Shown here: positions 1 to 64,000 of the stretch, piece after piece
Position numbering within the stretch: the stretch's first letter is position 1
Layout: each line of letters starts with the position of its first letter
Origin: Phycisphaerales bacterium
GTDB lineage: Bacteria; Planctomycetota; Phycisphaerae; WQYP01
Assembly: GCA_027313145.1 (NCBI GenBank)
Contig: DAHVEJ010000001.1
Span: 6,698-70,697, forward strand
Direction of reading: 5' to 3'
DNA length: 64,000 nt
Notes under the pieces: model-generated
What the model was told of the DNA's origin: nothing
The model's input: only the letters and a program-made list of their open reading frames with translations
The model's database searches: none
Translations under genes and position numbers: made by a program

Positions 1-450
1 CAATGGCATGATGGTAAGGCACCCCCCTTTTTATTTATGCCGTATTTTGGCGGCGGCCTGCTGGGCCAGCGGGCCATAGCACGCGTGCAACCAATCTTTA
101 TCGAGGATCTCGCGGAGTTGTTTGTGCGCGCTTTGGAAATACCGGGTACGGAAAAGCGGACGTATGAAGTTGGCGGTCCGGATCCATACACCTGGGCGGC
201 TATGCTGGAAGTATTTAACACGGTGCTGCCGGGGCCGCGGCGCGCGATTTTGGGAATACCATTCTGGTTGGCTAAAGCGTTATCCGCATTTCCGTTGCCG
301 GGACTGCCGTTTAATCATGATCAAGTTGTCATGGCCGGCGAGGACAGCGTGTGTGATCTTGCGGCGGTAAAGCGGGATTTTCCGGGCTTTGCGCCGCAAC
401 CCCTGGAGTCCAGCGTTCGGGGCTATATCGCAACGATGGCCAAGGGGTGA
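1..450 (+). CDS. C-terminal part of an NAD(P)-binding epimerase/dehydratase-like (NDUFA9/NmrA-like) protein. The frame is open from the window edge, so the 5' end is truncated by the window.
   Basis: Frame 1 has no stop from position 1 to the stop at 450. The C-terminal sequence resembles SDR/NAD-dependent epimerase family tails. Confidence 0.5.
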   Translation, partial: QWHDGKAPPFLFMPYFGGGLLGQRAIARVQPIFIEDLAELFVRALEIPGTEKRTYEVGGPDPYTWAAMLEVFNTVLPGPRRAILGIPFWLAKALSAFPLPGLPFNHDQVVMAGEDSVCDLAAVKRDFPGFAPQPLESSVRGYIATMAKG

Positions 451-565
451 TTGCCGGGAATCCGTGCCGCGGAAACCGCCGGTGGGTAAATGCGACAGCG
501 GGTCTGGAACCCCTTCCTTAACGCGCTATCATGATTTATGTTGATATCTATATTTATATTGGGAT

Positions 566-1399
566 TTATTGCGTGGCCAGCGGCACCAGCAACAAGACCG
601 TTTCACGCCGAGGCACGTGGTGTTGTTGTGTCAGAAAACAACTACCCAGGGACGTATTAAGAACGCCGATATGCGCGGGAGCCAGAACGACAAAATGCTT
701 CGGTGGAAGCAGAAATGAAAACTGCAAATCAGAAAATACGTGCCGCACCGGCCCGGCTCCCGGGGTGGTGACGCTTAAACCCGGGCCGGCGGGTGCCGGG
801 TTTATACCGAGCTTTACCGCAGGTTCCAAGCTGATAACGGTTAATCCAAATTTGGTTGTGGCATTGGCGGCAATCAAAAACTGATCCTGGCAATTTCGGA
901 ATGTGCGAACCACCAGCGGTTCGGCGACGGTGTGACAGGTGAGCATCTGATGGTGGATATTGGTATGCACAGTCAGCACCGCCGGCGCAATATTGGCGAT
1001 CTGACAATATACCGCCTCCGATGTCACGCCCGGGCCGTTGATGAGTTTACGAATAGCGGACCAAACTTTAAACGAACCAGCTCCCGTTTTGAATCCGTTG
1101 GCTTTCAGCAGGGCGGCGGTGCGCTGACCAACGGGAGCTTTGGTTAACAGCTTCCAGACTTTGGGATTCTGGCTGAATGTTCCGATCGGAAGGTTCACCT
1201 CAATAACCTGAATCAGCGCGGCGCGCGGCGCATTGGCTTTTGCCGATTTTGTCGGCTTAGGCTGCGGTAATTTTGGAATCGCATAATTCGGGTGATGCAG
1301 GGGAAAATAGACCGGCCCTTTTTTTATGACCGTGCAGCCCCCCAGCATACCAAGGGCACATGCTAGAATAATGCCAACAGCGGGGTGGAACTTAATCAT
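566..1399 (-). CDS. Hypothetical lipoprotein, function unknown.
   Basis: The likely start MIKFHPAVGIILACALGMLGGC has a signal peptide and an LGGC lipobox. The longer ORF 566..1501 probably over-extends the N-terminus. Confidence 0.45.
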   Translation of the reverse strand: MIKFHPAVGIILACALGMLGGCTVIKKGPVYFPLHHPNYAIPKLPQPKPTKSAKANAPRAALIQVIEVNLPIGTFSQNPKVWKLLTKAPVGQRTAALLKANGFKTGAGSFKVWSAIRKLINGPGVTSEAVYCQIANIAPAVLTVHTNIHHQMLTCHTVAEPLVVRTFRNCQDQFLIAANATTKFGLTVISLEPAVKLGINPAPAGPGLSVTTPGAGPVRHVFSDLQFSFLLPPKHFVVLAPAHIGVLNTSLGSCFLTQQHHVPRRETVLLLVPLATQ

Positions 1400-1597
1400 C
1401 GGTGGCGTTCTATTCATGAAACGTATCATAAAGTAACTGTTTACCATAGTCGAACAGCGGTTGGCAACCTCGCGAAGAATTCCGGAATGTCGGCATGGCA
1501 CCGGCCCCCGCTACGGCCTCCGTCCGCCCTGTTCTCGTGCACCTGCCTCCCCAAGGTTTTCACCAAAAAGGCGTCAGGTGACTTTGTTTGGGGTTTG

Positions 1598-3532
1598 TCA
1601 CGGGGAAGTACGGCGGCTGCCGGTGAGATAGAGGGACAGCACCATGAGATCGGCGGGGGTGATGCCTTCAAGGCGGGAGGCTTGACCGACGGTGCGGGGG
1701 CGGAATTTTTCCAGGGCCTGCCGGGCTTCGGCGCGAAGTTCGGCGATTGTCTGAAAATTTAATTTCGGTGAAATGAGTTTATCCTCCAACTCCACCATGC
1801 GCTGGGCAGCATGTTTCTCCCGCAAGATATACCCGGCGTATCGCGTTTCAATTTGAATTTGCTCCAACAGCACGTGGTGGGATGGATCAGCCAGCAGCGC
1901 CGCCAGTTTTGGTCCGTCGGTGCCCAGCAGCGAGGGTAGAGCCTCTAATTCCACATCCGGGCGGCGCAGCAAATCCAAGGCGGTGCCGCCGCCGGGCACG
2001 CGGCAGGCTTTGAGATCATCCGTAAGCCGGCGCATGGCCTCCAATTTATTTTCCAATCGTCGGATGCGCGCCGGTTCCGCCAAGCCAATGAGTGCTGCCG
2101 CAGGCGTAAGGCGTTGATCGGTGTTATCGCTGCGCAAGGTCAGGCGATATTCCGCGCGGCTGGTGAACATGCGATATGGCTCGGTGGGAGTTTTGGTGAT
2201 CAGATCATCAATCATCACGCCGATGTACGCCTGATCGCGGCGAAGAATAAACGGTTTATCCCCGCGAATTTTTAACGCCGCGTTAATTCCCGCAATTAGC
2301 CCCTGTCCCGCCGCCTCCTCATAACCGCTGGTGCCATTAAGTTGCCCGGCGAAAAATAATCCGTCAGCGCGATGCGTTTCCAGGGTAGGTCCCACCTGAT
2401 GCGTTGGGGAAAAATCATATTCCACCGCATAACCATGGCGCAGAATCACCGCTTTTTCCAGCCCCACAATGCTGTGAACAAGTTGTTCCTGTACATCCAC
2501 CGGTAAAGAGGTGGATATGCCGTTGCAGTAAATTTCATGGGTATCCAGGCTTTCAGGCTCCAGAAAAATCTGATGCTGGGTTTTATCCGCAAAGCGGACC
2601 ACTTTGTCCTCAATGCTGGGGCAATAACGCGGGCCGCGGCTTTGAATCTGCCCGCTGTACATCGGCGCGCGGTGCAGGTTGGCGCGGATCAGGTCATGCG
2701 CCGCTGGATTGGTGTAAGTGATGTAGCAGGGCACTTGGGGCAGGCCGGGGAATTGCGGCCCCAGCGGCGCGGCCGCGGAGCCGGATAAATCACTAAATGG
2801 GATGGGCGGAATATCGCCGTGCTGCGGCTCAAGGGAGGAAAAGTCAACGCTTTGTCGCGCCACGCGCGGAGGCGTGCCGGTTTTCAGGCGTTGCAATTCA
2901 AAGCCCAGTTTTACCAAGGCACCGGACAATCCTACCGCCGCCTGTTCGCCGACGCGGCCACCTTCGGTTTTTTTTTCACCGGTGTGCATCAGGCCCCGTA
3001 AAAATGTACCGGTGGTAAGTATGGCGCAGCGGCAATTTAATTTTCTGCCGGATTTTAAGGCGATGCCGGTCGTGCGCCATTGCGGCATGTCCTGATGGCC
3101 CAGTGGATCTACGAGAATATCCTCCGCGATATCGGAGATAATCGTAAGGTTGGAGCAATTTTCCGTTAAAAGCCGCTGCACCGCCTGAGCGTAGCGGTAT
3201 TTGTCTGCTTGGGCGCGCGGCGATTGCACTGCCGGGCCTTTGGAGCGATTAAGCAGACGAAACTGAATACCGGCGGCGTCAATGGCGTGAGCCATCAGGC
3301 CGCCAAGGGCGTCAATTTCCCGCACCATCTGCCCCTTGGCTAATCCGCCGATGGCGGGATTACAACTCATGCGGCCAATGGCGGCGGGATCCATGGTGAT
3401 CATTGCTACCGTGCCGCGATCACCGAGCAGACGTGACGCGGCCCATGCGGCCTCGGCCCCAGCGTGTCCGCCGCCAACAACGATAATGTCAAAACATGCA
3501 GCTTGATCCGTCATGGGTGAAAAGTTAACCAT
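1598..3532 (-). CDS. mnmG: tRNA uridine 5-carboxymethylaminomethyl modification enzyme MnmG (GidA).
   Basis: FAD-binding N-terminus DIIVVGGGHAGAEAA and full-length MnmG-like sequence of about 640 aa. The true start is probably MTDQAAC at about 3514. Confidence 0.93.
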   Translation of the reverse strand: MVNFSPMTDQAACFDIIVVGGGHAGAEAAWAASRLLGDRGTVAMITMDPAAIGRMSCNPAIGGLAKGQMVREIDALGGLMAHAIDAAGIQFRLLNRSKGPAVQSPRAQADKYRYAQAVQRLLTENCSNLTIISDIAEDILVDPLGHQDMPQWRTTGIALKSGRKLNCRCAILTTGTFLRGLMHTGEKKTEGGRVGEQAAVGLSGALVKLGFELQRLKTGTPPRVARQSVDFSSLEPQHGDIPPIPFSDLSGSAAAPLGPQFPGLPQVPCYITYTNPAAHDLIRANLHRAPMYSGQIQSRGPRYCPSIEDKVVRFADKTQHQIFLEPESLDTHEIYCNGISTSLPVDVQEQLVHSIVGLEKAVILRHGYAVEYDFSPTHQVGPTLETHRADGLFFAGQLNGTSGYEEAAGQGLIAGINAALKIRGDKPFILRRDQAYIGVMIDDLITKTPTEPYRMFTSRAEYRLTLRSDNTDQRLTPAAALIGLAEPARIRRLENKLEAMRRLTDDLKACRVPGGGTALDLLRRPDVELEALPSLLGTDGPKLAALLADPSHHVLLEQIQIETRYAGYILREKHAAQRMVELEDKLISPKLNFQTIAELRAEARQALEKFRPRTVGQASRLEGITPADLMVLSLYLTGSRRTSP

Positions 3533-3654
3533 CCTTTTAAATATATGGGAAGACCGTTTTCAACTTTCAGCATGATAAGCAGGAAAGCCCAAAAACGTGA
3601 TCCATCGCCCGGTGCGCCTTTAAGCCGGCAAATCAGACCGGATAGAACCCTATC

Positions 3655-4752
3655 TTACCGCTGGGAAATCAGATCCGCCTCGCGTTGGCGTTGCGTAGCG
3701 CGGCGGAGAATGCGCTTTTCCCGGCGTGTTAAACTGTGCATTCCTTTCTCGCTGACTTTTTCGAGAATTTTGTCCACCATCTGCTGCTCTTTTCGGGCGC
3801 GATGATCACGTCGGCCAATCCAGTGCAGCCAGCGTTGCAAAAGCCGCTTGCGTTTAGGACCGGGCAAATCGCTGATATTGGCACTAGAGGAAATAAGCTG
3901 GTCAATGGTGCCCGGGCCATCCACCTGTAACGCGCGACGGCGCTGTAAAGAATCAAAAAACAGCATGGCGCACACCAGCATACCTACCACGTTCTTGCCA
4001 TAAGCGGCGAGCACAAATAACAAAACGGCGACCACCATGCCCGTCAGGCAGGTGAAATCCACGGATTTATACGCCCCGGTCATAGGCCAAAGAATCGCCT
4101 GCAGCAGGTAGGCCCCATCAAACCAGTAAAACGGCAGCAGATTAACGGCGACCAGAAAAATATTGGCCGCGCAAAACATATACAGGGCGGCGGCCAGGAA
4201 ATTCGGCGTTAAAAACATCGCGGTGGAATCAGGTTGCAGTTGGCCGAAGATCGCGGAGGACGATAAGGGTGTAACATGCCAATTGATACTGATGATGGTG
4301 CCGACAAACATGGCGACCAGGGCATTAGCCAGAATGCCGCCGCCCTGAGCGGCAAACATCGGCCAAGCCGCGGGCGGGTGCGTGGGCGGAATCATATTTC
4401 CGGCGGGCCACATCAGAAAGTCATCATGCCGGCCGCCGACAAGTTGAGCCGAAATCCTGTGGCCGAATTCATGGACCAATAGCGCTGCAAGAACTCCCGC
4501 GATGGCCAGCACGGCCAGCACCAGCGAGCCGGTATGCAGAGCGTAAAGCAAATCCATCGCAACCAGCAACAGCAGCCAGAAACTGGCCTGCACGCGAATG
4601 CCAAAAAAAGTTCCCAGCGGCAGCGACCAGGAAAGCAGGGATAAAACACCACCGCCCCCCCACGTTCCGCCGAACCCACGATTATAATCCCGGTCACGCC
4701 AACTCATATTTGCGGCACACTTTCCATTTGCAATATTCGCATCGGCCTTCAC
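3655..4752 (-). CDS. Peptidase M50 (site-2 protease family) membrane metalloprotease.
   Basis: HEFGH zinc motif inside a TM helix, multiple TM segments and a basic C-terminal tail. Confidence 0.75.
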   Translation of the reverse strand: MKADANIANGKCAANMSWRDRDYNRGFGGTWGGGGVLSLLSWSLPLGTFFGIRVQASFWLLLLVAMDLLYALHTGSLVLAVLAIAGVLAALLVHEFGHRISAQLVGGRHDDFLMWPAGNMIPPTHPPAAWPMFAAQGGGILANALVAMFVGTIISINWHVTPLSSSAIFGQLQPDSTAMFLTPNFLAAALYMFCAANIFLVAVNLLPFYWFDGAYLLQAILWPMTGAYKSVDFTCLTGMVVAVLLFVLAAYGKNVVGMLVCAMLFFDSLQRRRALQVDGPGTIDQLISSSANISDLPGPKRKRLLQRWLHWIGRRDHRARKEQQMVDKILEKVSEKGMHSLTRREKRILRRATQRQREADLISQR

Positions 4753-5318
4753 ACGCCAACACGATTCCTTATCAGATATTTTAACAGAACGGCAATGGTT
4801 TTCCCGTCCACGATCTCATTGGAGGCAATCATCGCGAGAATTTTATCCGGTGCCATGGCCTGCACCGTGATGGTTTCGTTTTCTTCCAGAGCCTGCGGGC
4901 CGGGGGTTAAACCGGTGGCAATAAAGGCGTACATTTTCTCAGTGAGAATCCCCGGCGAGGTGTAAAACCAGCCAAACGGTTTAATATCAATCGCTTGGTA
5001 ACCGGTTTCTTCAATAAGTTCCCTGCCGGCACAAAGTTCCGGTGGTTCCGGCGGTTCAAGCGTCCCGGCGGCTAATTCCCAGAGCCATTGGCCCACGGTA
5101 TGCCGCAGGTTGCGGATCATGACAATATCACCGTTCTGCAGCACGGGCAGGATAATCACAGCTCCCGGATGCAGCACCACTTCGCGCACCAATCGCTTGC
5201 CGGAAGCGCTGGTGACGGTGCGCAGGGCCATATCCACGCGTGTGCCCTTATAGACAATCTGGTCCTCAAATCCCATTGACGGCGTTGAACTCATGCTCAT
5301 AATCCTTTCGCGATCCAA
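4749..5318 (-). CDS. NUDIX hydrolase (ADP-ribose pyrophosphatase-like).
   Basis: Nudix box G..E....RELIEETG (AAGTLEPPE...CAGRELIEETG). Overlaps the upstream gene by 4 nt. Confidence 0.8.
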   Translation of the reverse strand: MDRERIMSMSSTPSMGFEDQIVYKGTRVDMALRTVTSASGKRLVREVVLHPGAVIILPVLQNGDIVMIRNLRHTVGQWLWELAAGTLEPPEPPELCAGRELIEETGYQAIDIKPFGWFYTSPGILTEKMYAFIATGLTPGPQALEENETITVQAMAPDKILAMIASNEIVDGKTIAVLLKYLIRNRVGV

Positions 5319-5357
5319 TTTAACACTTCGGTTCCAAGTCTCCTATAATAGCAACGT

Positions 5358-6959
5358 ATGTTACCAGTTTCCGAAACAAATGAGCCGGAATTGCCGCCCC
5401 CGGACGGGGATTTTGAAGAACAGATTGTCGAGGAAGTGCCGGTGGGCGAAGTAACGCTCATTTTGCCCACTGAGCCAACGGAATCGCGCATGGCCCGCCT
5501 GCACGCCAAAGCCCGTGCCCTGGAGCAGATTCCCGGCGTTTATCTGCTTAAAGATACACGGGACGTGGTGATTTACGTGGGAAAATCCCGATCCCTGCGC
5601 GACCGCGTCAGCAGCTATTTTATAGCCTCCACGGATTTAGGCCCGGTCAAACAGCGCCTGTTGGATTATGTCGTGGATTTTGACATCCTGACGTGTGATT
5701 CAGAAGTGGAAGCCCTGCTCATTGAGAGTCGGCTCATTAAAGATTTGCATCCGCGATTTAACGCCCGGCTCTCTGACGGGAAAAGCTACCCGTACCTGGA
5801 AATTACCACACGCGAGGATTTCCCCGGGGTCTATGTCACACGGCAGCCGCAAACCAGCGGCACGAAGCTTTACGGCCCTTTCATCAGCGGCTATGCGCTT
5901 AAACAGGCGGTCCTGTACATGCAGCGGGCCTTTAAGTTCCGCACATGTCATCTGGAAATTTATGAGGAAGATAACCGGCGGCGGCAATTTCGCCCATGCA
6001 TGCTCTACGCCATCAAGCAATGCACCGCTCCCTGTGCCGATAGAATTAGCCGCCCGCAATATCTGGAGGATATTGAACGACTGAAGAAATTTCTGGATTC
6101 CAGCCGGGGCGATGCGTTAAAGCAGATGACCGCGGACATGGAGGCGGCTTCCGCGGCGCTGGATTTTGAAACAGCCGCGCAGTTACGAGATCAGATTAAG
6201 GCCTTAAAATCCCTGGCGCACCGTGGCAAGGGGGCCAAAGTGATGCAGCCGGAATTGTTTTTCCAGGATCATCAGGCCGGCGTTCGGCAATTGCAGGACG
6301 TGCTGGAACTCGATGAACCCGTGCGGTCCATTGAAGCCATTGACATCGCCCATTTTCAGGGTGAAGCGACCGTTGGTTCACTGGTGAGTTTCATGGATGG
6401 CCGGCCGTTTAAGGGGGGCTACAAGCGATTCCGCATAAAAACGGTGACAGGCATTGACGATTTTCGGTGTATCGCTGAAGTGGTATCTCGGCGGTACCGG
6501 GAAGCGGGACATGGCAATGAATTGTATCCGGATGTCATACTCATTGACGGCGGTCTGGGGCAGCTTCACGCCGCGCAGGGAGCCTTTGCCCAGATGGATA
6601 TCAAGCCGCCGATGGTCATCAGTCTGGCCAAGCGTGAGGAAGAAATTTATATGCAGGGCCGAGCCACGCCGTTCAAGCTTTCCCGCACCAATGCGGCCTT
6701 GAAGCTCCTGCAATTTGCCCGTGATGAAGCCCACCGCTTTGCCCAAAGTTACCATCACCTGTTAATTGCCCGTCGGCAGTTTCAAGACACGCTGCGCGGC
6801 AGCACCGGGAAGCTTAAGATTAAGCGCAAAACCCGCTCAAAAGCAGCAGGTTCCGAGGCTTCCAAAGATAGTGCCACCCCCACAACCGATGAATTCAAAG
6901 TGTTATCCGAACAGGAAATTCGCGATCTGACCGCCAAACCGACTGCCCAACCACCTTGA
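5358..6959 (+). CDS. uvrC: Excinuclease ABC subunit C (UvrC), apparently lacking the C-terminal (HhH)2 domain.
   Basis: N-terminal GIY-YIG (GVYLLKD..VIYVGKS), UvrB-interacting region and RNase H-like endonuclease domain. It ends at 533 aa with a low-complexity basic tail. Confidence 0.88.
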   Translation: MLPVSETNEPELPPPDGDFEEQIVEEVPVGEVTLILPTEPTESRMARLHAKARALEQIPGVYLLKDTRDVVIYVGKSRSLRDRVSSYFIASTDLGPVKQRLLDYVVDFDILTCDSEVEALLIESRLIKDLHPRFNARLSDGKSYPYLEITTREDFPGVYVTRQPQTSGTKLYGPFISGYALKQAVLYMQRAFKFRTCHLEIYEEDNRRRQFRPCMLYAIKQCTAPCADRISRPQYLEDIERLKKFLDSSRGDALKQMTADMEAASAALDFETAAQLRDQIKALKSLAHRGKGAKVMQPELFFQDHQAGVRQLQDVLELDEPVRSIEAIDIAHFQGEATVGSLVSFMDGRPFKGGYKRFRIKTVTGIDDFRCIAEVVSRRYREAGHGNELYPDVILIDGGLGQLHAAQGAFAQMDIKPPMVISLAKREEEIYMQGRATPFKLSRTNAALKLLQFARDEAHRFAQSYHHLLIARRQFQDTLRGSTGKLKIKRKTRSKAAGSEASKDSATPTTDEFKVLSEQEIRDLTAKPTAQPP

Positions 6960-7063
6960 TTCAATAAAGCGATCCCGAGAGCACCGCGAGGCCCCTTCAC
7001 CGCTGCCCTGACCCGCCGTAGCGTTAGGCAGGAGCCCACCCGCTTGATCCGAAAATAGCCCTT

Positions 7064-7343
7064 GGAGACTGTCCGAGTAATGGCCGGGATTGCGATGGGG
7101 CTGAAATAGCCCGTATTCGCGGCGGAGGATCGAGCTGACTCTGGATAATGAGTCTGCGAGATCCGACAACAAAGCAGACGGGGCATTTCAGGCCCACCCG
7201 CAGGGCGGGATGCTTTTTGGCTCCCCTCTGCGGCGCAGTTCCTCGGCGTACCATCCGTGTCAGGTACGCCATCGTCGCTGCTTCTTGTATGTTGGAGCCA
7301 AAAATCATCCCGGCGCAACCTGGCCATTACTCGGACAGGCTCC
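7064..7343. repeat. Repeat family A, full-length copy: 280-bp element bounded by 22-bp imperfect terminal inverted repeats (GGAGACTGTCCGAGTAATGGCC ... GGCCATTACTCGGACAGGCTCC) with nested internal stems.
   Basis: TIRs at 7064-7085 and 7322-7343. Inner stem TTTTTGGCTCC/GGAGCCAAAAA (7214-7224 / 7294-7304) encloses hairpin GGCGTACC/GGTACGCC. A 145-bp 5' core is repeated at 32047-32192. Confidence 0.7.
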
Positions 7344-7613
7344 TAGATAACGCGGTGGGGTATTCCGGGAACAATGCGGGCAGTTCGAGGCATCAGGAAC
7401 AATGCACCATCATCTGGGCCGGGTGTCAAGAAACAGGTGACTGTCCCTAATTTCAGTGCCCGCCGCAGAATCTGGGGTAACGCTGTTTTCCCCACCCATC
7501 GCTTACATGCTTCAATTCAATTTGAACTTAACAACGCAAGCGGCTCTTGCCACGTCGTCAAGTCTTGCCTATAATCATTCATCAAAGCTCAACTACATTC
7601 TAGGAATGAAGCC

Positions 7614-9221
7614 ATGTTTCGCCATTGGGATTACCGTAGGTTCTGGATAGGTTGTTGGACGGTGCTGTTCTTATTGGCAACGGTATTGGCCATATTATGC
7701 CTCTGTATCGCGTTTCATGGCCCCCCCCCGGCCCTCAGCCTGCCTGTTCAAGGGCAAGTGACCGTGTCTCTAGCTACAGCGCTAAGTAGTTTTATCTATC
7801 ATCTCCCGTTTCGCTTGGCGATTTTTCTGCCATTATCAGCATTGTACGCAATCTGGGCGATTAAGGTGACAATCTACCTGAAATACGGCAGATTGTCTCT
7901 TGCTGAAAGCGACCTTTACCATGGTAAATCTCGCAACGTCAGTGACGAACTGCTCCCATCACGGCGTGCCCTTTTGGATATGATTATTAACACCATCAAA
8001 AATAATGATGGTCGAAGAACAATAACGGTCGAAAGCCGTTGGGGGGATGGGAAGAGTTTTCTATTGCAACAATTGGAGAAGGATCTGGGTTCGCAATTTG
8101 CGACCGTATGCCTGGACGTCTGGGAACACGCTACCGAGCAGGATCTCCATTTCGCTTTTTTCGAGGCTCTTTTGCGTAATGAGCATGTCATATTCAATCG
8201 CCGCGTGCGCGGCACCATACCCTGTCTGAGCTTACTGCTGACACTCATCCGCCGCGCCCTCTTCGGACTATCCAGCCGTTCATCGCTCTCTCTTTATTGG
8301 GCCGAAGCCGAATTCCAAGTTCCGTTACCAAGGCTGGGCTGGCAGTCGGACATGGAATCAATTTTTGGAAAGCTTAAAACCGGTAACAGGAAGGTGGTCT
8401 TTATCCTTGACGAAATCGACCGTGCCAACCCGGAAATCTGCCAGGCGGCAGTCTCATTAACCCAGCGAGCGCTGCGTGCGCCAAATGTATTCGTCGTGAT
8501 GCCATACGTTCGCGAACAAATGGAGTTCAAGGCATTCAATCCGCTGAGGCCGACTATGGCAGACATCCAGTCAACCATGTTCGGCGTGCTTTGGAAAGAT
8601 TGGAACCAGCTTCGAGATACCGAGGGTTTGAAATCCTCCCAAGGAAATCAGCTTCACTTGCAAGCTGATTGGCTTGGTTTCCCCGATAAATGGATGGGGG
8701 GCAAGATGGCCAGCAGCAGCGCTAGGCCAAAACGCCAAGGACAAAACCTCCGCGCCCGCATGGGCTACGCCAAATCGGAGAGCCCCTTCCAATATCTCAC
8801 GAATCGCCTCCACTGGTCCTTGTTAAAGCACTACCTTCAGGCCACTTCCCCGCACCAAAAACTGCTACGCTTTGCTTTCGCAGAAAAATTCCTGTTTGAC
8901 ATCCACTTCACAATCGACCCCCTGACCGACGTTGATATAGCCGCATCCCTCGTCAGTGTTTCTGAAATCCGGACGGCGCTCGGCGAGGGGATTGTAAACG
9001 ATAAAAGCTTCACGAACCTTGTTTGGGAGAAGATCAGGACCCACCCCGCGAAACCGCAAATAGCGGTGCCCACACTCAGACACTTTAAGAGTCGACTACT
9101 TGAGATGCTCCAAAAATGGAACGATAAGTCAACTACAAGCCAGCCCACTGCAGGCGATATCGCATCCTTAGCTACTATTGTGTACTTAGCCTATTTCTGG
9201 GCTGGTGCGTATGATACTTAA
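7614..9221 (+). CDS. KAP-family P-loop NTPase with N-terminal transmembrane segments.
   Basis: Walker A of KAP type (ESRWGDGKSF) and Walker B VVFILDEIDR. Four or more N-terminal TM helices. Local GC is clearly lower than its surroundings. Confidence 0.6.
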   Translation: MFRHWDYRRFWIGCWTVLFLLATVLAILCLCIAFHGPPPALSLPVQGQVTVSLATALSSFIYHLPFRLAIFLPLSALYAIWAIKVTIYLKYGRLSLAESDLYHGKSRNVSDELLPSRRALLDMIINTIKNNDGRRTITVESRWGDGKSFLLQQLEKDLGSQFATVCLDVWEHATEQDLHFAFFEALLRNEHVIFNRRVRGTIPCLSLLLTLIRRALFGLSSRSSLSLYWAEAEFQVPLPRLGWQSDMESIFGKLKTGNRKVVFILDEIDRANPEICQAAVSLTQRALRAPNVFVVMPYVREQMEFKAFNPLRPTMADIQSTMFGVLWKDWNQLRDTEGLKSSQGNQLHLQADWLGFPDKWMGGKMASSSARPKRQGQNLRARMGYAKSESPFQYLTNRLHWSLLKHYLQATSPHQKLLRFAFAEKFLFDIHFTIDPLTDVDIAASLVSVSEIRTALGEGIVNDKSFTNLVWEKIRTHPAKPQIAVPTLRHFKSRLLEMLQKWNDKSTTSQPTAGDIASLATIVYLAYFWAGAYDT

Positions 9222-9247
9222 ATAACTTGAACCGAAGGAGCTCCACC

Positions 9248-11173
9248 ATGGCGGCCGATAAAGCGGAACACAGTGAGAACCAGACGATTAAAAGCCCACG
9301 GGAGTATCCCCTGCAAAGTCTCTCATCGAACGTCTCGCTGAACACAAAGAGCGAGGAAACGCAAGCCGTTTCCTCCAAGGAAGAATCAACCGCGGAGAGC
9401 GTTTACGAACGCATGCTGAAAGACTCCTGGCGTCTGGGCCAAATTAAGCCCGACGCCGAAGGATGTAAGGAGTTTGTGAAGGCTTTTGCATCAAAATACC
9501 CCCACGATATGGTGATCGACCACTCGCCATATGCGCAGCGTCTGTCCAAAGAGCTGTCAACGGACTATTACCCGGATCGCTATGAGAAGATGCCCGGTAA
9601 CGCCATCCGACTCGAGCTGCTCGAGAGGTCACGCGACGCTGGGCAACGCGCATTATTTTTGAAAAATATAATCCCGAGCGCGGTGCTATCATTATCGGGC
9701 CGCAAACTACTTCGTCCAGTTCAACTGGTTGATTTCCTTTTGGATATCACCGAGCCGATCCCGGTATATCGTGCGGTGGACCTTGCCAAATGGATCGCGG
9801 CGTGCCGCGGTCACATCGCGAGCGTATCAACCAAGCTGCGTGACACCGACTACTACGGAACTGTGGGAAACTTGGCAATCCGAGTCGGGAGGCAAGACGA
9901 CCACAGGTGCCGCCGCGCTGCCATATATTATTATCATGAAATCCTTTCAGCCTACGCGCTCCGCGGCGCGGACTCTTACACGGCTGGCGATTACCATCTC
10001 CTCGAAAGTACAGCCAATAACTTGGCCGTGCGAGTTTCCGATGAAAACGAGTCGGAACAAAGGGACGACTTGCTCCGTAAACTTAAATATCTCTCAATCG
10101 GCGCGGTTCTCCGTTCGCGCACTGATAAATCCACTGCCACCCAGGCTGGCAGCGAGGCCATCTCCACTCCCACAAATGGTTCCGATGAGGGTTGCGGGCC
10201 AGCGCTCACGATCCTCCAAAACACAGGGGTTAGGTTTTCTGAGACGTCAGGCCAGTTCGACCAATGGCCAATTATTCTCGGCGGGATGATGACCATCCGT
10301 GAACCGTGGTCGAAATTGTTCAAGCAGAGCCACGAACTATACGCGTTTGTATATGCGACGGCAGCGGTCGCAAGAGCGTGCACAACCGATACCATTCACC
10401 TCGCACCCTCCGCATGCTTCAACGCTGGCGTTGAAATGCTCCGGTCAAACCGGCGATCCGCTTACGTGGCTGCCCGCGCTTTTATAAACTGTCTGGGTTT
10501 GGTATGGTCGCTTGATGCGTCCCCGGGAAACCTCCTCACTGCCCTTCGTGAGCACGATGGCCTCGACTGCCTCACTAATCTTTTGGGGGCCCTGGTGGAA
10601 TCGGGTGACCAACCGCGCCTCAAAGACTCATTGCAACTTCTCGTCTGCGGAGCAGCTCCAGCACTAAAGGAAGCGTCTTACGACGATAGTCGGCGTATCG
10701 AGAACAGCTCACGAAAGCTGAAGCTGGACTTCGACCTCCCCAAGGATTGCTCGACCGATGAGATGAAAACGGCAGCTTTAAACGTCTTGCGGAAGATGAG
10801 CGAAGACATACCCAACATTCCGCCACCTGGCGAAATTGGACTGGCGAACTGGGCCGCCAGTGCCCTACCGAATGTATTTTTCTCAGTGATTGGCCCTCAA
10901 GGAACCAAAGAACTTGCGGACAGCCTTGCTTCGATCCTCGCCGAGGTCAGCGATAAAGTTAACGAACCTTTGAGTGGCCTCTTGGAATTCTACAAGCCAC
11001 TTGCCGGGAGCGAAAACGCCGAAACTGGTAAAGGCCCGCTAGTCGATATCGGCGCGATAAATCAGCCGAATTGGAAGGAGATAGCGAAGGCGGCAGTCAA
11101 CAATTCCGCAAATAGTCCTTCCGCCTTTGCAACGGCCCTCCGACAGGCTGCACAATGGGCTTCCGAGAAGTGA
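9248..11173 (+). CDS. Hypothetical 641-aa protein of unknown function, probably co-transcribed with the KAP NTPase.
   Basis: Long ORF in low-GC context. The GAAGGAG RBS sits about 7 nt upstream of ATG 9248 (the ORF track start at 9227 lies inside the RBS). No motif recognised by eye. Confidence 0.6.
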   Translation: MAADKAEHSENQTIKSPREYPLQSLSSNVSLNTKSEETQAVSSKEESTAESVYERMLKDSWRLGQIKPDAEGCKEFVKAFASKYPHDMVIDHSPYAQRLSKELSTDYYPDRYEKMPGNAIRLELLERSRDAGQRALFLKNIIPSAVLSLSGRKLLRPVQLVDFLLDITEPIPVYRAVDLAKWIAACRGHIASVSTKLRDTDYYGTVGNLAIRVGRQDDHRCRRAAIYYYHEILSAYALRGADSYTAGDYHLLESTANNLAVRVSDENESEQRDDLLRKLKYLSIGAVLRSRTDKSTATQAGSEAISTPTNGSDEGCGPALTILQNTGVRFSETSGQFDQWPIILGGMMTIREPWSKLFKQSHELYAFVYATAAVARACTTDTIHLAPSACFNAGVEMLRSNRRSAYVAARAFINCLGLVWSLDASPGNLLTALREHDGLDCLTNLLGALVESGDQPRLKDSLQLLVCGAAPALKEASYDDSRRIENSSRKLKLDFDLPKDCSTDEMKTAALNVLRKMSEDIPNIPPPGEIGLANWAASALPNVFFSVIGPQGTKELADSLASILAEVSDKVNEPLSGLLEFYKPLAGSENAETGKGPLVDIGAINQPNWKEIAKAAVNNSANSPSAFATALRQAAQWASEK

Positions 11174-11443
11174 AACGCGTGCGGGAACTGTTTTGGGGTG
11201 CGATGCAATACAGATTTGCGGCAACCCGCCCGAATTCGGAGTTGTGGGAGCATGCATGTCGGTGTAAGTCCTCGTTGCAAATTGTAGATTACGGAACCGC
11301 CCTGATGGTCGGACTGAACAAGCACTTTCACCGTAACGGCGCGAGGCCGGGGTTACAGGTTACGGGCTACGGGCTACGGGTTAAAGTGTCACGTCCTGAT
11401 AAAGGTTGTCACTGTTGGCAACGGAATTATCAGGAGTTTTGGT

Positions 11444-11818
11444 ATGCGTGTACGTGTAATAAAGCGGTATAGTGAGTACTTCAAAAGGCAGGTGGTTGAC
11501 GAGTTGGAGAATGGTCGATTCACATCGATTACCGAGTCGCGGCTTCACCACGGGATTACGGGCGGAACGACGATTCAGACGTGGTTAAAAAAATATGGAA
11601 GGAATCATTTGATGGCGAAGGTGGTACGGGTGGAAAAGCCAGGCGAACAAGATCAGTTACGTGCGTACAAAAAGAGGGTATCGCAGTTGGAGCAGGCCTT
11701 GGGGAAGACTCAGGCGGAGAACCGCCCTCTATTTGAAACGATCAAGACGCTTCTCATGAACGCCTGGGCCGGTAAAAATCCCGGCCTGCTTACCGATGTT
11801 CTGGTCGACTCCTCCTGA
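11444..11818 (+). mobile_element. IS3-family transposase OrfA (HTH/leucine-zipper part) with no OrfB (DDE) following: truncated IS remnant.
   Basis: MRVRVIKRYSEYFKRQVVDELENG... is typical IS3/IS911 OrfA. An inverted repeat CCTGATAA..TTATCAGG and a TGTCACT terminus lie just upstream at about 11395-11435. A permease gene starts 80 bp downstream. Confidence 0.7.
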
Positions 11819-11901
11819 ACTTACCTGCCGGAGCCGCTGAGCGGTAAACAGTTACGGGTGCCGGTTATAGCCGCTTGCTCCAGATAAATCCCTGTCGGCG
11901 A

Positions 11902-12870
11902 TCAGCCTTTAATTCCGGTGGTGGCGATGCCTTCAATGAAGGTGCGTTGGGCGATAAAAAAGAGGATTACTACCGGGAGGATGACCAGAACGCTGGCGGC
12001 CATCAGCAGGTTCCATTGGCTGCCGCCTAATTGGGATTGAAACGCGTCCAGACCCAAGGCCAGCGTAAACTGATGGGAGTGCTGCAGGTAGACCAGCGGG
12101 CCAAGGAAATCATTCCATACGCCGAGAAAAGCGAACAACGCCACGACACTTAATGCCGGGCGGGCCAGAGGAAGAACAATGCGAAAAAATATTCCCAGTT
12201 CAGAGCAGCCGTCAATGCGCGCCGCTTCAGAAAGTTCATCCGGGATGGTAATGAAAAATTGCCGCAGCAGGAAAATGCTGAATGCGGAACCAAACCAGTA
12301 AGGGACCCAGAGGGGGCGGAAAGTTCCCAGCCATGCGATACCGGTATAATCACCGAGCCACTTGAAGATAATAAACATGGACACCATGGTGACGGGGAAC
12401 GGAATCATCATGGTGGAGAGCATTAAAGCAAATAACACGCCCCGACCGCGGAAGCGAATTTTGGCAAACCCATACGCCACAAAAGCGCTGGAAATCGTGG
12501 TACCCAGCACCACCAGCACGGCGATGGTCAGGCTGTTACGCGCCCAAAGCAGCATGTGATACTGACGCTCTGAAAACAAGTTGACATAATTCTGCCAGCG
12601 GAAAGGCGCGGGAATCAGGGTTGGCGGATATTGCGTAGCACTTGATTCGGTTTTGAAACTCGTATCCAAAAGCCAGAGAAAGGGCACCAAAGCAAGAAGT
12701 GATGCCATAAGCAGTAACGCGTGCGACAAGATACGCCGGCTTATATGCCGCGCAGGGCCCGGGGGGGATTCAGGTGGGGCAGCGGGACCTTGAGAAGCTT
12801 CCGCGGCGGCCGGGAAATTTCCACGCAGCAAATCCGTGGAGACCATATTGACCGGAAGTTTTTCAGCCAT
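11902..12870 (-). CDS. Carbohydrate ABC transporter permease (MalG-like).
   Basis: EAA loop EAARIDG and six TM segments. The N-terminal extension in the ORF is probably over-called. Confidence 0.85.
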   Translation of the reverse strand: MAEKLPVNMVSTDLLRGNFPAAAEASQGPAAPPESPPGPARHISRRILSHALLLMASLLALVPFLWLLDTSFKTESSATQYPPTLIPAPFRWQNYVNLFSERQYHMLLWARNSLTIAVLVVLGTTISSAFVAYGFAKIRFRGRGVLFALMLSTMMIPFPVTMVSMFIIFKWLGDYTGIAWLGTFRPLWVPYWFGSAFSIFLLRQFFITIPDELSEAARIDGCSELGIFFRIVLPLARPALSVVALFAFLGVWNDFLGPLVYLQHSHQFTLALGLDAFQSQLGGSQWNLLMAASVLVILPVVILFFIAQRTFIEGIATTGIKG

Positions 12871-12873
12871 GCG

Positions 12874-13764
12874 TCATTTTCCCTGATAATGAACCCAATG
12901 CCGACTGCTCCAGAATGCGACGCCGGTAAGAATCAGTACCATCAATAATTCCACCCAGGCCATGGCGCTGGCGTAGCCCATGTGCAAAAAGCTGAAGGCG
13001 TTGTCGTAAAGGTACATGGTAAATAAATAGGTAACCCGGTCCGGGCCGCCCTGCGTCATGACATACGGCACCGTGAAATTCTGAACAACACCGATAATAG
13101 CCATGATGAGATTAAAAAATATGACCGGCGAAATACCCGGAAGTGTCACATGCCACAACTGCCGAGCCGGGCTGGCACCGTCAATTTCCGCGGCCTCATA
13201 CAACTCTTTGGGGACATCCTGCAAGCCGGCAAGGTAGATGACAATGGTGTTACCTAAACCCCAGAAGCTCATGATCGCCAGGGACGGCATCGCCCACTGC
13301 GTTGTCGTCAGCCACCCCGGCGGGTGGGCAACCCCCAGATATCTTAGAACGGTATTAATTAATCCAAGCCGCGAATTAAACAACCAGAGCCACACCATGG
13401 ACGATGCCACCAGAGGCACCAGTGACGGCAAAAAAATAATGGCGCGATAAATGGAAATCCCCCTCACGCGGCTATTTAGCAATAGCGCTGCTCCAATGGC
13501 GATGATCATTCCCGCGGGGAGCGTCAACAACGCGTAATAACCGGTGTTTCGCAAAGATTCCCAAAATACCGAATCATGCAGCATGGCATGGTAATTTCTC
13601 AGGCCCACAAAGACCGGCGGTTGCAGCAACGGATAATCGCAGAAACTCAAATAAAGTGACAGGCCGATCGGCAACGCCATAAAAACAGCAAAGCCAATAA
13701 GCCAAGGCGAAAGAAATGCCAGGCCCTTAGCCGTCTGCCTTATCTCATTTCTCCACTGAATCAT
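12874..13764 (-). CDS. Carbohydrate ABC transporter permease (MalF-like).
   Basis: EAA loop EAAEIDGASPARQLWHVTLP. Polytopic. Confidence 0.85.
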   Translation of the reverse strand: MIQWRNEIRQTAKGLAFLSPWLIGFAVFMALPIGLSLYLSFCDYPLLQPPVFVGLRNYHAMLHDSVFWESLRNTGYYALLTLPAGMIIAIGAALLLNSRVRGISIYRAIIFLPSLVPLVASSMVWLWLFNSRLGLINTVLRYLGVAHPPGWLTTTQWAMPSLAIMSFWGLGNTIVIYLAGLQDVPKELYEAAEIDGASPARQLWHVTLPGISPVIFFNLIMAIIGVVQNFTVPYVMTQGGPDRVTYLFTMYLYDNAFSFLHMGYASAMAWVELLMVLILTGVAFWSSRHWVHYQGK

Positions 13765-13822
13765 TAAACCGATTCCTCCAGTGACCCGTGTGATTCCGCG
13801 GTCGCCGCACTATTTTTCATCA

Positions 13823-15265
13823 TCATTTTTCAGCCCTTCGCAATCGCTGAACGCGTTCATAACTGTCATATTCACGCTGCAGGCGATGTTGCGCTTTCTC
13901 AAGAGCGCGGGTGGGCGTGCGTTCTAGCAGGGCCACGGCCTGGGCCTCGGTATTAAGTTCATCAATAACTTGAGGCATTATCGGAATTTGCGGCAATCCA
14001 CGCGCGTTGGGACTGTTGGCAAGTTTCTCAAACACATCAATGTATGGATTGGGATTATGTTCGATAAAATCTTTACTGACTTTGCGTAGCGGGGAGTTCT
14101 TGCTCATCATGCTGCAGAGATGCTCCATGACCTTCTGGCGTTGAACGTACGCAATAAACGTAAAAGCCTGCTTAATATGTTTGGCACCGCGCGGAATGAC
14201 AAAGGCGTCAAAACCACAATAGGAAACATCTTTCATTCCCGGCACCGCCGATGGAAATGGGGCTACGGCCCAACCATAATTTTTGCGTCTCTCCGCCAGC
14301 GGCATCGTTAGAGCCTTGGCGTAGGACCAGTGCAGGGTGGAGAGATGCTTGGCATAACTATAAATGTAATTGGCCATCCATGGCCCCTGCTGCTCCATGG
14401 CCAGCGTTCCGAGCATGAACGGATTTTGCGCCGATTCAAAATTTCCCTGGGCGGACGTAAAAGAGTTAATGGCCTGGGGCCCCAGCCACTTGGAATAACT
14501 GGCGATCCAGCGATACGCGGCGACGTCCTGCGGGCTGGTGAGGGTGAATTTACCGGTCTTGGCATTCCAGATATGCCCGCCAAACCAGAAAAACACTTCC
14601 GGAAAATACCAGCCCGGTTCGGTGGGCAAAAATCCGGCCCGCAGCAACTGTCCCTGGGGGCCGAATTTAGTCAGCACGCGGGCATAAGCGTCAAGCTGCC
14701 GGATGGTTTGTGGGGCTTGGTTGGGGTTTAACCCGGCGGCTCTTAATTTGGCGGCATCACGCTTGAAAATCAATTTATTGTAGACCAATGCAATGTCGGC
14801 CGGCGTACTTACCAGCGCATACAGCCGACCATGATAGTGGCACGCGGTCCAATAAACCTTCTTATACGTTTTGCGGGTAATACCATACTCTCGGGCAAGA
14901 TGCCCCAGAGGGGTCAGGGCACCGAGGGATGCATACTGCGCCACATCATTATCCCAAAGCCCCGCGATATCCGGAGGCACACCGGCGGCGGTGGCTATGA
15001 GTGTTTTTTTGTCGATATCCGCCATGGAAACAAACTGCACAAAAATATGTTTTTTCAAGCCCACCGTCGCATTGAAGTCATTGACGATGATCCTCATCTG
15101 CTGTTCTTCCGGCCCGGTCCATTTCTCCCAGTAGGTGACAACGACGCGGCCTTTGGGAACTCCGGCTTTTTGCCGAGGCCCAAAAAACAAGATGGCCAGC
15201 GCGGGCACCAGCAATAACACGAAGCCGATGTTTTTCAGCATTCGTTTCATTTGCGACCTCAACAA
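13823..15265 (-). CDS. ABC transporter extracellular solute-binding protein (family 1, sugar).
   Basis: N-terminal signal/TM anchor and SBP family 1-like sequence. Sits in an operon with the two permeases. Confidence 0.8.
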   Translation of the reverse strand: MLRSQMKRMLKNIGFVLLLVPALAILFFGPRQKAGVPKGRVVVTYWEKWTGPEEQQMRIIVNDFNATVGLKKHIFVQFVSMADIDKKTLIATAAGVPPDIAGLWDNDVAQYASLGALTPLGHLAREYGITRKTYKKVYWTACHYHGRLYALVSTPADIALVYNKLIFKRDAAKLRAAGLNPNQAPQTIRQLDAYARVLTKFGPQGQLLRAGFLPTEPGWYFPEVFFWFGGHIWNAKTGKFTLTSPQDVAAYRWIASYSKWLGPQAINSFTSAQGNFESAQNPFMLGTLAMEQQGPWMANYIYSYAKHLSTLHWSYAKALTMPLAERRKNYGWAVAPFPSAVPGMKDVSYCGFDAFVIPRGAKHIKQAFTFIAYVQRQKVMEHLCSMMSKNSPLRKVSKDFIEHNPNPYIDVFEKLANSPNARGLPQIPIMPQVIDELNTEAQAVALLERTPTRALEKAQHRLQREYDSYERVQRLRRAEK

Positions 15266-16437
15266 AACCTTGGCGACATTTATACTATGCGCAAAATTCC
15301 TTTTTCGCCACTAGGAGCATGTCCGGGTGCTCTGTAACGCCTAAAAAAACGCCCGGCAATTCAGCAGCCAAAGGCCACCGAATTGCCGGGACAGGTCTCT
15401 CCCCCCCTCCGGGGGGGGTGAGCCTTGCGCCTTCCGCCGTGGGAAAGGCGCAAAGCCACCGCACTTCTCTCTCTTTCTCCCTCCGCAAATTGTCTTTCTA
15501 CCAGGCGCGCCCAAAGGCGCTGACGAACTTGAATCTTTGGCCGCAACTCAGGAGCGTTCCCGGGTAATACCCGGACAGGCTCCTAGACGGCCATGGCGCT
15601 CTAACTCATCCAAACCCGTCCGATGACGGATAAACAAACCTCTCGCTCCCTCCATGGGGAAATCAAGCCACAAAATTTTTCTCATACGGGCGAATACCGC
15701 GAACCATAAGCTCATCGTGAGACCCATGGATTGCTGATTTTGAATTGCGTCAGCACGCGGATTAATTTTCGCCTCTTCTCTTGTGCAGTGTTTCAGTCGA
15801 TATGTGTCTGAATTCTTGTTACCTGCACAGTTAATGTATCGGCAGATACGCCCCGGAAGCACACAAAAAATTCGCGATTTTCCCCAGCAAATTCAGGGGT
15901 TCCAATAACATTACGCCCTGATAAAACTCCGCCGGTAAAAACGGCCGGCGAAGCACTTAGAACGCCGGAGTCAGTAGATGGTGACACCGGGCGCGCCCTG
16001 CGACCAAAATATCAGTGATCGCGATTCCGACGCATTCTAACTCCTATGTGCTCATGCAACGCCTAACCCATATCTCGCCATCCCCGCAGGTGATCTGGGC
16101 AATTTTCCCGGGCGGGGTCAATATTGTTGTTTAATGGGTGGGATCGCGCCAATGACAGCCGGAACCTTCGGCTGCGGCGGGCGAGTTTTTCGCGACGCGG
16201 CGGCACATTAAATGTGCCGGCTAACATCACTGATGAGGTGCCCCCCCGCGGGTGATCTGGGCAATTTTTCATCCACCGTGCCCGGTCATGCGTATAATGG
16301 GGTGACTTGGTGGAGTGCACTGTAAAAAGTCGAGTCGGCATTGTGCCGGCATAAGTATGAATAAGTTGTTGCGGTGATGCTGATGGTGGTCATCGGTACG
16401 CTAAAACAAGGTCTCTTTTTTGTGGAGTTGCGTTATG

Positions 16438-16839
16438 AATCGCAAAATTATTTCCGGTATCGCAGGTTTATTGGCGGTCAGCGCCATGTCCGTCAGCGCA
16501 TTTGCCGTGACAACCAAATCCGTCACGGTCAAGGGCCAACTGCTGGATATGAAGTGCTACTCGGCTCTGGGTGCCACCGGCCGCGCCCATGGCAAAACCT
16601 GTGGGAAGAAATGTCTAAGCGAAGGCGTCCCGGCCGGCATTCTCGTTCATGGCCACGCTTGGGTGCTGGCCACGAATTCTCGCCCCCTGGCTCCTTATGT
16701 GGGCCTGAATATTGAAGTCATGGGCAAAGCCAATTCCAAGGATCATGTTCTGGTTCCATCCATGATCAAGGTCGATGTGCATGGCCATTGGAAAACCATC
16801 GTCGGCAAAGGCGCTATGGCCGGGATGCCCGGAATGTAA
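16438..16839 (+). CDS. Small secreted protein of unknown function.
   Basis: Signal peptide MNRKIISGIAGLLAVSAMSVSAFA. Followed by a canonical terminator. Confidence 0.55.
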   Translation, partial: NRKIISGIAGLLAVSAMSVSAFAVTTKSVTVKGQLLDMKCYSALGATGRAHGKTCGKKCLSEGVPAGILVHGHAWVLATNSRPLAPYVGLNIEVMGKANSKDHVLVPSMIKVDVHGHWKTIVGKGAMAGMPGM

Positions 16840-16862
16840 GGTTTCCGGCCGACCACGGTCTG

Positions 16863-16906
16863 GCTCAAAGAATCGGCAGGCCTCCGGGGCGAACCCCCGG
16901 AGGCCT
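16863..16906 (+). terminator. Rho-independent terminator.
   Basis: GGCAGGCCTCCGGGGGCGAACCCCCGGAGGCC followed by TTTTTTTT. Confidence 0.8.
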
Positions 16907-16919
16907 TTTTTTTGAGCTG

Positions 16920-19628
16920 TTACATTACCACAGAATTAACTGCGGCGGTCGTCAGCGTTTCAGGGCCTCCGAGTTTGGCATCCGTGCAGGGCTGCAGGGT
17001 AATGACGGTATTTAAGTGGATGTCCGCCGAGGAACTTCCCACCAACACTTTCAACGTTCCCGGTTGGAGCACGAATTTGCGCTGCGTTTCCTGCCAGTAC
17101 CATAGCGCCTGCTCGGTATATGGAACGGTGAATTCCACACGTCGGCTTTCGCCGGGTTTAAGCTCCAGGCGTTGAAAGCCCACAAGCTGCTTGATCGGCC
17201 GCTTGACCGGAGATGCGGGTGCCTGCACATACAGTTGCGCCACTTCCGCACCGGCGTACAAGCCGGTGTTGGTTATCACTGCTGAAACCACAACCGATTC
17301 ACCAGCACCGAGTGTGGCCCTTGAAATAGCAAGGTCGCCGTACTTAAAGCTCGTGTAGCTTAAGCCGTAGCCGAACGGATACAGCGGATCGCCTTCAAAG
17401 TACATGTACGTGCGGCCTTTCATAATGTCGTAGTTATGGAATGGCGGGAGTTGATCCACCGACTTATACCAGGTACAGCAGGTTTTGCCGCCCGGGTTGT
17501 AATTTCCAAACAAAACGTCGGCAATGGCGGTTCCCTGAGCCTGCCCGGCGAACACAGCCGATACAATGGCCGGAAGGTGTTCCTGTTCCCAATTAACGGC
17601 TACTGTATTGTTGCTGGAGATGACCAGCACGGTTTTTGGATTGGCTTTGAAGCACGCCTGAATTAATTCGTGCTGTACACCGGTGAGTTTGGTATTTTTG
17701 CGATCATGCGCTTCAGCGTCCACCTGTTGATCCACGCCGCAGACCATGATGACCACATCGGCACTTTTTGCGGCGTCTACCGCCTCGGCGAACATCGTGT
17801 CATCTTTCGGGCCCTCCACGGTGCAGCCCGGCTTGAAGACCACCACCGGCTGACCCGGCCGGGGTTGCGGTTTGGGAGGCGCGGTAACAGGCTGAAGCTG
17901 GAACCATTCAACATTGCACATGGGGCCGCCTTGGTGCCCGGCGAATTTGAAAAATACTTTATGTTTTCCGGTTATGCCGCTGATAGCGGCGGAAACCGTC
18001 GTCCAATGCTGCCAGCCGCCGGTTCGCGGCACCGTCAGAGTCGCAATTTTTCTGCCATCCAGCGAGTCGATATGGACATGAATAACCGCTCCACCGCTCG
18101 GGCTGGAAACGCGAATGGCAATATGATTTTTACCGGTAAAATCCTGGGGCTTGTATTGCACCCACGCCCCGTCGTCAATCCAACCAATGTTCACACCGCC
18201 TTCACTGGAACCTTGCGTTTGCACACCCGCGCTGACCGCTTGGAGTTCCTGCGGCCAAACGTGCTCATGCGGGAGATAAACCGACGCCCCCAGAGCGTGG
18301 GCAATGCCCTCATACGGTGAAATACGCACAAATGGCGAGCCACTGTAGCCGCCAAGATGGCACTGGCCTGCCGTAGGCCCGATGACCGCGACGGTTTTGA
18401 GATCTGATTTTTGCAGGGGCAAGAAGTTATTGTCATTCTTCAACAAAACAATGGATTGCCGTGCGGCTTTCAGCGCCAATTCCCGATGAGCTGGGGAATC
18501 AACCACATCAAAGCCGATGCTGTTATAGGGAACGCTTTCCGGAGAATCAAATTCCCCAAATAGCACGCGGACGGTCAACAGGCGTGTAACCGCCCGGCTG
18601 ATATCCGCTTCACTGACAAGCTCATCCGCCACAGCCTTGCCCAGATGCTTGGGCAACGTATCGCCGCAATTAAGATCGCAACCAGCCTGCATAGCGGCAC
18701 CAGCCGCCTGATGCAGGGTAGGCAGGTAATGGTGCGGATTGAAAATGTTATATATGGCGTCACAGTCGGAAGTGACATAACCGCGAAAACCCCAGCGATC
18801 CCGCAGCAAGCTGGTCAAAAGAAAGCGATCGGCGCTGCAGGGGACCCCGTTAATTGCGCTGTACGCACTCATAAAGGTAAAAACGTCCGCATCCAAAGCG
18901 CAGGTGCGATAGGCCCGTGTGTAATATTCCCAGAAATTCCGCGGGCTTACTGAAGCGGAAACACTGGTGCGATCATCATCGGTATTGTTGCAGATAAAAT
19001 GTTTGGCGCACGCGGTGGTTTTCAGGTAATTGGGATTATCCCCCTGCATGCCCTTAATGACGTTTACCGCCCAAGTTCCCGCAAGGCATGGATCTTCTCC
19101 CGGCGCTTCTTCACAACGCCCCCACCGCGGGTCACGATGCAAATTCAATGTTTGCGGCGAATAATAAGCTAATCCGACATTTTCTTTTTTGTTGTAGGCC
19201 CGCGCCTCATCCGACACGGCGGTATATACCTCCAACGCCAAGCTTGGATTCCACGAGCAGGCCATCGCCAGCGGCAGCGGGAAGCTGGTCACGGGACCAC
19301 CGCGCACCAAGCCGTGCAACGCTTCACCGGAATAGTAATTATAGGCCGGCAGGCCAATGCGTTTGATGGCCGGAGCCTGGTTGCCGGTCTGGGCGATTTT
19401 TTCCGCCAGAGTCATTTTGGCTACCATGGCGGAAGCCCGTTGCCAGGCTTTTTTATAGGCCGCTTCGGATATACCAACACGCTCGAATTCAGGCGAGCCA
19501 GCCTTAATATCTGCGTTTCCCTGCGACTGCTCTGCGCACCCGGCCAGAGTCGCTGCGCCAACGGCCGTTGCCCCGGCAAGAAAAGCCCTGCGATTGATAG
19601 TATGCTTGACGACCAGTGAATGTGACAT
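16920..19628 (-). CDS. Glycoside hydrolase family 3 beta-glucosidase/beta-xylosidase, Tat-secreted.
   Basis: Tat motif NRRAFLAG with an AGCA lipobox-like site. GH3 motifs (KHF..N, GFRGYVTSDCDAI) and a C-terminal beta-sandwich. Confidence 0.9.
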   Translation of the reverse strand: MSHSLVVKHTINRRAFLAGATAVGAATLAGCAEQSQGNADIKAGSPEFERVGISEAAYKKAWQRASAMVAKMTLAEKIAQTGNQAPAIKRIGLPAYNYYSGEALHGLVRGGPVTSFPLPLAMACSWNPSLALEVYTAVSDEARAYNKKENVGLAYYSPQTLNLHRDPRWGRCEEAPGEDPCLAGTWAVNVIKGMQGDNPNYLKTTACAKHFICNNTDDDRTSVSASVSPRNFWEYYTRAYRTCALDADVFTFMSAYSAINGVPCSADRFLLTSLLRDRWGFRGYVTSDCDAIYNIFNPHHYLPTLHQAAGAAMQAGCDLNCGDTLPKHLGKAVADELVSEADISRAVTRLLTVRVLFGEFDSPESVPYNSIGFDVVDSPAHRELALKAARQSIVLLKNDNNFLPLQKSDLKTVAVIGPTAGQCHLGGYSGSPFVRISPYEGIAHALGASVYLPHEHVWPQELQAVSAGVQTQGSSEGGVNIGWIDDGAWVQYKPQDFTGKNHIAIRVSSPSGGAVIHVHIDSLDGRKIATLTVPRTGGWQHWTTVSAAISGITGKHKVFFKFAGHQGGPMCNVEWFQLQPVTAPPKPQPRPGQPVVVFKPGCTVEGPKDDTMFAEAVDAAKSADVVIMVCGVDQQVDAEAHDRKNTKLTGVQHELIQACFKANPKTVLVISSNNTVAVNWEQEHLPAIVSAVFAGQAQGTAIADVLFGNYNPGGKTCCTWYKSVDQLPPFHNYDIMKGRTYMYFEGDPLYPFGYGLSYTSFKYGDLAISRATLGAGESVVVSAVITNTGLYAGAEVAQLYVQAPASPVKRPIKQLVGFQRLELKPGESRRVEFTVPYTEQALWYWQETQRKFVLQPGTLKVLVGSSSADIHLNTVITLQPCTDAKLGGPETLTTAAVNSVVM

Positions 19629-19796
19629 GCGTTTCTCCTGAATAAAGGAACATCATTATCATACGTCGCGCTGAATTATTTGCCCGAATCTCTTTCACCA
19701 AGAGTTCGTTACCCGCAGTTGTTTCGTATGATATTGTGCCGACATAGAACCCGCAACATTGCAACCTCCGGGCAGTAGCGGGGTAGCGGGGTTCGT

Positions 19797-19907
19797 GGCA
19801 ATATTTCCGGGCAGGCGGCGAAATCGACGGCATACATGCCGGCGCTAAGATAATGGATGGTCTTGGAAACGCGCACGGCAGGGCCTTGCCCGGATTTATT
19901 GCCACGC
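19797..19907. repeat. Repeat family B copy 1 (111 nt), about 86% identical to 41261-41373, with imperfect inverted ends (GGCAATA.../...TATTGCC).
   Basis: Direct sequence comparison of the two intergenic segments. Both are in the same orientation. Confidence 0.7.
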
Positions 19908-20033
19908 CAGTCTCGGGGTGACCTTCGGGGCAACGTCGGGAAATTAATTCAGTGCAGATTTCGCTGTGGCCACGCCACGATTGCTAAATCGCTATAGAAT
20001 ATCTGTTGTAGGATCAGGAAAGGATCGCGATTC

Positions 20034-21713
20034 ATGCGTATTGCCATGGCCCAGCTCAACCCCACCGTCGGTGATATTGCGGGAAATACCCGGCGCATCA
20101 TCAGCGCGATGAATCAGGCAATCGGGCAAGGTGCCGAATTGCTGGTGTCGCCGGAATTGTCCATCATTGGATATCCGCCGCGGGATTTGCTTTTAAAACC
20201 CAGCGTGCTGCATCAGATGCGGAACGCTGTAAATGATATTGCCCGGCACAGCAAAGGTATTACCACCATGGTCGGCTACGCGCAGGAAAATCCCGGTGTG
20301 TCGGGCCGCACGCTTTACAATGCCCTGGCGGTGGTTCGGGATGGGGCGATCCTTCATCGGGGCGTTAAAAGCCTGTTACCAACTTATGATGTTTTTGATG
20401 AAAGCCGATATTTTGAACCCGGCCCCAAAACGGAAACGGTGATGCTCGGTTCGCTGCGCATCGGCTTGTCGATCTGTGAAGATTTATGGAATGACGAGCA
20501 GGTGGTCGGCCGGCAGATGTATACATTTAATCCTGTCGAGGCACTGGCCAAGGCCGGAGCTAATATGCTGGTCAATATCAGCGCTTCACCCTTTACGCTG
20601 GGGAAAAATGATTTTCGCCGAAAGCTTATCAGCCATCAGGCCCGTCGATGGAATATGCCCATTGTGTACGTGAATCAGGTGGGAGCGAACGATGAACTGA
20701 TTTTTGACGGCTGTTCCATGGCCTTTGACGCGGCGGGAAATCTGCTGGCGCAAGGCAAAGATTTCGAGGAAGATTTGATCGTTTTTGATTTGCCGGGGCC
20801 GGCGAAGCTGGATTGCCCGCCGCCGCGGACGGGAATTGCCTCCCTGCACGCGGCGCTGGTGCTGGGCTTGCGCGACTATGCTCGTAAATGTGGGTTCAAA
20901 ACAGCGGTGCTGGGACTTTCCGGGGGTATTGATTCCGCGGTAGTCGCGGCACTGGCGGCCGAGGCTTTGGGCCAAGATAATGTGACGGCCGTTGCGTTAC
21001 CCTCACGTTATAGCTCAGACCACAGTTTAAGCGATGCCCGCAAGCTCGCCGATGCGATCGGCATACATTTTTATGAACTTCCCATCGAAGCAGCACACCA
21101 GGCAATGGAAAAAACCCTGGAGAAATTTTTCCATAACACCCCATCGGGTCTGGCGGAAGAGAATTTACAAGCGCGTATCCGCGGCAATCTGCTGATGGCG
21201 TTGTCTAATAAATTCGGCCACCTGCTGTTAACCACCGGTAATAAAAGTGAAGTCGCCACCGGGTATTGCACACTTTACGGCGACATGTGCGGCGGCCTGG
21301 CGGTCATCAGTGATGTACCGAAAATGATGGTGTATGAACTGGCCAGAGAAATTAACCAACAGCGCCTGCGTTCGGGCCTGTCGGCAGCGATTCCCGAGGG
21401 ATCCATCACCAAACCACCGAGTGCGGAATTGCGCCCCAACCAGACAGATCAGGACAGTCTTCCCCCCTATCCGATGCTGGACGCAATTTTACGGCTTTAC
21501 GTGGAAGAGGAAAAATCGGTCTGGGAAATTATCGCCGCCGGCTTTGATAAACCGACAGTATTGCGCGTTGCGCGGCTGGTGGATATCAACGAATATAAAC
21601 GCAAGCAAATGCCACCGGGGCTGAAGGTAACATCCCGTGCGTTTGGCTACGGTCGCCGCATGCCTATTGCGCAACGCTACGACCCCGCAGCGATGGCCCA
21701 ACAGCCGGAATAA
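20034..21713 (+). CDS. nadE: Glutamine-dependent NAD+ synthetase.
   Basis: N-terminal CN-hydrolase domain and a C-terminal NAD synthase domain with PP-loop SGGIDSAVVAALA. Confidence 0.95.
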   Translation: MRIAMAQLNPTVGDIAGNTRRIISAMNQAIGQGAELLVSPELSIIGYPPRDLLLKPSVLHQMRNAVNDIARHSKGITTMVGYAQENPGVSGRTLYNALAVVRDGAILHRGVKSLLPTYDVFDESRYFEPGPKTETVMLGSLRIGLSICEDLWNDEQVVGRQMYTFNPVEALAKAGANMLVNISASPFTLGKNDFRRKLISHQARRWNMPIVYVNQVGANDELIFDGCSMAFDAAGNLLAQGKDFEEDLIVFDLPGPAKLDCPPPRTGIASLHAALVLGLRDYARKCGFKTAVLGLSGGIDSAVVAALAAEALGQDNVTAVALPSRYSSDHSLSDARKLADAIGIHFYELPIEAAHQAMEKTLEKFFHNTPSGLAEENLQARIRGNLLMALSNKFGHLLLTTGNKSEVATGYCTLYGDMCGGLAVISDVPKMMVYELAREINQQRLRSGLSAAIPEGSITKPPSAELRPNQTDQDSLPPYPMLDAILRLYVEEEKSVWEIIAAGFDKPTVLRVARLVDINEYKRKQMPPGLKVTSRAFGYGRRMPIAQRYDPAAMAQQPE

Positions 21714-21880
21714 GGGTTGGATAAGCCCGGTAGAGATCTCTTCATCAAGACAATTTTGAATTCCGCTGTAACTTTCTCCCGCCACGCGCGTTTGGCTAGC
21801 TTGTAGGCGACCGTTAGGGGATTACATCGGATGGTCCGATGGTCCGCAGGTGGTGCGTTCCAGTTAGTAAGGGGTTTTTT

Positions 21881-22369
21881 ATGCGTAAGTTTGTAGTAGC
21901 TTTACTGGCGGTATTATTGGTCGGTGCCATCGCGCCAATCATACCGCAGGCGGCTCAGGCACAAGTTGCCACGAGCACGGATCAAACCGGAACCTTAACC
22001 GGAAAAGTGGTGGATGCCAATGGAAATCCCGTCAGCGGAGCCATGGTAAATGTCATGCTGATCCCCAATAACGGCCCACGGCAGCGCGGTCGTATGAGGC
22101 CTAATCAGGTACAGCCGGGGCAGACGGTTTGGATTAAGCGAACCATGGTGCGTGGTATCACCAAAACCGCTGATGACGGCACATTTACCATCAATAACGC
22201 CCCCGTTGGAAGATATCGCATTTTCGTATTTGACCGCGGCGTCGGCTTTGGCCACGTTCAGAAGCCTGTTTCGGTGGCTTCGGGCGCAACCGGTGATGCC
22301 GGCACAATTACCTTGCAAAAAGGCCGTCCGGGCCGTGGTGGCCGCCGTGGCCCACCGCCGGGCCGCTAA
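21881..22369 (+). CDS. Secreted carboxypeptidase-regulatory-like (CarbopepD_reg) domain protein with a Gly/Arg-rich tail.
   Basis: Signal peptide MRKFVVALLAVLLVGA. The TGKVVDANGNPVSGAMV beta-sandwich motif. Confidence 0.5.
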   Translation: MRKFVVALLAVLLVGAIAPIIPQAAQAQVATSTDQTGTLTGKVVDANGNPVSGAMVNVMLIPNNGPRQRGRMRPNQVQPGQTVWIKRTMVRGITKTADDGTFTINNAPVGRYRIFVFDRGVGFGHVQKPVSVASGATGDAGTITLQKGRPGRGGRRGPPPGR

Positions 22370-22500
22370 TATACGAGTTTTTAACTGCATGGGCCTGAGG
22401 GGCGTAGCGGCCTATTGCCGCCCCATTCGCTGAGCCATAGCGCCAAAGTCCCGATCTCCTTCTAAACGGCTCACACCCTCATCATGCAGGGTAACAACCC

Positions 22501-22535
22501 CGTCCCGCAGGCTGAACCCTGCGGGACTTTTTTTG
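22501..22535 (+). terminator. Rho-independent terminator.
   Basis: GTCCCGCAGG-CTGAAC-CCTGCGGGAC followed by TTTTTTT. Confidence 0.75.
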
Positions 22536-22770
22536 GGCATTACACCACTATTTGACTTTATCGCTAAATAAGAATATAAGAATATAGCGAATGAGGCGGC
22601 GGGGCTGCTTGGGTTTGGAACATTCTTGACCGAGTATAATGTTCTGGGACTCCGGTTGCTTGCTGCTTCGCTAATTCCCTGTGGCCGCATCTTGGTGGAT
22701 GCGGTCGGTTGCTGTGGAAATCGGCACCGCATCAACTTGTTTGTGCGCCGAGTTTTATTGAGGTGTTCTT

Positions 22771-22971
22771 ATGACAGTTGATCGTGGTGTACGTATCGTG
22801 GCCGGTGCAATGGTGCTTATCAGCGTGGCCTTGGCGGTATGGGTTAATCAGTGGTGGTTGGTGCTGGCCGCTTTTGTCGGCTTGAACCTGATCCAATCCG
22901 CCTTCACGGGCTTTTGCCCTGCGGAGAAAATTCTGGGACAATGTGGCTTGAAGCAAACGCATCAGGCGTAA
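22771..22971 (+). CDS. DUF2892 (YgaP-like) small inner-membrane protein.
   Basis: 66 aa with two TM helices and the conserved GxCP motif (FTGFCPAEKIL). Confidence 0.55.
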   Translation: MTVDRGVRIVAGAMVLISVALAVWVNQWWLVLAAFVGLNLIQSAFTGFCPAEKILGQCGLKQTHQA

Positions 22972-23027
22972 AATGGCAACGGCTGTTGTCTTGAGTTTGT
23001 GACAGTTTTAAATCGGGAGCGTGGATC

Positions 23028-24182
23028 ATGGCGAAACGCCGGCTCCAACTGAAAAATATTGCCCGTATTGCCGGGCGCATCGCAGGGGTGCTTCTGGCCA
23101 TACTATTGGTGGTGGCGCTGCTGCTGTGGAGCACGGGAGCGCTTAAGGCGAAAATCTCACCGGGGTCGCTACCGGTGCCAACCACCAAGCCATTCCAGGG
23201 TGCCACGGCCATCGTGGCGGTCCAATCCATTTCGCAGAATCTCCGCGCGGTGGGCACCATCACACCGATCGCACCGGTACTGTTGACACCGCGAATCGTA
23301 GGGCGAATTGTTTTCAGCCGCTTAATCGCCGGTGGCACCGTGCGAAAAGGTCAAGTGCTGGTGCGCCTGGATTCGGCGCAGCTCAAAGCCCAGGTGGCGC
23401 AGACCGCAGCTGCGGTGTTGTTGGCCAAAGCACAATTGCGCCAGGCGTTGATTGACCAGAAGCGGGACAAAACACTGTTAACCACTGGCGATGTCACCAC
23501 GGCAACGATGGATGTGGCAGATACCGCGGTAGCTTCGGATCGCGCGAATCTGGCACATGCCTTGGCGGAAATGCAGGCGGCACAGGCCGTTCTGGGCTAC
23601 ACCACCATCCGCTCGACGATCAACGGAATCGTGATGCAAAAATATGTCAACGTGGGGGATACCGTTATGCCCGGTCAGATGCTGGCCAAACTTTATGATC
23701 CCCATAAACTTCAGTTGGCGGCCGTGGTGCGGGAATCTCTCGCTTCTTTGCTGCACCTGGGGCAAAAGATGTCCGTGCGACTGGAAGGTTTCCACGCCAC
23801 CGTGCAAGCACACATCCGACAAATTGCGCCGCGTGTCAATGCGCAAAGCCGCAGTTTTATTGTGAAAGTTACCGGCAAATTTCCGTCCGGTGTATGGCCG
23901 GGAATGTATGGCAATCTAATTATTCCTACCGGATCGCATAAAGTTTTGGTGGCACCCCAAGCCGCCATTAAGCATATTGGTCAACTGGATCTCGTGACGT
24001 TACTTGTCCATGGGCGTCTGGTGCGTCAAACAGTTCAACCCGGGCGGCATATTGGTTCCATGCGGGAAATTCTTTCCGGCGTGGTAGCCGGACAGCGGGT
24101 GGTCGTGGCGTCCACGAAATCCCAAATCTCAAATCCCAAATCTCAAATGAGTCATTCCACCACCGTGGAGATCAACCCATGA
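23028..24182 (+). CDS. Efflux RND transporter periplasmic adaptor subunit (HlyD/MFP family).
   Basis: N-terminal TM anchor, coiled-coil and lipoyl/beta-barrel regions. Stop overlaps the RND start (ATGA). Confidence 0.85.
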   Translation: MAKRRLQLKNIARIAGRIAGVLLAILLVVALLLWSTGALKAKISPGSLPVPTTKPFQGATAIVAVQSISQNLRAVGTITPIAPVLLTPRIVGRIVFSRLIAGGTVRKGQVLVRLDSAQLKAQVAQTAAAVLLAKAQLRQALIDQKRDKTLLTTGDVTTATMDVADTAVASDRANLAHALAEMQAAQAVLGYTTIRSTINGIVMQKYVNVGDTVMPGQMLAKLYDPHKLQLAAVVRESLASLLHLGQKMSVRLEGFHATVQAHIRQIAPRVNAQSRSFIVKVTGKFPSGVWPGMYGNLIIPTGSHKVLVAPQAAIKHIGQLDLVTLLVHGRLVRQTVQPGRHIGSMREILSGVVAGQRVVVASTKSQISNPKSQMSHSTTVEINP

Positions 24183-27100
24183 GCACCCCACCGGACCCCC
24201 GCGCTGGTGAACTAAGTCTCATTGAGCGCGTGGTCAAAATTTTTCTGCATTCCAAGCTCTCGCTGGTGCTGATTTTATTAGCGGTGCTTTTGGGTGCCGC
24301 GTCACTGTTGATTACCCCCCGTGAAAAAGATCCACAGATTATTGTCCCGATGGTGGATATTTATGTGAGTTATCCCGGGCACAGCGCCAAAAGCGTGGAA
24401 CAACTGGTGACCACGCCGTTGGAAAAACTACTGTATCAGATTCATGGCGTTGAATATGTCTATTCCACCAGCCGGCGCGATCAGTCCATGGTCACAGCCC
24501 GATTTTTTGTCGGGCAGGACGTGGAACGCAGCGTGGTGAAGGTGTTTCGCAAAATTAAGCAGCATCTCAATCGCGTGCCGACCGGCGTAACCGGTTGGGT
24601 CATTAAACCGGAAACCATTAACGATGTGCCGATTGTTACCCTTACGCTGACCAGCAAAACCGCCACCGCCGTAGCTCTAAGGCAAACCGCCGAAGAGTTG
24701 GCCGCTCGCCTTGCTGCGGCACCGGACGTGTCACGCGCGTATGTCATCGGTGGTCGACCACGCGTGGTCTATGCCTACCTAAGCCCGTCAAAAATGCACG
24801 CCTACAACATTACGCCCCTGGAAATAGATCATGAAATTCAGGCGGCGGATGTCACCATGACCGCGGGCAGTTATCAGCGGAACAACAATGAAATTCATGT
24901 GCTGGCCGGAACCGCGTTGGCCAATGCCCGACAATTAGGAAGATTGGTTGTGTCCGTATGGCATCAGCAGCCGGTGTATTTGAGCAATGTCGCAAAAATT
25001 GTCGATGGCCCCGCCGAAGTGCATTCGTATGTCTGGCATACGTGGGGACCGGCTGCCAACGTGCCTGAGGACCATGATTTTCCCGGCACCCTCCTGGCCG
25101 GGAAATCCGCACGCCGCATGCACAGCGCGTCGCCCGCGGTCACCGTGGCAATCGCCAAAAAGGCCGGGAGCAATGCGGTAACGGTAGCGGCAGATGTTAT
25201 CCATCGGGCACGCGTGCTGGCCGGGGTGATGTTGCCATCCAACATCAACATGATCGTTACGCGAAACAGCGGTCTTTCGGCAAACGCCAAAGTCAACGGT
25301 CTGGTGGACGGATTGCTGGTAGCGATTGTCATTGTCATTGTGCTTTTGACCATTGGACTGGGATGGCGGGAATCCATTGTCGTGGCGGTGGCCATTCCGG
25401 TGGTGTTCGGACTTACGTTGGCTTGTAACCTGATGCTGGGGTTTACCATCAATCGGGTGACGCTTTTCGCACTGATTCTTTCCCTTGGGTTGCTGGTAGA
25501 TGACCCTATCGTGGATGTGGAGAATATCAGCCGACATTTTGCCTTGGAAGGCAAGGCCACGCGACTTATTGCCTTAAAGGCCATCTCCGAAGTTCTTGGC
25601 CCGCTGATTGTCGCCACGCTGGCGGTCATTCTTTCCTTTATTCCAATGTTTTTTATCACAGGGATGATGGGGCCTTACATGCGGCCGATGGCATTTAATG
25701 TGCCGGTGGCCATGCTCATGTCGATGCTTGTGGCGTTTACGATCACGCCCTGGATGGCGTATCACATGTTGAAAAACAAGCATCGTGAAACGGAATTGCT
25801 GGCCCGCGAGGAATCAGCAGATCCGCACGTTGTGCCCGCCATCCAGCAAACCATTCGGTATCGGGTGTTTTCAAAATTGCTGGGGTCCATGCTGGAATAT
25901 CGCTTAGCGCGGTGGGGATTTCTGCTGGCGGTTGCGGGCGTTACCGTCGCCGCGGTCGCCTTGCCGGCCATGCGAATGGTGCCCCTGAAAATGCTGCCGT
26001 TCAGTGATCAGAGCAATTTGTTAATTGTTATCCACGCGCCGCGCGGCACCACGGTGCAGGGTAGCGATGCCGCCACACGGGCACTGGTGCATCGGCTGGA
26101 ACGGCTGCATGAAGTGGTGGATATTACCAGTTATGTCGGGGTCGCGGCCCCGATGGATTTTAATGGTCTGGTGCGGCACTATTTTATTCGCAATCAAGTC
26201 AACGATGCGCAGATTGCCATTGATCTGGCCGGCAAACAGCAACGCGCCATGCAAACCCACGAAATTGCCCTGCGTATCCGCAACAGCCTCACCGCCATTG
26301 CTCATAAATATGGCGTGCGCATTCAAATTGTGGAAGCTCCGCCCGGACCGCCGGTGCTGGACACCATCGTCGGGGAAATTCACGGATCCCCCACCACCAG
26401 TTACCATCAGATGCAGTTGGCGGCCCGCACGTTGCGCCATCGTCTTTTGCTGGAGCCGGATGTCGTCGATGTGGATGATTCGGTGCAGGCACCGCAAAGA
26501 CAAATGGTGTTCGTCACTGATAAACGTAAAGCGGCGCTTAGCGGTGTGACTACCAGTGAAATCTCCCGCACGCTGGCACTGGCGTTAGGCGGTACTGTTG
26601 CCGGAACGATTCACGCCCCCCGCCAGCGACAGCCTTTAAATATTATTCTCCGCTTACCAATAGCCCGGCGTTCCAACCGGGCGGAATTATCCGGCATATT
26701 TGTGCGCGGCACCGGGGGTGTATTGGTGCCCTTGGCGGAATTAGGGCATTGGAAGCGTACTTTCAGGGGGCAGGCTATTTACCATAAAGACTTGCGCCGC
26801 ATTGTCTATGTGTATGCGGATACTGCGGGCCGACCGCCGGTAAACGCCATCTTGGATGTTGAGGCGGATCGCGTGCCGGATGGTTGCACGCCGAAAATTG
26901 CGGCAATGACTTGCGTCGGCAATGGCTGGATTCATGAAGTCAAACCGCGGCCACTTTCTGATCGATCCTTTTTTCACGACGGATCAGGAATCGCCTGGCA
27001 GTTGCCGCCGGGAATCCATGTTAATTTCGCAGGGGAAGGTGAATGGCGCGTTACCATCCATGTTTTCCGTGACCTGGGCCTGGCGTTTGGTGCCGCGATG

Positions 27101-27613
27101 ATCGGCATTTATGTGCTGCTGATTGCCCAAACGGGGTCCTTCCTTTTGCCGCTGATAATCATGCTGGCCATTCCCCTGACAATCCCCGGCGTCATGCCCG
27201 GGTTCTGGATATTGAATGTGCTAACCGCCCATCAAGTCGGTGGTTACCGCGCTTCAGTATTTTTTACCGCCACTGCCATGATCGGTATGATCGCCCTGGC
27301 CGGCATTGTGACGCGCAACGCCATTATTCTCATTGATTTCATTCATCGGTCGTTGGCCAACGGGCAATCGCTTTACGATGCGATTCTCGAAAGCGTGGTG
27401 GTGCGAATGCGGCCCATTCTGCTTACCGCCGCCGCGGCGATGCTGTCATCCATTCCCATTTTGAGCGATCCAATTTTTTCCGGTCTGGCCTGGGCACTGA
27501 TCTTCGGGCTGTTAGCCTCGACGATATTTACACTCTTCGTAATTCCGGTGACCTACTACATTCTATTTATAAATAAACCCGGCCACGGAGCGCCAACGCA
27601 AGGTGAATCATAA
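24179..27613 (+). CDS. RND efflux transporter permease (AcrB/HAE family), 1144 aa.
   Basis: 12-TM architecture with two large periplasmic loops, typical AcrB-like sequence. Confidence 0.93.
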   Translation: MSTPPDPRAGELSLIERVVKIFLHSKLSLVLILLAVLLGAASLLITPREKDPQIIVPMVDIYVSYPGHSAKSVEQLVTTPLEKLLYQIHGVEYVYSTSRRDQSMVTARFFVGQDVERSVVKVFRKIKQHLNRVPTGVTGWVIKPETINDVPIVTLTLTSKTATAVALRQTAEELAARLAAAPDVSRAYVIGGRPRVVYAYLSPSKMHAYNITPLEIDHEIQAADVTMTAGSYQRNNNEIHVLAGTALANARQLGRLVVSVWHQQPVYLSNVAKIVDGPAEVHSYVWHTWGPAANVPEDHDFPGTLLAGKSARRMHSASPAVTVAIAKKAGSNAVTVAADVIHRARVLAGVMLPSNINMIVTRNSGLSANAKVNGLVDGLLVAIVIVIVLLTIGLGWRESIVVAVAIPVVFGLTLACNLMLGFTINRVTLFALILSLGLLVDDPIVDVENISRHFALEGKATRLIALKAISEVLGPLIVATLAVILSFIPMFFITGMMGPYMRPMAFNVPVAMLMSMLVAFTITPWMAYHMLKNKHRETELLAREESADPHVVPAIQQTIRYRVFSKLLGSMLEYRLARWGFLLAVAGVTVAAVALPAMRMVPLKMLPFSDQSNLLIVIHAPRGTTVQGSDAATRALVHRLERLHEVVDITSYVGVAAPMDFNGLVRHYFIRNQVNDAQIAIDLAGKQQRAMQTHEIALRIRNSLTAIAHKYGVRIQIVEAPPGPPVLDTIVGEIHGSPTTSYHQMQLAARTLRHRLLLEPDVVDVDDSVQAPQRQMVFVTDKRKAALSGVTTSEISRTLALALGGTVAGTIHAPRQRQPLNIILRLPIARRSNRAELSGIFVRGTGGVLVPLAELGHWKRTFRGQAIYHKDLRRIVYVYADTAGRPPVNAILDVEADRVPDGCTPKIAAMTCVGNGWIHEVKPRPLSDRSFFHDGSGIAWQLPPGIHVNFAGEGEWRVTIHVFRDLGLAFGAAMIGIYVLLIAQTGSFLLPLIIMLAIPLTIPGVMPGFWILNVLTAHQVGGYRASVFFTATAMIGMIALAGIVTRNAIILIDFIHRSLANGQSLYDAILESVVVRMRPILLTAAAAMLSSIPILSDPIFSGLAWALIFGLLASTIFTLFVIPVTYYILFINKPGHGAPTQGES

Positions 27614-27840
27614 CCCCGTTACGCCCGCGTTTATCTTCGTGATCCGTTATATTTGACATTTGGTTATTTAGGTTTACCACGAAGCTATTTCCTGATCCAG
27701 ATAATATTGTTTGTTACCGCCAGCGTGGCGGAGCCGGGAGTCAGAAGTTAGGAGTTGGGAGTTAGGAGAATGCAGCGCTGCGCTTCACTCAATGGCCAAC
27801 GGCCAAGGAACCATGAGCAAATTAAAAGGAATTCCATTTT

Positions 27841-28075
27841 TCTGATTATTGATCATTGATCTTTGATCATTGACTTGGGCGCGGAAACCCCGCGGCCCGG
27901 AGCGCAGAAAGCGCCGACGGAATTGGCTTTCAGAGATTGTTTCATCCCCGGCAACCATGCTGTAATGTTCACCTTTCCACTGCTCGCCTGTTCTATTGGG
28001 CCGCCGCCCAATCCGCTCTACTTTCAACTCTCTACTGCTCGCCTGCTCTAATCGGGCCGCAGCCCGATTTGTACT
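27841..28075. repeat. Compound repeat: TGATCA cluster (27849-27872) plus two REP-like palindromic units (27978-28016 and 28033-28073, each with hairpin GGGCCGC(A/C)GCCC).
   Basis: Reverse complement of the REP doublet recurs at 36563-36660. The second unit overlaps the last codons of argF. Confidence 0.7.
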
Positions 28076-29004
28076 GCCAGCAGGGCCTTCTGGAAATGGA
28101 GGCGGTTTTCGGCTTGTTGAAATACGATGCTGCGGTCAAAATCCATGGCTTCATCGGTTATTTCCACGCCCCGATACGCCGGCAGGCAGTGCATGACTAC
28201 CGCATGGGCCGGGGCGGCGGAAATGAGTTTGGCGTTAATCTGGTAGGGGGTAAAAATCTTCATCCGCTGGGCTTTTTCAGTTTCCTGTCCCATACTGACC
28301 CAGGTGTCGGTGTAAATAATATCCGCGGCAGCAACCGCCGCCATGGGGTCGGTGGTAGCCTGAAAATCAAATCCCGGAATGCTGGATGCGGCTTGAACAT
28401 CGGACGCGTGCAGTTCATAACCAACGGGCGCGGCGATACGGAATTTCAATCCGAACACCGCGCAGGCTTCCATGAGTGATCGGGCGACATTGTTGCCATC
28501 GCCCACGTACGCCAGCGTCAGGTCGGAAAGAGATCCGAAGTGTTCGCGAATGGTCAGCAGATCGGCCATGACCTGACAGGGATGGCTGCGGTCGCTAAGG
28601 GCGTTGGTGACGGGGCGATTGCTGAAACGGGCCAGTTGCACAATGGTGTCATGGGCAAATGTCCGGGCCATAATGGCGTCACAGAATCCCGAAAGAACGC
28701 GTGCGGCGTCAGGGACGCTTTCGCGCGTGCCTAAGCCGATTTCACCGGGGGTAATGTAAATGGCGGCCCCGCCCAGATGCGTCATGGCCACTTCAAAACT
28801 CACCCGTGTGCGCAACGAGGGCTTTTCAAAAATCATGGCCAGGGTTTTGCCCGCGGCGACGGGGTCATTGCGTCCCGTGGAGCGGTATTGTGCTTTAAGC
28901 CGTTGGGCCACGGCCAGCAGATGCTCCAGCGTGGCGCGTGGCATGCCGAGAATGTCAATGAAATCAAATTTGCCGCCCGACGGCGCGCTGTTGGTCTGGT
29001 TCAT
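28048..29004 (-). CDS. argF: Ornithine carbamoyltransferase.
   Basis: STRTR carbamoyl-phosphate binding motif and an HCLP motif. Confidence 0.92.
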   Translation of the reverse strand: MNQTNSAPSGGKFDFIDILGMPRATLEHLLAVAQRLKAQYRSTGRNDPVAAGKTLAMIFEKPSLRTRVSFEVAMTHLGGAAIYITPGEIGLGTRESVPDAARVLSGFCDAIMARTFAHDTIVQLARFSNRPVTNALSDRSHPCQVMADLLTIREHFGSLSDLTLAYVGDGNNVARSLMEACAVFGLKFRIAAPVGYELHASDVQAASSIPGFDFQATTDPMAAVAAADIIYTDTWVSMGQETEKAQRMKIFTPYQINAKLISAAPAHAVVMHCLPAYRGVEITDEAMDFDRSIVFQQAENRLHFQKALLAVQIGLRPD

Positions 29005-29061
29005 GATAACGCCTCAGTTCAGATTATATATCCGCTGATATTGGGATAAATACTCATGTCA

Positions 29062-29955
29062 TTAAGATCGGATAATTTCCGTGCCCACGCCCTGATCGGA
29101 ATAAATTTCCAGCAGCAGGGAATGGGGAAATCGGCCGTCGATAATATGTGTTTTCTGCACGCCGCCATCCAGGGCAATAAAACAGGCCTCCACTTTGGGC
29201 AGCATTCCTTCGCCGATATTTCCCGCCGCCACAAGTTTCTCAATTTCCTCGCGGGAAACGCTGCGTAGAAGGGAAGCGGGATCATCCTTGCGCCGGCGTA
29301 TACCGTGCGTATCGGATACCAGCACCATTTTCTCCGCCCGGCATGCGGCGGCGACAAATCCGGCGGCGGTATCGGCGTTGACATTGAGCTTGCCGCCCGC
29401 GTTATCCAGGGCGATTGGGGCAATGACCGGGATATAGTCCGCCGCGGCCAGGGCCTGCAGCAATTCCGAGTTCACGCGCGTAATCTGCCCGACGCGGCCA
29501 ATATCAATGCGTGGATTGTTTTGATCGGATAAGTACAGTTTCTCGGCAAATAATACCGCGCTACCCAGCGAATTTAACTGCATGGCCTTGCCGCCAAGTT
29601 CACCGATGGTCTGCACAATAAACGTATTGATGTCATTGACCAGCACATGCTCCGCAATGGCCAACGTGCGGTCATCGGTATAGCGGCGGCCCATAACAAA
29701 CTGGGCCTCAATGCCCGCTTCGTTCATGGCCTGCGTGATCGCTTTGCCTCCGCCATGCACCACCACCGGCCTCATGCCCACGGCATGCATAAATACAATG
29801 TCAGTAAGGACCTTGCGGAATTCCTCGCGGGAATCCATAAATGAACCACCGAGCTTAACGACCACAATTTTCTCGTTGAAACGCTGGATATATCCCAACG
29901 CCTCAATAAGCGAGCCGGCTTTATCAAGAATTGTTTTATCCATGGCCACGTCCAA
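29062..29955 (-). CDS. argB: Acetylglutamate kinase.
   Basis: VVKLGGS amino-acid kinase motif. Full-length similarity. Confidence 0.92.
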   Translation of the reverse strand: MDVAMDKTILDKAGSLIEALGYIQRFNEKIVVVKLGGSFMDSREEFRKVLTDIVFMHAVGMRPVVVHGGGKAITQAMNEAGIEAQFVMGRRYTDDRTLAIAEHVLVNDINTFIVQTIGELGGKAMQLNSLGSAVLFAEKLYLSDQNNPRIDIGRVGQITRVNSELLQALAAADYIPVIAPIALDNAGGKLNVNADTAAGFVAAACRAEKMVLVSDTHGIRRRKDDPASLLRSVSREEIEKLVAAGNIGEGMLPKVEACFIALDGGVQKTHIIDGRFPHSLLLEIYSDQGVGTEIIRS

Positions 29956-30268
29956 GGGAAACTCCCATTAAAATGTAGGGTTCATCTAACTCCGCGCGGC
30001 TGGAAAATAAGCCGCCCCCGGCTTGTTCCGTCAAGCGTGGAGGCCTCATTAAGTATCCAATATTCCCGCGCAGGGAACAAACAGGGCGATGAGAATACGA
30101 TTGCTTGGCGTACAAAGCAAGGTTTTCCCGGCAGAAAAGGTCGAAATTTTTGGTGCCACCCCCCAAAATTGCCCGAATTTCAGCAATAAACTAAAAACAC
30201 GCCGCTTTGTCACTTGAAACTGCCCTGCCTTTGCCACTAGCATCATGCGGTGATCAATGTGATGTTGT

Positions 30269-31666
30269 TTGGATTACACAATGCCTTTGGATTCTATCTT
30301 GCAGGAAACGCCCCATACCCCCGGCCCTCCGATTCTTGACCCGCGCCCTTACAGCCGAAAAGATGCCGGCGATGTACTGGCGGTAGGCTTGGCCACCACC
30401 GTTTTGATGTGGTCAGTGGGGTACATTTTCCGCATGCCCGGAGACCGTGTGCCCGCACCGCTGATACTGGCGGCACTGGTGGCCATACTCATCGGTGGCG
30501 GCTTTATGGGCGCTTGGCGCACGCGCCGCGGGCCGATTGGCGGATTATGGGTTGGATTGATCAGTGGATCATTGAATCTTCTGGTGCTGGGTTCATTGGG
30601 CAGAGACCTTACCACTGACCATCGCATTATTGCTTATGAATTTCTCTGGGCACCCGTGAGTGTGATTTCCGCCGGGCTTCTGGCGTGGATCGGGGGTTTT
30701 TTTGGTGCCCGGTTAAATCCGGAGCGGCGGCAATATCTGCATCCGGAAGGTTCGCTGACGCTTTCGACCGGAATTGCGACCTTGGTTTTGATTATGGCCG
30801 GCGGCATGGTGACGGGCCTGAATGCCGGGCTTTCCGTGCCGGATTGGCCGGATTCATTTCGCTTCGGCATGTTCTTTTTCCCGTTATCCCACATGACCGG
30901 CGGCGTATTTTTTGAACATACCCACCGCCTGTTCGGCACGCTGGTGGGGCTGGCCACACTCATTCAAACCATTTATTTATTCCGGCATGAAAGCCGACGC
31001 TGGGTTAAGTGGACATCTTTTATCGCTTTGATCATGGTTATTTTTCAAGGCCTTATGGGCGGCTTGCGCGTCACGGGGCATTTTACGCTGGCCAAATCCC
31101 GGCTCGGAATGGACCCCAGCACCCCGCTGGCCATTATTCACGGGGCATTTGGCCAGGTATTTTTTGCGGTGTTGGTGGTCCTGGCGGCGGTGTGCTCTCC
31201 CAGTTGGACCAGCAACCTGCAGCCTAAGCCGCGATTAAGCGCAAAAATTGGCCGCAGTATGGCGTGGGCACTGGTGGGTGTACTTCTGGTGCAGTTGACG
31301 CTGGGAGCCATTCTACGACACGTCGGGGGCGTCCTGCTTTTGCATATCAGCGTTGCCGTCATTGTTCTGCTGCTGGCTCTGTTTTCCGGTGCGCGCGCCT
31401 GGGGGTTAAACCCGGACCAACTGATTCTTAAACGCGTCGGCCTGGCTTTGCTTTGCGTCGTGTCGCTGCAGGTACTTTTGGGCGTCTGCGCGGTGATCGC
31501 CCTGGGCGGGGGCGGTCCTCTGGAGCATCCAGATATGGCCCAAGCGGTCGTGACCACCGCGCATCAGACCACCGGTGCGGTGCTGCTGGCTATTGCGGTG
31601 CTGCTGGCCGTCTGGACCGTGCGGCTGGAATCGCCGGTTAGCCTGAAGCATCTGGAATCTATATAA
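30269..31666 (+). CDS. COX15/CtaA-family heme A synthase-like membrane protein with an N-terminal extension.
   Basis: Polytopic, with conserved His-containing motifs (EHTHRLFG, HGAFGQ, LLLHISVA). Confidence 0.6.
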   Translation: MDYTMPLDSILQETPHTPGPPILDPRPYSRKDAGDVLAVGLATTVLMWSVGYIFRMPGDRVPAPLILAALVAILIGGGFMGAWRTRRGPIGGLWVGLISGSLNLLVLGSLGRDLTTDHRIIAYEFLWAPVSVISAGLLAWIGGFFGARLNPERRQYLHPEGSLTLSTGIATLVLIMAGGMVTGLNAGLSVPDWPDSFRFGMFFFPLSHMTGGVFFEHTHRLFGTLVGLATLIQTIYLFRHESRRWVKWTSFIALIMVIFQGLMGGLRVTGHFTLAKSRLGMDPSTPLAIIHGAFGQVFFAVLVVLAAVCSPSWTSNLQPKPRLSAKIGRSMAWALVGVLLVQLTLGAILRHVGGVLLLHISVAVIVLLLALFSGARAWGLNPDQLILKRVGLALLCVVSLQVLLGVCAVIALGGGGPLEHPDMAQAVVTTAHQTTGAVLLAIAVLLAVWTVRLESPVSLKHLESI

Positions 31667-31701
31667 TAACACCGGCAAAATGAATCAGGAGATTCATAAA
31701 C

Positions 31702-31938
31702 ATGAATCTATGCGACAATTTTTCTCGCAAACTTAACTTTCGTTGCATATTGGTGTTGACGGCAATAGCTTCGATGCTCATGCTTGGCGGGTGCCAAGAG
31801 GAGCTTTTCAGCGGACGTGACCAGAATATTCAGGGAAAATCACAGTATTTTCCCGATCCGCACCCGATTGAGCAATCCCATTCCGATACGGGCACAGGCG
31901 GAGGGGCAATGCCCTTTGGCGGTCAGAATGGATTCTAA
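31702..31938 (+). CDS. Small hypothetical lipoprotein.
   Basis: Signal peptide with an LGGC lipobox. Confidence 0.4.
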   Translation: MNLCDNFSRKLNFRCILVLTAIASMLMLGGCQEELFSGRDQNIQGKSQYFPDPHPIEQSHSDTGTGGGAMPFGGQNGF

Positions 31939-32046
31939 TGTTTCGCGATTGTGCTTTGTCGCCCCTGATTTTCAGGCTTTACCCACCGCTTTAATCTCCC
32001 GATAAGCTCGTACATTTGTCTTAAGGCTACCTCGCCGCATAAGATA

Positions 32047-32192
32047 GTCTAGGTGCCTGCCTTTCCGAGTAATGGCCGGGATTGCGATGGGTTTGAAATG
32101 CGCCGTATGCGATACGGTTGATCGAGCCGACTCTGAATAAGTAAGTCCGCGAGATTCGACAACAAAGCTGGCGGGGCATTTCAGGCCACCCG
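32047..32192. repeat. Repeat family A, partial copy (5' 145-bp core only, no right terminal repeat).
   Basis: Matches the left TIR and core of 7064-7208 at about 85% identity with small indels. Confidence 0.7.
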
Positions 32193-32246
32193 CGATGCGA
32201 CGGCCCGTCGGATAATGTTTGTAGTGCTGCCGATTCAGGACGAAGT

Positions 32247-32936
32247 ATGGCCAAGACCGTAAGTGAACAACAACTTAACCCTGATGAGGGGCAGGAATAT
32301 CTTAATATTCTTGAACCCCTGCTGCAGGCGGGTGATTTAAATCGGACGGCGGAATGTATTAAACAGTTCTGGTGCGGGGGCAAACTGTGCGCATTTTTAA
32401 CGCACGACGAGCCGGAAGTTCGCCGCGCGGCGGCCATGGGATTAACCCTGGTCGGAAATACGCGAGCCATTGATCCACTGGTTACCGCGCTTCATGATAC
32501 GGATTTGCGGGTTTCTGAACTGGCCCAGGATGCGCTATGGGCGATCTGGTTTCGTGCGGGCAACGCCCGTGCCTGCGGCCACCTCAAGTGCGGAGCACAC
32601 CATCTCAAGCACGGAAATCTGGATGCGGCGATGGAAAAATTTAACCTCGCCATTCAGGTCGATCCCGGATTTGCCGAGGCGTACAATCAGCGAGCCATTG
32701 CTGAATATCTGGCGGAGCGATATACCGATTCCATGGAGGATTGTCGCCGGACATTGGCCATTATTCCGCGGCATTTCGGGGCCATGGCCGGCATGGGCCA
32801 TTGCCATGCCAACCTGGGAAATTTTCCCGATGCGCGGCAATGTTACTGCCAGGCTCTGGAAATCAACCCGCTTATGGATGGCATCGCGGCAGCTCTGGAA
32901 AAGATTCAGGCACTGCTGGAAAAACCGGCGGCTTAA
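32247..32936 (+). CDS. HEAT-repeat plus TPR-repeat protein.
   Basis: PBS-lyase HEAT-like repeats (EVRRAAAMGL.., DLRVSELAQDAL) followed by TPR-like repeats. Confidence 0.55.
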   Translation: MAKTVSEQQLNPDEGQEYLNILEPLLQAGDLNRTAECIKQFWCGGKLCAFLTHDEPEVRRAAAMGLTLVGNTRAIDPLVTALHDTDLRVSELAQDALWAIWFRAGNARACGHLKCGAHHLKHGNLDAAMEKFNLAIQVDPGFAEAYNQRAIAEYLAERYTDSMEDCRRTLAIIPRHFGAMAGMGHCHANLGNFPDARQCYCQALEINPLMDGIAAALEKIQALLEKPAA

Positions 32937-32946
32937 GCGATTTTTA

Positions 32947-33723
32947 TTATTCTATCAGCGCCCGGCCAAACAGTCGCACGGCATTGGCGGAAGTAATTTC
33001 ACCGGTTTGTTCGATTGTCCACCCGCGTTCGGCGGCGACACGTTCGGCCACATACGCGGTAAATGCCGGCTCATTGGGTTTTATTTTTCGCACCGCCTGG
33101 GGGGTCAGGTAAGGCGCATCGGTTTCAATAAGTAAACGATCTTCCGGAACCAGTTTGCACGCCTCACGCACATCCGGGGCGTTTTTGTAGGTAATAACCC
33201 CGGTAAACCCGATGTACGCCCCCAATTCCAGCCATTGCGCACATTGCTCGGGTGTGCCGGTAAAACAATGCACCACAAAACGCATATTCGCGTGCCGGCG
33301 CATAATTTCCAAAGCATCCGCATGGGCGTCGCGCACATGGAGAATCATCGGCATACGTAATTGCTCGGCAAGATCAATCTGCCGCTGGAATACGGTTTTC
33401 TGCACCGGCGGCAGAGCCGAATTGCCATGATAATCAAGCCCGCATTCACCCACCGCCAGCACCTTTGCCGAACTGCCTATTGCGTATTGCAATTCATCGA
33501 CAAAATTTTCCGCGGCCTCGCCGGCATAATGCGGGTGAATACCCAGCGCCCCAAAAACTTGTCCATGCGCACCAAGCGTTTCCAGTACCCGTGGGTGATC
33601 CGCTGGATGCGTGCCAATGCAGATCATCCGAAACACGCCCGCCACAATCGCGCGTTGCACCACCTCCGCCTGCCGCTCTTCCAGGCCCTCATACGTAAGA
33701 TGGCAATGTGTATCAATCAACAT
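32947..33723 (-). CDS. tatD: TatD-family metal-dependent hydrolase/DNase.
   Basis: MLIDTHCHL start and conserved His/Glu/Asp positions. Confidence 0.9.
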   Translation of the reverse strand: MLIDTHCHLTYEGLEERQAEVVQRAIVAGVFRMICIGTHPADHPRVLETLGAHGQVFGALGIHPHYAGEAAENFVDELQYAIGSSAKVLAVGECGLDYHGNSALPPVQKTVFQRQIDLAEQLRMPMILHVRDAHADALEIMRRHANMRFVVHCFTGTPEQCAQWLELGAYIGFTGVITYKNAPDVREACKLVPEDRLLIETDAPYLTPQAVRKIKPNEPAFTAYVAERVAAERGWTIEQTGEITSANAVRLFGRALIE

Positions 33724-34106
33724 AACGGGATTTTACCATACCGCCACGTCACAGGGGAGATCTGAAAGCCCACCGGCCCGGCCGGAGCGGACGAGGGCAT
33801 CGGCGGCGCATTGGGATTTGGAACACTCGTGGTATACTCCTTTCAGCAGGTCCCGGTGCCCCGGGAGATCGGGACCCGTGGCCGTTGAATCCGTCCCGGA
33901 AAACCGAGGCGTGGCTTCGTTGGTGGGCCAGACGGGCGATCGAAAAACAGGCCCGACGGCAATTACCTCTTCGAGCTCGAAGCTCAACCGGGTATTACCC
34001 GTGGGCTGGTCAGATACGACGGCGGGCTCAAAGCCCATAAGCATACTCGACCGGCCCCGAACTGATCGGCCCTGATCCATGCCCGCTTTTTAATTACGAA
34101 CAAATT

Positions 34107-35195
34107 ATGCGATTGACCGAATCCAGTTCGTCCCGTACCCAGTGGCATAAGCATAACAAATTCCCTGCGCAAAACGGAACTCGCTTTCACAGAACCAATC
34201 AACCCGAAACATGTCATGCCCGGTACGACGCCTTCGGCAACGCCTTGGGCTTCAATGCGGCCACCGCATTAACAACATATCTGTACAGCTCAATGCCGTA
34301 TGATGCGGCCAGCGGCAATCACTACGACCACGCCCGGTTCTACGATTCCAGCACCGGCGAATTCACACAATCGGATTATGGCTACGCAGGTTCGCTTGCC
34401 AATCCGATGACTGATCTGCCGTACGCCTTCACCGGCGGCGATCCGATAAACATGCTGGATTTGAGTGGGAATGGCTTTAGCCTGCCGGATGTAATAGTCG
34501 CTATGGGGATTATTTCGACGCTGGGTGGGCCTAGCATCGGCGGCTTCGGCGCTGCAACGGGAGGGAGTCTCCTTCCCGACGCGGCGATATTTGGGTTCAG
34601 AATTACCTTGGACCGACAGCAGTTTGCCCGCTTCGGTTCTAACGTCGCCCTCGCGCTCGCCGGGGTCGGCGATGTCTCACCATTCTCGATGGTGCTCTCG
34701 GAGCTCGCGGGGTTCTTGGGCACGTTGAACTCGGAAATAGCAGGCCTGGTCGGCGGCAGTGCCTCTGCCGGGGTCACTGCGGGCCTTGAACTCATCGCAG
34801 ACCGCAAGGATGAGGTGCTGGGTGTCTACGGGTTCGTCGGTGCCGCTGTAGGAGTTTCTGCGGGGAGTGGGAACGTGAGCACGTCCATCTACGACGGCGT
34901 GGTCTGGGACGTGCCTAAATGGACGGACTACGCAGGTCCGTTTATTACGGTCGGCGGGACGGTCAGCCCCGGGATGCTCGGCGCAGGGGTCAACTATTTT
35001 TATGCGGTCGGCAACCCGAGCCAGCACGGCATTCTTACTTCGTTGAGCCAAGGTGCCGGGAGCGGCCTCGGCGGGTCGTATACGAAGTACAGAGCACTCG
35101 ACGAGGTCGGCCAAGGGCCAGGGGCGGTTCTGCCGTGGTTGGAGCTCTCGTGGCCACCGCCTTATGACTTCCTGATGCCATTGAATCTTGGTTGA
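34107..35195 (+). CDS. Orphan RHS/YD-repeat C-terminal fragment: end of the RHS core fused to a glycine-rich variable C-terminal (putative toxin) domain. N-terminally truncated.
   Basis: RYDAFGN, YDAASGN and ARFYDSSTGEFTQSD...DLPYAFTGGDPINMLDLSGN match the RHS-core terminus (RxYDPxxGRFxxxDP...NLYxYxxNNPxNxxDPxGL). An in-frame stop 23 codons upstream leaves no long N-terminal RHS body. Confidence 0.7.
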   Translation: MRLTESSSSRTQWHKHNKFPAQNGTRFHRTNQPETCHARYDAFGNALGFNAATALTTYLYSSMPYDAASGNHYDHARFYDSSTGEFTQSDYGYAGSLANPMTDLPYAFTGGDPINMLDLSGNGFSLPDVIVAMGIISTLGGPSIGGFGAATGGSLLPDAAIFGFRITLDRQQFARFGSNVALALAGVGDVSPFSMVLSELAGFLGTLNSEIAGLVGGSASAGVTAGLELIADRKDEVLGVYGFVGAAVGVSAGSGNVSTSIYDGVVWDVPKWTDYAGPFITVGGTVSPGMLGAGVNYFYAVGNPSQHGILTSLSQGAGSGLGGSYTKYRALDEVGQGPGAVLPWLELSWPPPYDFLMPLNLG

Positions 35196-35201
35196 GGCGC
35201 C

Positions 35202-36110
35202 ATGGCGCGTAGGAGGCTATCCATGAGGTTATTTTCAACCGTCCGTTCGCTCTTTTCGACTTTGGCAATCTTGGCGGGCCTGGCGGCGGCCCTGTCCTTC
35301 GTAGCCGATTTTGCGTTGACCTATTCGCACGGGGGCGGGGTCACTCCGTACACGCGCGAATCGAGTGGACACTATTTTCTAGTCGCGCACGGGGCATCGT
35401 ATCAGGTTTCGGGTACCTTATTTTGGCCCGCTTGGTGGCTTGAGCGTATCGTTTTTGGAGGCTGCGCAGCTTTATTGGTGGAGCTCGTGATAGAGGTAAT
35501 TTCAGTGCTTTGGTACGGCGCTCGAGGATTGCCCCCGCCGCAGAGTGCGGTGCCACTCCGGATGAACGGCAAACGCGGCGAACGCGCGGCCGCCGTGGAA
35601 CATCCTAATATCCTGTGGTCCGAGCCTTATCTTTACGAGATCCGAAGGCTGCCGCGCCCGGCGGCATTATATTCATGGGTACCGGGCCGTGTCGTCATGG
35701 CGGTCTTTGCCTTCACGGCGGTGATCTTTGCATCCTGCGCGGCAGCGCAATACGCCGCTGGCCAGCCGCACCGCGCTGTGGCAGGCCTCTGGTCCTTCGC
35801 GGCCATCTGGCTGCTGGTCGTGGTGCTTGCTGGGGCGGTGGGAGCTGCCTGTTACCTGGCGCTGGTGCTCGCCCCGGCGGGCGTGTTCATCTGGAAAGGC
35901 AAACTCCTGCTAGAGAAACCACCGGCATCGCTGAGTCCGGACGATATTGATCGAGTCGTTGTTGAGTTCCCCGAGCACGGTTACGGGATTGTCCAGGTTC
36001 ACACAAGGAAGGGAATACGCACAGTGGGAATACCCGCTGGGACAAACCTAGCGGAGCTGCAAAATTTTTTGGGGGAAAAGGTTTCGGTGACGAAGGATGG
36101 GCGGCAATGA
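35202..36110 (+). CDS. Membrane protein, candidate immunity protein for the adjacent RHS C-terminal domain.
   Basis: Sits immediately downstream (7 nt) of the toxin tip, with multiple TM helices and no other recognisable domain. Confidence 0.4.
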   Translation: MARRRLSMRLFSTVRSLFSTLAILAGLAAALSFVADFALTYSHGGGVTPYTRESSGHYFLVAHGASYQVSGTLFWPAWWLERIVFGGCAALLVELVIEVISVLWYGARGLPPPQSAVPLRMNGKRGERAAAVEHPNILWSEPYLYEIRRLPRPAALYSWVPGRVVMAVFAFTAVIFASCAAAQYAAGQPHRAVAGLWSFAAIWLLVVVLAGAVGAACYLALVLAPAGVFIWKGKLLLEKPPASLSPDDIDRVVVEFPEHGYGIVQVHTRKGIRTVGIPAGTNLAELQNFLGEKVSVTKDGRQ

Positions 36111-36245
36111 CCGTACTCGCCGATGACAGCTACAGGTATGGCGCTGATGGTTTGAAAACTGGAGCCGTGGAATACACGCTGAGTGTGGACGGCAGCCCTG
36201 GCACCATAACCTCGTCGCGGAATTATGACGCGCTGGATCGTTAAT
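36108..36245 (+). pseudogene. Residual YD-repeat (RHS) fragment, 45 codons.
   Basis: Translation ...SYRYGADGLKTGAVEYTLSVDGSPGTITSSRNYDALDR contains two YD-repeat units. Start overlaps the previous stop (ATGA). Confidence 0.55.
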
Positions 36246-36524
36246 ACAGGAAGTGTCCAGCGATGGTGCCAGAACAGCAGTGCCGAACCGCACCGGGAAA
36301 GCGAAACCGGGACGTGATTAGTTAATTGAGATAGCGGCAGATTTAGTGGTTTACTGGATTGTGGTTGGCGCGGCGATAAAATGGATGGCATTCTGATGCT
36401 TGGGTGGCCGCAGCGGTTGCGGGGTGCCGGGATGGATCGGGTTCCCACCCCCGTCCTCCGCTTTCCTCCACCGCCAACCGTGGTGAATTCCGTCGTGTCT
36501 GCGTGCCTTCTGAAACGGCCGATT

Positions 36525-36665
36525 ACAATGATCAATGATCGATGAACACTGATCAATAACAGGGCAAATCGGGCTGCGGCCAGATTAGAGCAGGTGAGCA
36601 GCGCAGAGTTGAGGAGTCGAACGGATTGGGCTGCGGCCCAATAGAACAGGTGAAGTTAGAGAGTT
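36525..36665. repeat. Compound repeat: TGATCA cluster (36528-36560) plus REP-like doublet in inverted orientation relative to 27978-28073.
   Basis: CAAATCGGGCTGCGGCCAGATTAGAGCAGGTGAGCAG is the reverse complement of 28036-28073. The second unit at 36623-36660 matches 27978-28016. Confidence 0.7.
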
Positions 36666-37384
36666 GAACGGTCGAGCAAATAAGGCTGATAGCAAAAGGG
36701 CGGTTGTCGCCGAAAGGGGAAACTTCTTCTGCGACCGGTTGGCTGTTTACTGCTCCGAGATTTGTATGGTCCGGATTTATTCCGAAAGTCGAAACACTTT
36801 CAGTGTCGCGTGCACTCCGAGGGACAAGGAATCTCTGCCGTGCGCACACCGAAGGCGATTGTTTCTATTTGGTTCGCTCAATGCCCAATAGCCGACCATG
36901 ACGCGCAACAAACTGATCCGTTGTGAAATGTAACGGGCACGTAACGAGTTTATAAAAGTGGCGGCGGCTTTAGCTGTTGCTGGATTGTGCTTGGCGCGGC
37001 GGCAATCGCGATGCTGAGTGCCGCCCCGGCGGTGAGAAAGTTGATGGTATCCGGCAGGCGGCGTTGCGCTTAATGGACAATGAGTAACAAAACGGCCCCG
37101 GCGCGGGGCATTCATGAGACGTAGTGGGGGGCGCCGCTTATAGGTTTTAGGTTGCGGATCGCTTTGGGGTACGGGGCCGGGCGGGCGCGCGGGCACGATG
37201 CCCGCGGCTTAATGGGTGGCGGTGCGCGGGATTATGCGTGGTTTTTTCCGCACCGATTTGTCCCGAGCACGACCAATCCCGGCGCGGCTTAATTGGATGC
37301 GGAAATCGGATTGACCACACCGTACACGTTGCAGAGAAAGGAGTTTATTCCAGGCGCGCCGGGATGGATGTTTACAATCTCCAA

Positions 37385-37470
37385 TGATCACTGATCACGG
37401 ATCACGGATCAATGGCCACAGATCAAAAAATCTGGAACCTCCGATATTTTGTTCATCGATCATTGGTCTT
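37385..37470. repeat. Third TGATCA/GATC cluster (at least 7 GATC in 90 bp), ending in the family-A terminal motif GGCCATTGGTCGGACAGGCTCC (37499-37520).
   Basis: Direct reading of the sequence. Resembles the 27849-27872 cluster (GATCATTGGTCTTTGGTCTTTGA vs GATCATTGATCTTTGATCATTGA). Confidence 0.6.
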
Positions 37471-37553
37471 TGGTCTTTGAGCGAAGCGCCCACGGTCGCG
37501 ATTCCGGCCATTGGTCGGACAGGCTCCCGGATTTCGTCAGGAAACGGCGCGGA

Positions 37554-38369
37554 TCACGCGTTGATGCGGCCTTCCCAAGGGCTGCTGGCGGTGGCGTAGA
37601 GTTTGCGGGGAATGCGGCCGGCTTCGTAGGCCAGGCGGCCGGATTCGGTGGCCAGCATCATGGCGCGGGCCATTTTGGCGGGTTCGGCTGCTGCGGCCAC
37701 GGCTGTATTTAATAATACTGCGTCAACGCCTAATTCCATCGCTGCCGCTACATCGCTGGCGGTGCCCACGCCGGCATCCACAATAACCGGATACGTTGGA
37801 TCATTTTCCTTCAACTGCTCAAGAATAATGCGAATGGCGTTGGGATTCAGCACGCCCTGCCCCGAACCGATGGGTGAACCCGCGGGCATAACCGCGGCGG
37901 CACCGGCTTCTTTAATGCGTTTGCACAGCATGACATCGTCCGAGCAGTAAACCAGAACCTGAAAGCCGTCCTTAACCAGTGTCTTCAAGGCTTCCAGGGT
38001 GCCAACGGGTTCGGGGAGAAGTGTTTTGGTATCTCCCAGGCATTCCAGTTTTACCCAATCGGCACCGCGGTAGCCCGAGCCGGTTAACATTTCGCGGCCT
38101 AATTTCGCCACGCGCACCACTTCTTCGGCGTTAAAACAGCCGGCGGTGTTGGGCAGGAGAATGTATTTTTGCGGATCAATAAAATCCAGAATATTGCGGC
38201 CGGAATTTTTATCCAGCAGTCGCTCGCGCCGCACGGCGACCGTAACAACTTGTGCTCCGCTTTCGTGGTGGCATTTCTGCATGAGTTCCAGAGAACTGTA
38301 TTTGCCCGTACCGACAATCAGTCGGGATTGCAATTCGTAAGGTCCGATTTTCAAGGTTGTGGATGTCAT
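37554..38369 (-). CDS. thiG: Thiazole synthase.
   Basis: Full-length ThiG similarity ([19 protein letters not shown]...). Confidence 0.95.
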
Positions 38370-38381
38370 TGGTTTTCCTGT

Positions 38382-38582
38382 TTAGCCGCCACCGACAAAG
38401 GTGACAATTTCTACCGTATCACCTGATTTCAGGCCGGTAGTTACGTAGGCCTTTTTGGCCACAATATCGCGATTCAGCTCCACCGCCACCCGCACGCTCT
38501 GGAGCTTATAATGATCCAGCAGGGCCTGAATGGTGGCCCCGTCGGGCAAGTGAAGTTTTTCGCCGTTGACGCAAAGTTCCAT
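38382..38582 (-). CDS. thiS: Sulfur carrier protein ThiS.
   Basis: 66 aa with ubiquitin-like fold sequence and a C-terminal GG. Confidence 0.85.
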   Translation of the reverse strand: MELCVNGEKLHLPDGATIQALLDHYKLQSVRVAVELNRDIVAKKAYVTTGLKSGDTVEIVTFVGGG

Positions 38583-38650
38583 GTTATTATTTTACCCGCT
38601 TTGCGCGTGAAGTGTAATATTTCCTGGGAATGCGAATGCGTGTGCCGGCG

Positions 38651-39070
38651 TCATTCGGTCATTTTCAGCCAACCGGCGGCGGAAACACCCCAAAGCAGAT
38701 TCAAAAACAGGACAAACAGAGGAGTGGTTAAGCCGTGGTTTAATCCCATGAGACGCTGCCCCAGGAAAATCGGGAACACGACAAAAAGCTGACACGCCGC
38801 GGGCAGCAGGCCCAGCAGCAGGCCGCGTTTCAATACAGAGTTGGTCAGCACGGGCAGCACCAGAAACAATCCAAATATTCCGCCCCATACAATGTGTGAA
38901 TAAATCCACGGCTTGTCAGCACTGACCGACAAGTTGCAGCCCAGCATGTGAAATACGCCCATGCGGGATAACATCCAGGCTGCCAGCATATTGACTACAG
39001 CCCCCACGACCCCGGCGGCAAAACTTAATGATAATTGTCCCGGAACACTGGAAGAACCCGAACCAGCCAT
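38651..39070 (-). CDS. Hypothetical 4-TM membrane protein, co-oriented upstream of thiS-thiG.
   Basis: Hydrophobic segments. Gap of 69 bp to thiS. Confidence 0.5.
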   Translation of the reverse strand: MAGSGSSSVPGQLSLSFAAGVVGAVVNMLAAWMLSRMGVFHMLGCNLSVSADKPWIYSHIVWGGIFGLFLVLPVLTNSVLKRGLLLGLLPAACQLFVVFPIFLGQRLMGLNHGLTTPLFVLFLNLLWGVSAAGWLKMTE

Positions 39071-39252
39071 GCTTTACTCCTGCAAATCCGCCCGGCATGA
39101 TACCAGAACGCAGGAGAGGAGGTAGTTGATGGAATTCGCCCGGCAGGACGGCCGCCGGCAGCCTGAAAAAGATAAGACAAACGGCAGCCCAAGTGTTTTG
39201 CCGGGTTGACCTATCCCTCGCGTGGCTGCCCCCCTTTTATTTCGCATGGCGT

Positions 39253-41070
39253 TTATCCGGTGCCACCGAATTTGTTCAATGTCTGTCGCATGGCCGAAGC
39301 GGGCGTATTGCTGTAAACCCGGCCACCGATGCGATTGACGATGTGCGCGATCTCGCTGCCTTTCCTTCCATTGAGCCAAATCGTCGTCATATTGTGTAAT
39401 TGAACCCCGTGGGCGGCAGGGGCCTCAATAGCGCTTTCGCATTTGATGACGGCATCACGAAAATAACAGTAGATTCCCAATCCCCAGGCTTCGTGGTGGG
39501 TAACTGTGTCCTTCACCTTATACGATGCGTAGCCATCGGTTTGGCCCACCATCCAGGATGCCTGGTTGGGCGGGTCGTAGGGCATTTCCGATTGATACAT
39601 GTACACGCGACCGCGGTTGCCATTCCAAAGCGTCTGGTATTGCTCGTGGTGCTCATTGAATAATCCATAACAGGTCACATCATCGCCGTTGACTACCAGT
39701 CCGTGCTTTGTGGGATTGGTTTTCCAGCCGACGCCATTGCCATGATCCGCCCGCCAAATCCAGATGTTATCCGTCACAACGTGGCGACTGTTAATGATAA
39801 TACCTGCATCGTTGCGACCCGCGGCCGGGCCGGCCGTTCGCACGGTTAAGTCATAAAGGAAGCTTGGATTGGCGGAGTGATCGGCCGCGCTGCCAACAGG
39901 ACCCAGTTCCAGCAGGCACGGAGAGTTGACCGGACCGGCATCCACAATAAGTCCGGCGATGGTCACGCCATCCACGTCAGCTACCGAAACGGCGGGCCGG
40001 CCGGTCATGGCTTTGAGCGAGGGCACGCCCAAGCCCAGAAGTATGGTGTTCGGTTGCGTCACGCGTAGTGTGTTATTTAATTTGTAAGTGCCGGGTGTAA
40101 AAATAAGATGTTTGCCGGCGGCCAGTGCCTTGTTCAGGCTGGAAGCCGAGTCTTTGGCGGGGTGCGCGATATAAAACCGATTTATGGGAATTGATTCGCC
40201 CGCCGTAGAGCCCGAAGCCCACGATACACCGACCGTGTTGCGCCGCAGCGCTGGAACAAAGACCGCAAATTCGCCGGATTTGTCGACAATGATATAGGGC
40301 TTTTCACGAATCACCGGCGTTTGGTCAACCACCGTATACGCGGGATTGGGAAACGTGTTCCCCGGAGCGTTTTGACACCCCACAAAAACCATGTTCCACA
40401 CGGCGTTGTTCCAGGCCGACCACTTGCTGTTGCGCGACAACCATTGCTGTTGTGACGCCGGGGCCACTTTGCCATCCACCACGGAATCAGCCAGAAACCC
40501 GCCGCTGGCCCAGCCCGCGCCGCAATTACATGACTTCCACACGTCATAGAGATCCAGGTTGCCTTTTACGTGCAGGCGACGCATCGGCGAGGCTTGGGAC
40601 ACCGCAATACGCGTAGTGCCTCCGGTGGCCGAGGGCAACACCGCATAGTTACTTACGGTCCGCCAGAAGTTGACTAAGGCCGCTCCGCCACTCCACTGGG
40701 CGTTGATGTTTACTCCGCCGTCAATAAGTACATCGTCGGGATTTTTCCCCAACCCCGCGACTTCCGTGTAAAAGCCGACGTTAAAATTCACCCGATAATT
40801 ACCGGGCTTGAATAAAAATGCATAGCCTTGCGATGCAAATTGATTCGACTCCATTTTTCTAAAAATAGTTCTGGTGATTTGATTAATCCCCTCGGCCGGC
40901 ATGTTCGCATCGAAAACATAAACATTTTCACCGAAGACCGTCTTGTTGGCCCGAGAAAGGGACGCGGCACGTTCCGCGGTCAGCAATGCCTGGGCGTCCG
41001 TTCGCGCAGGTGCCATAGATGCGACTGCGGCGGTGGACATAATTTTCATAAATTGTCGTCGGTTTGGCAT
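39253..41070 (-). CDS. Tat-secreted right-handed parallel beta-helix (pectin-lyase-fold) protein, probable polysaccharide-active enzyme.
   Basis: Tat motif RRQFMKI. Repetitive beta-helix sequence with N/G/V-rich turns and an N-terminal pectate-lyase-superfamily-like region. Confidence 0.5.
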   Translation of the reverse strand: MPNRRQFMKIMSTAAVASMAPARTDAQALLTAERAASLSRANKTVFGENVYVFDANMPAEGINQITRTIFRKMESNQFASQGYAFLFKPGNYRVNFNVGFYTEVAGLGKNPDDVLIDGGVNINAQWSGGAALVNFWRTVSNYAVLPSATGGTTRIAVSQASPMRRLHVKGNLDLYDVWKSCNCGAGWASGGFLADSVVDGKVAPASQQQWLSRNSKWSAWNNAVWNMVFVGCQNAPGNTFPNPAYTVVDQTPVIREKPYIIVDKSGEFAVFVPALRRNTVGVSWASGSTAGESIPINRFYIAHPAKDSASSLNKALAAGKHLIFTPGTYKLNNTLRVTQPNTILLGLGVPSLKAMTGRPAVSVADVDGVTIAGLIVDAGPVNSPCLLELGPVGSAADHSANPSFLYDLTVRTAGPAAGRNDAGIIINSRHVVTDNIWIWRADHGNGVGWKTNPTKHGLVVNGDDVTCYGLFNEHHEQYQTLWNGNRGRVYMYQSEMPYDPPNQASWMVGQTDGYASYKVKDTVTHHEAWGLGIYCYFRDAVIKCESAIEAPAAHGVQLHNMTTIWLNGRKGSEIAHIVNRIGGRVYSNTPASAMRQTLNKFGGTG

Positions 41071-41260
41071 TTATTATGTTGCTCCTGGAGACACACGTTG
41101 CATTTTCGACTGCGCGGACAGGCTCCCAGCCTTCAGTGCCTTGATTGTTAATTTAATGGTCGCAGGTCGTGGTCGCAAGTGCAACGGGTGATTGGCTGCC
41201 GCAGGTCCGTTGGCCGGTGCGCTGCCGCGTAAAGTATCGCGCATCGGTTTTGTTGGGCGG

Positions 41261-41373
41261 GGCAATATTTCGGGGCAGGCGGCGAAATCGACGGCATAAA
41301 TGGCGGCACTAAGAGAATGCTTGGCCTTGGAAACGCGCATCGCAGAGGCCCGGCCGAATTTATTGCCACGCCC
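41261..41373. repeat. Repeat family B copy 2.
   Basis: About 86% identity to 19797-19907, same orientation, intergenic. Confidence 0.7.
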
Positions 41374-41538
41374 GTTATGTTGTCCCTGCAGGAAAATGGC
41401 TTGCTTATTGAGAGGAGAAGGAACATACTTGAACGTGTCAATAACATGATCGCGATGATGGGCGGCGGGTGGTTGTTGGTGGGTCCGCAGCCGAGGCGCG
41501 AACGGGCGTTGGGTCTAAATGAAAAGGAAGTGTGCTGC

Positions 41539-41763
41539 ATGAACTGGAAGTTGGCGGTAGGAATCGTACTGATTGTATTGGGCGGGGCAGCTTTAGCGTT
41601 TAACGGTGTGACTTGGTATAGCCGCAAGCCGATCATCCGCATTGCCACGGTACACATGGATGTAACGGTCAAGCATAAACTGTTTGCCGAACCGATGGTG
41701 GCGGGTCTGGCCCTCGTTGCGGGCATAGTTCTGGTGGTGCTAAGCCGCAAGTCACCGCGTTGA
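41539..41763 (+). CDS. Small 2-TM membrane protein (74 aa).
   Basis: Start MNWKLAVGIVLIVLGG. The upstream part of the ORF 41317..41763 overlaps repeat B and is probably not coding. Confidence 0.4.
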   Translation: MNWKLAVGIVLIVLGGAALAFNGVTWYSRKPIIRIATVHMDVTVKHKLFAEPMVAGLALVAGIVLVVLSRKSPR

Positions 41764-43530
41764 GAATACGAGAGTCACAGGAGCCAGCGGCACGTCGCCG
41801 GCATTTTGAAAGCCAATGTATGTGAGGCTGTTAAGGCCCAAGCGGTATGTATGGTGCGGTTGCAATTTTACCGGCAACACGCAGACTTTATGGCCGTTGG
41901 TCCAATAAGGCCGCCTTCCCTGGGGAATTACTGGAAATTCAGGACCTCCGCCAGTCCAGGAAAATCCGGACGACATGGGCACGTTGAACGTGACACGGAT
42001 GGCAGTCAACCTCGGGTCCACATTCCGTGCGCCATTGGCGGGGACCAGATTGACGATCCGGGGCTTTATGGCCAGCGCCCGCAATGCCACACCGGCGCCG
42101 CGAGTGGTAAAGTAAATGGCCGCCGGTCTTGCTGCTACGCCGCCGGCGCTGCGAAAGCTCATGAAGCTTGGGGAATTGATGCCCACACGGTAGTAACGGG
42201 CAGCTTGCAATCTCACTGGCAAAACGCAGGTGCGAGCGTTCTGCCAGTGTGGGCGCAGACCCGGAGGACTCGGCGGAAAGTACGGCGGGCCGCCGGTCCA
42301 TGAAAATCCCTTCGCCATATTCCGATCAAAGGTAACGGTGATCTGTGTGATTTTGGGATCCACATCGGTTGCTCCGATATGCGGAAACGTGGCGATGATT
42401 TTCGGCCAAGGGCTGGAGGTGGGCGTAACGATTGCAGGTCGGGCCGCAACCCGCTGCGGCGGTGTACCGGCTAATCCCGCGAGCATCAGTGCGGCCAGCG
42501 CCAGGCCGCTGAACAATGCCACCGCAATCACCGGGTATCGGTGGGTTTTTCTGAATTTGGCAATCATGTGAATCCTCGCTTTCATTTGGTTTTCGCTTTC
42601 CCATATTCCGGCCATGCCCGGCGACGCAGCCGGGCAGCGGAAATGTTCGAGTACTTTAATAATGGTGCGCCCGTACGCCTGATTATCGCTGCCATCGCCG
42701 CGTGACAAGGCCAGAGCATCGCAGGCGGCTTCCCGGTCGGTTTGCATGCGGTGAAAGGCGTGCCACGCCAAGGGATTAAACCAGTGCAGCGCCAGGGCCA
42801 GCGTCGTCAGCCAGTTCACCGGGATGTCCAGGCGTTTGACATGTCCTATCTCGTGCAGGAAAACAAAGCGCAACTCCGCGCTGGAAAAACTTTCCGTGAA
42901 GCCGGCAGGCAGCAGCAATCGTGGTCGCACGAAGCCATACAGCACCGGGCCGCCCACGGCGGAGCTTTGAATCACGGCCAGCGGAGTATGAATCCGCATT
43001 TCCTGCTTGCAATCCTCCAGTAAATTCAGCACCGCAGCGTCGGTCAGCGAACGCTGGTGCCGTATTTTGCGGCGTGTCCGCCACCCGGTGCCTAGCTGTC
43101 CCGCCAGTAGAGCCGCAGTACCAGCAAGCCAAATTCCAGCCAACGAATTCTGCCATTGATCCAGCCAGAACAGCGCGGCCTGGCCGGTTTTGGCAGCCAG
43201 CGCGGCAATATGACCGCCGACGGTGGACACGGAATGTTCGCCGTCGCCCCGTACTTCGGACAGTGTCGCAGTCGCGGGGGACGCGGGGGCAAGGACAGTC
43301 CTCGCCGGGAGTCGAAGCAAACGCAGAAGATTAAGCGACGCTGGCAGCGGCAAGGGCAGTACCAAGCGGAGCACCACCAGCAGCCAGAACGCGTGACGCC
43401 ATTTTGGCGGCACCCGGTTGTGAAATAGCCGCAGGACCAGCAGCACCAGCAGCACCAGCACCGTCGCCTCCAGGCTGGCCCGGAGCACGGAGAAAAAAAT
43501 GAGATGGAGGGTGTTCAATGTAATGCTCAT
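41752..43530 (-). CDS. BlaR1/MecR1-type M56 peptidase sensor-transducer with tandem Ig-like C-terminal domains.
   Basis: N-terminal TM segments, HEXXH (FLHEIGHVKR) M56 motif and two C-terminal repeats (...FSWTGG.P.FP...). Confidence 0.85.
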   Translation of the reverse strand: MSITLNTLHLIFFSVLRASLEATVLVLLVLLVLRLFHNRVPPKWRHAFWLLVVLRLVLPLPLPASLNLLRLLRLPARTVLAPASPATATLSEVRGDGEHSVSTVGGHIAALAAKTGQAALFWLDQWQNSLAGIWLAGTAALLAGQLGTGWRTRRKIRHQRSLTDAAVLNLLEDCKQEMRIHTPLAVIQSSAVGGPVLYGFVRPRLLLPAGFTESFSSAELRFVFLHEIGHVKRLDIPVNWLTTLALALHWFNPLAWHAFHRMQTDREAACDALALSRGDGSDNQAYGRTIIKVLEHFRCPAASPGMAGIWESENQMKARIHMIAKFRKTHRYPVIAVALFSGLALAALMLAGLAGTPPQRVAARPAIVTPTSSPWPKIIATFPHIGATDVDPKITQITVTFDRNMAKGFSWTGGPPYFPPSPPGLRPHWQNARTCVLPVRLQAARYYRVGINSPSFMSFRSAGGVAARPAAIYFTTRGAGVALRALAIKPRIVNLVPANGARNVDPRLTAIRVTFNVPMSSGFSWTGGGPEFPVIPQGRRPYWTNGHKVCVLPVKLQPHHTYRLGLNSLTYIGFQNAGDVPLAPVTLVFSTR

Positions 43531-43907
43531 GGCGGTCCCTGTTCCTCCAATAAGCGTTTTAACTCTCGAATTTCCTGGGTGGAAATCCTGCCGTTTTCAA
43601 CAAAATGCGCCAGCATCGGCTGCATCGCGCCATCGAATACCCGCTCAAGAAATCGTTCGCTGGCCAGAGTAGTGCAATCGGCTTGACTGACCAGCGAACG
43701 GTACCGGTAAGCCCGCCCCTCCTTGCGGAAGTCAAGGACCTTCTTGGCGACCAGACGGCCCAAGAACGTCTTAATGGTTTTGGGATGCCAAGCGGGATCG
43801 GTGCGGACCAAAACCGAAATGACATCATTCGCCGAACAAGGTTCCGCAGCCCATACGACCTTCATGACCTCCCACTCGGCTTCGGAAATTTTGGGAATAT
43901 TTTTCAT
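43527..43907 (-). CDS. BlaI/MecI/CopY-family transcriptional repressor.
   Basis: Winged-helix Penicillinase_R-like sequence (EWEVMKVVW...SANDV...KTIKTFLGRLVAKKVL). 4-nt overlap with the M56 gene. Confidence 0.85.
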   Translation of the reverse strand: MKNIPKISEAEWEVMKVVWAAEPCSANDVISVLVRTDPAWHPKTIKTFLGRLVAKKVLDFRKEGRAYRYRSLVSQADCTTLASERFLERVFDGAMQPMLAHFVENGRISTQEIRELKRLLEEQGPP

Positions 43908-43997
43908 AAGCTGGCCCTTTGCTTACATTTGTAATCGCCAATAGATTACACCTGTAATCCTGAGATGTCAACTCATGCCTGCCGTGAAAATCAAAAT

Positions 43998-44738
43998 TTA
44001 CCGAAAGTATCCCTGTAAAAACAGCAGCCCGCCGGAAACTAGCAGGCCGACATAGACGCAGCGGTAGAAGCCTTCCCCTTTGATTTTGCCATGAAGGTAT
44101 CGTCCGATCAGCATGGCCAACGCCAAACCGGGAATGGCTACCAGAAAATAGCGCGTCACCGCGGGCTGCCACAAGCCTAACGCAGCGTCGCTGACCAGCA
44201 CTACGAGGCTCGCGGGCAGGAAATATCCCTGAAGCGTAGCGCGAAAGTGTTGTGGCGACCAGCGCCGCAATATTCCGTAAATAACCAGCGGCGGCCCGTT
44301 AATCCCATAAGCGCCGCCGAGCACCCCGGATATAAAGCCTGCACAGACCAGCCAGCCTGTGTGCTCCCGCTTTAGATGGATCAGGGAGTTCGCCAGCAGG
44401 AAGACACTGGCGAAGCCGGCGATCAAAAGGCCGAGGATCATTTTTGCCAGGTGATTCTCAAATTTCAAAAGCAGCCATAAGCCCAGGGGAATGCCCGCCA
44501 AAGAGGTCATTACCAGCCAGCCGGCGCTGCGAAAGTGAATGTATCGCCAATCCTGCACCACAACTGTCGCCGCGACAATCACGGACACCAGCACCGCCAA
44601 CGGCACCGCCACCGCGACGGGGATGCGCAAGGCCAATAAAGGGACAGCCACCAGTGCCTCACCGAATCCCACCGTGGAGCGGATCAGCGCGGCCAGAAAA
44701 ATCACAGCGATAACATACATATCCGTGGCGCTGATCAC
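43998..44738 (-). CDS. TauE/SafE (DUF81) family sulfite/anion exporter.
   Basis: Two-fold repeated 4-TM architecture with conserved GxGGG-like motifs. Confidence 0.75.
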   Translation of the reverse strand: MISATDMYVIAVIFLAALIRSTVGFGEALVAVPLLALRIPVAVAVPLAVLVSVIVAATVVVQDWRYIHFRSAGWLVMTSLAGIPLGLWLLLKFENHLAKMILGLLIAGFASVFLLANSLIHLKREHTGWLVCAGFISGVLGGAYGINGPPLVIYGILRRWSPQHFRATLQGYFLPASLVVLVSDAALGLWQPAVTRYFLVAIPGLALAMLIGRYLHGKIKGEGFYRCVYVGLLVSGGLLFLQGYFR

Positions 44739-44766
44739 AGTTGATTACCCCGCTGATTGGAGAGAC

Positions 44767-44982
44767 TTATGACGGGATGTGGTCGGCGTATTTGCGGCGG
44801 AAGTCTTCCAGTGAGCTGATGCCCGCAGGCAGTTCCGCCTGGTCGATAAGCAAAACGGGTATGCCATCGCGAATGGGATAGCGCAATCCGCCCACCTCGC
44901 CAACCAGAAAGTCGCCTTCCAGACGAAGGCGACTTCGGGTCAACGGGCAAACCAGAATTTCCAGTAATTCCGCATCTAACAT
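44767..44982 (-). CDS. Trm112-family small protein (UPF0434).
   Basis: LLEILVCPL...YPIRDGIPVLLIDQA signature. Confidence 0.7.
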   Translation of the reverse strand: MLDAELLEILVCPLTRSRLRLEGDFLVGEVGGLRYPIRDGIPVLLIDQAELPAGISSLEDFRRKYADHIPS

Positions 44983-45028
44983 TTCGGCTCCTACGGCTTA
45001 GGTTACAACGCAGAGCTTCCGGCCACAA

Positions 45029-47362
<2,334 letters not shown>

Positions 47363-47421
47363 CGGATAGAATGATAATTGCTGTCGCGGCAAATGGCAAG
47401 CGTGGCAGCGTGTCGCGTGAT

Positions 47422-47630
47422 GGAGCACCGTGGTGATAACCCGGCGGTTGGCTTGCGGCATGAGATCAACCACCGGATTACCATCCGGTGCTATGCGGAC
47501 GCGTCCGGTTAAAGAAAAAAGGTACCTGACACCTTTTTTCATGGCCGTGGCATAGAGCACCGTGGTGATAACCCGGTGGTTGGCTTGCGGCATTGGATCA
47601 ACCACCGGATTACCATTCGGTGCTCTTGAG
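47422..47630. repeat. Two 75-bp direct repeats (47422-47495 and 47557-47630, about 90% identical). Each contains hairpin CACCGG-ATTACCAT-CCGGTG. They are separated by an A/T-flanked bidirectional terminator-like hairpin (47509-47536).
   Basis: Direct reading. Lies in the divergent intergenic region between the ArsR-methyltransferase gene and manA. Confidence 0.65.
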
Positions 47631-47852
47631 AATTGCACCACTCCGGCGCGCCCGAAGAGGTAAGCGCCCGAGGCGATCAGGCTCAATGCGTGTCAGTCGG
47701 ATCAAAGTTTCACTGCGGTTTGGCCGATAATGATGGCGAAGGGCCGGGTTGGGACATAACATTGGCGTGTGCGGGGGCCTAAGAAGGCGCTTATAATTGC
47801 ATACGGCCGACATGCCCGGCGCTAAGATATATAAATAAAGGATTGCACCACT

Positions 47853-48896
47853 GTGAACATATACCCCATGAAATTTTCCCCGGTTTTTCAGGAACGCATC
47901 TGGGGCGGCCAAAAAATTCGCCAGCATCTGGGCCGACCTGTGCCCCACGAATTTTATAAATCGCGTATCGGCGAGGCATGGGAATTGGCCGATCTTCCGG
48001 CAGGTTCTGTGAAAACCGATTCGGCGGGCGCGGTGCCGGACGGGAGTTTATCCAGCCGGATTATCAACGGGCCACTGGCTAAACGCTCTTTGCATGAGGT
48101 GATCGGACAATATGGGCCGGAAATCATGGGCCGGGCCGCAGCGGGACATTCGCATTTCCCGCTGCTGATAAAATTTTTGGACGCGGCTTCGGATTTATCG
48201 GTGCAGGTGCATCCCGATAAAGCCTATGCCGCAACGCATCCCGGGGCGCAACTTAAAAGTGAGGCGTGGTATGTGCTGGAAGCAGCGCCGGGTGCGAAGA
48301 TATATAAGGGGGTGAAGCGCGGCGTAACCCGTGACATGTTCGCGGCGGCGCTGCAGGCCGGAACGGTGGATCGGCTGTTGCTGGCGGTACCGGTGCAGGC
48401 GGGAGATTGTCACTTTTTGGAATCCGGAACTGTTCATGCCCTGGGTGCCGGGGTACTGGTTGCGGAAGTACAGACTCCCAGCGACACGACTTTTCGCGTC
48501 TTTGATTGGAATCGGCTTGGCCCGGATGGCAAGGCCCGTACCCTGCATATTCAGGAAGCTTTGGAAGTCATAGATTTTTCGCCGCCGGCACCGGCGATAC
48601 CCCAACGTCGGAATTATCTCGTTGAGGACACCGTTGTAACCGAGCTGGTTTCCTGTGATTACTTTTCCATACATCGGCTGACTGTGCCGGAGGGAAGTCA
48701 GACCTTCCCCGCGGATTGGATGGATGAAAAACCTGAAGTGTGGATGTGCCTTTCCGGACAGGGCGTGCTGGAAATACTGGATGCCGCGCCGCTGGCCTTT
48801 GCGCCGGGGGAAACCCTGTTAATTCCCGCCAGCGCCCGGCAGATTCGCCTGCGTGTGGTCAGCGTGTGTACACTGTTGCGAATCCGACTGCCTTAA
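47853..48896 (+). CDS. manA: Mannose-6-phosphate isomerase, type I.
   Basis: N-terminal PMI type I signature (KFSPVFQERIWGG), the VQVHPD zinc-binding motif and a cupin fold. Confidence 0.8.
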   Translation: MNIYPMKFSPVFQERIWGGQKIRQHLGRPVPHEFYKSRIGEAWELADLPAGSVKTDSAGAVPDGSLSSRIINGPLAKRSLHEVIGQYGPEIMGRAAAGHSHFPLLIKFLDAASDLSVQVHPDKAYAATHPGAQLKSEAWYVLEAAPGAKIYKGVKRGVTRDMFAAALQAGTVDRLLLAVPVQAGDCHFLESGTVHALGAGVLVAEVQTPSDTTFRVFDWNRLGPDGKARTLHIQEALEVIDFSPPAPAIPQRRNYLVEDTVVTELVSCDYFSIHRLTVPEGSQTFPADWMDEKPEVWMCLSGQGVLEILDAAPLAFAPGETLLIPASARQIRLRVVSVCTLLRIRLP

Positions 48897-48948
48897 TCGC
48901 GGACCGCCTGTGCGTTTTCGCCTCCTACAATGTATTGGAAATAATACG

Positions 48949-49905
48949 ATGAAAGTACGCTTACAAAAGTTCATGGCTGATTGCGGGGTGGCCGCCCGGC
49001 GCAAGTGTGAACAACTGATCTTGGAAGGCCAAGTGCGTGTCAACGGGCATGTGCCGGTGAAATTGCCGGTGTTGATTGATCCGGAAAAGGACACCATCAC
49101 CGTGGGCGATGATCTGGTTGAAGCGCTGCAGCCGGAAAAGCTGCTTTACATCCTGCTTTATAAGCCGAAAGGCGTGCTGGTGACCCGGAATGATCCAGCG
49201 GATCGCAAAACCGTCCATGAATTACTGCCGGGCATAACGGCGCGACTATTTCCCGTCGGTCGGCTGGATATGGATTCCCGCGGGTTGGTGCTGATGACCA
49301 ATGACGGTGAATTGGCCAATGCCATATCGCATCCACGTTACGGCGTGGAAAAAACCTACGTTGTCACGGTGGATGCCCGCTTAACAAGCGAAGCGGTGGA
49401 AAGAGTGCGTAAGGGTATCTGGCTGGGAGCGCCGGATGGCGGGCGGGCCGTGCGGGCGGAAGGCTTTGCCTTGCGCGTGCTGTCGCGGCAACGCGGCAAG
49501 ACGATTTTGGAAGTAACCATTGCGGAAGGAAAAAACCGGGAATTCCGCCGCGTGCTGGCCCGTTTCGGATACCGTGTTGCGGATATATTCCGCGTGGCGA
49601 TTGCGGAAAAAATTACAGCCGCCGGATTAAATCCGGGCGAATCTAGAGCGCTATCACCGAAGGAATTGCAATGGCTGCGCACGGTCAGTTCGCCGGAATA
49701 TCATGATCAGAAGCGACAGGCGACGCAAAAATGGTTCGAACGCAAGGAAATGGAAAAGGAACGAAAACGGCTGCAACATTCGCCCGCCACCACGGACTTC
49801 CATGCCGCCAAGCCTTCCACAAAGCCGCGACCGCGGGTCGCGCCCCGGCAATACACCGGCAGAGGCGGAAACGCGCGTCCGGCGTACCCGCGTAATATTA
49901 GATAA
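48949..49905 (+). CDS. rluB: Pseudouridine synthase (RsuA/RluB family) with a basic C-terminal tail.
   Basis: S4 domain (MKVRLQKFMADCGVAARRKCEQLI), catalytic motif GRLDMDSRGLVLMTNDG and a Lys/Arg-rich tail. Confidence 0.85.
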   Translation: MKVRLQKFMADCGVAARRKCEQLILEGQVRVNGHVPVKLPVLIDPEKDTITVGDDLVEALQPEKLLYILLYKPKGVLVTRNDPADRKTVHELLPGITARLFPVGRLDMDSRGLVLMTNDGELANAISHPRYGVEKTYVVTVDARLTSEAVERVRKGIWLGAPDGGRAVRAEGFALRVLSRQRGKTILEVTIAEGKNREFRRVLARFGYRVADIFRVAIAEKITAAGLNPGESRALSPKELQWLRTVSSPEYHDQKRQATQKWFERKEMEKERKRLQHSPATTDFHAAKPSTKPRPRVAPRQYTGRGGNARPAYPRNIR

Positions 49906-49965
49906 CACATTTAATGTACCGATTTAACGCCCCGGCACGCGACGGACGCAGTTGAGTAATAAAAT

Positions 49966-52900
49966 ATGAGTAAGAAAATAGAAAACCAGAATACTTCAGG
50001 GTTGAAGCAGGGTGCGGCCGGACCGATGGAAAGCCATCCATTTCTGGATGTGTTAAAACACCGGGTCATGGTATTTGACGGCGGATTAGGCACGCAGATA
50101 TTTGCCGCGAATCTGACGTTGGCCGATTTTAACAATCTGGAAAACTGCCCGGAAGTGCTGGTGCTTTCCCGGCCCGATGTAATTCAATCCATCCATGAAT
50201 CGTATTATGCCGCCGGGTCTGATACGGTGGAAACCGATACGTTTGGTGCCAGTAAAATTGTTCTGGCGGAATTTGGCTTACAAGACCAGTGCCGGGAAAT
50301 AAACAGGAAGGCTGCGACGCTGGCGCGCAACGCCGCGAATAAATTTTCCACACCGGATCGTCCGCGCTTTGTCGCCGGTTCGATTGGCCCGGGCACCAAA
50401 GCCATCACGCTGGGCAACACCACGTTTGACATCATGCATGATTCCTACCTGGAGCAGGTTCGCGGCTTGCTCGATGGCGGGGTTGATGCGATTCTCATTG
50501 AAACATGTTTTGACCTGCTGCAGGCCAAAGTTGCGGTGATTGCCGCGACCGATGCCATGGAGGAAATGGGCGTTCGCGTTCCGATCATGGTGCAGGTAAC
50601 CATGGAAACCGTCGGCACGATGTTGCTGGGTACGGAAATGAACGCGGTGATTACCACACTGGAAGCGCTTCCGGTGGATGTCATCGGCATGAACTGCGCC
50701 ACCGGTCCGGAGCTGATGCGCCCGCACGTGGAAACCTTGAGTCAGAATTGTACGCGCTATTTATCCGTGCAGCCCAATGCCGGCCTGCCTGTGCTGCATG
50801 AGGGCCGCACCCATTTCCCGCTTGGAGCGGCGGAACTTGCCAAGGCCCATGTGGAATTTGTTCAGCAGTTTGGTGTCAATATTGTCGGCGGATGCTGCGG
50901 CACCACACCGGAGCATATCCGCGCTGTGGCGGCGGCGGTGGCACAATTAAAACCGGCAGTCCGCAGCGCACACGGGCGGAAAATGGATGCCGCGCATGCG
51001 ACTATTTCATCGTTGTATAGCGCGGTGGACGCCCGGCAGGATAATTCCATTCTCATTATCGGCGAACGCACCAATACCAACGGTTCCAAAAAATTCCGGG
51101 ATTGCCTCCTGGCCGCGGATTGGGACACGTTGACCGCCATCGGGCGCGAACAGGTGAAGGAAGGATCGCACGTTGTTGATGTCTGCGTGGATTATGTGGG
51201 CCGCAACGGCGTCCCGGACATGACCGATATTGTCCGGCGCTTTGCCAAGGAAGTCACCGCGCCCTTGATGATCGACTCGACACAGTTGGATGTCATCGAA
51301 GCCGGATTACAAGCCGCCCCGGGCAAGTGCATTGTCAATTCCATTAATCTGGAAGATGGCGAAGAAAAACTCGCCCGCATGGCCGCGTTACTGAAGCGCT
51401 ACGGGGCCGCCGTGGTCGCAGGCACCATTGATGAAGACAAAATTGAGGCCATGGCCAAAACCGCCGATCGTAAAATTGAAATTGCCAAAAGGCTGTACGA
51501 TCTGCTGGTTAATAAATACGGCATTCCGGAAACGAATATTTATTTCGATCCGCTCATATTTCCCATTGTTACCGGGCAGGAGGAAGTGCGGCGACTGGCG
51601 CTGGAAACCATTGACGGCATCCGTCGAATCAGTGAGGAACTGCCCAACTGCCATACCACGCTGGGGCTTTCCAACGTTTCCTTCGGGTTAAAGCCGTATG
51701 CGCGGCTGGTGTTAAACAGTGCGTTCTTCAATGAATGCGTCAAGGCGGGCTTGACCAGCGCGATTGTCCACGCCAGTAAAATTTTGCCGCAGAATAAAAT
51801 TGACCCGGAACATTACCAATGGGCACTGGATCTGATTTATGATCGGCAGCGGGAAGATTATAAGCCGCTGCAACTGCTGACGAATCTGGGTGCCCCGGCC
51901 AAAGTGGCGGAGGCCACAGAACAACTGCCGCTGGAGGAAAAACTGCGCCGGCACATTATTGACGGTGATAAGCAAAAACTGTCGGAACATCTTGATCAGG
52001 CCATGACCAAGTATGCGCCATTGGACATTATCAATGATCATCTGCTGGCCGGCATGAAAGTGGTGGGCGACTTGTTCGGCAGCGGGCAGATGCAGTTACC
52101 GTTTGTGCTTCAAAGTGCGGAAGTCATGAAAGCGGCGGTAGCCTATCTGCAACCCTTTATGCCCAAGAGCGAAGGCCAAAGCCGCGGAAGAATGGTTCTG
52201 GCCACCGTTAAGGGGGACGTGCACGACATTGGTAAAAATCTGGTGGATATTATTTTATCCAACAATGGCTATACGGTGGTCAACCTGGGCATCAAACAGC
52301 CCATCGCCAATATCGTACAGGCCGCAAAAGAACATAACGCCCAGATCATCGGTCTTTCCGGCCTGCTGGTAAAGTCCACGCTGGTCATGCGCGATGATTT
52401 GCAGGAACTTAATCGCCTGGGAATTGACATACCGGTAATTCTTGGCGGTGCGGCACTCACCCGCGGTTATGTGGAAAAAGATTTGCGCGATATTTACAAA
52501 GGCCCCTTGTTCTATGGCAAAGATGCCTTTGAGGGCTTGCGCGTCATGGACCACGTGGCAACCGGAAAAATCAGCGAGATTCTCGTTGCAACCGGTGAAT
52601 CCAGGCAACAGGCGGATTTGCGAGCCAAAGCAGGGGCCTCCCCGGTGACGCCGGAAACCGACATCCCCAAGATTACCTGCGATGATTATGCCAACTCCGG
52701 TATACGCACCGACGTTGCGGTGCCGGCGTTACCTTTTTACGGGTCGCGCGTGGTGACGGATATTCCGGTGGATGCGGTATTTCCCTATATTGACGAGGTG
52801 GCACTTTTCCGCGGCCAATGGCAGTTCAAAAGCGGCACCATGCCGCGCGATGAATTTCGTCAGTGGACGGAAAGCCATGTTCGCCCGATTTATAACCGCA

Positions 52901-53514
52901 TCAAGCAGAAATGCCGCGACCTGAATCTGCTGCGCCCGCAGGTGGTTTACGGCTACTTCTGGGTTCAGGCGGAAAAAAATGATTTAATTGTTTATGCCGA
53001 GGATAAAAAAACGCAGCGTCTGCGTTTTCATTTTCCCCGGCAACCGGGGCGCAAACGTTGGTGCCTTTCGGACTTTTTCCGTTCCGTGGATTCCGGCGAA
53101 ATGGACGTTCTGGCGTTGCAGTGCGTGACGGCGGGATCGGCCGTGGCCCCGTATGAAAAACAACTGTTTGAGCAGGGTGATTTCACCGAGTATCTCTACA
53201 TTCACGGGATGGGCGTACAGATTGCGGAAGCGTTGGCGGAAATGTGGCATAAACGCGTTCGCCAGGAATTGGGCATTGCGGATAAAGATGGTCCCACCAT
53301 GCGCGATATTTTCGCCTGCCATTTTCAAGGCTGCCGCTACAGCTTCGGCTACCCGGCCTGCCCGGATTTACAGGATGAAGAAAAGCTTTTCGCCCTGTTG
53401 GATCCCGCGCGCATCGGCTGCACATTATCCGAAAATTGGATGATTCAGCCGGAGCAATCCACCTCCGCGATGATCGTTCACCACCCCGAAGCCCGTTATT
53501 TTAACGTGCTGTAG
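49966..53514 (+). CDS. metH: Cobalamin-dependent methionine synthase.
   Basis: All four modules (Hcy-binding, pterin-binding, B12-binding and AdoMet activation) in 1182 aa. Confidence 0.97.
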   Translation: MSKKIENQNTSGLKQGAAGPMESHPFLDVLKHRVMVFDGGLGTQIFAANLTLADFNNLENCPEVLVLSRPDVIQSIHESYYAAGSDTVETDTFGASKIVLAEFGLQDQCREINRKAATLARNAANKFSTPDRPRFVAGSIGPGTKAITLGNTTFDIMHDSYLEQVRGLLDGGVDAILIETCFDLLQAKVAVIAATDAMEEMGVRVPIMVQVTMETVGTMLLGTEMNAVITTLEALPVDVIGMNCATGPELMRPHVETLSQNCTRYLSVQPNAGLPVLHEGRTHFPLGAAELAKAHVEFVQQFGVNIVGGCCGTTPEHIRAVAAAVAQLKPAVRSAHGRKMDAAHATISSLYSAVDARQDNSILIIGERTNTNGSKKFRDCLLAADWDTLTAIGREQVKEGSHVVDVCVDYVGRNGVPDMTDIVRRFAKEVTAPLMIDSTQLDVIEAGLQAAPGKCIVNSINLEDGEEKLARMAALLKRYGAAVVAGTIDEDKIEAMAKTADRKIEIAKRLYDLLVNKYGIPETNIYFDPLIFPIVTGQEEVRRLALETIDGIRRISEELPNCHTTLGLSNVSFGLKPYARLVLNSAFFNECVKAGLTSAIVHASKILPQNKIDPEHYQWALDLIYDRQREDYKPLQLLTNLGAPAKVAEATEQLPLEEKLRRHIIDGDKQKLSEHLDQAMTKYAPLDIINDHLLAGMKVVGDLFGSGQMQLPFVLQSAEVMKAAVAYLQPFMPKSEGQSRGRMVLATVKGDVHDIGKNLVDIILSNNGYTVVNLGIKQPIANIVQAAKEHNAQIIGLSGLLVKSTLVMRDDLQELNRLGIDIPVILGGAALTRGYVEKDLRDIYKGPLFYGKDAFEGLRVMDHVATGKISEILVATGESRQQADLRAKAGASPVTPETDIPKITCDDYANSGIRTDVAVPALPFYGSRVVTDIPVDAVFPYIDEVALFRGQWQFKSGTMPRDEFRQWTESHVRPIYNRIKQKCRDLNLLRPQVVYGYFWVQAEKNDLIVYAEDKKTQRLRFHFPRQPGRKRWCLSDFFRSVDSGEMDVLALQCVTAGSAVAPYEKQLFEQGDFTEYLYIHGMGVQIAEALAEMWHKRVRQELGIADKDGPTMRDIFACHFQGCRYSFGYPACPDLQDEEKLFALLDPARIGCTLSENWMIQPEQSTSAMIVHHPEARYFNVL

Positions 53515-53789
53515 CTGCGCCGCGTGGCCATAGCGCTGCACCAGATGCCGCATCGCACGGCAAATTGCGGGTAGAAAAAGAGGCTGACCTGGCCGTGATA
53601 AAATACCCATGGGTAATAATTGGCCGGAAGTATGCAGGAGGCACTACCCATTATCGACGACTGTTCGTATGGGGCGGATATTCCAATTGTCCAAGGGTAT
53701 TTCTCAACAGCACGTGAAAATCGGCGTGATTCCATCTGCATGGTCAAGGCCGACCATTTACTCTTGCGTAACGAAAAGGAGTATAAACG

Positions 53790-54512
53790 ATGACGGTCAT
53801 TTCTCTTTGTCTTGATACGCTGGCAGGCACAGCTCCATCGCCCCCGTCTCCGGACGCGCAAACTGTGAAGTTTATTATCGATCAAGTGGAGCACTTCTAC
53901 GGTGAGATGTTCCTTGGGATGACTGCCATTTACGCCCTAATCACTGCTATTTTCGGCTATCTTCTGCCTAAACAGCGTCTTAAATCCCTCCATAAAAAAG
54001 TCCAGGGGGCGCGCGCGGCGGCCCAACATGCCGTTACGACCATCGACCAAAAGCTTGCCTCCGCCAAGGAGGAGGTTGCCGTCGCTGTGGAACAGCTTCG
54101 GCACCTGACAGCTGCTGTCATGCGTTTTAACACGGGCCTGTTAGTGTACGCATCCGGCGCTCGAAAGGTGGAGATCGCCAGCATGAAAAGTGGCAGTCTG
54201 TCACAAAATCCCGATCTAATCCCTGCAAGCAAGGAAATGCTCATCGCCGCTCATGAATTCTTCGCCGCGGGTGATCGCCGAGCCTTCGGTGTCGCAGTAG
54301 GGCTTTCCATCATCTGGCTTAAAGAGCACTACAAATTCGCCCCGATTCCGTCAGATCGCCAGTTCCACGCCCTCATTGCTCAGACACAAAAGGAATACAG
54401 TGAAGCCATAAACCAGAGGGGCTGGGGAGAAACACCGGAATTACAACCATCCGAACAATTGGATTGGTTTCTCGGCTTGGGGTGCCGCAATGAAGCCGAA
54501 CCACCAAAATAA
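53790..54512 (+). CDS. Hypothetical protein (240 aa) with one TM segment and a coiled-coil region, located inside the metH-associated insert.
   Basis: ORF with a good RBS (AAAGGAG). Its first about 15 codons are paralogous to the ORF at 58240. Confidence 0.5.
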   Translation: MTVISLCLDTLAGTAPSPPSPDAQTVKFIIDQVEHFYGEMFLGMTAIYALITAIFGYLLPKQRLKSLHKKVQGARAAAQHAVTTIDQKLASAKEEVAVAVEQLRHLTAAVMRFNTGLLVYASGARKVEIASMKSGSLSQNPDLIPASKEMLIAAHEFFAAGDRRAFGVAVGLSIIWLKEHYKFAPIPSDRQFHALIAQTQKEYSEAINQRGWGETPELQPSEQLDWFLGLGCRNEAEPPK

Positions 54513-54826
54513 CACCGCCCCGGCGGACTTGCATTAACGGGGCGGGGTTGTGGGGTGGAGAGTTTTATATTGCGACTGGCAACTGGCTATGAAGGGGAAA
54601 GTTCGTACAAGACCCTTGCACCGATGGGCAATTCGCCGGAGGTATGAAAAAGGCATTATGCGGCGCTGGTGCCCGAAAGAGGACTCTGTTTTATATGATT
54701 TTGCCCTGGATATACAAGCCCCTCGGTATTGCTGCGAAACCTCCAACTGCGCAATGTTTGCCCTGCAAGCTTATTCGGGAGGTGAAAAGTACTGCTATTT
54801 TCGAGACTTTATGGAAATCACGGATA

Positions 54827-57112
54827 TCAACGCCCCGGTTCCCATGGCGTTACACCGTGGCGACGCCACCAAGCCGTCACCTTTTCGACCACATCCGGCG
54901 CGTCCTTGTAAGAAACCCCAGTCCAGAATTTCGGGCCAAGCCGCATGCGCTTTCCGCCTATGATTCGAGCGTGTACTCGCTCGAAACCAAATTCGCTGGG
55001 TTTCTGGGTCGCCTTTGCCAAGATCAGGAGGGGCATGCCGTGATAGGCATCTATCCGATCTTTCAGCGTGAAGCCGGGATTCCAGAGACGGGAGGGGACC
55101 CAGATTGGTCGTTTGATTAAATAAAGCAGGTAGGGAACTACACCACGGGGTTGATAGGCCATCAAATAGTTCAAAACCGGAGAGATCGGATCGTTGGCCT
55201 GATCGATAGGCAGGCGCCGGCCCCGGGCTATAGCGTTGGCCACGCCTTTTAAATATGCTGCCAACAATGGCCCCATATAGGGTGAATGCCAGTGCAGCAA
55301 TTCACTGTCGGCAAAGTCGCGATCGTTGTAGAAACCGCTTGAGCGATACGGTGTGATCATGAGCGACAAGATGATGTCTCTGTTACCAATGACCACCCTG
55401 CGCCGGGTCCATTTCGGGCCGCCCGCCCCGGTAAGAAACGTGAATTCGTCACCGACTATCACCCTGGTGGGCGTCCGATCCCATAGCGCGTCCATGGTGG
55501 TCCATCGTATCGTTGCGTGATCATCGGTAAGCTGTTGCGACAAGACCCAATCGACCCACGCACCCGGGAATTTTTTAATCGCTTGCACGCCGGCAAGGCG
55601 CTCGGGCATGTCGCCGGAGTACACGGCACCCACCGCACCGATAATCCGTGGCGATAGCCCGCGTGCGAAATAATCCAAAGCTTTCGCTCGCGGTAGTAAC
55701 GACACTGCCGCAGCCCAACTGGATATGGCTGCATTGAGGTTCATCTGGCGTTGAAAATTGCCCCTTGACATATCACGACACGCGCCGACCAGCGATTGCA
55801 GGCGTGCCACCACCAAGCCGACATACGAATTTGCCGGCGCAGCGATCGGCAACGTAACGCTCACCGCGGTCGACGGTAACGTCGGGAGTTGTCGTGGGCC
55901 GAGCGTGCCCGAGAAGTGCCGAAACTTCCGAGACTGACTGTCGGCCTGGCTCAAGTCGGCAATAGGTTTGAACCCGGGATGCCAAGCCTTCAGTCCCTGT
56001 CTCCGCCAATAGTTACGAATTAGGATCAAGGCCCTCTTCTGCGCCGCTTCGCTGGAGGCGTGTACCCAAGCGGAATGCGGTCCGCCGCGGAAGCCATATC
56101 CCGCGGGGTTTTTGCCAGCCGTGATTATAAGCAACCGTATCGGCAAGGAAAGGCTGTCCTGATAGTGCGAAATGCCATGGGAAGTCCAAGAGTCGCTAAG
56201 GCCACCGACCTTACGGGTCTGAGCAAGAAACAGCAGGTATGGAACTGCCGCGCGCGGCCGGAAGGATGCGCATAACCGGATGTACCGGCGGGCCTCCAAG
56301 GGGTCGGGATCCCCCAGCCGGTTAAGCGGCCCGGCGGCGAGGCCAAATTTCGCCACCATGATGGCACTTCGTCGGATGGGAGCCGCCAGCAGTTGGACGA
56401 TCAATCTGCGATCTCCACGGCGGAGAAGCATGGAGAATATTCTAGGGAGATCGCGGTTGTAACTCGCAATCGAATCAGCCGTAGGAACGGTAAGTAGCAA
56501 GGGCTGTCGCAACATAGTGCGCACGGGGGTAGGAAAATTAGGCCCCTGCAAAATGGGATACAGGTGGCGAAGCTCCACGGAGTAGTCGCTCTGCAAGACA
56601 GATTTTCCCAGGGCATCCTGCAGAAGCGCCTCCGTCGTAAGAGGCCCCCAACGCTGACGCTGGATCGCCGCGGCTGCCGACAATTGGACATACTGGTCCC
56701 AATCGCGAAGTAGATGGGCGACGATCCAGTCCTTTCCCTTCCCTTGCGTCCTCGAGATCGCCGGTAATGAACGGGCGCGGACAAAGGGGTCCGCCGAGAA
56801 GGCGGGGGCGATGATGGGCAGAACGGTATTTTGCATCCCCCAATTCAGTTCTTGCAGGCGGAGGTGAGCATCGGTGATACCGGCAGCGGCCGCAGCCCAC
56901 CTCGCGGCCTCGGCATTAAATTTAAGTATGGTGCGGAGCTGTACCGGACTGCGGATGTTGCGCATCCATGACGCGAGTTGCAGAGCGAGCTCCGACTGCG
57001 CATATCTCGAAGGCGCAGTATCTACGGCGGAACCTCGGATAACGGTGGGCGTCACCGTCATCAAGAGCACGGCGGCACCACAACACCACCGCTTATTCCT
57101 AGACAACCCCAT
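54827..57112 (-). CDS. Large hypothetical secreted protein (about 760 aa) with internal repeats, located inside the metH-associated insert.
   Basis: Signal peptide MGLSRNKRWCCGAAVLLMTVTPTVIRGSA. Internal repeat VPYLLFLAQTRK... / VPYLLYLIKRPIW.... No recognisable catalytic motif. Confidence 0.5.
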   Translation of the reverse strand: MGLSRNKRWCCGAAVLLMTVTPTVIRGSAVDTAPSRYAQSELALQLASWMRNIRSPVQLRTILKFNAEAARWAAAAAGITDAHLRLQELNWGMQNTVLPIIAPAFSADPFVRARSLPAISRTQGKGKDWIVAHLLRDWDQYVQLSAAAAIQRQRWGPLTTEALLQDALGKSVLQSDYSVELRHLYPILQGPNFPTPVRTMLRQPLLLTVPTADSIASYNRDLPRIFSMLLRRGDRRLIVQLLAAPIRRSAIMVAKFGLAAGPLNRLGDPDPLEARRYIRLCASFRPRAAVPYLLFLAQTRKVGGLSDSWTSHGISHYQDSLSLPIRLLIITAGKNPAGYGFRGGPHSAWVHASSEAAQKRALILIRNYWRRQGLKAWHPGFKPIADLSQADSQSRKFRHFSGTLGPRQLPTLPSTAVSVTLPIAAPANSYVGLVVARLQSLVGACRDMSRGNFQRQMNLNAAISSWAAAVSLLPRAKALDYFARGLSPRIIGAVGAVYSGDMPERLAGVQAIKKFPGAWVDWVLSQQLTDDHATIRWTTMDALWDRTPTRVIVGDEFTFLTGAGGPKWTRRRVVIGNRDIILSLMITPYRSSGFYNDRDFADSELLHWHSPYMGPLLAAYLKGVANAIARGRRLPIDQANDPISPVLNYLMAYQPRGVVPYLLYLIKRPIWVPSRLWNPGFTLKDRIDAYHGMPLLILAKATQKPSEFGFERVHARIIGGKRMRLGPKFWTGVSYKDAPDVVEKVTAWWRRHGVTPWEPGR

Positions 57113-57257
57113 GTTTCGTGCTCCAGTTTGCGGAGGCCGGCGCGGCGAAGTTGGATCGTGGCCGTTCGTGGCCTTCAGGTCACTCAAGCACACAACGGGC
57201 CTGAACGCAAACAACTATAAACACTCCCATCGAGCCATGCAAGAACAAACCAAGAAC

Positions 57258-57584
57258 AGTAATTTCTGCATCCACGGGATGGGCGTACAGATTGCGGAAG
57301 CGTTGGCGGAAATGTGGCATAAACGCGTGCGCCAGGAATTGGGCATTGCGGATAAAGATGGTCCCACCATGCGCGATATTTTCGCCTGTCATTTTCAAGG
57401 CTGCCGCTACAGCTTCGGCTACCCGGCCTGCCCGGATTTACAGGATGAAGAAAAGCTTTTCGCCCTGTTGGATCCCGCGCGCATCGGCTGCACATTATCC
57501 GAAAATTGGATGATTCAGCCGGAGCAATCCACCTCCGCGATGATCGTTCACCACCCCGAAGCCCGGTATTTTAACGTGCTGTAG
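57258..57584 (+). pseudogene. Duplicated 3' fragment of metH (last about 108 codons), near-identical to 53190-53514.
   Basis: Protein tail HGMGVQIAEALAEMWHKRVRQELG...HHPEARYFNVL is identical. Only a few synonymous nucleotide differences. Homology continues about 60 nt past the stop codon. Confidence 0.85.
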
Positions 57585-57682
57585 CTGCGCGGCACGGTCA
57601 TGGCGTTGCATCAGATACCGCATTGCGCGTCAGATTGCGGGACACGCCATGGAACCTGATCTATCGCAATACGCAAGGCCCA

Positions 57683-58144
57683 TTAACCAGCAGCACATGT
57701 GAGCGTGATATAGGAAAAGGCCGAACACAGCGCCAGATCAACGCAGAACCAGATTATGAACCTTGGTATTTCGCCGGAAACTTCGAGTTGGGGCAACTTG
57801 TAGGTACAAAATAGAGCGGCCCACCTCAGCCCGGATTCAAATGCAACCAACAATCGCTGTCCGCCCGTCAATGTCTTGGCCGAAACGTCCCTTGCACCGA
57901 GCCACCCGGTCACCAGGAAGAATTGCTTCCCCAGGCGCGGTATCGTAAGAAGGAGCAGGAGGGTACCGGTTATTAAAAAGTTAAGGAAAAGCATCAACAT
58001 GACAGTACTTGGCTTTAAATGAACGAAAACCGCAGGTTTTTGCGAGTAACGAAACAGGATCCATGATAATCCCGTCAGCATCAATCCGAGGAGCGCCGAC
58101 CTGCACAGGCGTTGTGGAATTGTCAGCACCCTTGAATCCGCCAT
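57683..58144 (-). CDS. Hypothetical 4-TM membrane protein.
   Basis: Hydrophobic ORF. Confidence 0.4.
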   Translation of the reverse strand: MADSRVLTIPQRLCRSALLGLMLTGLSWILFRYSQKPAVFVHLKPSTVMLMLFLNFLITGTLLLLLTIPRLGKQFFLVTGWLGARDVSAKTLTGGQRLLVAFESGLRWAALFCTYKLPQLEVSGEIPRFIIWFCVDLALCSAFSYITLTCAAG

Positions 58145-58388
58145 TGCGGGACCCCCATGTTCATTTCAAATCTGTTTCGTGATGATACGGACAGCGATGG
58201 AATACGGCAACGCTTGCCTAACGAAAAGGAGTATAAACCATGACGGGCTTTTCTTTTTGCTCTGGCGCGCTGGCAGGAAGTGGAAATCATGCGGACAAAA
58301 TGCCTGTAGATGACGGTAACTACGGACGGATGGTACAACTATGCGAACGACCATGCGCAGCAAGACCCATACGAGCACCGGTGCGCCG

Positions 58389-58865
58389 TCACAGTGCAGG
58401 CGGCTTGATCAGCCGGAGGTCGAGCCTGATTTCCTGTTTCGGGCCGATCGTGCAGCTTGCGAAATCGCGATGAGCGGGATTAAGCAGGTAATTCCATTCG
58501 CTGGGGACAATTACGCTGGGCAATCGCAGAACGGCTGATCTCGCGCCAGCCACCCAGGTATCGCCGATCTTTTGCACGGTGGCGGGCGAAGGGGATCTGC
58601 GCCATGCCGCAGGAAGCGCAGCAGGGTCGAGGGTTGTCATGAGCGTCTGATCAAATGTTACGGGGAAAATCACATAATGCCGCATAAGGTCCTGAGCCTG
58701 CAGGTGCACGAGCATCTCCAGGATCGCCAGCGATATACTTCCGGTGGTGTACACCACGGCTGTGCCAGGACTGTTCCATCGCCCTCCGTAGGTCTTTGCG
58801 CCACCTCCGGTGAACGCGGTGGCTGCATGCCTGGCCTTGGTGATGCGCCACGCATGGATCATCAT
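58389..58865 (-). CDS. RES-domain toxin (MbcT/ParT-like) of a RES-Xre toxin-antitoxin pair.
   Basis: RES signature region (GGRWN...AVVYTTGSISLAILEMLVH). 4-nt overlap with the upstream antitoxin. Confidence 0.8.
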   Translation of the reverse strand: MMIHAWRITKARHAATAFTGGGAKTYGGRWNSPGTAVVYTTGSISLAILEMLVHLQAQDLMRHYVIFPVTFDQTLMTTLDPAALPAAWRRSPSPATVQKIGDTWVAGARSAVLRLPSVIVPSEWNYLLNPAHRDFASCTIGPKQEIRLDLRLIKPPAL

Positions 58866-59329
58866 GTGAAGACTCCGTGTTCAAGTCGGCCCATGAGGTT
58901 CTCAACTTCGCGGGCACCGACCTCCGTGGACGCAAACTCCAGTGGAATTTCGCCGCCGAGTCCTGGCTGCGGGCTTAGCAGCCATTTGCGAGCCTCCGCA
59001 GTGTCACCCTCAAACAGGTCAATTGCCATATCAAAAATGATGGACATGCGCAACACCCGGTCCGACTCATCGGCTCGCAGCCTGCCCTGGCTTTGCCGGC
59101 GGGTCAGCGTGCGCTGCGGGATGGCCAGGCAACGGGAAACCTGCGTCCAGGGTAGGTCGGTGGTCTTCTGGAACTCGGCCAGAGTCTTAAACGGAAAGCC
59201 GGCGCGGACCTGGCGAACCGTCTTTTTCACATCGTCGACGGCGATTCCCAGTTTGCGGGCCAAACGTATCCGATTTTTGGTTCCGACCGTTCCCTTGGGC
59301 ACTCGTTCTTTAACGGCGGACATGAGCAA
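58862..59329 (-). CDS. Xre-like antitoxin (DUF2384/MbcA/ParS family) of the RES-Xre pair.
   Basis: HTH N-terminus and a C-terminal toxin-binding domain typical of RES antitoxins. Confidence 0.72.
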   Translation of the reverse strand: MLMSAVKERVPKGTVGTKNRIRLARKLGIAVDDVKKTVRQVRAGFPFKTLAEFQKTTDLPWTQVSRCLAIPQRTLTRRQSQGRLRADESDRVLRMSIIFDMAIDLFEGDTAEARKWLLSPQPGLGGEIPLEFASTEVGAREVENLMGRLEHGVFT

Positions 59330-59642
59330 CTCCTGTGTTAGCCATATGGCTATATTATATGCGCCACATGGCCCCTATACAACACTCCATGGCAATTCGC
59401 CGGAAATATGCCCAGCACCCACCCATTTGGCATGCACATTCGTAAGTACGGAAAGGCATGAAGTTTTTTTGGCAAGGCTCTATTCGGCGGGTATGAATGG
59501 AGAAATAAGAACGTAACCCGCTTCGCCGATGACCAGCCCCACGAGAAAACCCATCACGCCAAAGGCTATGCGGATATTCCAGTACAGGTGCAGTTTATAC
59601 GTGGCGATCTCGCCTCCGTGTGTGGTAAGGAGAACCGCTCCG

Positions 59643-60287
59643 CTACATCTCGAAAAAACTCATCTTGCCGAGCCTCGGCAAGTAAGCTTTGACCGCTTCT
59701 TGCAGGGAAACCGTTGTCACCCATCGCCATCCGCCCATACCGAAGTAGCCCATTCGCTCAACAGTAAAGGTCCTGTCGCTGGAGCGTGAAAGCGTGAACT
59801 GCAAGACCGGGTCGTACGACTCTTCTCGCTGCGCCCGCGCTAAGGCCTCCTGCCGCTTCTGTGCGAGGTATTCGTCCACTTGATCGTCTCCCACGACTGT
59901 TCGGAGGCGGTGTAATGCGATCATTGCCAGAGTATCGGCTTGTGAACATTCGTTTTGCCGACGCGTGGTCTCTTCGGAGGTTCCATGCGGTTCGTAGATA
60001 ACAATTGTGCGGTTTTTAATCTGCACGCGATAATGGGTTAACGCTAGTGCTTCAAGCTCCTTGCGAACCAGCATCTCTTCCGCCTCTGTAATAATCCGCT
60101 TGCGGCGCACGCGCACGGAGACTTGGGCGTTTACGTTTTCAACAATCTCCATTCCCGGCGGAATCGCATCCAAGGCTCCCTCGCTGCTTCGGGTCATCAC
60201 ATAGCCGACCTTACCGGTAGCGGTTGGCCGCAGATGCAGGTAGTAGGTTATATTTTTGCGATTAACGTAGGAGATCACCGCACACAC
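59643..60287 (-). CDS. Hypothetical protein.
   Basis: ORF of 214 aa with no recognised motif. Confidence 0.4.
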   Translation of the reverse strand: MCAVISYVNRKNITYYLHLRPTATGKVGYVMTRSSEGALDAIPPGMEIVENVNAQVSVRVRRKRIITEAEEMLVRKELEALALTHYRVQIKNRTIVIYEPHGTSEETTRRQNECSQADTLAMIALHRLRTVVGDDQVDEYLAQKRQEALARAQREESYDPVLQFTLSRSSDRTFTVERMGYFGMGGWRWVTTVSLQEAVKAYLPRLGKMSFFEM

Positions 60288-60493
60288 TCCAGCTCAGAGG
60301 GATCCGTATTTTTCAAGCAAAGGGATCCCATGCCTGAGCTATTATATTTTCGTCCCGCATGAAGGCCCCTGTCAATGTGTCACTAATTTAATTCAGCCCC
60401 CCGATTGCATTCCTTTTTTTCCGCGTGCTGCCAAGGCCGACGGCAAAAGGCCGGCGGCAGGCCGCGATCAGGTTTACCAGAGAAATATGTTGG

Positions 60494-61180
60494 TTAATTC
60501 GCCACCCGGTATCGCGTCCAGATGATGCCGCCGGGAAGCAGCTTAATTGACTTGAGCTGAAGCGCTTTTGCCTGGCGCGATGTATGCCCATTGTCTGCGT
60601 CAAATACGCTGGGTGTCCCGATCGAACCGTCCGCAACTGGTACAACAACATGACTGATTTCATCGATGAGAGACGCTTTCAAAAACGCCCCCCACATAAT
60701 CCCACCGCCATCTACGCGGATCGTTTTTATCCGGAAAAGCTTAGCCAGCTTAGTGATGGCCCTTTTCAGGTCGATGGAGGTTTTGCCGGCAAAGATATAG
60801 GACACCTGCTTTTCTTGGAGGTGTTTCAAGTACGCTGTCGAAACCGCCTCCGTCAAAACTTCAATGACATGTTCCGAAGTGACCATGTTGGAGTCCCAGA
60901 AGCATTTTCCACGCGGGTCAATCACCACGGCGTATGTTTTTGCCGAATGGCGGCCCACGAAATCCTTTTTGGGGATCGACGCATGCGCCCGGCCGAGCCG
61001 GTGAACCTTGGCGCTGGAAAATTCCTGCATAGTCTTGCAGCCCACCACCCATGCGTCCGACTTAAAAGTTTCGGCAGTGCGTTCAAATAGGCCGGCAAGA
61101 TTCCGCACCGGCCAGATGCGGGTTTGGATCCGTCCGTCAATGGAGCTAAGAATATGAGCGACGATGTAGGGCTTGGTCAT
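60494..61180 (-). CDS. Dihydrofolate reductase family protein (RibD C-terminal domain-like reductase).
   Basis: MTKPYIVAHILSSIDGRI start typical of RibD_C family. Confidence 0.7.
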   Translation of the reverse strand: MTKPYIVAHILSSIDGRIQTRIWPVRNLAGLFERTAETFKSDAWVVGCKTMQEFSSAKVHRLGRAHASIPKKDFVGRHSAKTYAVVIDPRGKCFWDSNMVTSEHVIEVLTEAVSTAYLKHLQEKQVSYIFAGKTSIDLKRAITKLAKLFRIKTIRVDGGGIMWGAFLKASLIDEISHVVVPVADGSIGTPSVFDADNGHTSRQAKALQLKSIKLLPGGIIWTRYRVAN

Positions 61181-61312
61181 TTCGACATCCCCTTGTATTG
61201 GTGATGGTGTAGATCATGGTCATTCACAATTCCTCTGTGGGGCCAAGCGACTCGTAAGTGCCGGTGCTCAGTGGCACCATAGATTTCCCAAAATCCGGGG
61301 CGCTCGGACGCG

Positions 61313-62320
<1,008 letters not shown>

Positions 62321-62382
62321 TTAAATCTGAAACATTTCACGCTGGTGTAAAAAACTCCCTACGGCGGAGTGACCGCCGCCAA

Positions 62383-63438
62383 CTATGCTTTCAATGAAGC
62401 CATATCAATACTGAAGCGGTATTTCACATCCGATTTTAGCAGGCGATCATAGGCCTCGTTGATTTTCTGAATCGGTATAATCTCCACATCTGATGTAATT
62501 TGGTGTTGGCCGCAGAAATCCAGCATTTCCTGGGTTTCGGCAATACCGCCAATGGCGGAGCCGGAGAGACTTCTCCGGGCCATAATCAAGCCAAAAGCGC
62601 TCACCGCCAGGGGCTTTTGCGGAGCGCCCACCAGGGTCAGATTGCCGTCCCGCTTGAGCAGATTAATATAGGCTGCAATATCATGATCGGCGGACACCGC
62701 GTCGAGAATAAAATCAAAGCTTGATGCGTGGGCCGCCATTTCATTGGAATGGCGGGATATGACTACTTCATCGGCCCCCAGCCGCAGGGCGTCATCTTTC
62801 TTTCCCGGTGATGTCGTAAATACCACCACATGGGCACCCAGTGCATGTGCAAACTTTACCCCCATGTGCCCCAAGCCGCCCAAGCCCACCACGCCTACTT
62901 TTTTACCCTTCGTTACGTTCCAGTGTCGCATGGGCGAATAGGTGGTAATGCCGGCACACAGCAGCGGCGCGGCCCCGGCTAAATCAAGATTTTTGGGAAC
63001 GTGCAGCACAAATCGTTGGTTTACTACCACGCTTTCCGAATAGCCGCCGTAGGTTACCGCGCCTGTGTGTTTATCGGGAAAATTGTAGGTAAGCGTCACG
63101 TTTGGGCAGAACTGCTCCAAACCCTCGCGGCAGTGCGGGCATGTGCCATCGGAATCGACCATGCAGCCCACGGCCGCCAGGTCGCCGGCCTTAAATTTTT
63201 TTACCGCCGCGCCTACTTTAGTAACACGTCCGACAATTTCATGCCCCGGTACACAGGGGTAAACGGTGGGCATTACCTCGCTCCATTCATTACGGACCTG
63301 ATGCAGATCGGAGTGGCACACGCCGCAGAAAAGAATTTCAATTTGCACATCCTGATCGGTCGGCTCCCGCCGCTGGATAGTGGTTCCGCCCAGCGCCGCA
63401 GTGGCACTGGCCGCTGAATATGCTTTTGCCTGATACAT
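62383..63438 (-). CDS. Zinc-type NAD(P)-dependent alcohol dehydrogenase (YahK/cinnamyl-ADH-like).
   Basis: GHE..G zinc motif (CGVCHSDLH, VPGHEIVG) and Rossmann GLGGLGH. Confidence 0.9.
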   Translation of the reverse strand: MYQAKAYSAASATAALGGTTIQRREPTDQDVQIEILFCGVCHSDLHQVRNEWSEVMPTVYPCVPGHEIVGRVTKVGAAVKKFKAGDLAAVGCMVDSDGTCPHCREGLEQFCPNVTLTYNFPDKHTGAVTYGGYSESVVVNQRFVLHVPKNLDLAGAAPLLCAGITTYSPMRHWNVTKGKKVGVVGLGGLGHMGVKFAHALGAHVVVFTTSPGKKDDALRLGADEVVISRHSNEMAAHASSFDFILDAVSADHDIAAYINLLKRDGNLTLVGAPQKPLAVSAFGLIMARRSLSGSAIGGIAETQEMLDFCGQHQITSDVEIIPIQKINEAYDRLLKSDVKYRFSIDMASLKA

Positions 63439-63482
63439 GTTTAAATACTCCTGTTTTCATTACAGTCTGATACATTATACAC

Positions 63483-63884
63483 TTAGCGGCAGGACTCATA
63501 TTGCTGATCGCTGACTTTCTCCAGCCAGTCCACCGCACTGCCATTGAGTTTCTCCTGAATCGCGATATGCGTCATGGCGGTGGTGGCGGTTGCGCCATGC
63601 CAATGTTTTTCGCCTGGGGCAAACCAGACCACATCTCCGGGACGGATTTCCTGCCGATCTCCTGCCCACTTTTGTGCCCAGCCGCAGCCGCCAGTGACAA
63701 TTAACGTCTGGCCCAGCGGGTGCGTGTGCCAGGCTGTGCGGGCACCGGGTTCAAAGGTGACGCCGGCACCGACAACGCGAGCAGGTTCGGGCGGGGCCAT
63801 AATCGGATCAATCCGGACCGTGCCGGTAAACCAGTCTGCCGGACCCTTTCCGGAAGGTTCTGAGCCGATGCGTTTGATTTCCAT
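63483..63884 (-). CDS. Cupin-domain protein.
   Basis: Cupin motifs G(X)5HXH ([12 protein letters not shown]) and the second motif. Confidence 0.65.
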
Positions 63885-64000
63885 AGGAGGTCTCCGTAAA
63901 AGCGATTCTGCGTAATTTTAGGCATCGCGCGAACGACACGTTCGTGCAAAATTTCATCGGGCCTTGCGCAAGGCGATCAGTATACCCAGAGAAGTCATGC

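Follow-up and report, generated by a model that had tools for sequence, protein, structure and literature searches.

Known orphan toxin modules and IS110-group elements

Orphan rhs-CT/rhsI and cdiA-CT/cdiI modules are described in Dickeya dadantii, E. coli and Yersinia (Poole et al. 2011, PMC3150448). In these modules the end of the core is kept and followed by a variable tip with a cognate small gene. Further core fragments lie downstream, no delivery domain of their own is present, IS disruption occurs at times, and strains differ in them. The same traits are found in the window analysed here, a stretch of 64 kb (64,000 nucleotides) from a Phycisphaerales bacterium. The best explanation of its tatD–thiG interval (~33770–37530) is an rhs polymorphic-toxin locus of a Phycisphaerales-type planctomycete, of which the decayed tail is left. 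The locus departs from the enterobacterial modules in several respects: the 64 kb contain no full rhs gene upstream, an IS110 insertion site takes the place of a recombination junction as the upstream boundary, the apparent start codon comes from the IS, the bacterium is a planctomycete, and the core-end motif is DPINML instead of DPxGL.

The second comparator is the IS110 group, exemplified by IS621 (Durrant et al. 2024, PMC11208160). These elements encode a DEDD + Transposase_20 recombinase. Their left end is long and non-coding, their right end short and their core 2 nt in length; a promoter arises where the two ends are joined, and two stem/loop/hairpin modules have segments matching the target and donor halves, core included. 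Full copies of the element discussed below share the recombinase, the ends, the 2-nt core and the joined-end promoter, and their left end has two such modules with candidate matching segments. For 85.7% of IS110-group elements a bridge RNA is predicted, in most cases within the left end (PMC11208160). The core here is TA and not CT as in IS621, the preferred target consists of the Tyr-Asp codons of Rhs YD repeats instead of REP-type intergenic repeats and, unlike IS621, the element in the window is a dead fragment. ISPpu9, a REP-targeting member of the group (PMC12288879), likewise lands in a sequence with many copies per genome. Unlike the REP target of ISPpu9, the repeat targeted here lies inside polymorphic-toxin genes, so each insertion truncates a toxin gene.

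An Rhs tip truncated at an IS110-family insertion site

The region 33770–37530 is very probably an orphan Rhs tip truncated by an IS110 remnant. Its parts are as follows.

33770..33830, minus strand: transposase 5′ remnant, ~18–20 codons, start ATG changed to ACG; remainder of the gene and right IS end lost by deletion
33831..34223, minus strand: non-coding left end of the IS, ~390 nt, candidate bridge-RNA gene; boundary from 10 copies
34107..34223, plus strand: pseudo-leader, ATG + 38 codons (MRLTESSS...PETCHA); IS DNA in opposite-strand reading, fused in frame to the Rhs tip
34224..34225: core dinucleotide TA, bases 1 and 2 of the Tyr40 codon in the ORF; from the flanks of 10 copies
34224..34469, plus strand: Rhs-associated core, final 82 aa, running from the last YD repeat to ...GGDPINMLDLSG; TIGR03696
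34470..35195, plus strand: putative C-terminal toxin domain, 241 aa, rare uncharacterised family; 18% Gly, small-xxx-small run near the N-terminus
35202..36110, plus strand: candidate immunity protein, 302 aa, 4–5 TM segments by hydropathy
36107..36244, plus strand: YD-shell fragment, 45 codons, in overlap with the stop codon of the immunity gene; opens the next array module, which is truncated
36291..37029: non-coding filler; ~85-nt element duplicated at 36291–36375 and 36932–37029
37293..37530, plus strand: decayed Rhs junction with an internal stop; blastx against P0003, P0013, P0002 and others

The three reading frames of the initial annotation (34107–35195, 35202–36110 and the YD fragment) are all present at those coordinates. 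The RHS-core end proposed for the first is borne out by the NCBIfam profile TIGR03696 (Rhs_assc_core), which matches aa 40–121 with 38.1 bits (curated cutoff 32.5) in an alignment extending to model position 75 of 76. This core part is 45–72% identical to Rhs relatives. Its core-end motif, PYAFTGGDPINML, is a putative variant of the canonical PxxxxDPxGL; in the region, which reads PYAFTGGDPINMLDLSG, DP is kept, and the spacing and GL differ. Pfam has no match in the ORF; RHS_repeat (PF05593) and TEN_YD-shell (PF25023), the families of the long YD-repeat shell of roughly 1000 aa or more, are not detected.

The ORF does not open with YD repeats, as had been assumed. Its first 38 codons (34107–34220) are an IS110-family end read on the opposite strand, and Rhs homology begins at 34221–34224. 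The in-frame stop reported earlier is the TAA at 34038–34040, and the 22 codons between it and the ATG are also IS end. That no RHS body precedes the tip also holds: searched by tblastn with full Rhs proteins, the 64 kb yield Rhs-like DNA at 34221–35177 and 36116–36241, to which blastx adds the decayed piece at 37293–37530. An Rhs N-terminal delivery domain (PAAR, VgrG-binding or signal sequence) is absent from the ORF, for which Pfam is silent and whose N-terminus is IS-derived. Within the 64 kb there is no full-length rhs gene upstream of the tip and there are no secretion genes; the neighbours are housekeeping genes.

The minus strand of ~33770–34223 carries the non-coding left end and first ~18 transposase codons of an IS110-family element of ~1.93 kb; ~450 nt of it survive in the window. 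From 33769 to 34232 the DNA is 87–88% identical to IS copies in Phycisphaerales/Planctomycetota MAGs. The left end matches L001 (4178–4862) and L002 (9676–10126) at 87–88%, both adjoining DEDD_Tnp_IS110+Transposase_20 genes, and identity to these two begins at 33769–33773. In tblastn, aa 2–21 of the L002 transposase match 33827–33768 at 75% identity, the sole match in the window, and the copy alignment reveals the mutated start (CCACGAGTG versus CCATGAGTG). The left end is dead here because recombinase and right end are missing. The DEDD (PF01548) + Transposase_20 (PF02371) recombinase is encoded by the full copies L002, L010, L013 and L014, and the IS ends were fixed on L002, L013 and L014. 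Full copies have a left end of ~380 nt, a right end of ~68 nt, the core TA and no long terminal inverted repeats; joining their ends creates a promoter sequence (TTGACA, 17 nt, TATGAC). Exact-pattern scans for the IS end gave only 2 loci in genome_contigs and 1 in metagenome_contigs; most copies lie in ENA assemblies and were reached via protein look-up.

The pseudo-leader opens 11 proteins at 80–98% identity, each of which then enters a different Rhs sequence, diverging at RYD. The leader-bearing genes of relatives lie ~265 bp from divergent DEDD_Tnp_IS110/Transposase_20 genes. Since conservation of the leader is at the DNA level and stops exactly at the IS boundary, it is not a genuine protein domain; a secretion leader and a true N-terminal domain were rejected. 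A group II intron, an integron attC site and a shufflon site, also considered for the conserved leader, were dropped once an IS110 transposase had been recognised next to it, along with the two ends of the IS. Leader and Rhs tip share a frame because the IS always enters between TA and C of a Tyr codon.

The tip was orphaned at an IS110-family insertion site, and the IS remnant supplies the apparent start of the ORF. An Rhs remnant with a membrane partner is largely ordinary, and its one unusual twist is this false start. The insertion site at the point of truncation, as the cause of orphaning, is the new result; the initial annotation could not see it.

The toxin tip and its membrane partner

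The C-terminal domain, first described as Gly/Ala-rich and 250 aa long, is indeed Gly-rich, starts with a Gly-rich, hydrophobic stretch and measures 241 aa. It had been called unrecognised, and Pfam likewise finds nothing in its 241 aa. Foldseek against the PDB gives no significant match for the tip, and a profile search of PDB sequences matches the Rhs core part and not the tip. An 8-stranded beta core is predicted, with an overall pLDDT of only 66. A homologous tip forms the C-terminus of P0181, a 1938-aa Rhs protein with 19 RHS repeats, and another lies in an orphan array behind a 1110-aa Rhs gene (L009). The full-length rhs gene upstream of orphan rhs-CT modules is found in the relative L009 and not within this 64 kb.

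The protein of 35202–36110 has hydrophobic segments at aa 16–41, 82–107, 158–186 and 190–237, in agreement with the polytopic membrane protein proposed earlier. Pfam finds nothing in it, nor in the YD fragment, and it has only two database relatives. In L016/L017 the homologous toxin tail has the protein P0187 behind it, and in L005 the ORF after toxin P0003 is similar to the N-terminal 2-TM part. L016/L017 provide an independent instance of the whole unit (toxin tail, membrane protein, YD fragment), with the toxin frameshifted and the immunity gene intact. The core is thus followed by a divergent tip and a co-varying small gene, as in orphan rhs-CT modules, and the pairing speaks for the candidate membrane immunity gene that had been placed downstream of the tip. 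The family of tip and membrane partner comprises about 20 cluster representatives among 1.84 billion proteins.

The 45-codon YD fragment is real (36116–36241 is 57–64% identical to the N-proximal YD-shell segment of the Rhs relatives P0038, P0018 and P0035), but the remnant array is longer than first stated, reaching to about 37530 and adjoining thiG. The ~85-nt duplicates bracket REP-like units (36560–36653), which are inverted copies of 27984–28076. Within 37293–37530 the order is DAEIGLTTPYT..., a recurrent ~120-nt ‘element B’ (...ITDQ...LFIDHWSLVFERSA), then HG.DSGHWSDRL (approximately DAHGSTRL). Collectively, the core match, the homologous tips of P0181 and L009 and the L016/L017 unit sustain the earlier idea of an orphan, displaced or decaying CT/immunity cassette.

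How the tip acts can be modelled only tentatively. Because a Gly-rich amphipathic start and a Vap-like barrel are combined with a membrane-embedded putative immunity protein, the toxin might attack the membrane. The Vap fold of Rhodococcus equi (VapB 4cv7, VapG 5aeo) is an 8-stranded antiparallel barrel of two Greek keys, which the predicted 8-stranded core may resemble, and VapA has membrane activity (PMC10100859). Identity between Vaps and tip is 11–17%, with no Vap Pfam match in the tip and no recovery of the match by Foldseek; moreover, the R. equi Vaps are secreted or surface virulence proteins of an actinomycete and not Rhs tips. It is a serious possibility that the tip, with a small beta-barrel as its scaffold, has an enzymatic or binding role and that the membrane protein is not its immunity factor. 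The Gly-rich hydrophobic start, the adjacency of toxin and membrane protein conserved in L016/L017 and the recurrence of the N-terminal 2-TM module after P0003 argue against this reading.

Alleles and history of the locus

In the course proposed here, an IS110 element landed in the last YD repeat of the Rhs core, and a later deletion would have taken the Rhs shell and what else there was of the IS. The tip, lacking shell and delivery domain, would then not be exported. What keeps the module in place may chiefly be the putative immunity gene; the tip may also be a silent reserve, which could return to a full rhs gene by way of ~250 nt of homologous core.

Alternatively, the cassette of IS end, tip, immunity gene and YD fragment could have reached the tatD–thiG interval already truncated, via illegitimate or microhomology-mediated recombination, a course considered possible and somewhat doubtful. 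It would agree with the housekeeping neighbours, with the lack of an Rhs body or secretion genes within 64 kb, and with a GC content (~0.60–0.62) slightly above that of the flanks (~0.53–0.56). Segment 33775–37094 is present in L015/L020/L021 and absent from L018/L019, where about 300 nt of private DNA replace it between flanks 97–99% identical; the L019 allele diverges after 33774. A short repeat, GAAAGCCnAnCGG, occurs at both borders of the variable segment (33757 and 36293). These allelic data have been counted for import, but the cassette-free allele and the repeat fit in situ deletion and import of a truncated fragment equally well, and two alleles give no direction of the event. Against import, the decayed junction at 37293–37530 lies outside the allele-differing segment and is shared with L019, which suggests that Rhs material has been at the locus for longer.

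Insertion sites and a candidate bridge RNA

In the window, the IS sits on the strand opposite to rhs, at the TA of the Tyr codon in the last YD repeat of the Rhs core (NY|DAFGN). Reconstituted targets read YTYSY|DARGYRI in L002 and TQYTY|DGLGG in L014, and TACACCTACGACGGC is an example of a YD target sequence. In relatives, the IS end abuts 9 distinct Rhs YD junctions, a set found via the leader peptide and therefore biased to in-frame coding flanks. Three insertion sites (L008, L010 and L013) lie outside Rhs genes; L008 was rejected as a YD site, its flank being a transposase-like gene on the other strand.

As judged from sequence, the IS probably picked its site through a bridge RNA encoded in the retained left end. 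The consensus fold of this end has two stem/loop/hairpin modules, with 2 compensatory pairs, and the windows that vary in these modules, the only ones to do so, match the copies' own flanks. The relevant segments are the following.

34037..34046, minus strand: candidate 5′ guide of the first (target) loop, GTATGCTTAT; one of two variable windows, with the stop at 34038 inside
34024..34036, minus strand: hairpin GGGCTTTGAGCCC closing the first loop; copy alignment and consensus fold
34014..34023, minus strand: candidate 3′ guide of the first loop, GCCGTCGTAT; flank match
33964..33992, minus strand: second (donor) loop, made of CCCGGT, hairpin GAGCTTCGAGCTC and AGAGGTA; invariant across copies

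The candidate 3′ guide matches the flank GGCGTCGTA (34234–34226 + core), the reverse complement of TAC-GAC-GCC. The outer segments of the donor loop match the start of the IS left end (reverse complement of TACCGGG) and the right-end terminus (CAGAGGTA). The left target guide, GCCGUCGUA, would pair with the complement of TAY-GAY-GS, and G:T wobble would accommodate synonymous bases at the third codon positions. In each loop, the 5′–3′ order of the half-guides is presumably opposite to that of IS621. With wobble counted, the 3′ guide pairs with 7/7 left flanks at 7–9 of 9 positions, and where the guides of L008 and L013 have private changes, the flanks of the same copies show the counterpart. 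The guide windows were chosen after the alignment had been seen, and windowed tests replaced a free 9-mer search. In these post hoc windows, variable columns amount to 7/9, versus 50/399 elsewhere (p = 2e-5); the 9-mer flank of L014 stands verbatim in the left end, a match reached in 53 of 20,000 shuffles (p = 0.003); and between the 5′ guide and its own right flanks 10 of 20 positions agree (p = 0.014).

It is unlikely that the element picks TAYGAYGS-like sites by a protein-level or structural DNA preference, with coincidental loop matches and no RNA guiding to YD codons. For such a preference speak the free 9-mer guide-match search, which is not significant (282/2000 shuffles reach the observed sum), the right flanks of L010 and L013 (2/5), which fail to match their 5′ guide, the limitation of stem covariation to 2 pairs, and Rfam, which in E-value mode over 33000–38000 returns no family and a single spurious lncRNA match. 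The bridge-RNA reading itself has against it the three insertion sites outside Rhs genes and the 5′ guide in the window (TGCT), which would mismatch the upstream Rhs sequence expected from relatives (..ATGAAC|TA). The single-sequence fold of the IS end is unremarkable (z = -1.55). Against a protein-level or structural preference stand the concentration of variation in two loop windows, the mirrored private changes and the prevalence of predicted bridge RNAs in the group cited above.

It is very improbable that the fused frame is a stand-alone gene, with an outward promoter and start codon given by the IS end and a leader-core-toxin protein made in the cell, where it would be paired with the membrane protein in an addiction-like manner. 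In favour of this, all 362 codons of the ORF are intact, a 99.7% identical copy exists in another assembly, the leader is in frame in 11 relatives and one plus-strand promoter-like site is present (33811–33838). Against it, leader conservation is that of IS-end DNA whose functional strand is the other one, and an open frame across the 38 leader codons has a chance probability of 0.16 and is fixed in phase by the insertion. The promoter-like site corresponds to the transposase RBS region in reverse complement, in L016/L017 a frameshifted toxin lies beside an intact immunity gene, and translation signals are typically missing from orphan CTs (PMC3150448).

Consequences for annotation and toxin turnover

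What public assemblies list as a 362-aa ‘RHS repeat-associated protein’ is a chimera in which IS DNA is joined to an Rhs tip, and at least 10 further database proteins have the same artefactual N-terminus. The tip and its membrane partner define a rare toxin/immunity candidate family in Planctomycetota. If the guide reading is true, the element would offer a natural case of a bridge RNA directed to a repeat motif in coding sequence, with G:T wobble for synonymous codons, and IS110 activity would be linked to the turnover of polymorphic-toxin loci. It is tempting, although doubtful, to propose that this planctomycete IS110 lineage is an rhs specialist, whose bridge RNA has wobble-tolerant G residues tuned to the Tyr-Asp codons of YD repeats. 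Each rhs gene would then offer dozens of landing sites, and IS insertion, together with recombination between IS ends and other YD sites, would be a main generator of truncated, orphaned and reshuffled Rhs tips.

Rhs content of the locus

The three ORFs of the initial annotation are present as described and lie, together with the end of an insertion sequence (IS), in a cassette flanked by housekeeping genes (ctaA, a TPR protein gene and tatD on one side; thiG and thiS on the other). The relevant features are:

About 33770-34223, minus strand: IS110-family remnant, with the core TA at 34224-34225
34107-35195: ORF with a 362-aa product (leader, Rhs core end and toxin tip)
35202-36110: candidate membrane immunity protein, 302 aa
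36116-36241: YD fragment
37293-37530: another decayed Rhs junction, with an internal stop inside

The Rhs core end attributed to the first ORF is recovered by TIGR03696 (NCBIfam Rhs-associated core) at aa 40-121, scoring 38.1 bits (curated cutoff 32.5); a Pfam search of the remaining 241 residues gave no match. The second product is polytopic as supposed, with four to five hydrophobic segments, and the YD fragment shows 57-64% identity to the N-proximal YD-shell segment of Rhs relatives. With full Rhs proteins as tblastn queries, Rhs-like DNA in the 64 kb is confined to 34221-35177 and 36116-36241.

Origin of the leader

The first ORF had been thought to start with YD repeats; its N-terminus is instead IS110-family DNA. 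Among 48 relatives of its product, retrieved from 5.8 billion proteins, 11 have in common a leader of ~38 N-terminal residues (MRLTE.SSSRTQWHKHNKFPAQNGTRFHRTNQPETCH; 80-98% identity), after which they diverge into different Rhs sequences, in every case from R-Y-D. In three related contigs (L001, L002 and L004), a divergent gene with DEDD_Tnp_IS110 and Transposase_20 domains lies ~265 bp from the leader-bearing gene. Window segment 33769-34232 has 87-88% DNA identity to this group of loci, the homology taking in ~60 nt at the start of the transposase gene as well as all DNA up to the Y-D codons. Used as a tblastn query, the L002 transposase matched the window through residues 2-21 only (33827-33768), and the start codon of this remnant is ACG, not ATG. 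By homology, taking the shared leader, the transposase adjacency, the DNA identity and the match to residues 2-21 together, what the window carries on its minus strand is a dead IS110-family element, reduced to its non-coding left end and ~18 codons; on the same grounds, the ATG and leader of the ORF are element DNA read backwards. A 38-codon open frame has a probability of 0.16 by chance; since insertion always falls between the TA and the C of a Tyr codon, the leader frame is set. At 33860-33880 (minus strand), near the transposase RBS, the remnant carries 11 inserted nucleotides (GATCTCCCGGGGCACC versus GAT-CC) that no other copy has, a further sign of decay.

The IS110-family element and its insertion sites

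The limits of the element come from full copies that retain both flanks (L002, L013 and L014): ~1.93 kb, with a left end of ~380 nt beginning CCRGGYATGACATG, a right end of ~68 nt terminating in ...GGTTGACAAGATCAGAGG, and the core TA at both junctions. A long left end and a short right end are the pattern of the IS110 group, whose bridge RNAs are encoded there (PMC11208160). In the joined ends, TTGACA stands 17 nt ahead of TATGAC. Rejoined flanks read YTYSY/DARGYRI in L002 and, preceded by clear YD repeats, TQYTY/DGLGG in L014.

Nine distinct Rhs sites have been used, counting in the leader-bearing proteins, which bias the set towards in-frame coding flanks: YDAFGNA, YDANGSQ, YDDQGNR, YDGHNSV, YDAGRPS, YDARGYR, YDAMNRR, YNTGTVA and YDGLGGA. 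Three copies (L008, L010 and L013) lie outside Rhs genes. A 3.3-kb rhs gene contains the motif TAYGAYGS 6 times, compared with 12 occurrences on both strands of the 64-kb window. L001 holds a 3'-truncated copy, and L008 another left-end-only remnant, made by a different route since it adjoins integrase and S24-peptidase DNA. In L011 (1-360), the transposase protein is identical to that of L010/L012 (P0051), and beyond ~55 nt upstream of the ATG the DNA is unrelated, so this copy has lost the left end carrying the putative guide loops or had it replaced.

Candidate bridge RNA

Ten aligned left ends are nearly invariant except in two short windows flanking the hairpin GGGCTTCGAGCCC: GAG-TA[CACC/TGCT/TGAT/TGTT/TCGC]TA-T on the 5' side and GC[CGTCG/GATCG/CGTAG/CGTCA]TA-TCTG on the 3' side. 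The segment on the 3' side reads as the left flank does, with pairing in 7/7 copies at 7-9 of the 9 positions once rG:dT is allowed; changes private to L008 or to L013 reappear in the flank of the copy concerned. Complementarity between the 5' segment and the right flank extends to 4/4 variable positions in L012 and to 3/4 in each of L002 and L014; in L010 and L013 this segment does not match the copy's own right flank. The ends of the element itself are matched by a second module (CCCGGT, hairpin, AGAGGTA), which does not vary among copies. The RNAalifold fold contains two stem/internal-loop/hairpin modules plus a 3' stem; two pairs are compensatory.

With windows picked after the data had been seen, a limit on all three of these figures, variable columns fall inside the guide windows at 7/9 versus 50/399 elsewhere (p = 2e-5), the L014 9-mer flank is found verbatim (53/20,000 shuffles), and 5' guides match their own flanks at 10/20 (p = 0.014). 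Other results, like the mismatched right flanks of L010 and L013, count against such guiding. An unguided 9-mer search for guide/flank matches was not significant, and an Rfam search gave no family here. Within the loops, the half-guide order is seemingly inverted relative to IS621. Nor would the window's own 5' guide fit the Rhs sequence that relatives predict upstream. That this candidate bridge RNA directs the element to YD codons is likely but unproven.

Toxin tip and membrane partner

Four proteins (P0002-4 and P0008) are related to the tip (aa 122-362) at ~50% identity, and a second branch has the motifs G.ELL...LYGY.G and VVW..P...DY.GPF in common. The family is rare, with only 20 matches at E <= 1e-3 among 1.84 billion cluster representatives, one of them the C-terminus of P0181 (1938 aa, 19 RHS repeats). 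P0002 is an orphan sited behind a 1110-aa Rhs gene. The AlphaFold model of the tip (pLDDT 66, pTM 0.62) has a beta core at residues ~98-215 (pLDDT 70-86) and gave no Foldseek match. The tip contains 18% Gly, with a small-xxx-small run at tip residues 16-33.

The membrane protein has two database relatives only. In L016/L017, an independent copy of the cassette, P0187 (37% identity over aa 1-134, 80% over aa 135-302) stands between the same toxin tail, here with a frameshift, and the same YD fragment. The frameshift (L016 2-268; L017 1-212) lies just ahead of ...LSWPPPYDFLMPLNLG and the downstream membrane protein is intact, a pattern that would fit selection on immunity, not toxin. The first ~110 aa of the window's protein weakly resemble a 2-TM ORF after toxin P0003 in L005 (E 0.13). 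VapA makes membranes permeable to protons (PMC10100859). The best guess, offered tentatively and with somewhat less than even confidence, is a predicted membrane-acting toxin neutralised within the membrane.

Polymorphism and origin of the cassette

The inner end of the IS remnant (about 33770-33775) adjoins the region upstream of tatD. Among contigs whose TatD is identical, two arrangements occur. In the first, L020 and L021 run on into the remnant, and L015 is 99.1% identical to window 34551-37540. In the second (L018 and L019), 33774 is linked to the region from about 37095 by ~300 nt of private DNA and one copy of an element present twice in the window (36291-36375 and 36932-37029). The cassette is therefore polymorphic among near-identical strains. 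The short repeat GAAAGCCnAnCGG stands at both cassette borders (33757-33770 and 36293-36306); written out with its variants, this direct repeat is GAAAGCC(C/G)A(C/A)C(C)GG. It recurs at both ends of the private segment in L019, and may be a microhomology or recombination hotspot.

The orphan cassette arose either by deletion of a resident rhs locus or by import of an already truncated fragment, with neither preferred here. The decayed junction at 37293-37530, common to the window and L019, favours long residence of Rhs material at the tatD-thiG locus.

In at least 15 relatives, a recurrent ~120-nt 'element B' (in translation ...ITDQKFG.SDDLFIDHYSLIIERSA), with GATCAC and TGGTCTT repeats, takes the place of ~270 aa of Rhs shell, always between ...NTNY(I/V)QTETS and DAHGSTR; the YD fragment of the window starts at the position of its left junction (PVTL/A). 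Element B may represent a MITE, a scar of recombination or a junction within an orphan array. One terminus of a MITE-like element also adjoins the decayed Rhs junction. These and other repeats are located as follows:

Window 37370-37500; L005 ~4640-4800 and 6767-6834; L001 11681-11784: element B
7061-7346: MITE-like element, ~290 nt, with 28-nt inverted termini (7061-7088 and 7319-7346)
32061-32187, 15559-15587 and 37496-37531: its partial copies in other intergenic regions
27968-28076: REP-like palindromic units (TCGCCTG..GGGCCGC.GCCC..), tandem near 28 kb
36560-36653: inverted REP-like copies, 87-90% identity, within the gap downstream of the cassette
53192-53491 and 57262-57561: 300-nt direct repeat, 98% identity
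53760-53827 and 58210-58277: nearby 68-nt repeat, 82% identity
19794-19911 and 41258-41375: 118-nt repeat, 85% identity
47420-47492 and 47552-47624: 73-nt repeat, 93% identity, 132 nt spacing

The 300-nt and 68-nt repeats, both spaced by ~4.1-4.4 kb, suggest a segmental duplication including the 3' end of a 1182-aa ORF (49966-53514). The 118-nt and 73-nt repeats are of a dispersed or near-tandem kind.

Comparison with known systems

Judged from its sequence, the cassette is an orphan rhs-CT/immunity module of the same kind as those of Enterobacteria, in which translation signals are usually missing and immunity genes kept, sometimes with IS breakage (PMC3150448). It is not a complete Rhs toxin, since both the shell and a delivery domain are absent. 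What is new is the exact cause of the tip truncation together with the IS-derived pseudo-start, the uncharacterised tip/immunity family, and an IS110 lineage that has landed repeatedly on the Tyr-Asp codons within Rhs repeats, with its candidate bridge RNA as the probable means. None of the 12 papers that a literature search listed describes IS110 targeting of rhs repeats, which does not prove that no such description exists. The cassette in itself is ordinary; the specialisation of the IS is the part worth pursuing.

Follow-up and report, generated by a model that had tools for sequence, protein, structure and literature searches.

Genomic islands are integrated at the 3' ends of conserved genes, such as tRNA genes, guaA and trmE, by tyrosine recombinases. 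For E. coli, DNA with homology on one side only was found to enter mostly through a single crossover of a re-circularised molecule, with 109-950 bp of the homologous locus duplicated (PMC3240628). Homology-facilitated illegitimate recombination (HFIR) is documented in Acinetobacter, S. pneumoniae and P. stutzeri, according to the passages of PMC3240628 and PMC5361080 that cite this work. Finally, PMC5361080, also citing Jackson et al. 2009 (PMC2935791), describes 3'-end (C-terminal) displacement at rhs, cdi and T6SS effector-immunity loci, where repeated displacement events build arrays.

Here we describe an insert behind metH in the window (the whole 64-kb stretch of DNA that was analysed), which most likely entered by ordinary homologous recombination and not as a dedicated mobile element. 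The features of the locus, in window positions, are as follows.

49966-53514, plus strand: metH, cobalamin-dependent methionine synthase, 1182 aa (Pfam HMM matches)
53190-53572, plus strand: DR1 copy A, the metH tail (to 53514) and a 58-nt post-stop segment, psA (repeat alignment)
53573-53759, plus strand: spacer a, an alternative allele downstream of metH, unrelated to spacer b
53760-53827, plus strand: DR2 copy A, RBS (AAAGGAG) and first codons of the 240-aa gene (repeat search)
53790-54512, plus strand: cargo gene 1, 240 aa, all-helical, one hydrophobic segment (residues ~40-60), orphan
54627-54646, plus strand: 20-nt motif GGCAATTCGCCGGAGGTATG, left edge of the 761-gene block (motif scan)
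54827-57112, minus strand: cargo gene 2, 761 aa, N-terminal signal or anchor, two tandem HEAT-like modules of ~320 aa
57260-57278, plus strand: junction J1, upstream flank of the 761-aa gene joined to the equivalent of metH position 53190 (three-way comparison)
57260-57642, plus strand: DR1 copy B, a displaced metH' 3' remnant (57260-57584) and its post-stop segment, psB (repeat alignment)
57643-58209, plus strand: spacer b, native sequence downstream of metH (comparison with relatives)
57683-58144, minus strand: 153-aa multi-TM ORF within spacer b (ORF)
58210-58277, plus strand: DR2 copy B, remains of a 240-like gene start, joined to the TA block at its end (repeat search)
58389-58865, minus strand: RES toxin, type II (NF049844, 167.7 bits, cut-off 110)
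58862-59329, minus strand: Xre antitoxin (NF049845, 107.7 bits, cut-off 90)
59391-59410, plus strand: 20-nt motif, the other strong match, lying upstream of Xre on the right-hand edge of the TA block (motif scan)

The metH gene matches all MetH Pfam domains (S-methyl_trans, Pterin_bind, B12-binding_2, B12-binding and Met_synt_B12), and Phycisphaerae-wide synteny is kept from ~45 kb up to its stop codon, where it ends. The last 325 nt of the gene, with 57-58 nt behind the stop, have a second copy 4,070 bp downstream (start-to-start). By alignment, this repeat, DR1, extends over 383 bp (~53190-53572 and 57260-57642) around a core that is 98% identical (53192-53491 versus 57262-57561); among the window's five families of direct repeats that reach 45 nt, it is the longest and DR2 the shortest. 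The remnant in copy B holds the last 108 codons of metH without the 5' part. After the junction, the coding parts of copies A and B differ at four positions (53202 T/C, 53259 T/G, 53319 C/T and 53496 T/G), all of them synonymous (ATT/ATC, GTT/GTG, TGC/TGT and CGT/CGG), and psA and psB differ at 12 of 57 positions (79% identity). The original prediction had noticed this recurring tail, with synonymous differences in the coding part and more divergence behind the stop, and the alignment agrees. It had also noticed a second homologous block of RBS and leader; this block does recur as DR2, the two copies of which (68 nt; RBS and the first 12-13 codons) are 82% identical. The fusion of a 240-like start to the TA block is found in two relatives as well (L002 and L087), and the 77-aa ORF that DR2 copy B opens antisense to RES is probably not a gene.

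As at rhs, cdi and T6SS loci, incoming DNA gives metH a new 3' end and the old 3' end is shifted downstream as an orphan; unlike at those loci, the displaced tail encodes the same amino acids and has no toxin or immunity gene attached. With no toxin or immunity diversification at the metH tail, the displacement therefore looks like a by-product.

The state of the locus without the insert was found in a near-identical strain, L168. Over a span from the equivalent of 53073, upstream of the duplication boundary, to that of 58558, intact metH is followed there by its tail, psB, spacer b, DR2 copy B and RES, at 99.6% identity. Spacer b also stands directly behind intact metH in L005, the closest species representative, and the sequence behind copy B in the window is thus the one found behind intact metH in L168 (99.6%) and L005. 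The empty site, whose definition the original prediction had left to a comparison of related genomes, is therefore present in L168 and visible in L005. On these sequences, L168 would be the empty site of a near-identical strain, although a revertant produced by repeat-repeat recombination could also fit.

Other relatives carry different arrangements. The order post-stop segment, spacer a, 240-aa gene and 761-aa gene occurs in L086 at 96% identity; spacer b, DR2 copy B and the TA pair occur in L087 at 98.6% identity. Spacer a lies behind the post-stop segment in L086 and directly behind a single metH in L085, which continues, in the available part of its contig, with a deleted 240-aa gene, restriction-enzyme cargo and a TA pair. 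The 761-aa gene adjoins the TA pair in L002. Cargo genes in relatives with no visible duplication, which the original prediction counted against its own reading, do occur, namely in L002 (761-aa gene) and L085 (240-aa gene). In this Phycisphaerae lineage, the DNA behind metH forms a hotspot that varies from strain to strain: in allele a, spacer a is followed by the 240-aa gene and then by either the 761-aa gene or different cargo; in allele b, spacer b with the 153-aa membrane ORF precedes RES/Xre; and the window holds alleles a and b in tandem. None of the relative loci examined has two full a-type units in tandem, and a search for a donor-type chromosome with the exact series metH, spacer a, 240-aa gene, 761-aa gene and flank at 99% found none, L086 covering only 1.6 kb at 96%. 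A mobile-element hotspot common to the whole order was considered and rejected, as distant Phycisphaerae have ordinary genes behind metH (GGDEF/EAL, GH2, GT2 and thioredoxin).

Both cargo genes are under purifying selection; for the 240-aa gene, dN/dS is 0.28-0.34 in frame and >1 in shifted frames. The 240-aa protein has no match in Pfam, NCBIfam or PADLOC, and only a negligible one in PHROGs (E=0.043). A word-indexed protein search among 5.8 billion clusters returned only relatives of at least 90% identity, and its repetition with a family profile gave no further relatives. The original prediction had called for structure prediction: an AF2 model of the 240-aa protein was obtained, with a pLDDT of 52 that makes it too poor for use. 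The ~760-aa protein is encoded on the minus strand, a detail absent from the original prediction. The internal repeats suspected in it are real, residues 63-380 aligning with 457-760 at 23% identity (E=7e-7), and the protein would belong to a sparse, uncharacterised family of putative HEAT-module proteins. For this protein and the 153-aa protein nothing significant was found in Pfam, NCBIfam or PADLOC, and PHROGs was also empty; the 214-aa protein likewise has nothing significant in Pfam, NCBIfam or PADLOC, and a weak PHROGs match only (E=0.011). The idea that the two genes are the cargo of the insert is supported; they are predicted to encode, respectively, a small membrane protein of helical build and an exported protein with two HEAT-repeat modules, and probably have a putative envelope-associated binding or scaffold role. 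The RES-Xre pair that was said to follow the insert is confirmed by HMM matches above curated cut-offs and by Pfam (RES, Xre_MbcA_ParS_C and Xre-like-HTH). Its two genes overlap by 4 nt, and the pair is a neighbour, outside the insert.

How the insert is joined to the displaced tail can be read from a three-way comparison of the window, metH of L005 and L002, where the flank is uninterrupted. At J1, the window matches the flank of the 761-aa gene as in L002 as far as CATCCA and continues as metH. The microhomology is CATCCAyGGG, in an extended patch that matches at 15/19 positions, and J1 is, judging by this comparison, an apparent illegitimate joint at short microhomology. A Logan contig (L001; k=31, SRR10333328) equals window positions 53466-57302 exactly and spans J1; as this contig comes from reads, J1 is not an assembler join. 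The exact J1 sequence was not found in JGI metagenome contigs.

A second, independent displacement is seen in L088, a 67.7-kb JGI contig from a more distant relative. There, metH is followed by a different 2.9-kb islet and a 200-nt metH' remnant, behind which come spacer b with its ORF (the full 153 aa, 70% nt identity, adjoining L088's own remnant) and then GT2 genes. L088 also carries the first ~90 nt of spacer a; the identical product of the 153-aa ORF is encoded in L168. The L088 joint shows a perfect 10-nt microhomology, TTTTCGCCTG (10/10), to a cupin-gene fragment, and the second junction has the microhomology GACGA. The metH remnants start at different points, equivalent to 53190 in the window and to 53309 in L088, and the sequences to their left are unrelated (761-gene flank and cupin-gene fragment, respectively). 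Since displacement occurred at another metH position and next to unrelated sequence, there is no conserved attP. The two metH-tail copies of L088 are only 95.5% identical, which makes its integrated architecture unambiguous.

The 20-nt motif at the edges of the 761-gene and TA blocks has two matches with at most two mismatches in the window, against 0.01 expected, and L002 has a single copy at its junction between TA pair and 761-aa gene. The motif would seem to be a recurrent breakpoint. It was rejected as a conserved recombination site: two copies only are strong, and weaker ones are on a par with other five-mismatch matches in the window. One weak copy lies inside spacer a, at 53615-53634.

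The distribution of the SNPs bears on how the two tails arose. At 53202, 53259, 53319, 53496 and the post-stop segment, the resident sequence r, taken from L168, reads T, T, C, G, psB; copy A reads T, T, C, T, psA and copy B reads C, G, T, G, psB. Copy A therefore equals L168 at the first three sites and differs from it at 53496 (T) and in psA, and copy B differs from L168 at the three sites left of the presumed crossover, with common, non-resident states at the equivalents of 53202 and 53259. Both copies would be explained if an element tail e of C, G, T, T, psA had crossed over once between 53319 and 53496; the states common among relatives are then in e, the private ones in r. Copy A is accordingly read as resident up to the crossover (53320-53495) and as element-derived beyond it. 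The repeats thus fit reciprocal chimeras of resident and incoming alleles, on few markers (four SNPs and the post-stop block), and about 1/8 of patterns would fit a single switch by chance.

These data lead us to favour, with moderate confidence, the entry of a re-circularised allele fragment from a sibling strain by a Campbell-type single crossover at the hypervariable metH-flank hotspot. A fragment of an a-type chromosome, with one end within the metH tail and the other a little upstream of the 761-aa gene, would have closed into a circle through an illegitimate joint at the microhomology CATCCAyGGG. The circle would then have recombined once with a b-type metH tail, by homologous (RecA-type) exchange inside a 176-nt stretch identical in both tails. 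The product would be an intact hybrid metH, 3.7 kb of cargo, the displaced old metH tail and the native downstream DNA. We infer the circular intermediate, the RecA dependence and the route of DNA transfer. As expected of a Campbell-type event, the insert is flanked by direct repeats of the shared homologous segment (383 bp, 4,070 bp apart). The identity of the tails, 99% versus 79% in the 57 nt behind the stop, requires either that metH be homogenised in the population without its flank, or later gene conversion. The locus resembles E. coli insertion-duplication (PMC3240628) in its flanking partial duplication (325 nt here versus 109-950 bp) and in combining one homologous crossover with a non-homologous closure, without a dedicated recombinase. 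It differs from that case in being a natural event in uncultured Phycisphaerae, with a sibling-strain allele as donor in place of a plasmid construct, and in that the circle is deduced.

Because the crossover lies in the 176-nt identical stretch, a short-read graph would also fit a free 4,070-bp circle beside an empty chromosome in the sample that gave the window. It is thus possible, if unlikely, that the tandem is not one molecule, and that an empty-site chromosome and a separate circle, or a mixture of strains, were threaded through this stretch. The Logan k=31 contigs of SRR10333328 (L001, 53466-57302; L169, 57536-58463) end exactly 30 nt from copy-specific SNPs; they break at the repeat edges, and the graph is therefore ambiguous at k=31. 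The empty-site path is present in another sample, and the element and resident tails deduced above are exactly e and r. However, a two-gene circle of 4 kb that lacks genes for replication or recombination would be unlikely to last, except as an uncommon product of excision; in the 87-kb NCBI contig the repeat is resolved as the integrated form; and L088, from another assembly, has the same architecture in unambiguous form. Strict HFIR, in which a linear donor strand anchored in metH would have its far end joined to the recipient metH at a microhomology, strikes us as improbable. The locus shares with HFIR the use of a conserved gene as homologous anchor for foreign DNA and an illegitimate joint beside it, the 5-10 nt of microhomology at J1 and at both L088 junctions falling within the reported 3-10 bp (PMC3240628, PMC5361080). 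But HFIR predicts a wholly resident copy beyond the joint, and copy B departs from L168 at three sites; HFIR also usually deletes recipient DNA (PMC3240628), whereas DNA is duplicated here and the SNPs indicate a reciprocal crossover. Tandem duplication in situ, by unequal exchange at the microhomology and subsequent flank replacement or gene conversion, would leave the same joint and make the 99% identity of the tails natural. Yet additional steps would be required for the second unit to change from a-type to b-type, and the model predicts a copy A of one parental type, while copy A resembles r to the left and e to the right; we regard it as very unlikely.

Site-specific integration by a tyrosine or serine recombinase located elsewhere or since lost, with the metH tail as attB and a copy of the tail in attP, corresponds to the integrative element or degraded island of the original prediction, and seems to us highly improbable. 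The locus does share with tyrosine-recombinase islands the insertion at a gene's 3' end, a regenerated tail, direct repeats, an empty site in relatives and accessory cargo beside a TA pair, and the same target was used again in L088. The discrete insertion that the prediction described is accordingly upheld by the 4,070-bp segment and the empty site of L168. Against site-specific entry, the insert holds only the 240-aa and 761-aa ORFs, and neither these nor any other Pfam-searched ORF of the window showed an integrase or transposase domain (the search covered every ORF of 246 aa or more, the main candidate genes of 53.5-64 kb and two ORFs overlapping annotated genes), in line with the earlier remark that the window lacks an integrase. 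DR1 consists of ordinary homology, 383 bp long, with no short att core; the independent insertions share neither a core nor an element end, their 325-nt and 200-nt remnants beginning at different metH positions beside unrelated sequences; and both junctions resemble microhomology joints to what is ordinary chromosomal DNA in relatives. The fallback offered in the original prediction, a recombination-driven cassette exchange, comes close to what the data show.

No tRNA genes were found, the insert has no blastn match to plasmids and phages, and a search of Rfam turned up no hit at gathering score anywhere in the window, and none that is credible within 53-60.6 kb. Folding energies of the post-stop segments and spacers are no better than those of shuffles, and predicted promoters and terminators are no more numerous than in shuffles. 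Integron cassettes were rejected, since the 148-bp repeat close to the 214-aa gene proved to be a short coding ORF, not attC-like, and no IntI was found. An IS66-like reading of the L002 flank, made by eye, was also dropped: Pfam is empty for its 184-, 85-, 88- and 51-aa ORFs.

We may also speculate about a family of integrase-less mobile cassettes, in which a-type islets would carry a metH tail as a 'homology handle', be moved by host recombination and confer a new envelope-associated accessory function. We consider this doubtful. Were it true, the cassettes would form a self-sufficient exchange unit in Phycisphaerae populations, the window and L088 would be two independent captures, and the 240-aa and 761-aa proteins might serve, for example, in defence or in varying the cell surface, which would fit the TA and restriction genes of the hotspot. 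On the single-crossover reading that we favour, the locus is a natural insertion without mobile-element machinery, for which we recovered the empty site, the two alleles, the joint and the interval of the crossover. A regenerated tail and direct repeats are insufficient to call an integrative element, which is a caution for island-prediction tools and for the reading of MAGs. The locus also illustrates that accessory genes can stack behind a housekeeping gene through one microhomology joint and one homologous crossover.

Repeat finding and pairwise alignment bear out the two duplications of the original prediction, DR1 (the metH tail with its post-stop segment) and DR2 (a ribosome-binding site, RBS, with a leader), and HMM searches do the same for metH and the RES/Xre toxin-antitoxin (TA) pair. 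The segments and reading frames concerned are as follows:

~53190-53572 and 57260-57642: DR1, copies A and B, 4,070 bp apart, with a 300-nt core 98% identical
53760-53827 and 58210-58277: DR2, copies A and B, spanning the RBS and first 12-13 codons at 82% identity
53790-54512, plus strand: 240-aa ORF
54827-57112, minus strand: 761-aa ORF
56874-57584, plus strand: chimeric 236-aa ORF, antisense of the 761-aa gene start fused to the last 108 metH codons
58240-58473, plus strand: chimeric 77-aa ORF, beginning with a 240-like leader and overlapping RES antisense

Copy A of DR1 ends the intact metH and copy B is a displaced remnant (metH'). Beyond the junction, their coding parts show four differences, all synonymous (53202, 53259, 53319 and 53496), and the 57-nt post-stop segments (psA and psB) differ at 12 positions. 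A Logan contig (k=31, SRR10333328, probably the window's own sample) identical to 53466-57302 spans the joint of the 761-gene flank with the second metH tail; because the sequence shared there is far shorter than k=31, the joint is present in the DNA itself rather than created by the assembler. The 236-aa and 77-aa chimeric ORFs are products of the rearrangements and are probably non-functional; the shorter one remains open in contigs L002 and L087.

The nearest species-level genomes are Planctomycetota/Phycisphaerae metagenome-assembled genomes. Synteny across the group runs from about 45 kb (ahcY, ArsR-methyltransferase, PMI, pseudouridine synthase, metH) and goes no further than the metH stop codon; in more distant relatives, metH is followed by ordinary genes. 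The arrangements below come from exact-protein look-ups and from blastn searches against the window; spacers a and b are the sequences that follow psA and psB.

Arrangements at metH in related contigs, with identity to the window
L168 (ERZ27237285), 99.6%: intact metH, psB, spacer b with a 153-aa ORF, DR2 copy B, into RES; without insert
L087, 98.6%: spacer b, DR2 copy B, TA, 214-aa gene
L086 (ERZ27237454), 96%: post-stop segment, spacer a, 240-aa gene, 20-nt motif, 3' end of 761-aa gene
L085 (ERZ27233557), 93%: single metH, spacer a, 240-aa gene (250-bp deletion), 4 kb of other cargo, TA, 214-aa-like gene
L002 (ERZ27236962), ~91%: metH, 15 bp, DR2-like start, TA, motif, 761-aa gene; without 240-aa gene or second tail
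L005 (closest species representative), 90.5% over the stretch, 96% in the metH region: intact metH and spacer b, up to the contig end

The empty site to be sought downstream of metH in relatives is thus found in L168, where intact metH leads directly to psB and spacer b. These arrangements identify spacers a and b as alternative alleles of one locus, and the window holds both in tandem. Each spacer precedes an RBS and the start of a 240-like gene; allele a has this gene intact, and allele b has a truncated form fused to the TA block. The shared start explains DR2. The DR2-like leader of L002 starts only 15 bp past the metH stop and includes a 15-nt tandem duplication (CTTTGTCTTGGTACA / CTTTGTCTTGGTACG; ~5640-5700, minus strand).

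The joint (57260-57278) tracks the upstream flank of the 761-aa gene, in its L002-type form, to CATCCA, then metH from the equivalent of 53190; the shared patch is CATCCAyGGG or, when extended, 15/19 positions. With L168 taken as the resident allele, the states at the four SNPs are T, T, C, G with psB in the resident, T, T, C, T with psA in copy A, and C, G, T, G with psB in copy B. On these few markers, one reciprocal crossover within the longest identical stretch (176 nt, between 53319 and 53496) would explain both copies. The incoming tail would then be C, G, T, T with psA, in which the C, the G and the final T (three of the four sites) are common in relatives and the T at 53319 is private. 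Such a reciprocal pattern is characteristic of a Campbell-type single crossover, here of a circular molecule that would have carried the tail, psA, spacer a, the 240-aa gene, the motif, the 761-aa gene and its flank. In E. coli, DNA with one-sided homology mostly closed into a circle before it integrated, with duplication of 109-950 bp of the homologous locus; strict homology-facilitated illegitimate recombination was less frequent and typically deleted recipient DNA (PMC3240628). The latter would also leave copy B entirely resident, contrary to what is seen. Identity is 99% between the tails versus 79% for the post-stop segment, which implies that metH but not its flank is homogenised in the population, or else that gene conversion took place after the event.

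A free circle coexisting with an empty chromosome would also fit, since the two copies do not differ within the crossover interval and short-read graphs with k <176 are compatible with either form; Logan unitigs, moreover, end exactly at copy-specific SNPs. We nevertheless favor the integrated form, because an 87-kb contig resolves the repeat in this way, a 4-kb circle that lacks replication genes would probably be lost, and integration is also seen in L088. L168 could be a revertant rather than an ancestor.

L088, a 67.7-kb JGI contig ~85% identical to the window, unambiguously presents the integrated architecture in another assembly. Intact metH is followed by the first ~90 nt of spacer a, the TA pair, a 214-aa-like gene and two short fragments, then by a 200-nt metH' remnant (95.5% identical to L088's own first copy), a diverged post-stop segment, spacer b with the conserved 153-aa ORF, and glycosyltransferase genes. 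The joint of a cupin-gene fragment to metH shows a perfect 10-nt microhomology (TTTTCGCCTG), and at a third joint, where spacer a meets the TA block, GACGA is shared. The position in metH, neighboring sequence and cargo all differ from those of the window event, which argues against a conserved att site; these differences support repeated illegitimate-plus-homologous recombination at the metH flank. The cupin-gene fragment (L088 11521-11629, window 63508-63616) is 96% identical to the window against ~75-86% for the rest of L088, suggesting recent exchange of that piece between lineages.

The hotspot bears other marks of rearrangement. The 20-nt motif GGCAATTCGCCGGArrTATG lies at edges of rearranged blocks (54627-54646 and 59391-59410; weaker at 53615-53634 and 57765-57784), is above chance in the two strong copies only, and occurs singly at the TA/761 junction of L002. 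It may serve as a short substrate for recombination or, upstream of Xre, as a regulatory site. In L085, a 148-bp segment (part of a small membrane ORF) flanks a 211-aa gene on both sides (8770-8917 and 9747-9894), forming another small duplication-flanked module; it is single in the window (59481-59628), and in the relative L007 it occupies the opposite side of the gene. Positions 2692-4139 of L007 match window 1459-1, inverted, so that in L007 the hotspot behind metH adjoins sequence that the window has 53 kb upstream: a large rearrangement with a breakpoint in the hotspot.

The cargo genes are not an obligate pair, as the 761-aa gene occurs alone in L002 and the 240-aa gene alone in L085. 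The internal repeats predicted in the larger protein prove to be two-fold and significant (residues 63-380 versus 457-760, E=7e-7). It has one 90%-identical homologue (dN/dS 0.42) and 65 remote ones, mostly single-module proteins of ~400 aa; HEAT_2 matches 14 of 32 aligned family members, the family profile matches alphaRep chains, and the N-terminus resembles, by eye, a signal peptide or membrane anchor. The 240-aa protein has near-identical relatives only, a dN/dS of 0.28-0.34 in frame (>1 out of frame) and an all-helical, low-confidence AF2 model. Restriction genes and the TA pair in the same hotspot hint by association at a defense or accessory role, for which nothing tested provided support; the 4-kb cargo of L085 comprises NotI-like and weakly HaeII-like restriction enzymes, a DPPY-motif fragment and DUF2806.

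Elsewhere in the window, a KAP-family P-loop NTPase (535 aa) precedes a 648-aa ORF without Pfam match beside uvrC (7614-11173); the two may form an accessory or defense-like pair. Two tandem copies of a 73-nt element (47420-47492 and 47552-47624; 93% alike, 132 nt apart) lie in the intergenic region that separates the ArsR-methyltransferase/ahcY genes from the PMI gene. They fold on the minus strand into long near-perfect hairpins (-43 and -44 kcal/mol, z -5.2 and -6.1), and match no Rfam family; the element also occurs in the relative L006. Three further dispersed repeats (53-118 nt, 83-87% alike) lie at 19794-19911/41258-41375, 7069-7148/32061-32140 and, inverted, 28024-28076/36560-36612.

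The suggestion of an integrative element or integrase-borne island is not supported. Pfam searches that covered every ORF of 246 aa or more, the main candidate genes of 53.5-64 kb and two overlapping ORFs found no integrase or transposase domain, in agreement with the original prediction as to integrase; no conserved att site emerges from L088 and the window, and no tRNA gene was found in the window. The structure instead works in the same way as Campbell-type insertion-duplication. It also resembles 3'-end displacement at rhs and T6SS loci (PMC5361080), although without functional diversification of the displaced end. The insertion adds a new, well-resolved example to a known process, and its cargo is orphan.
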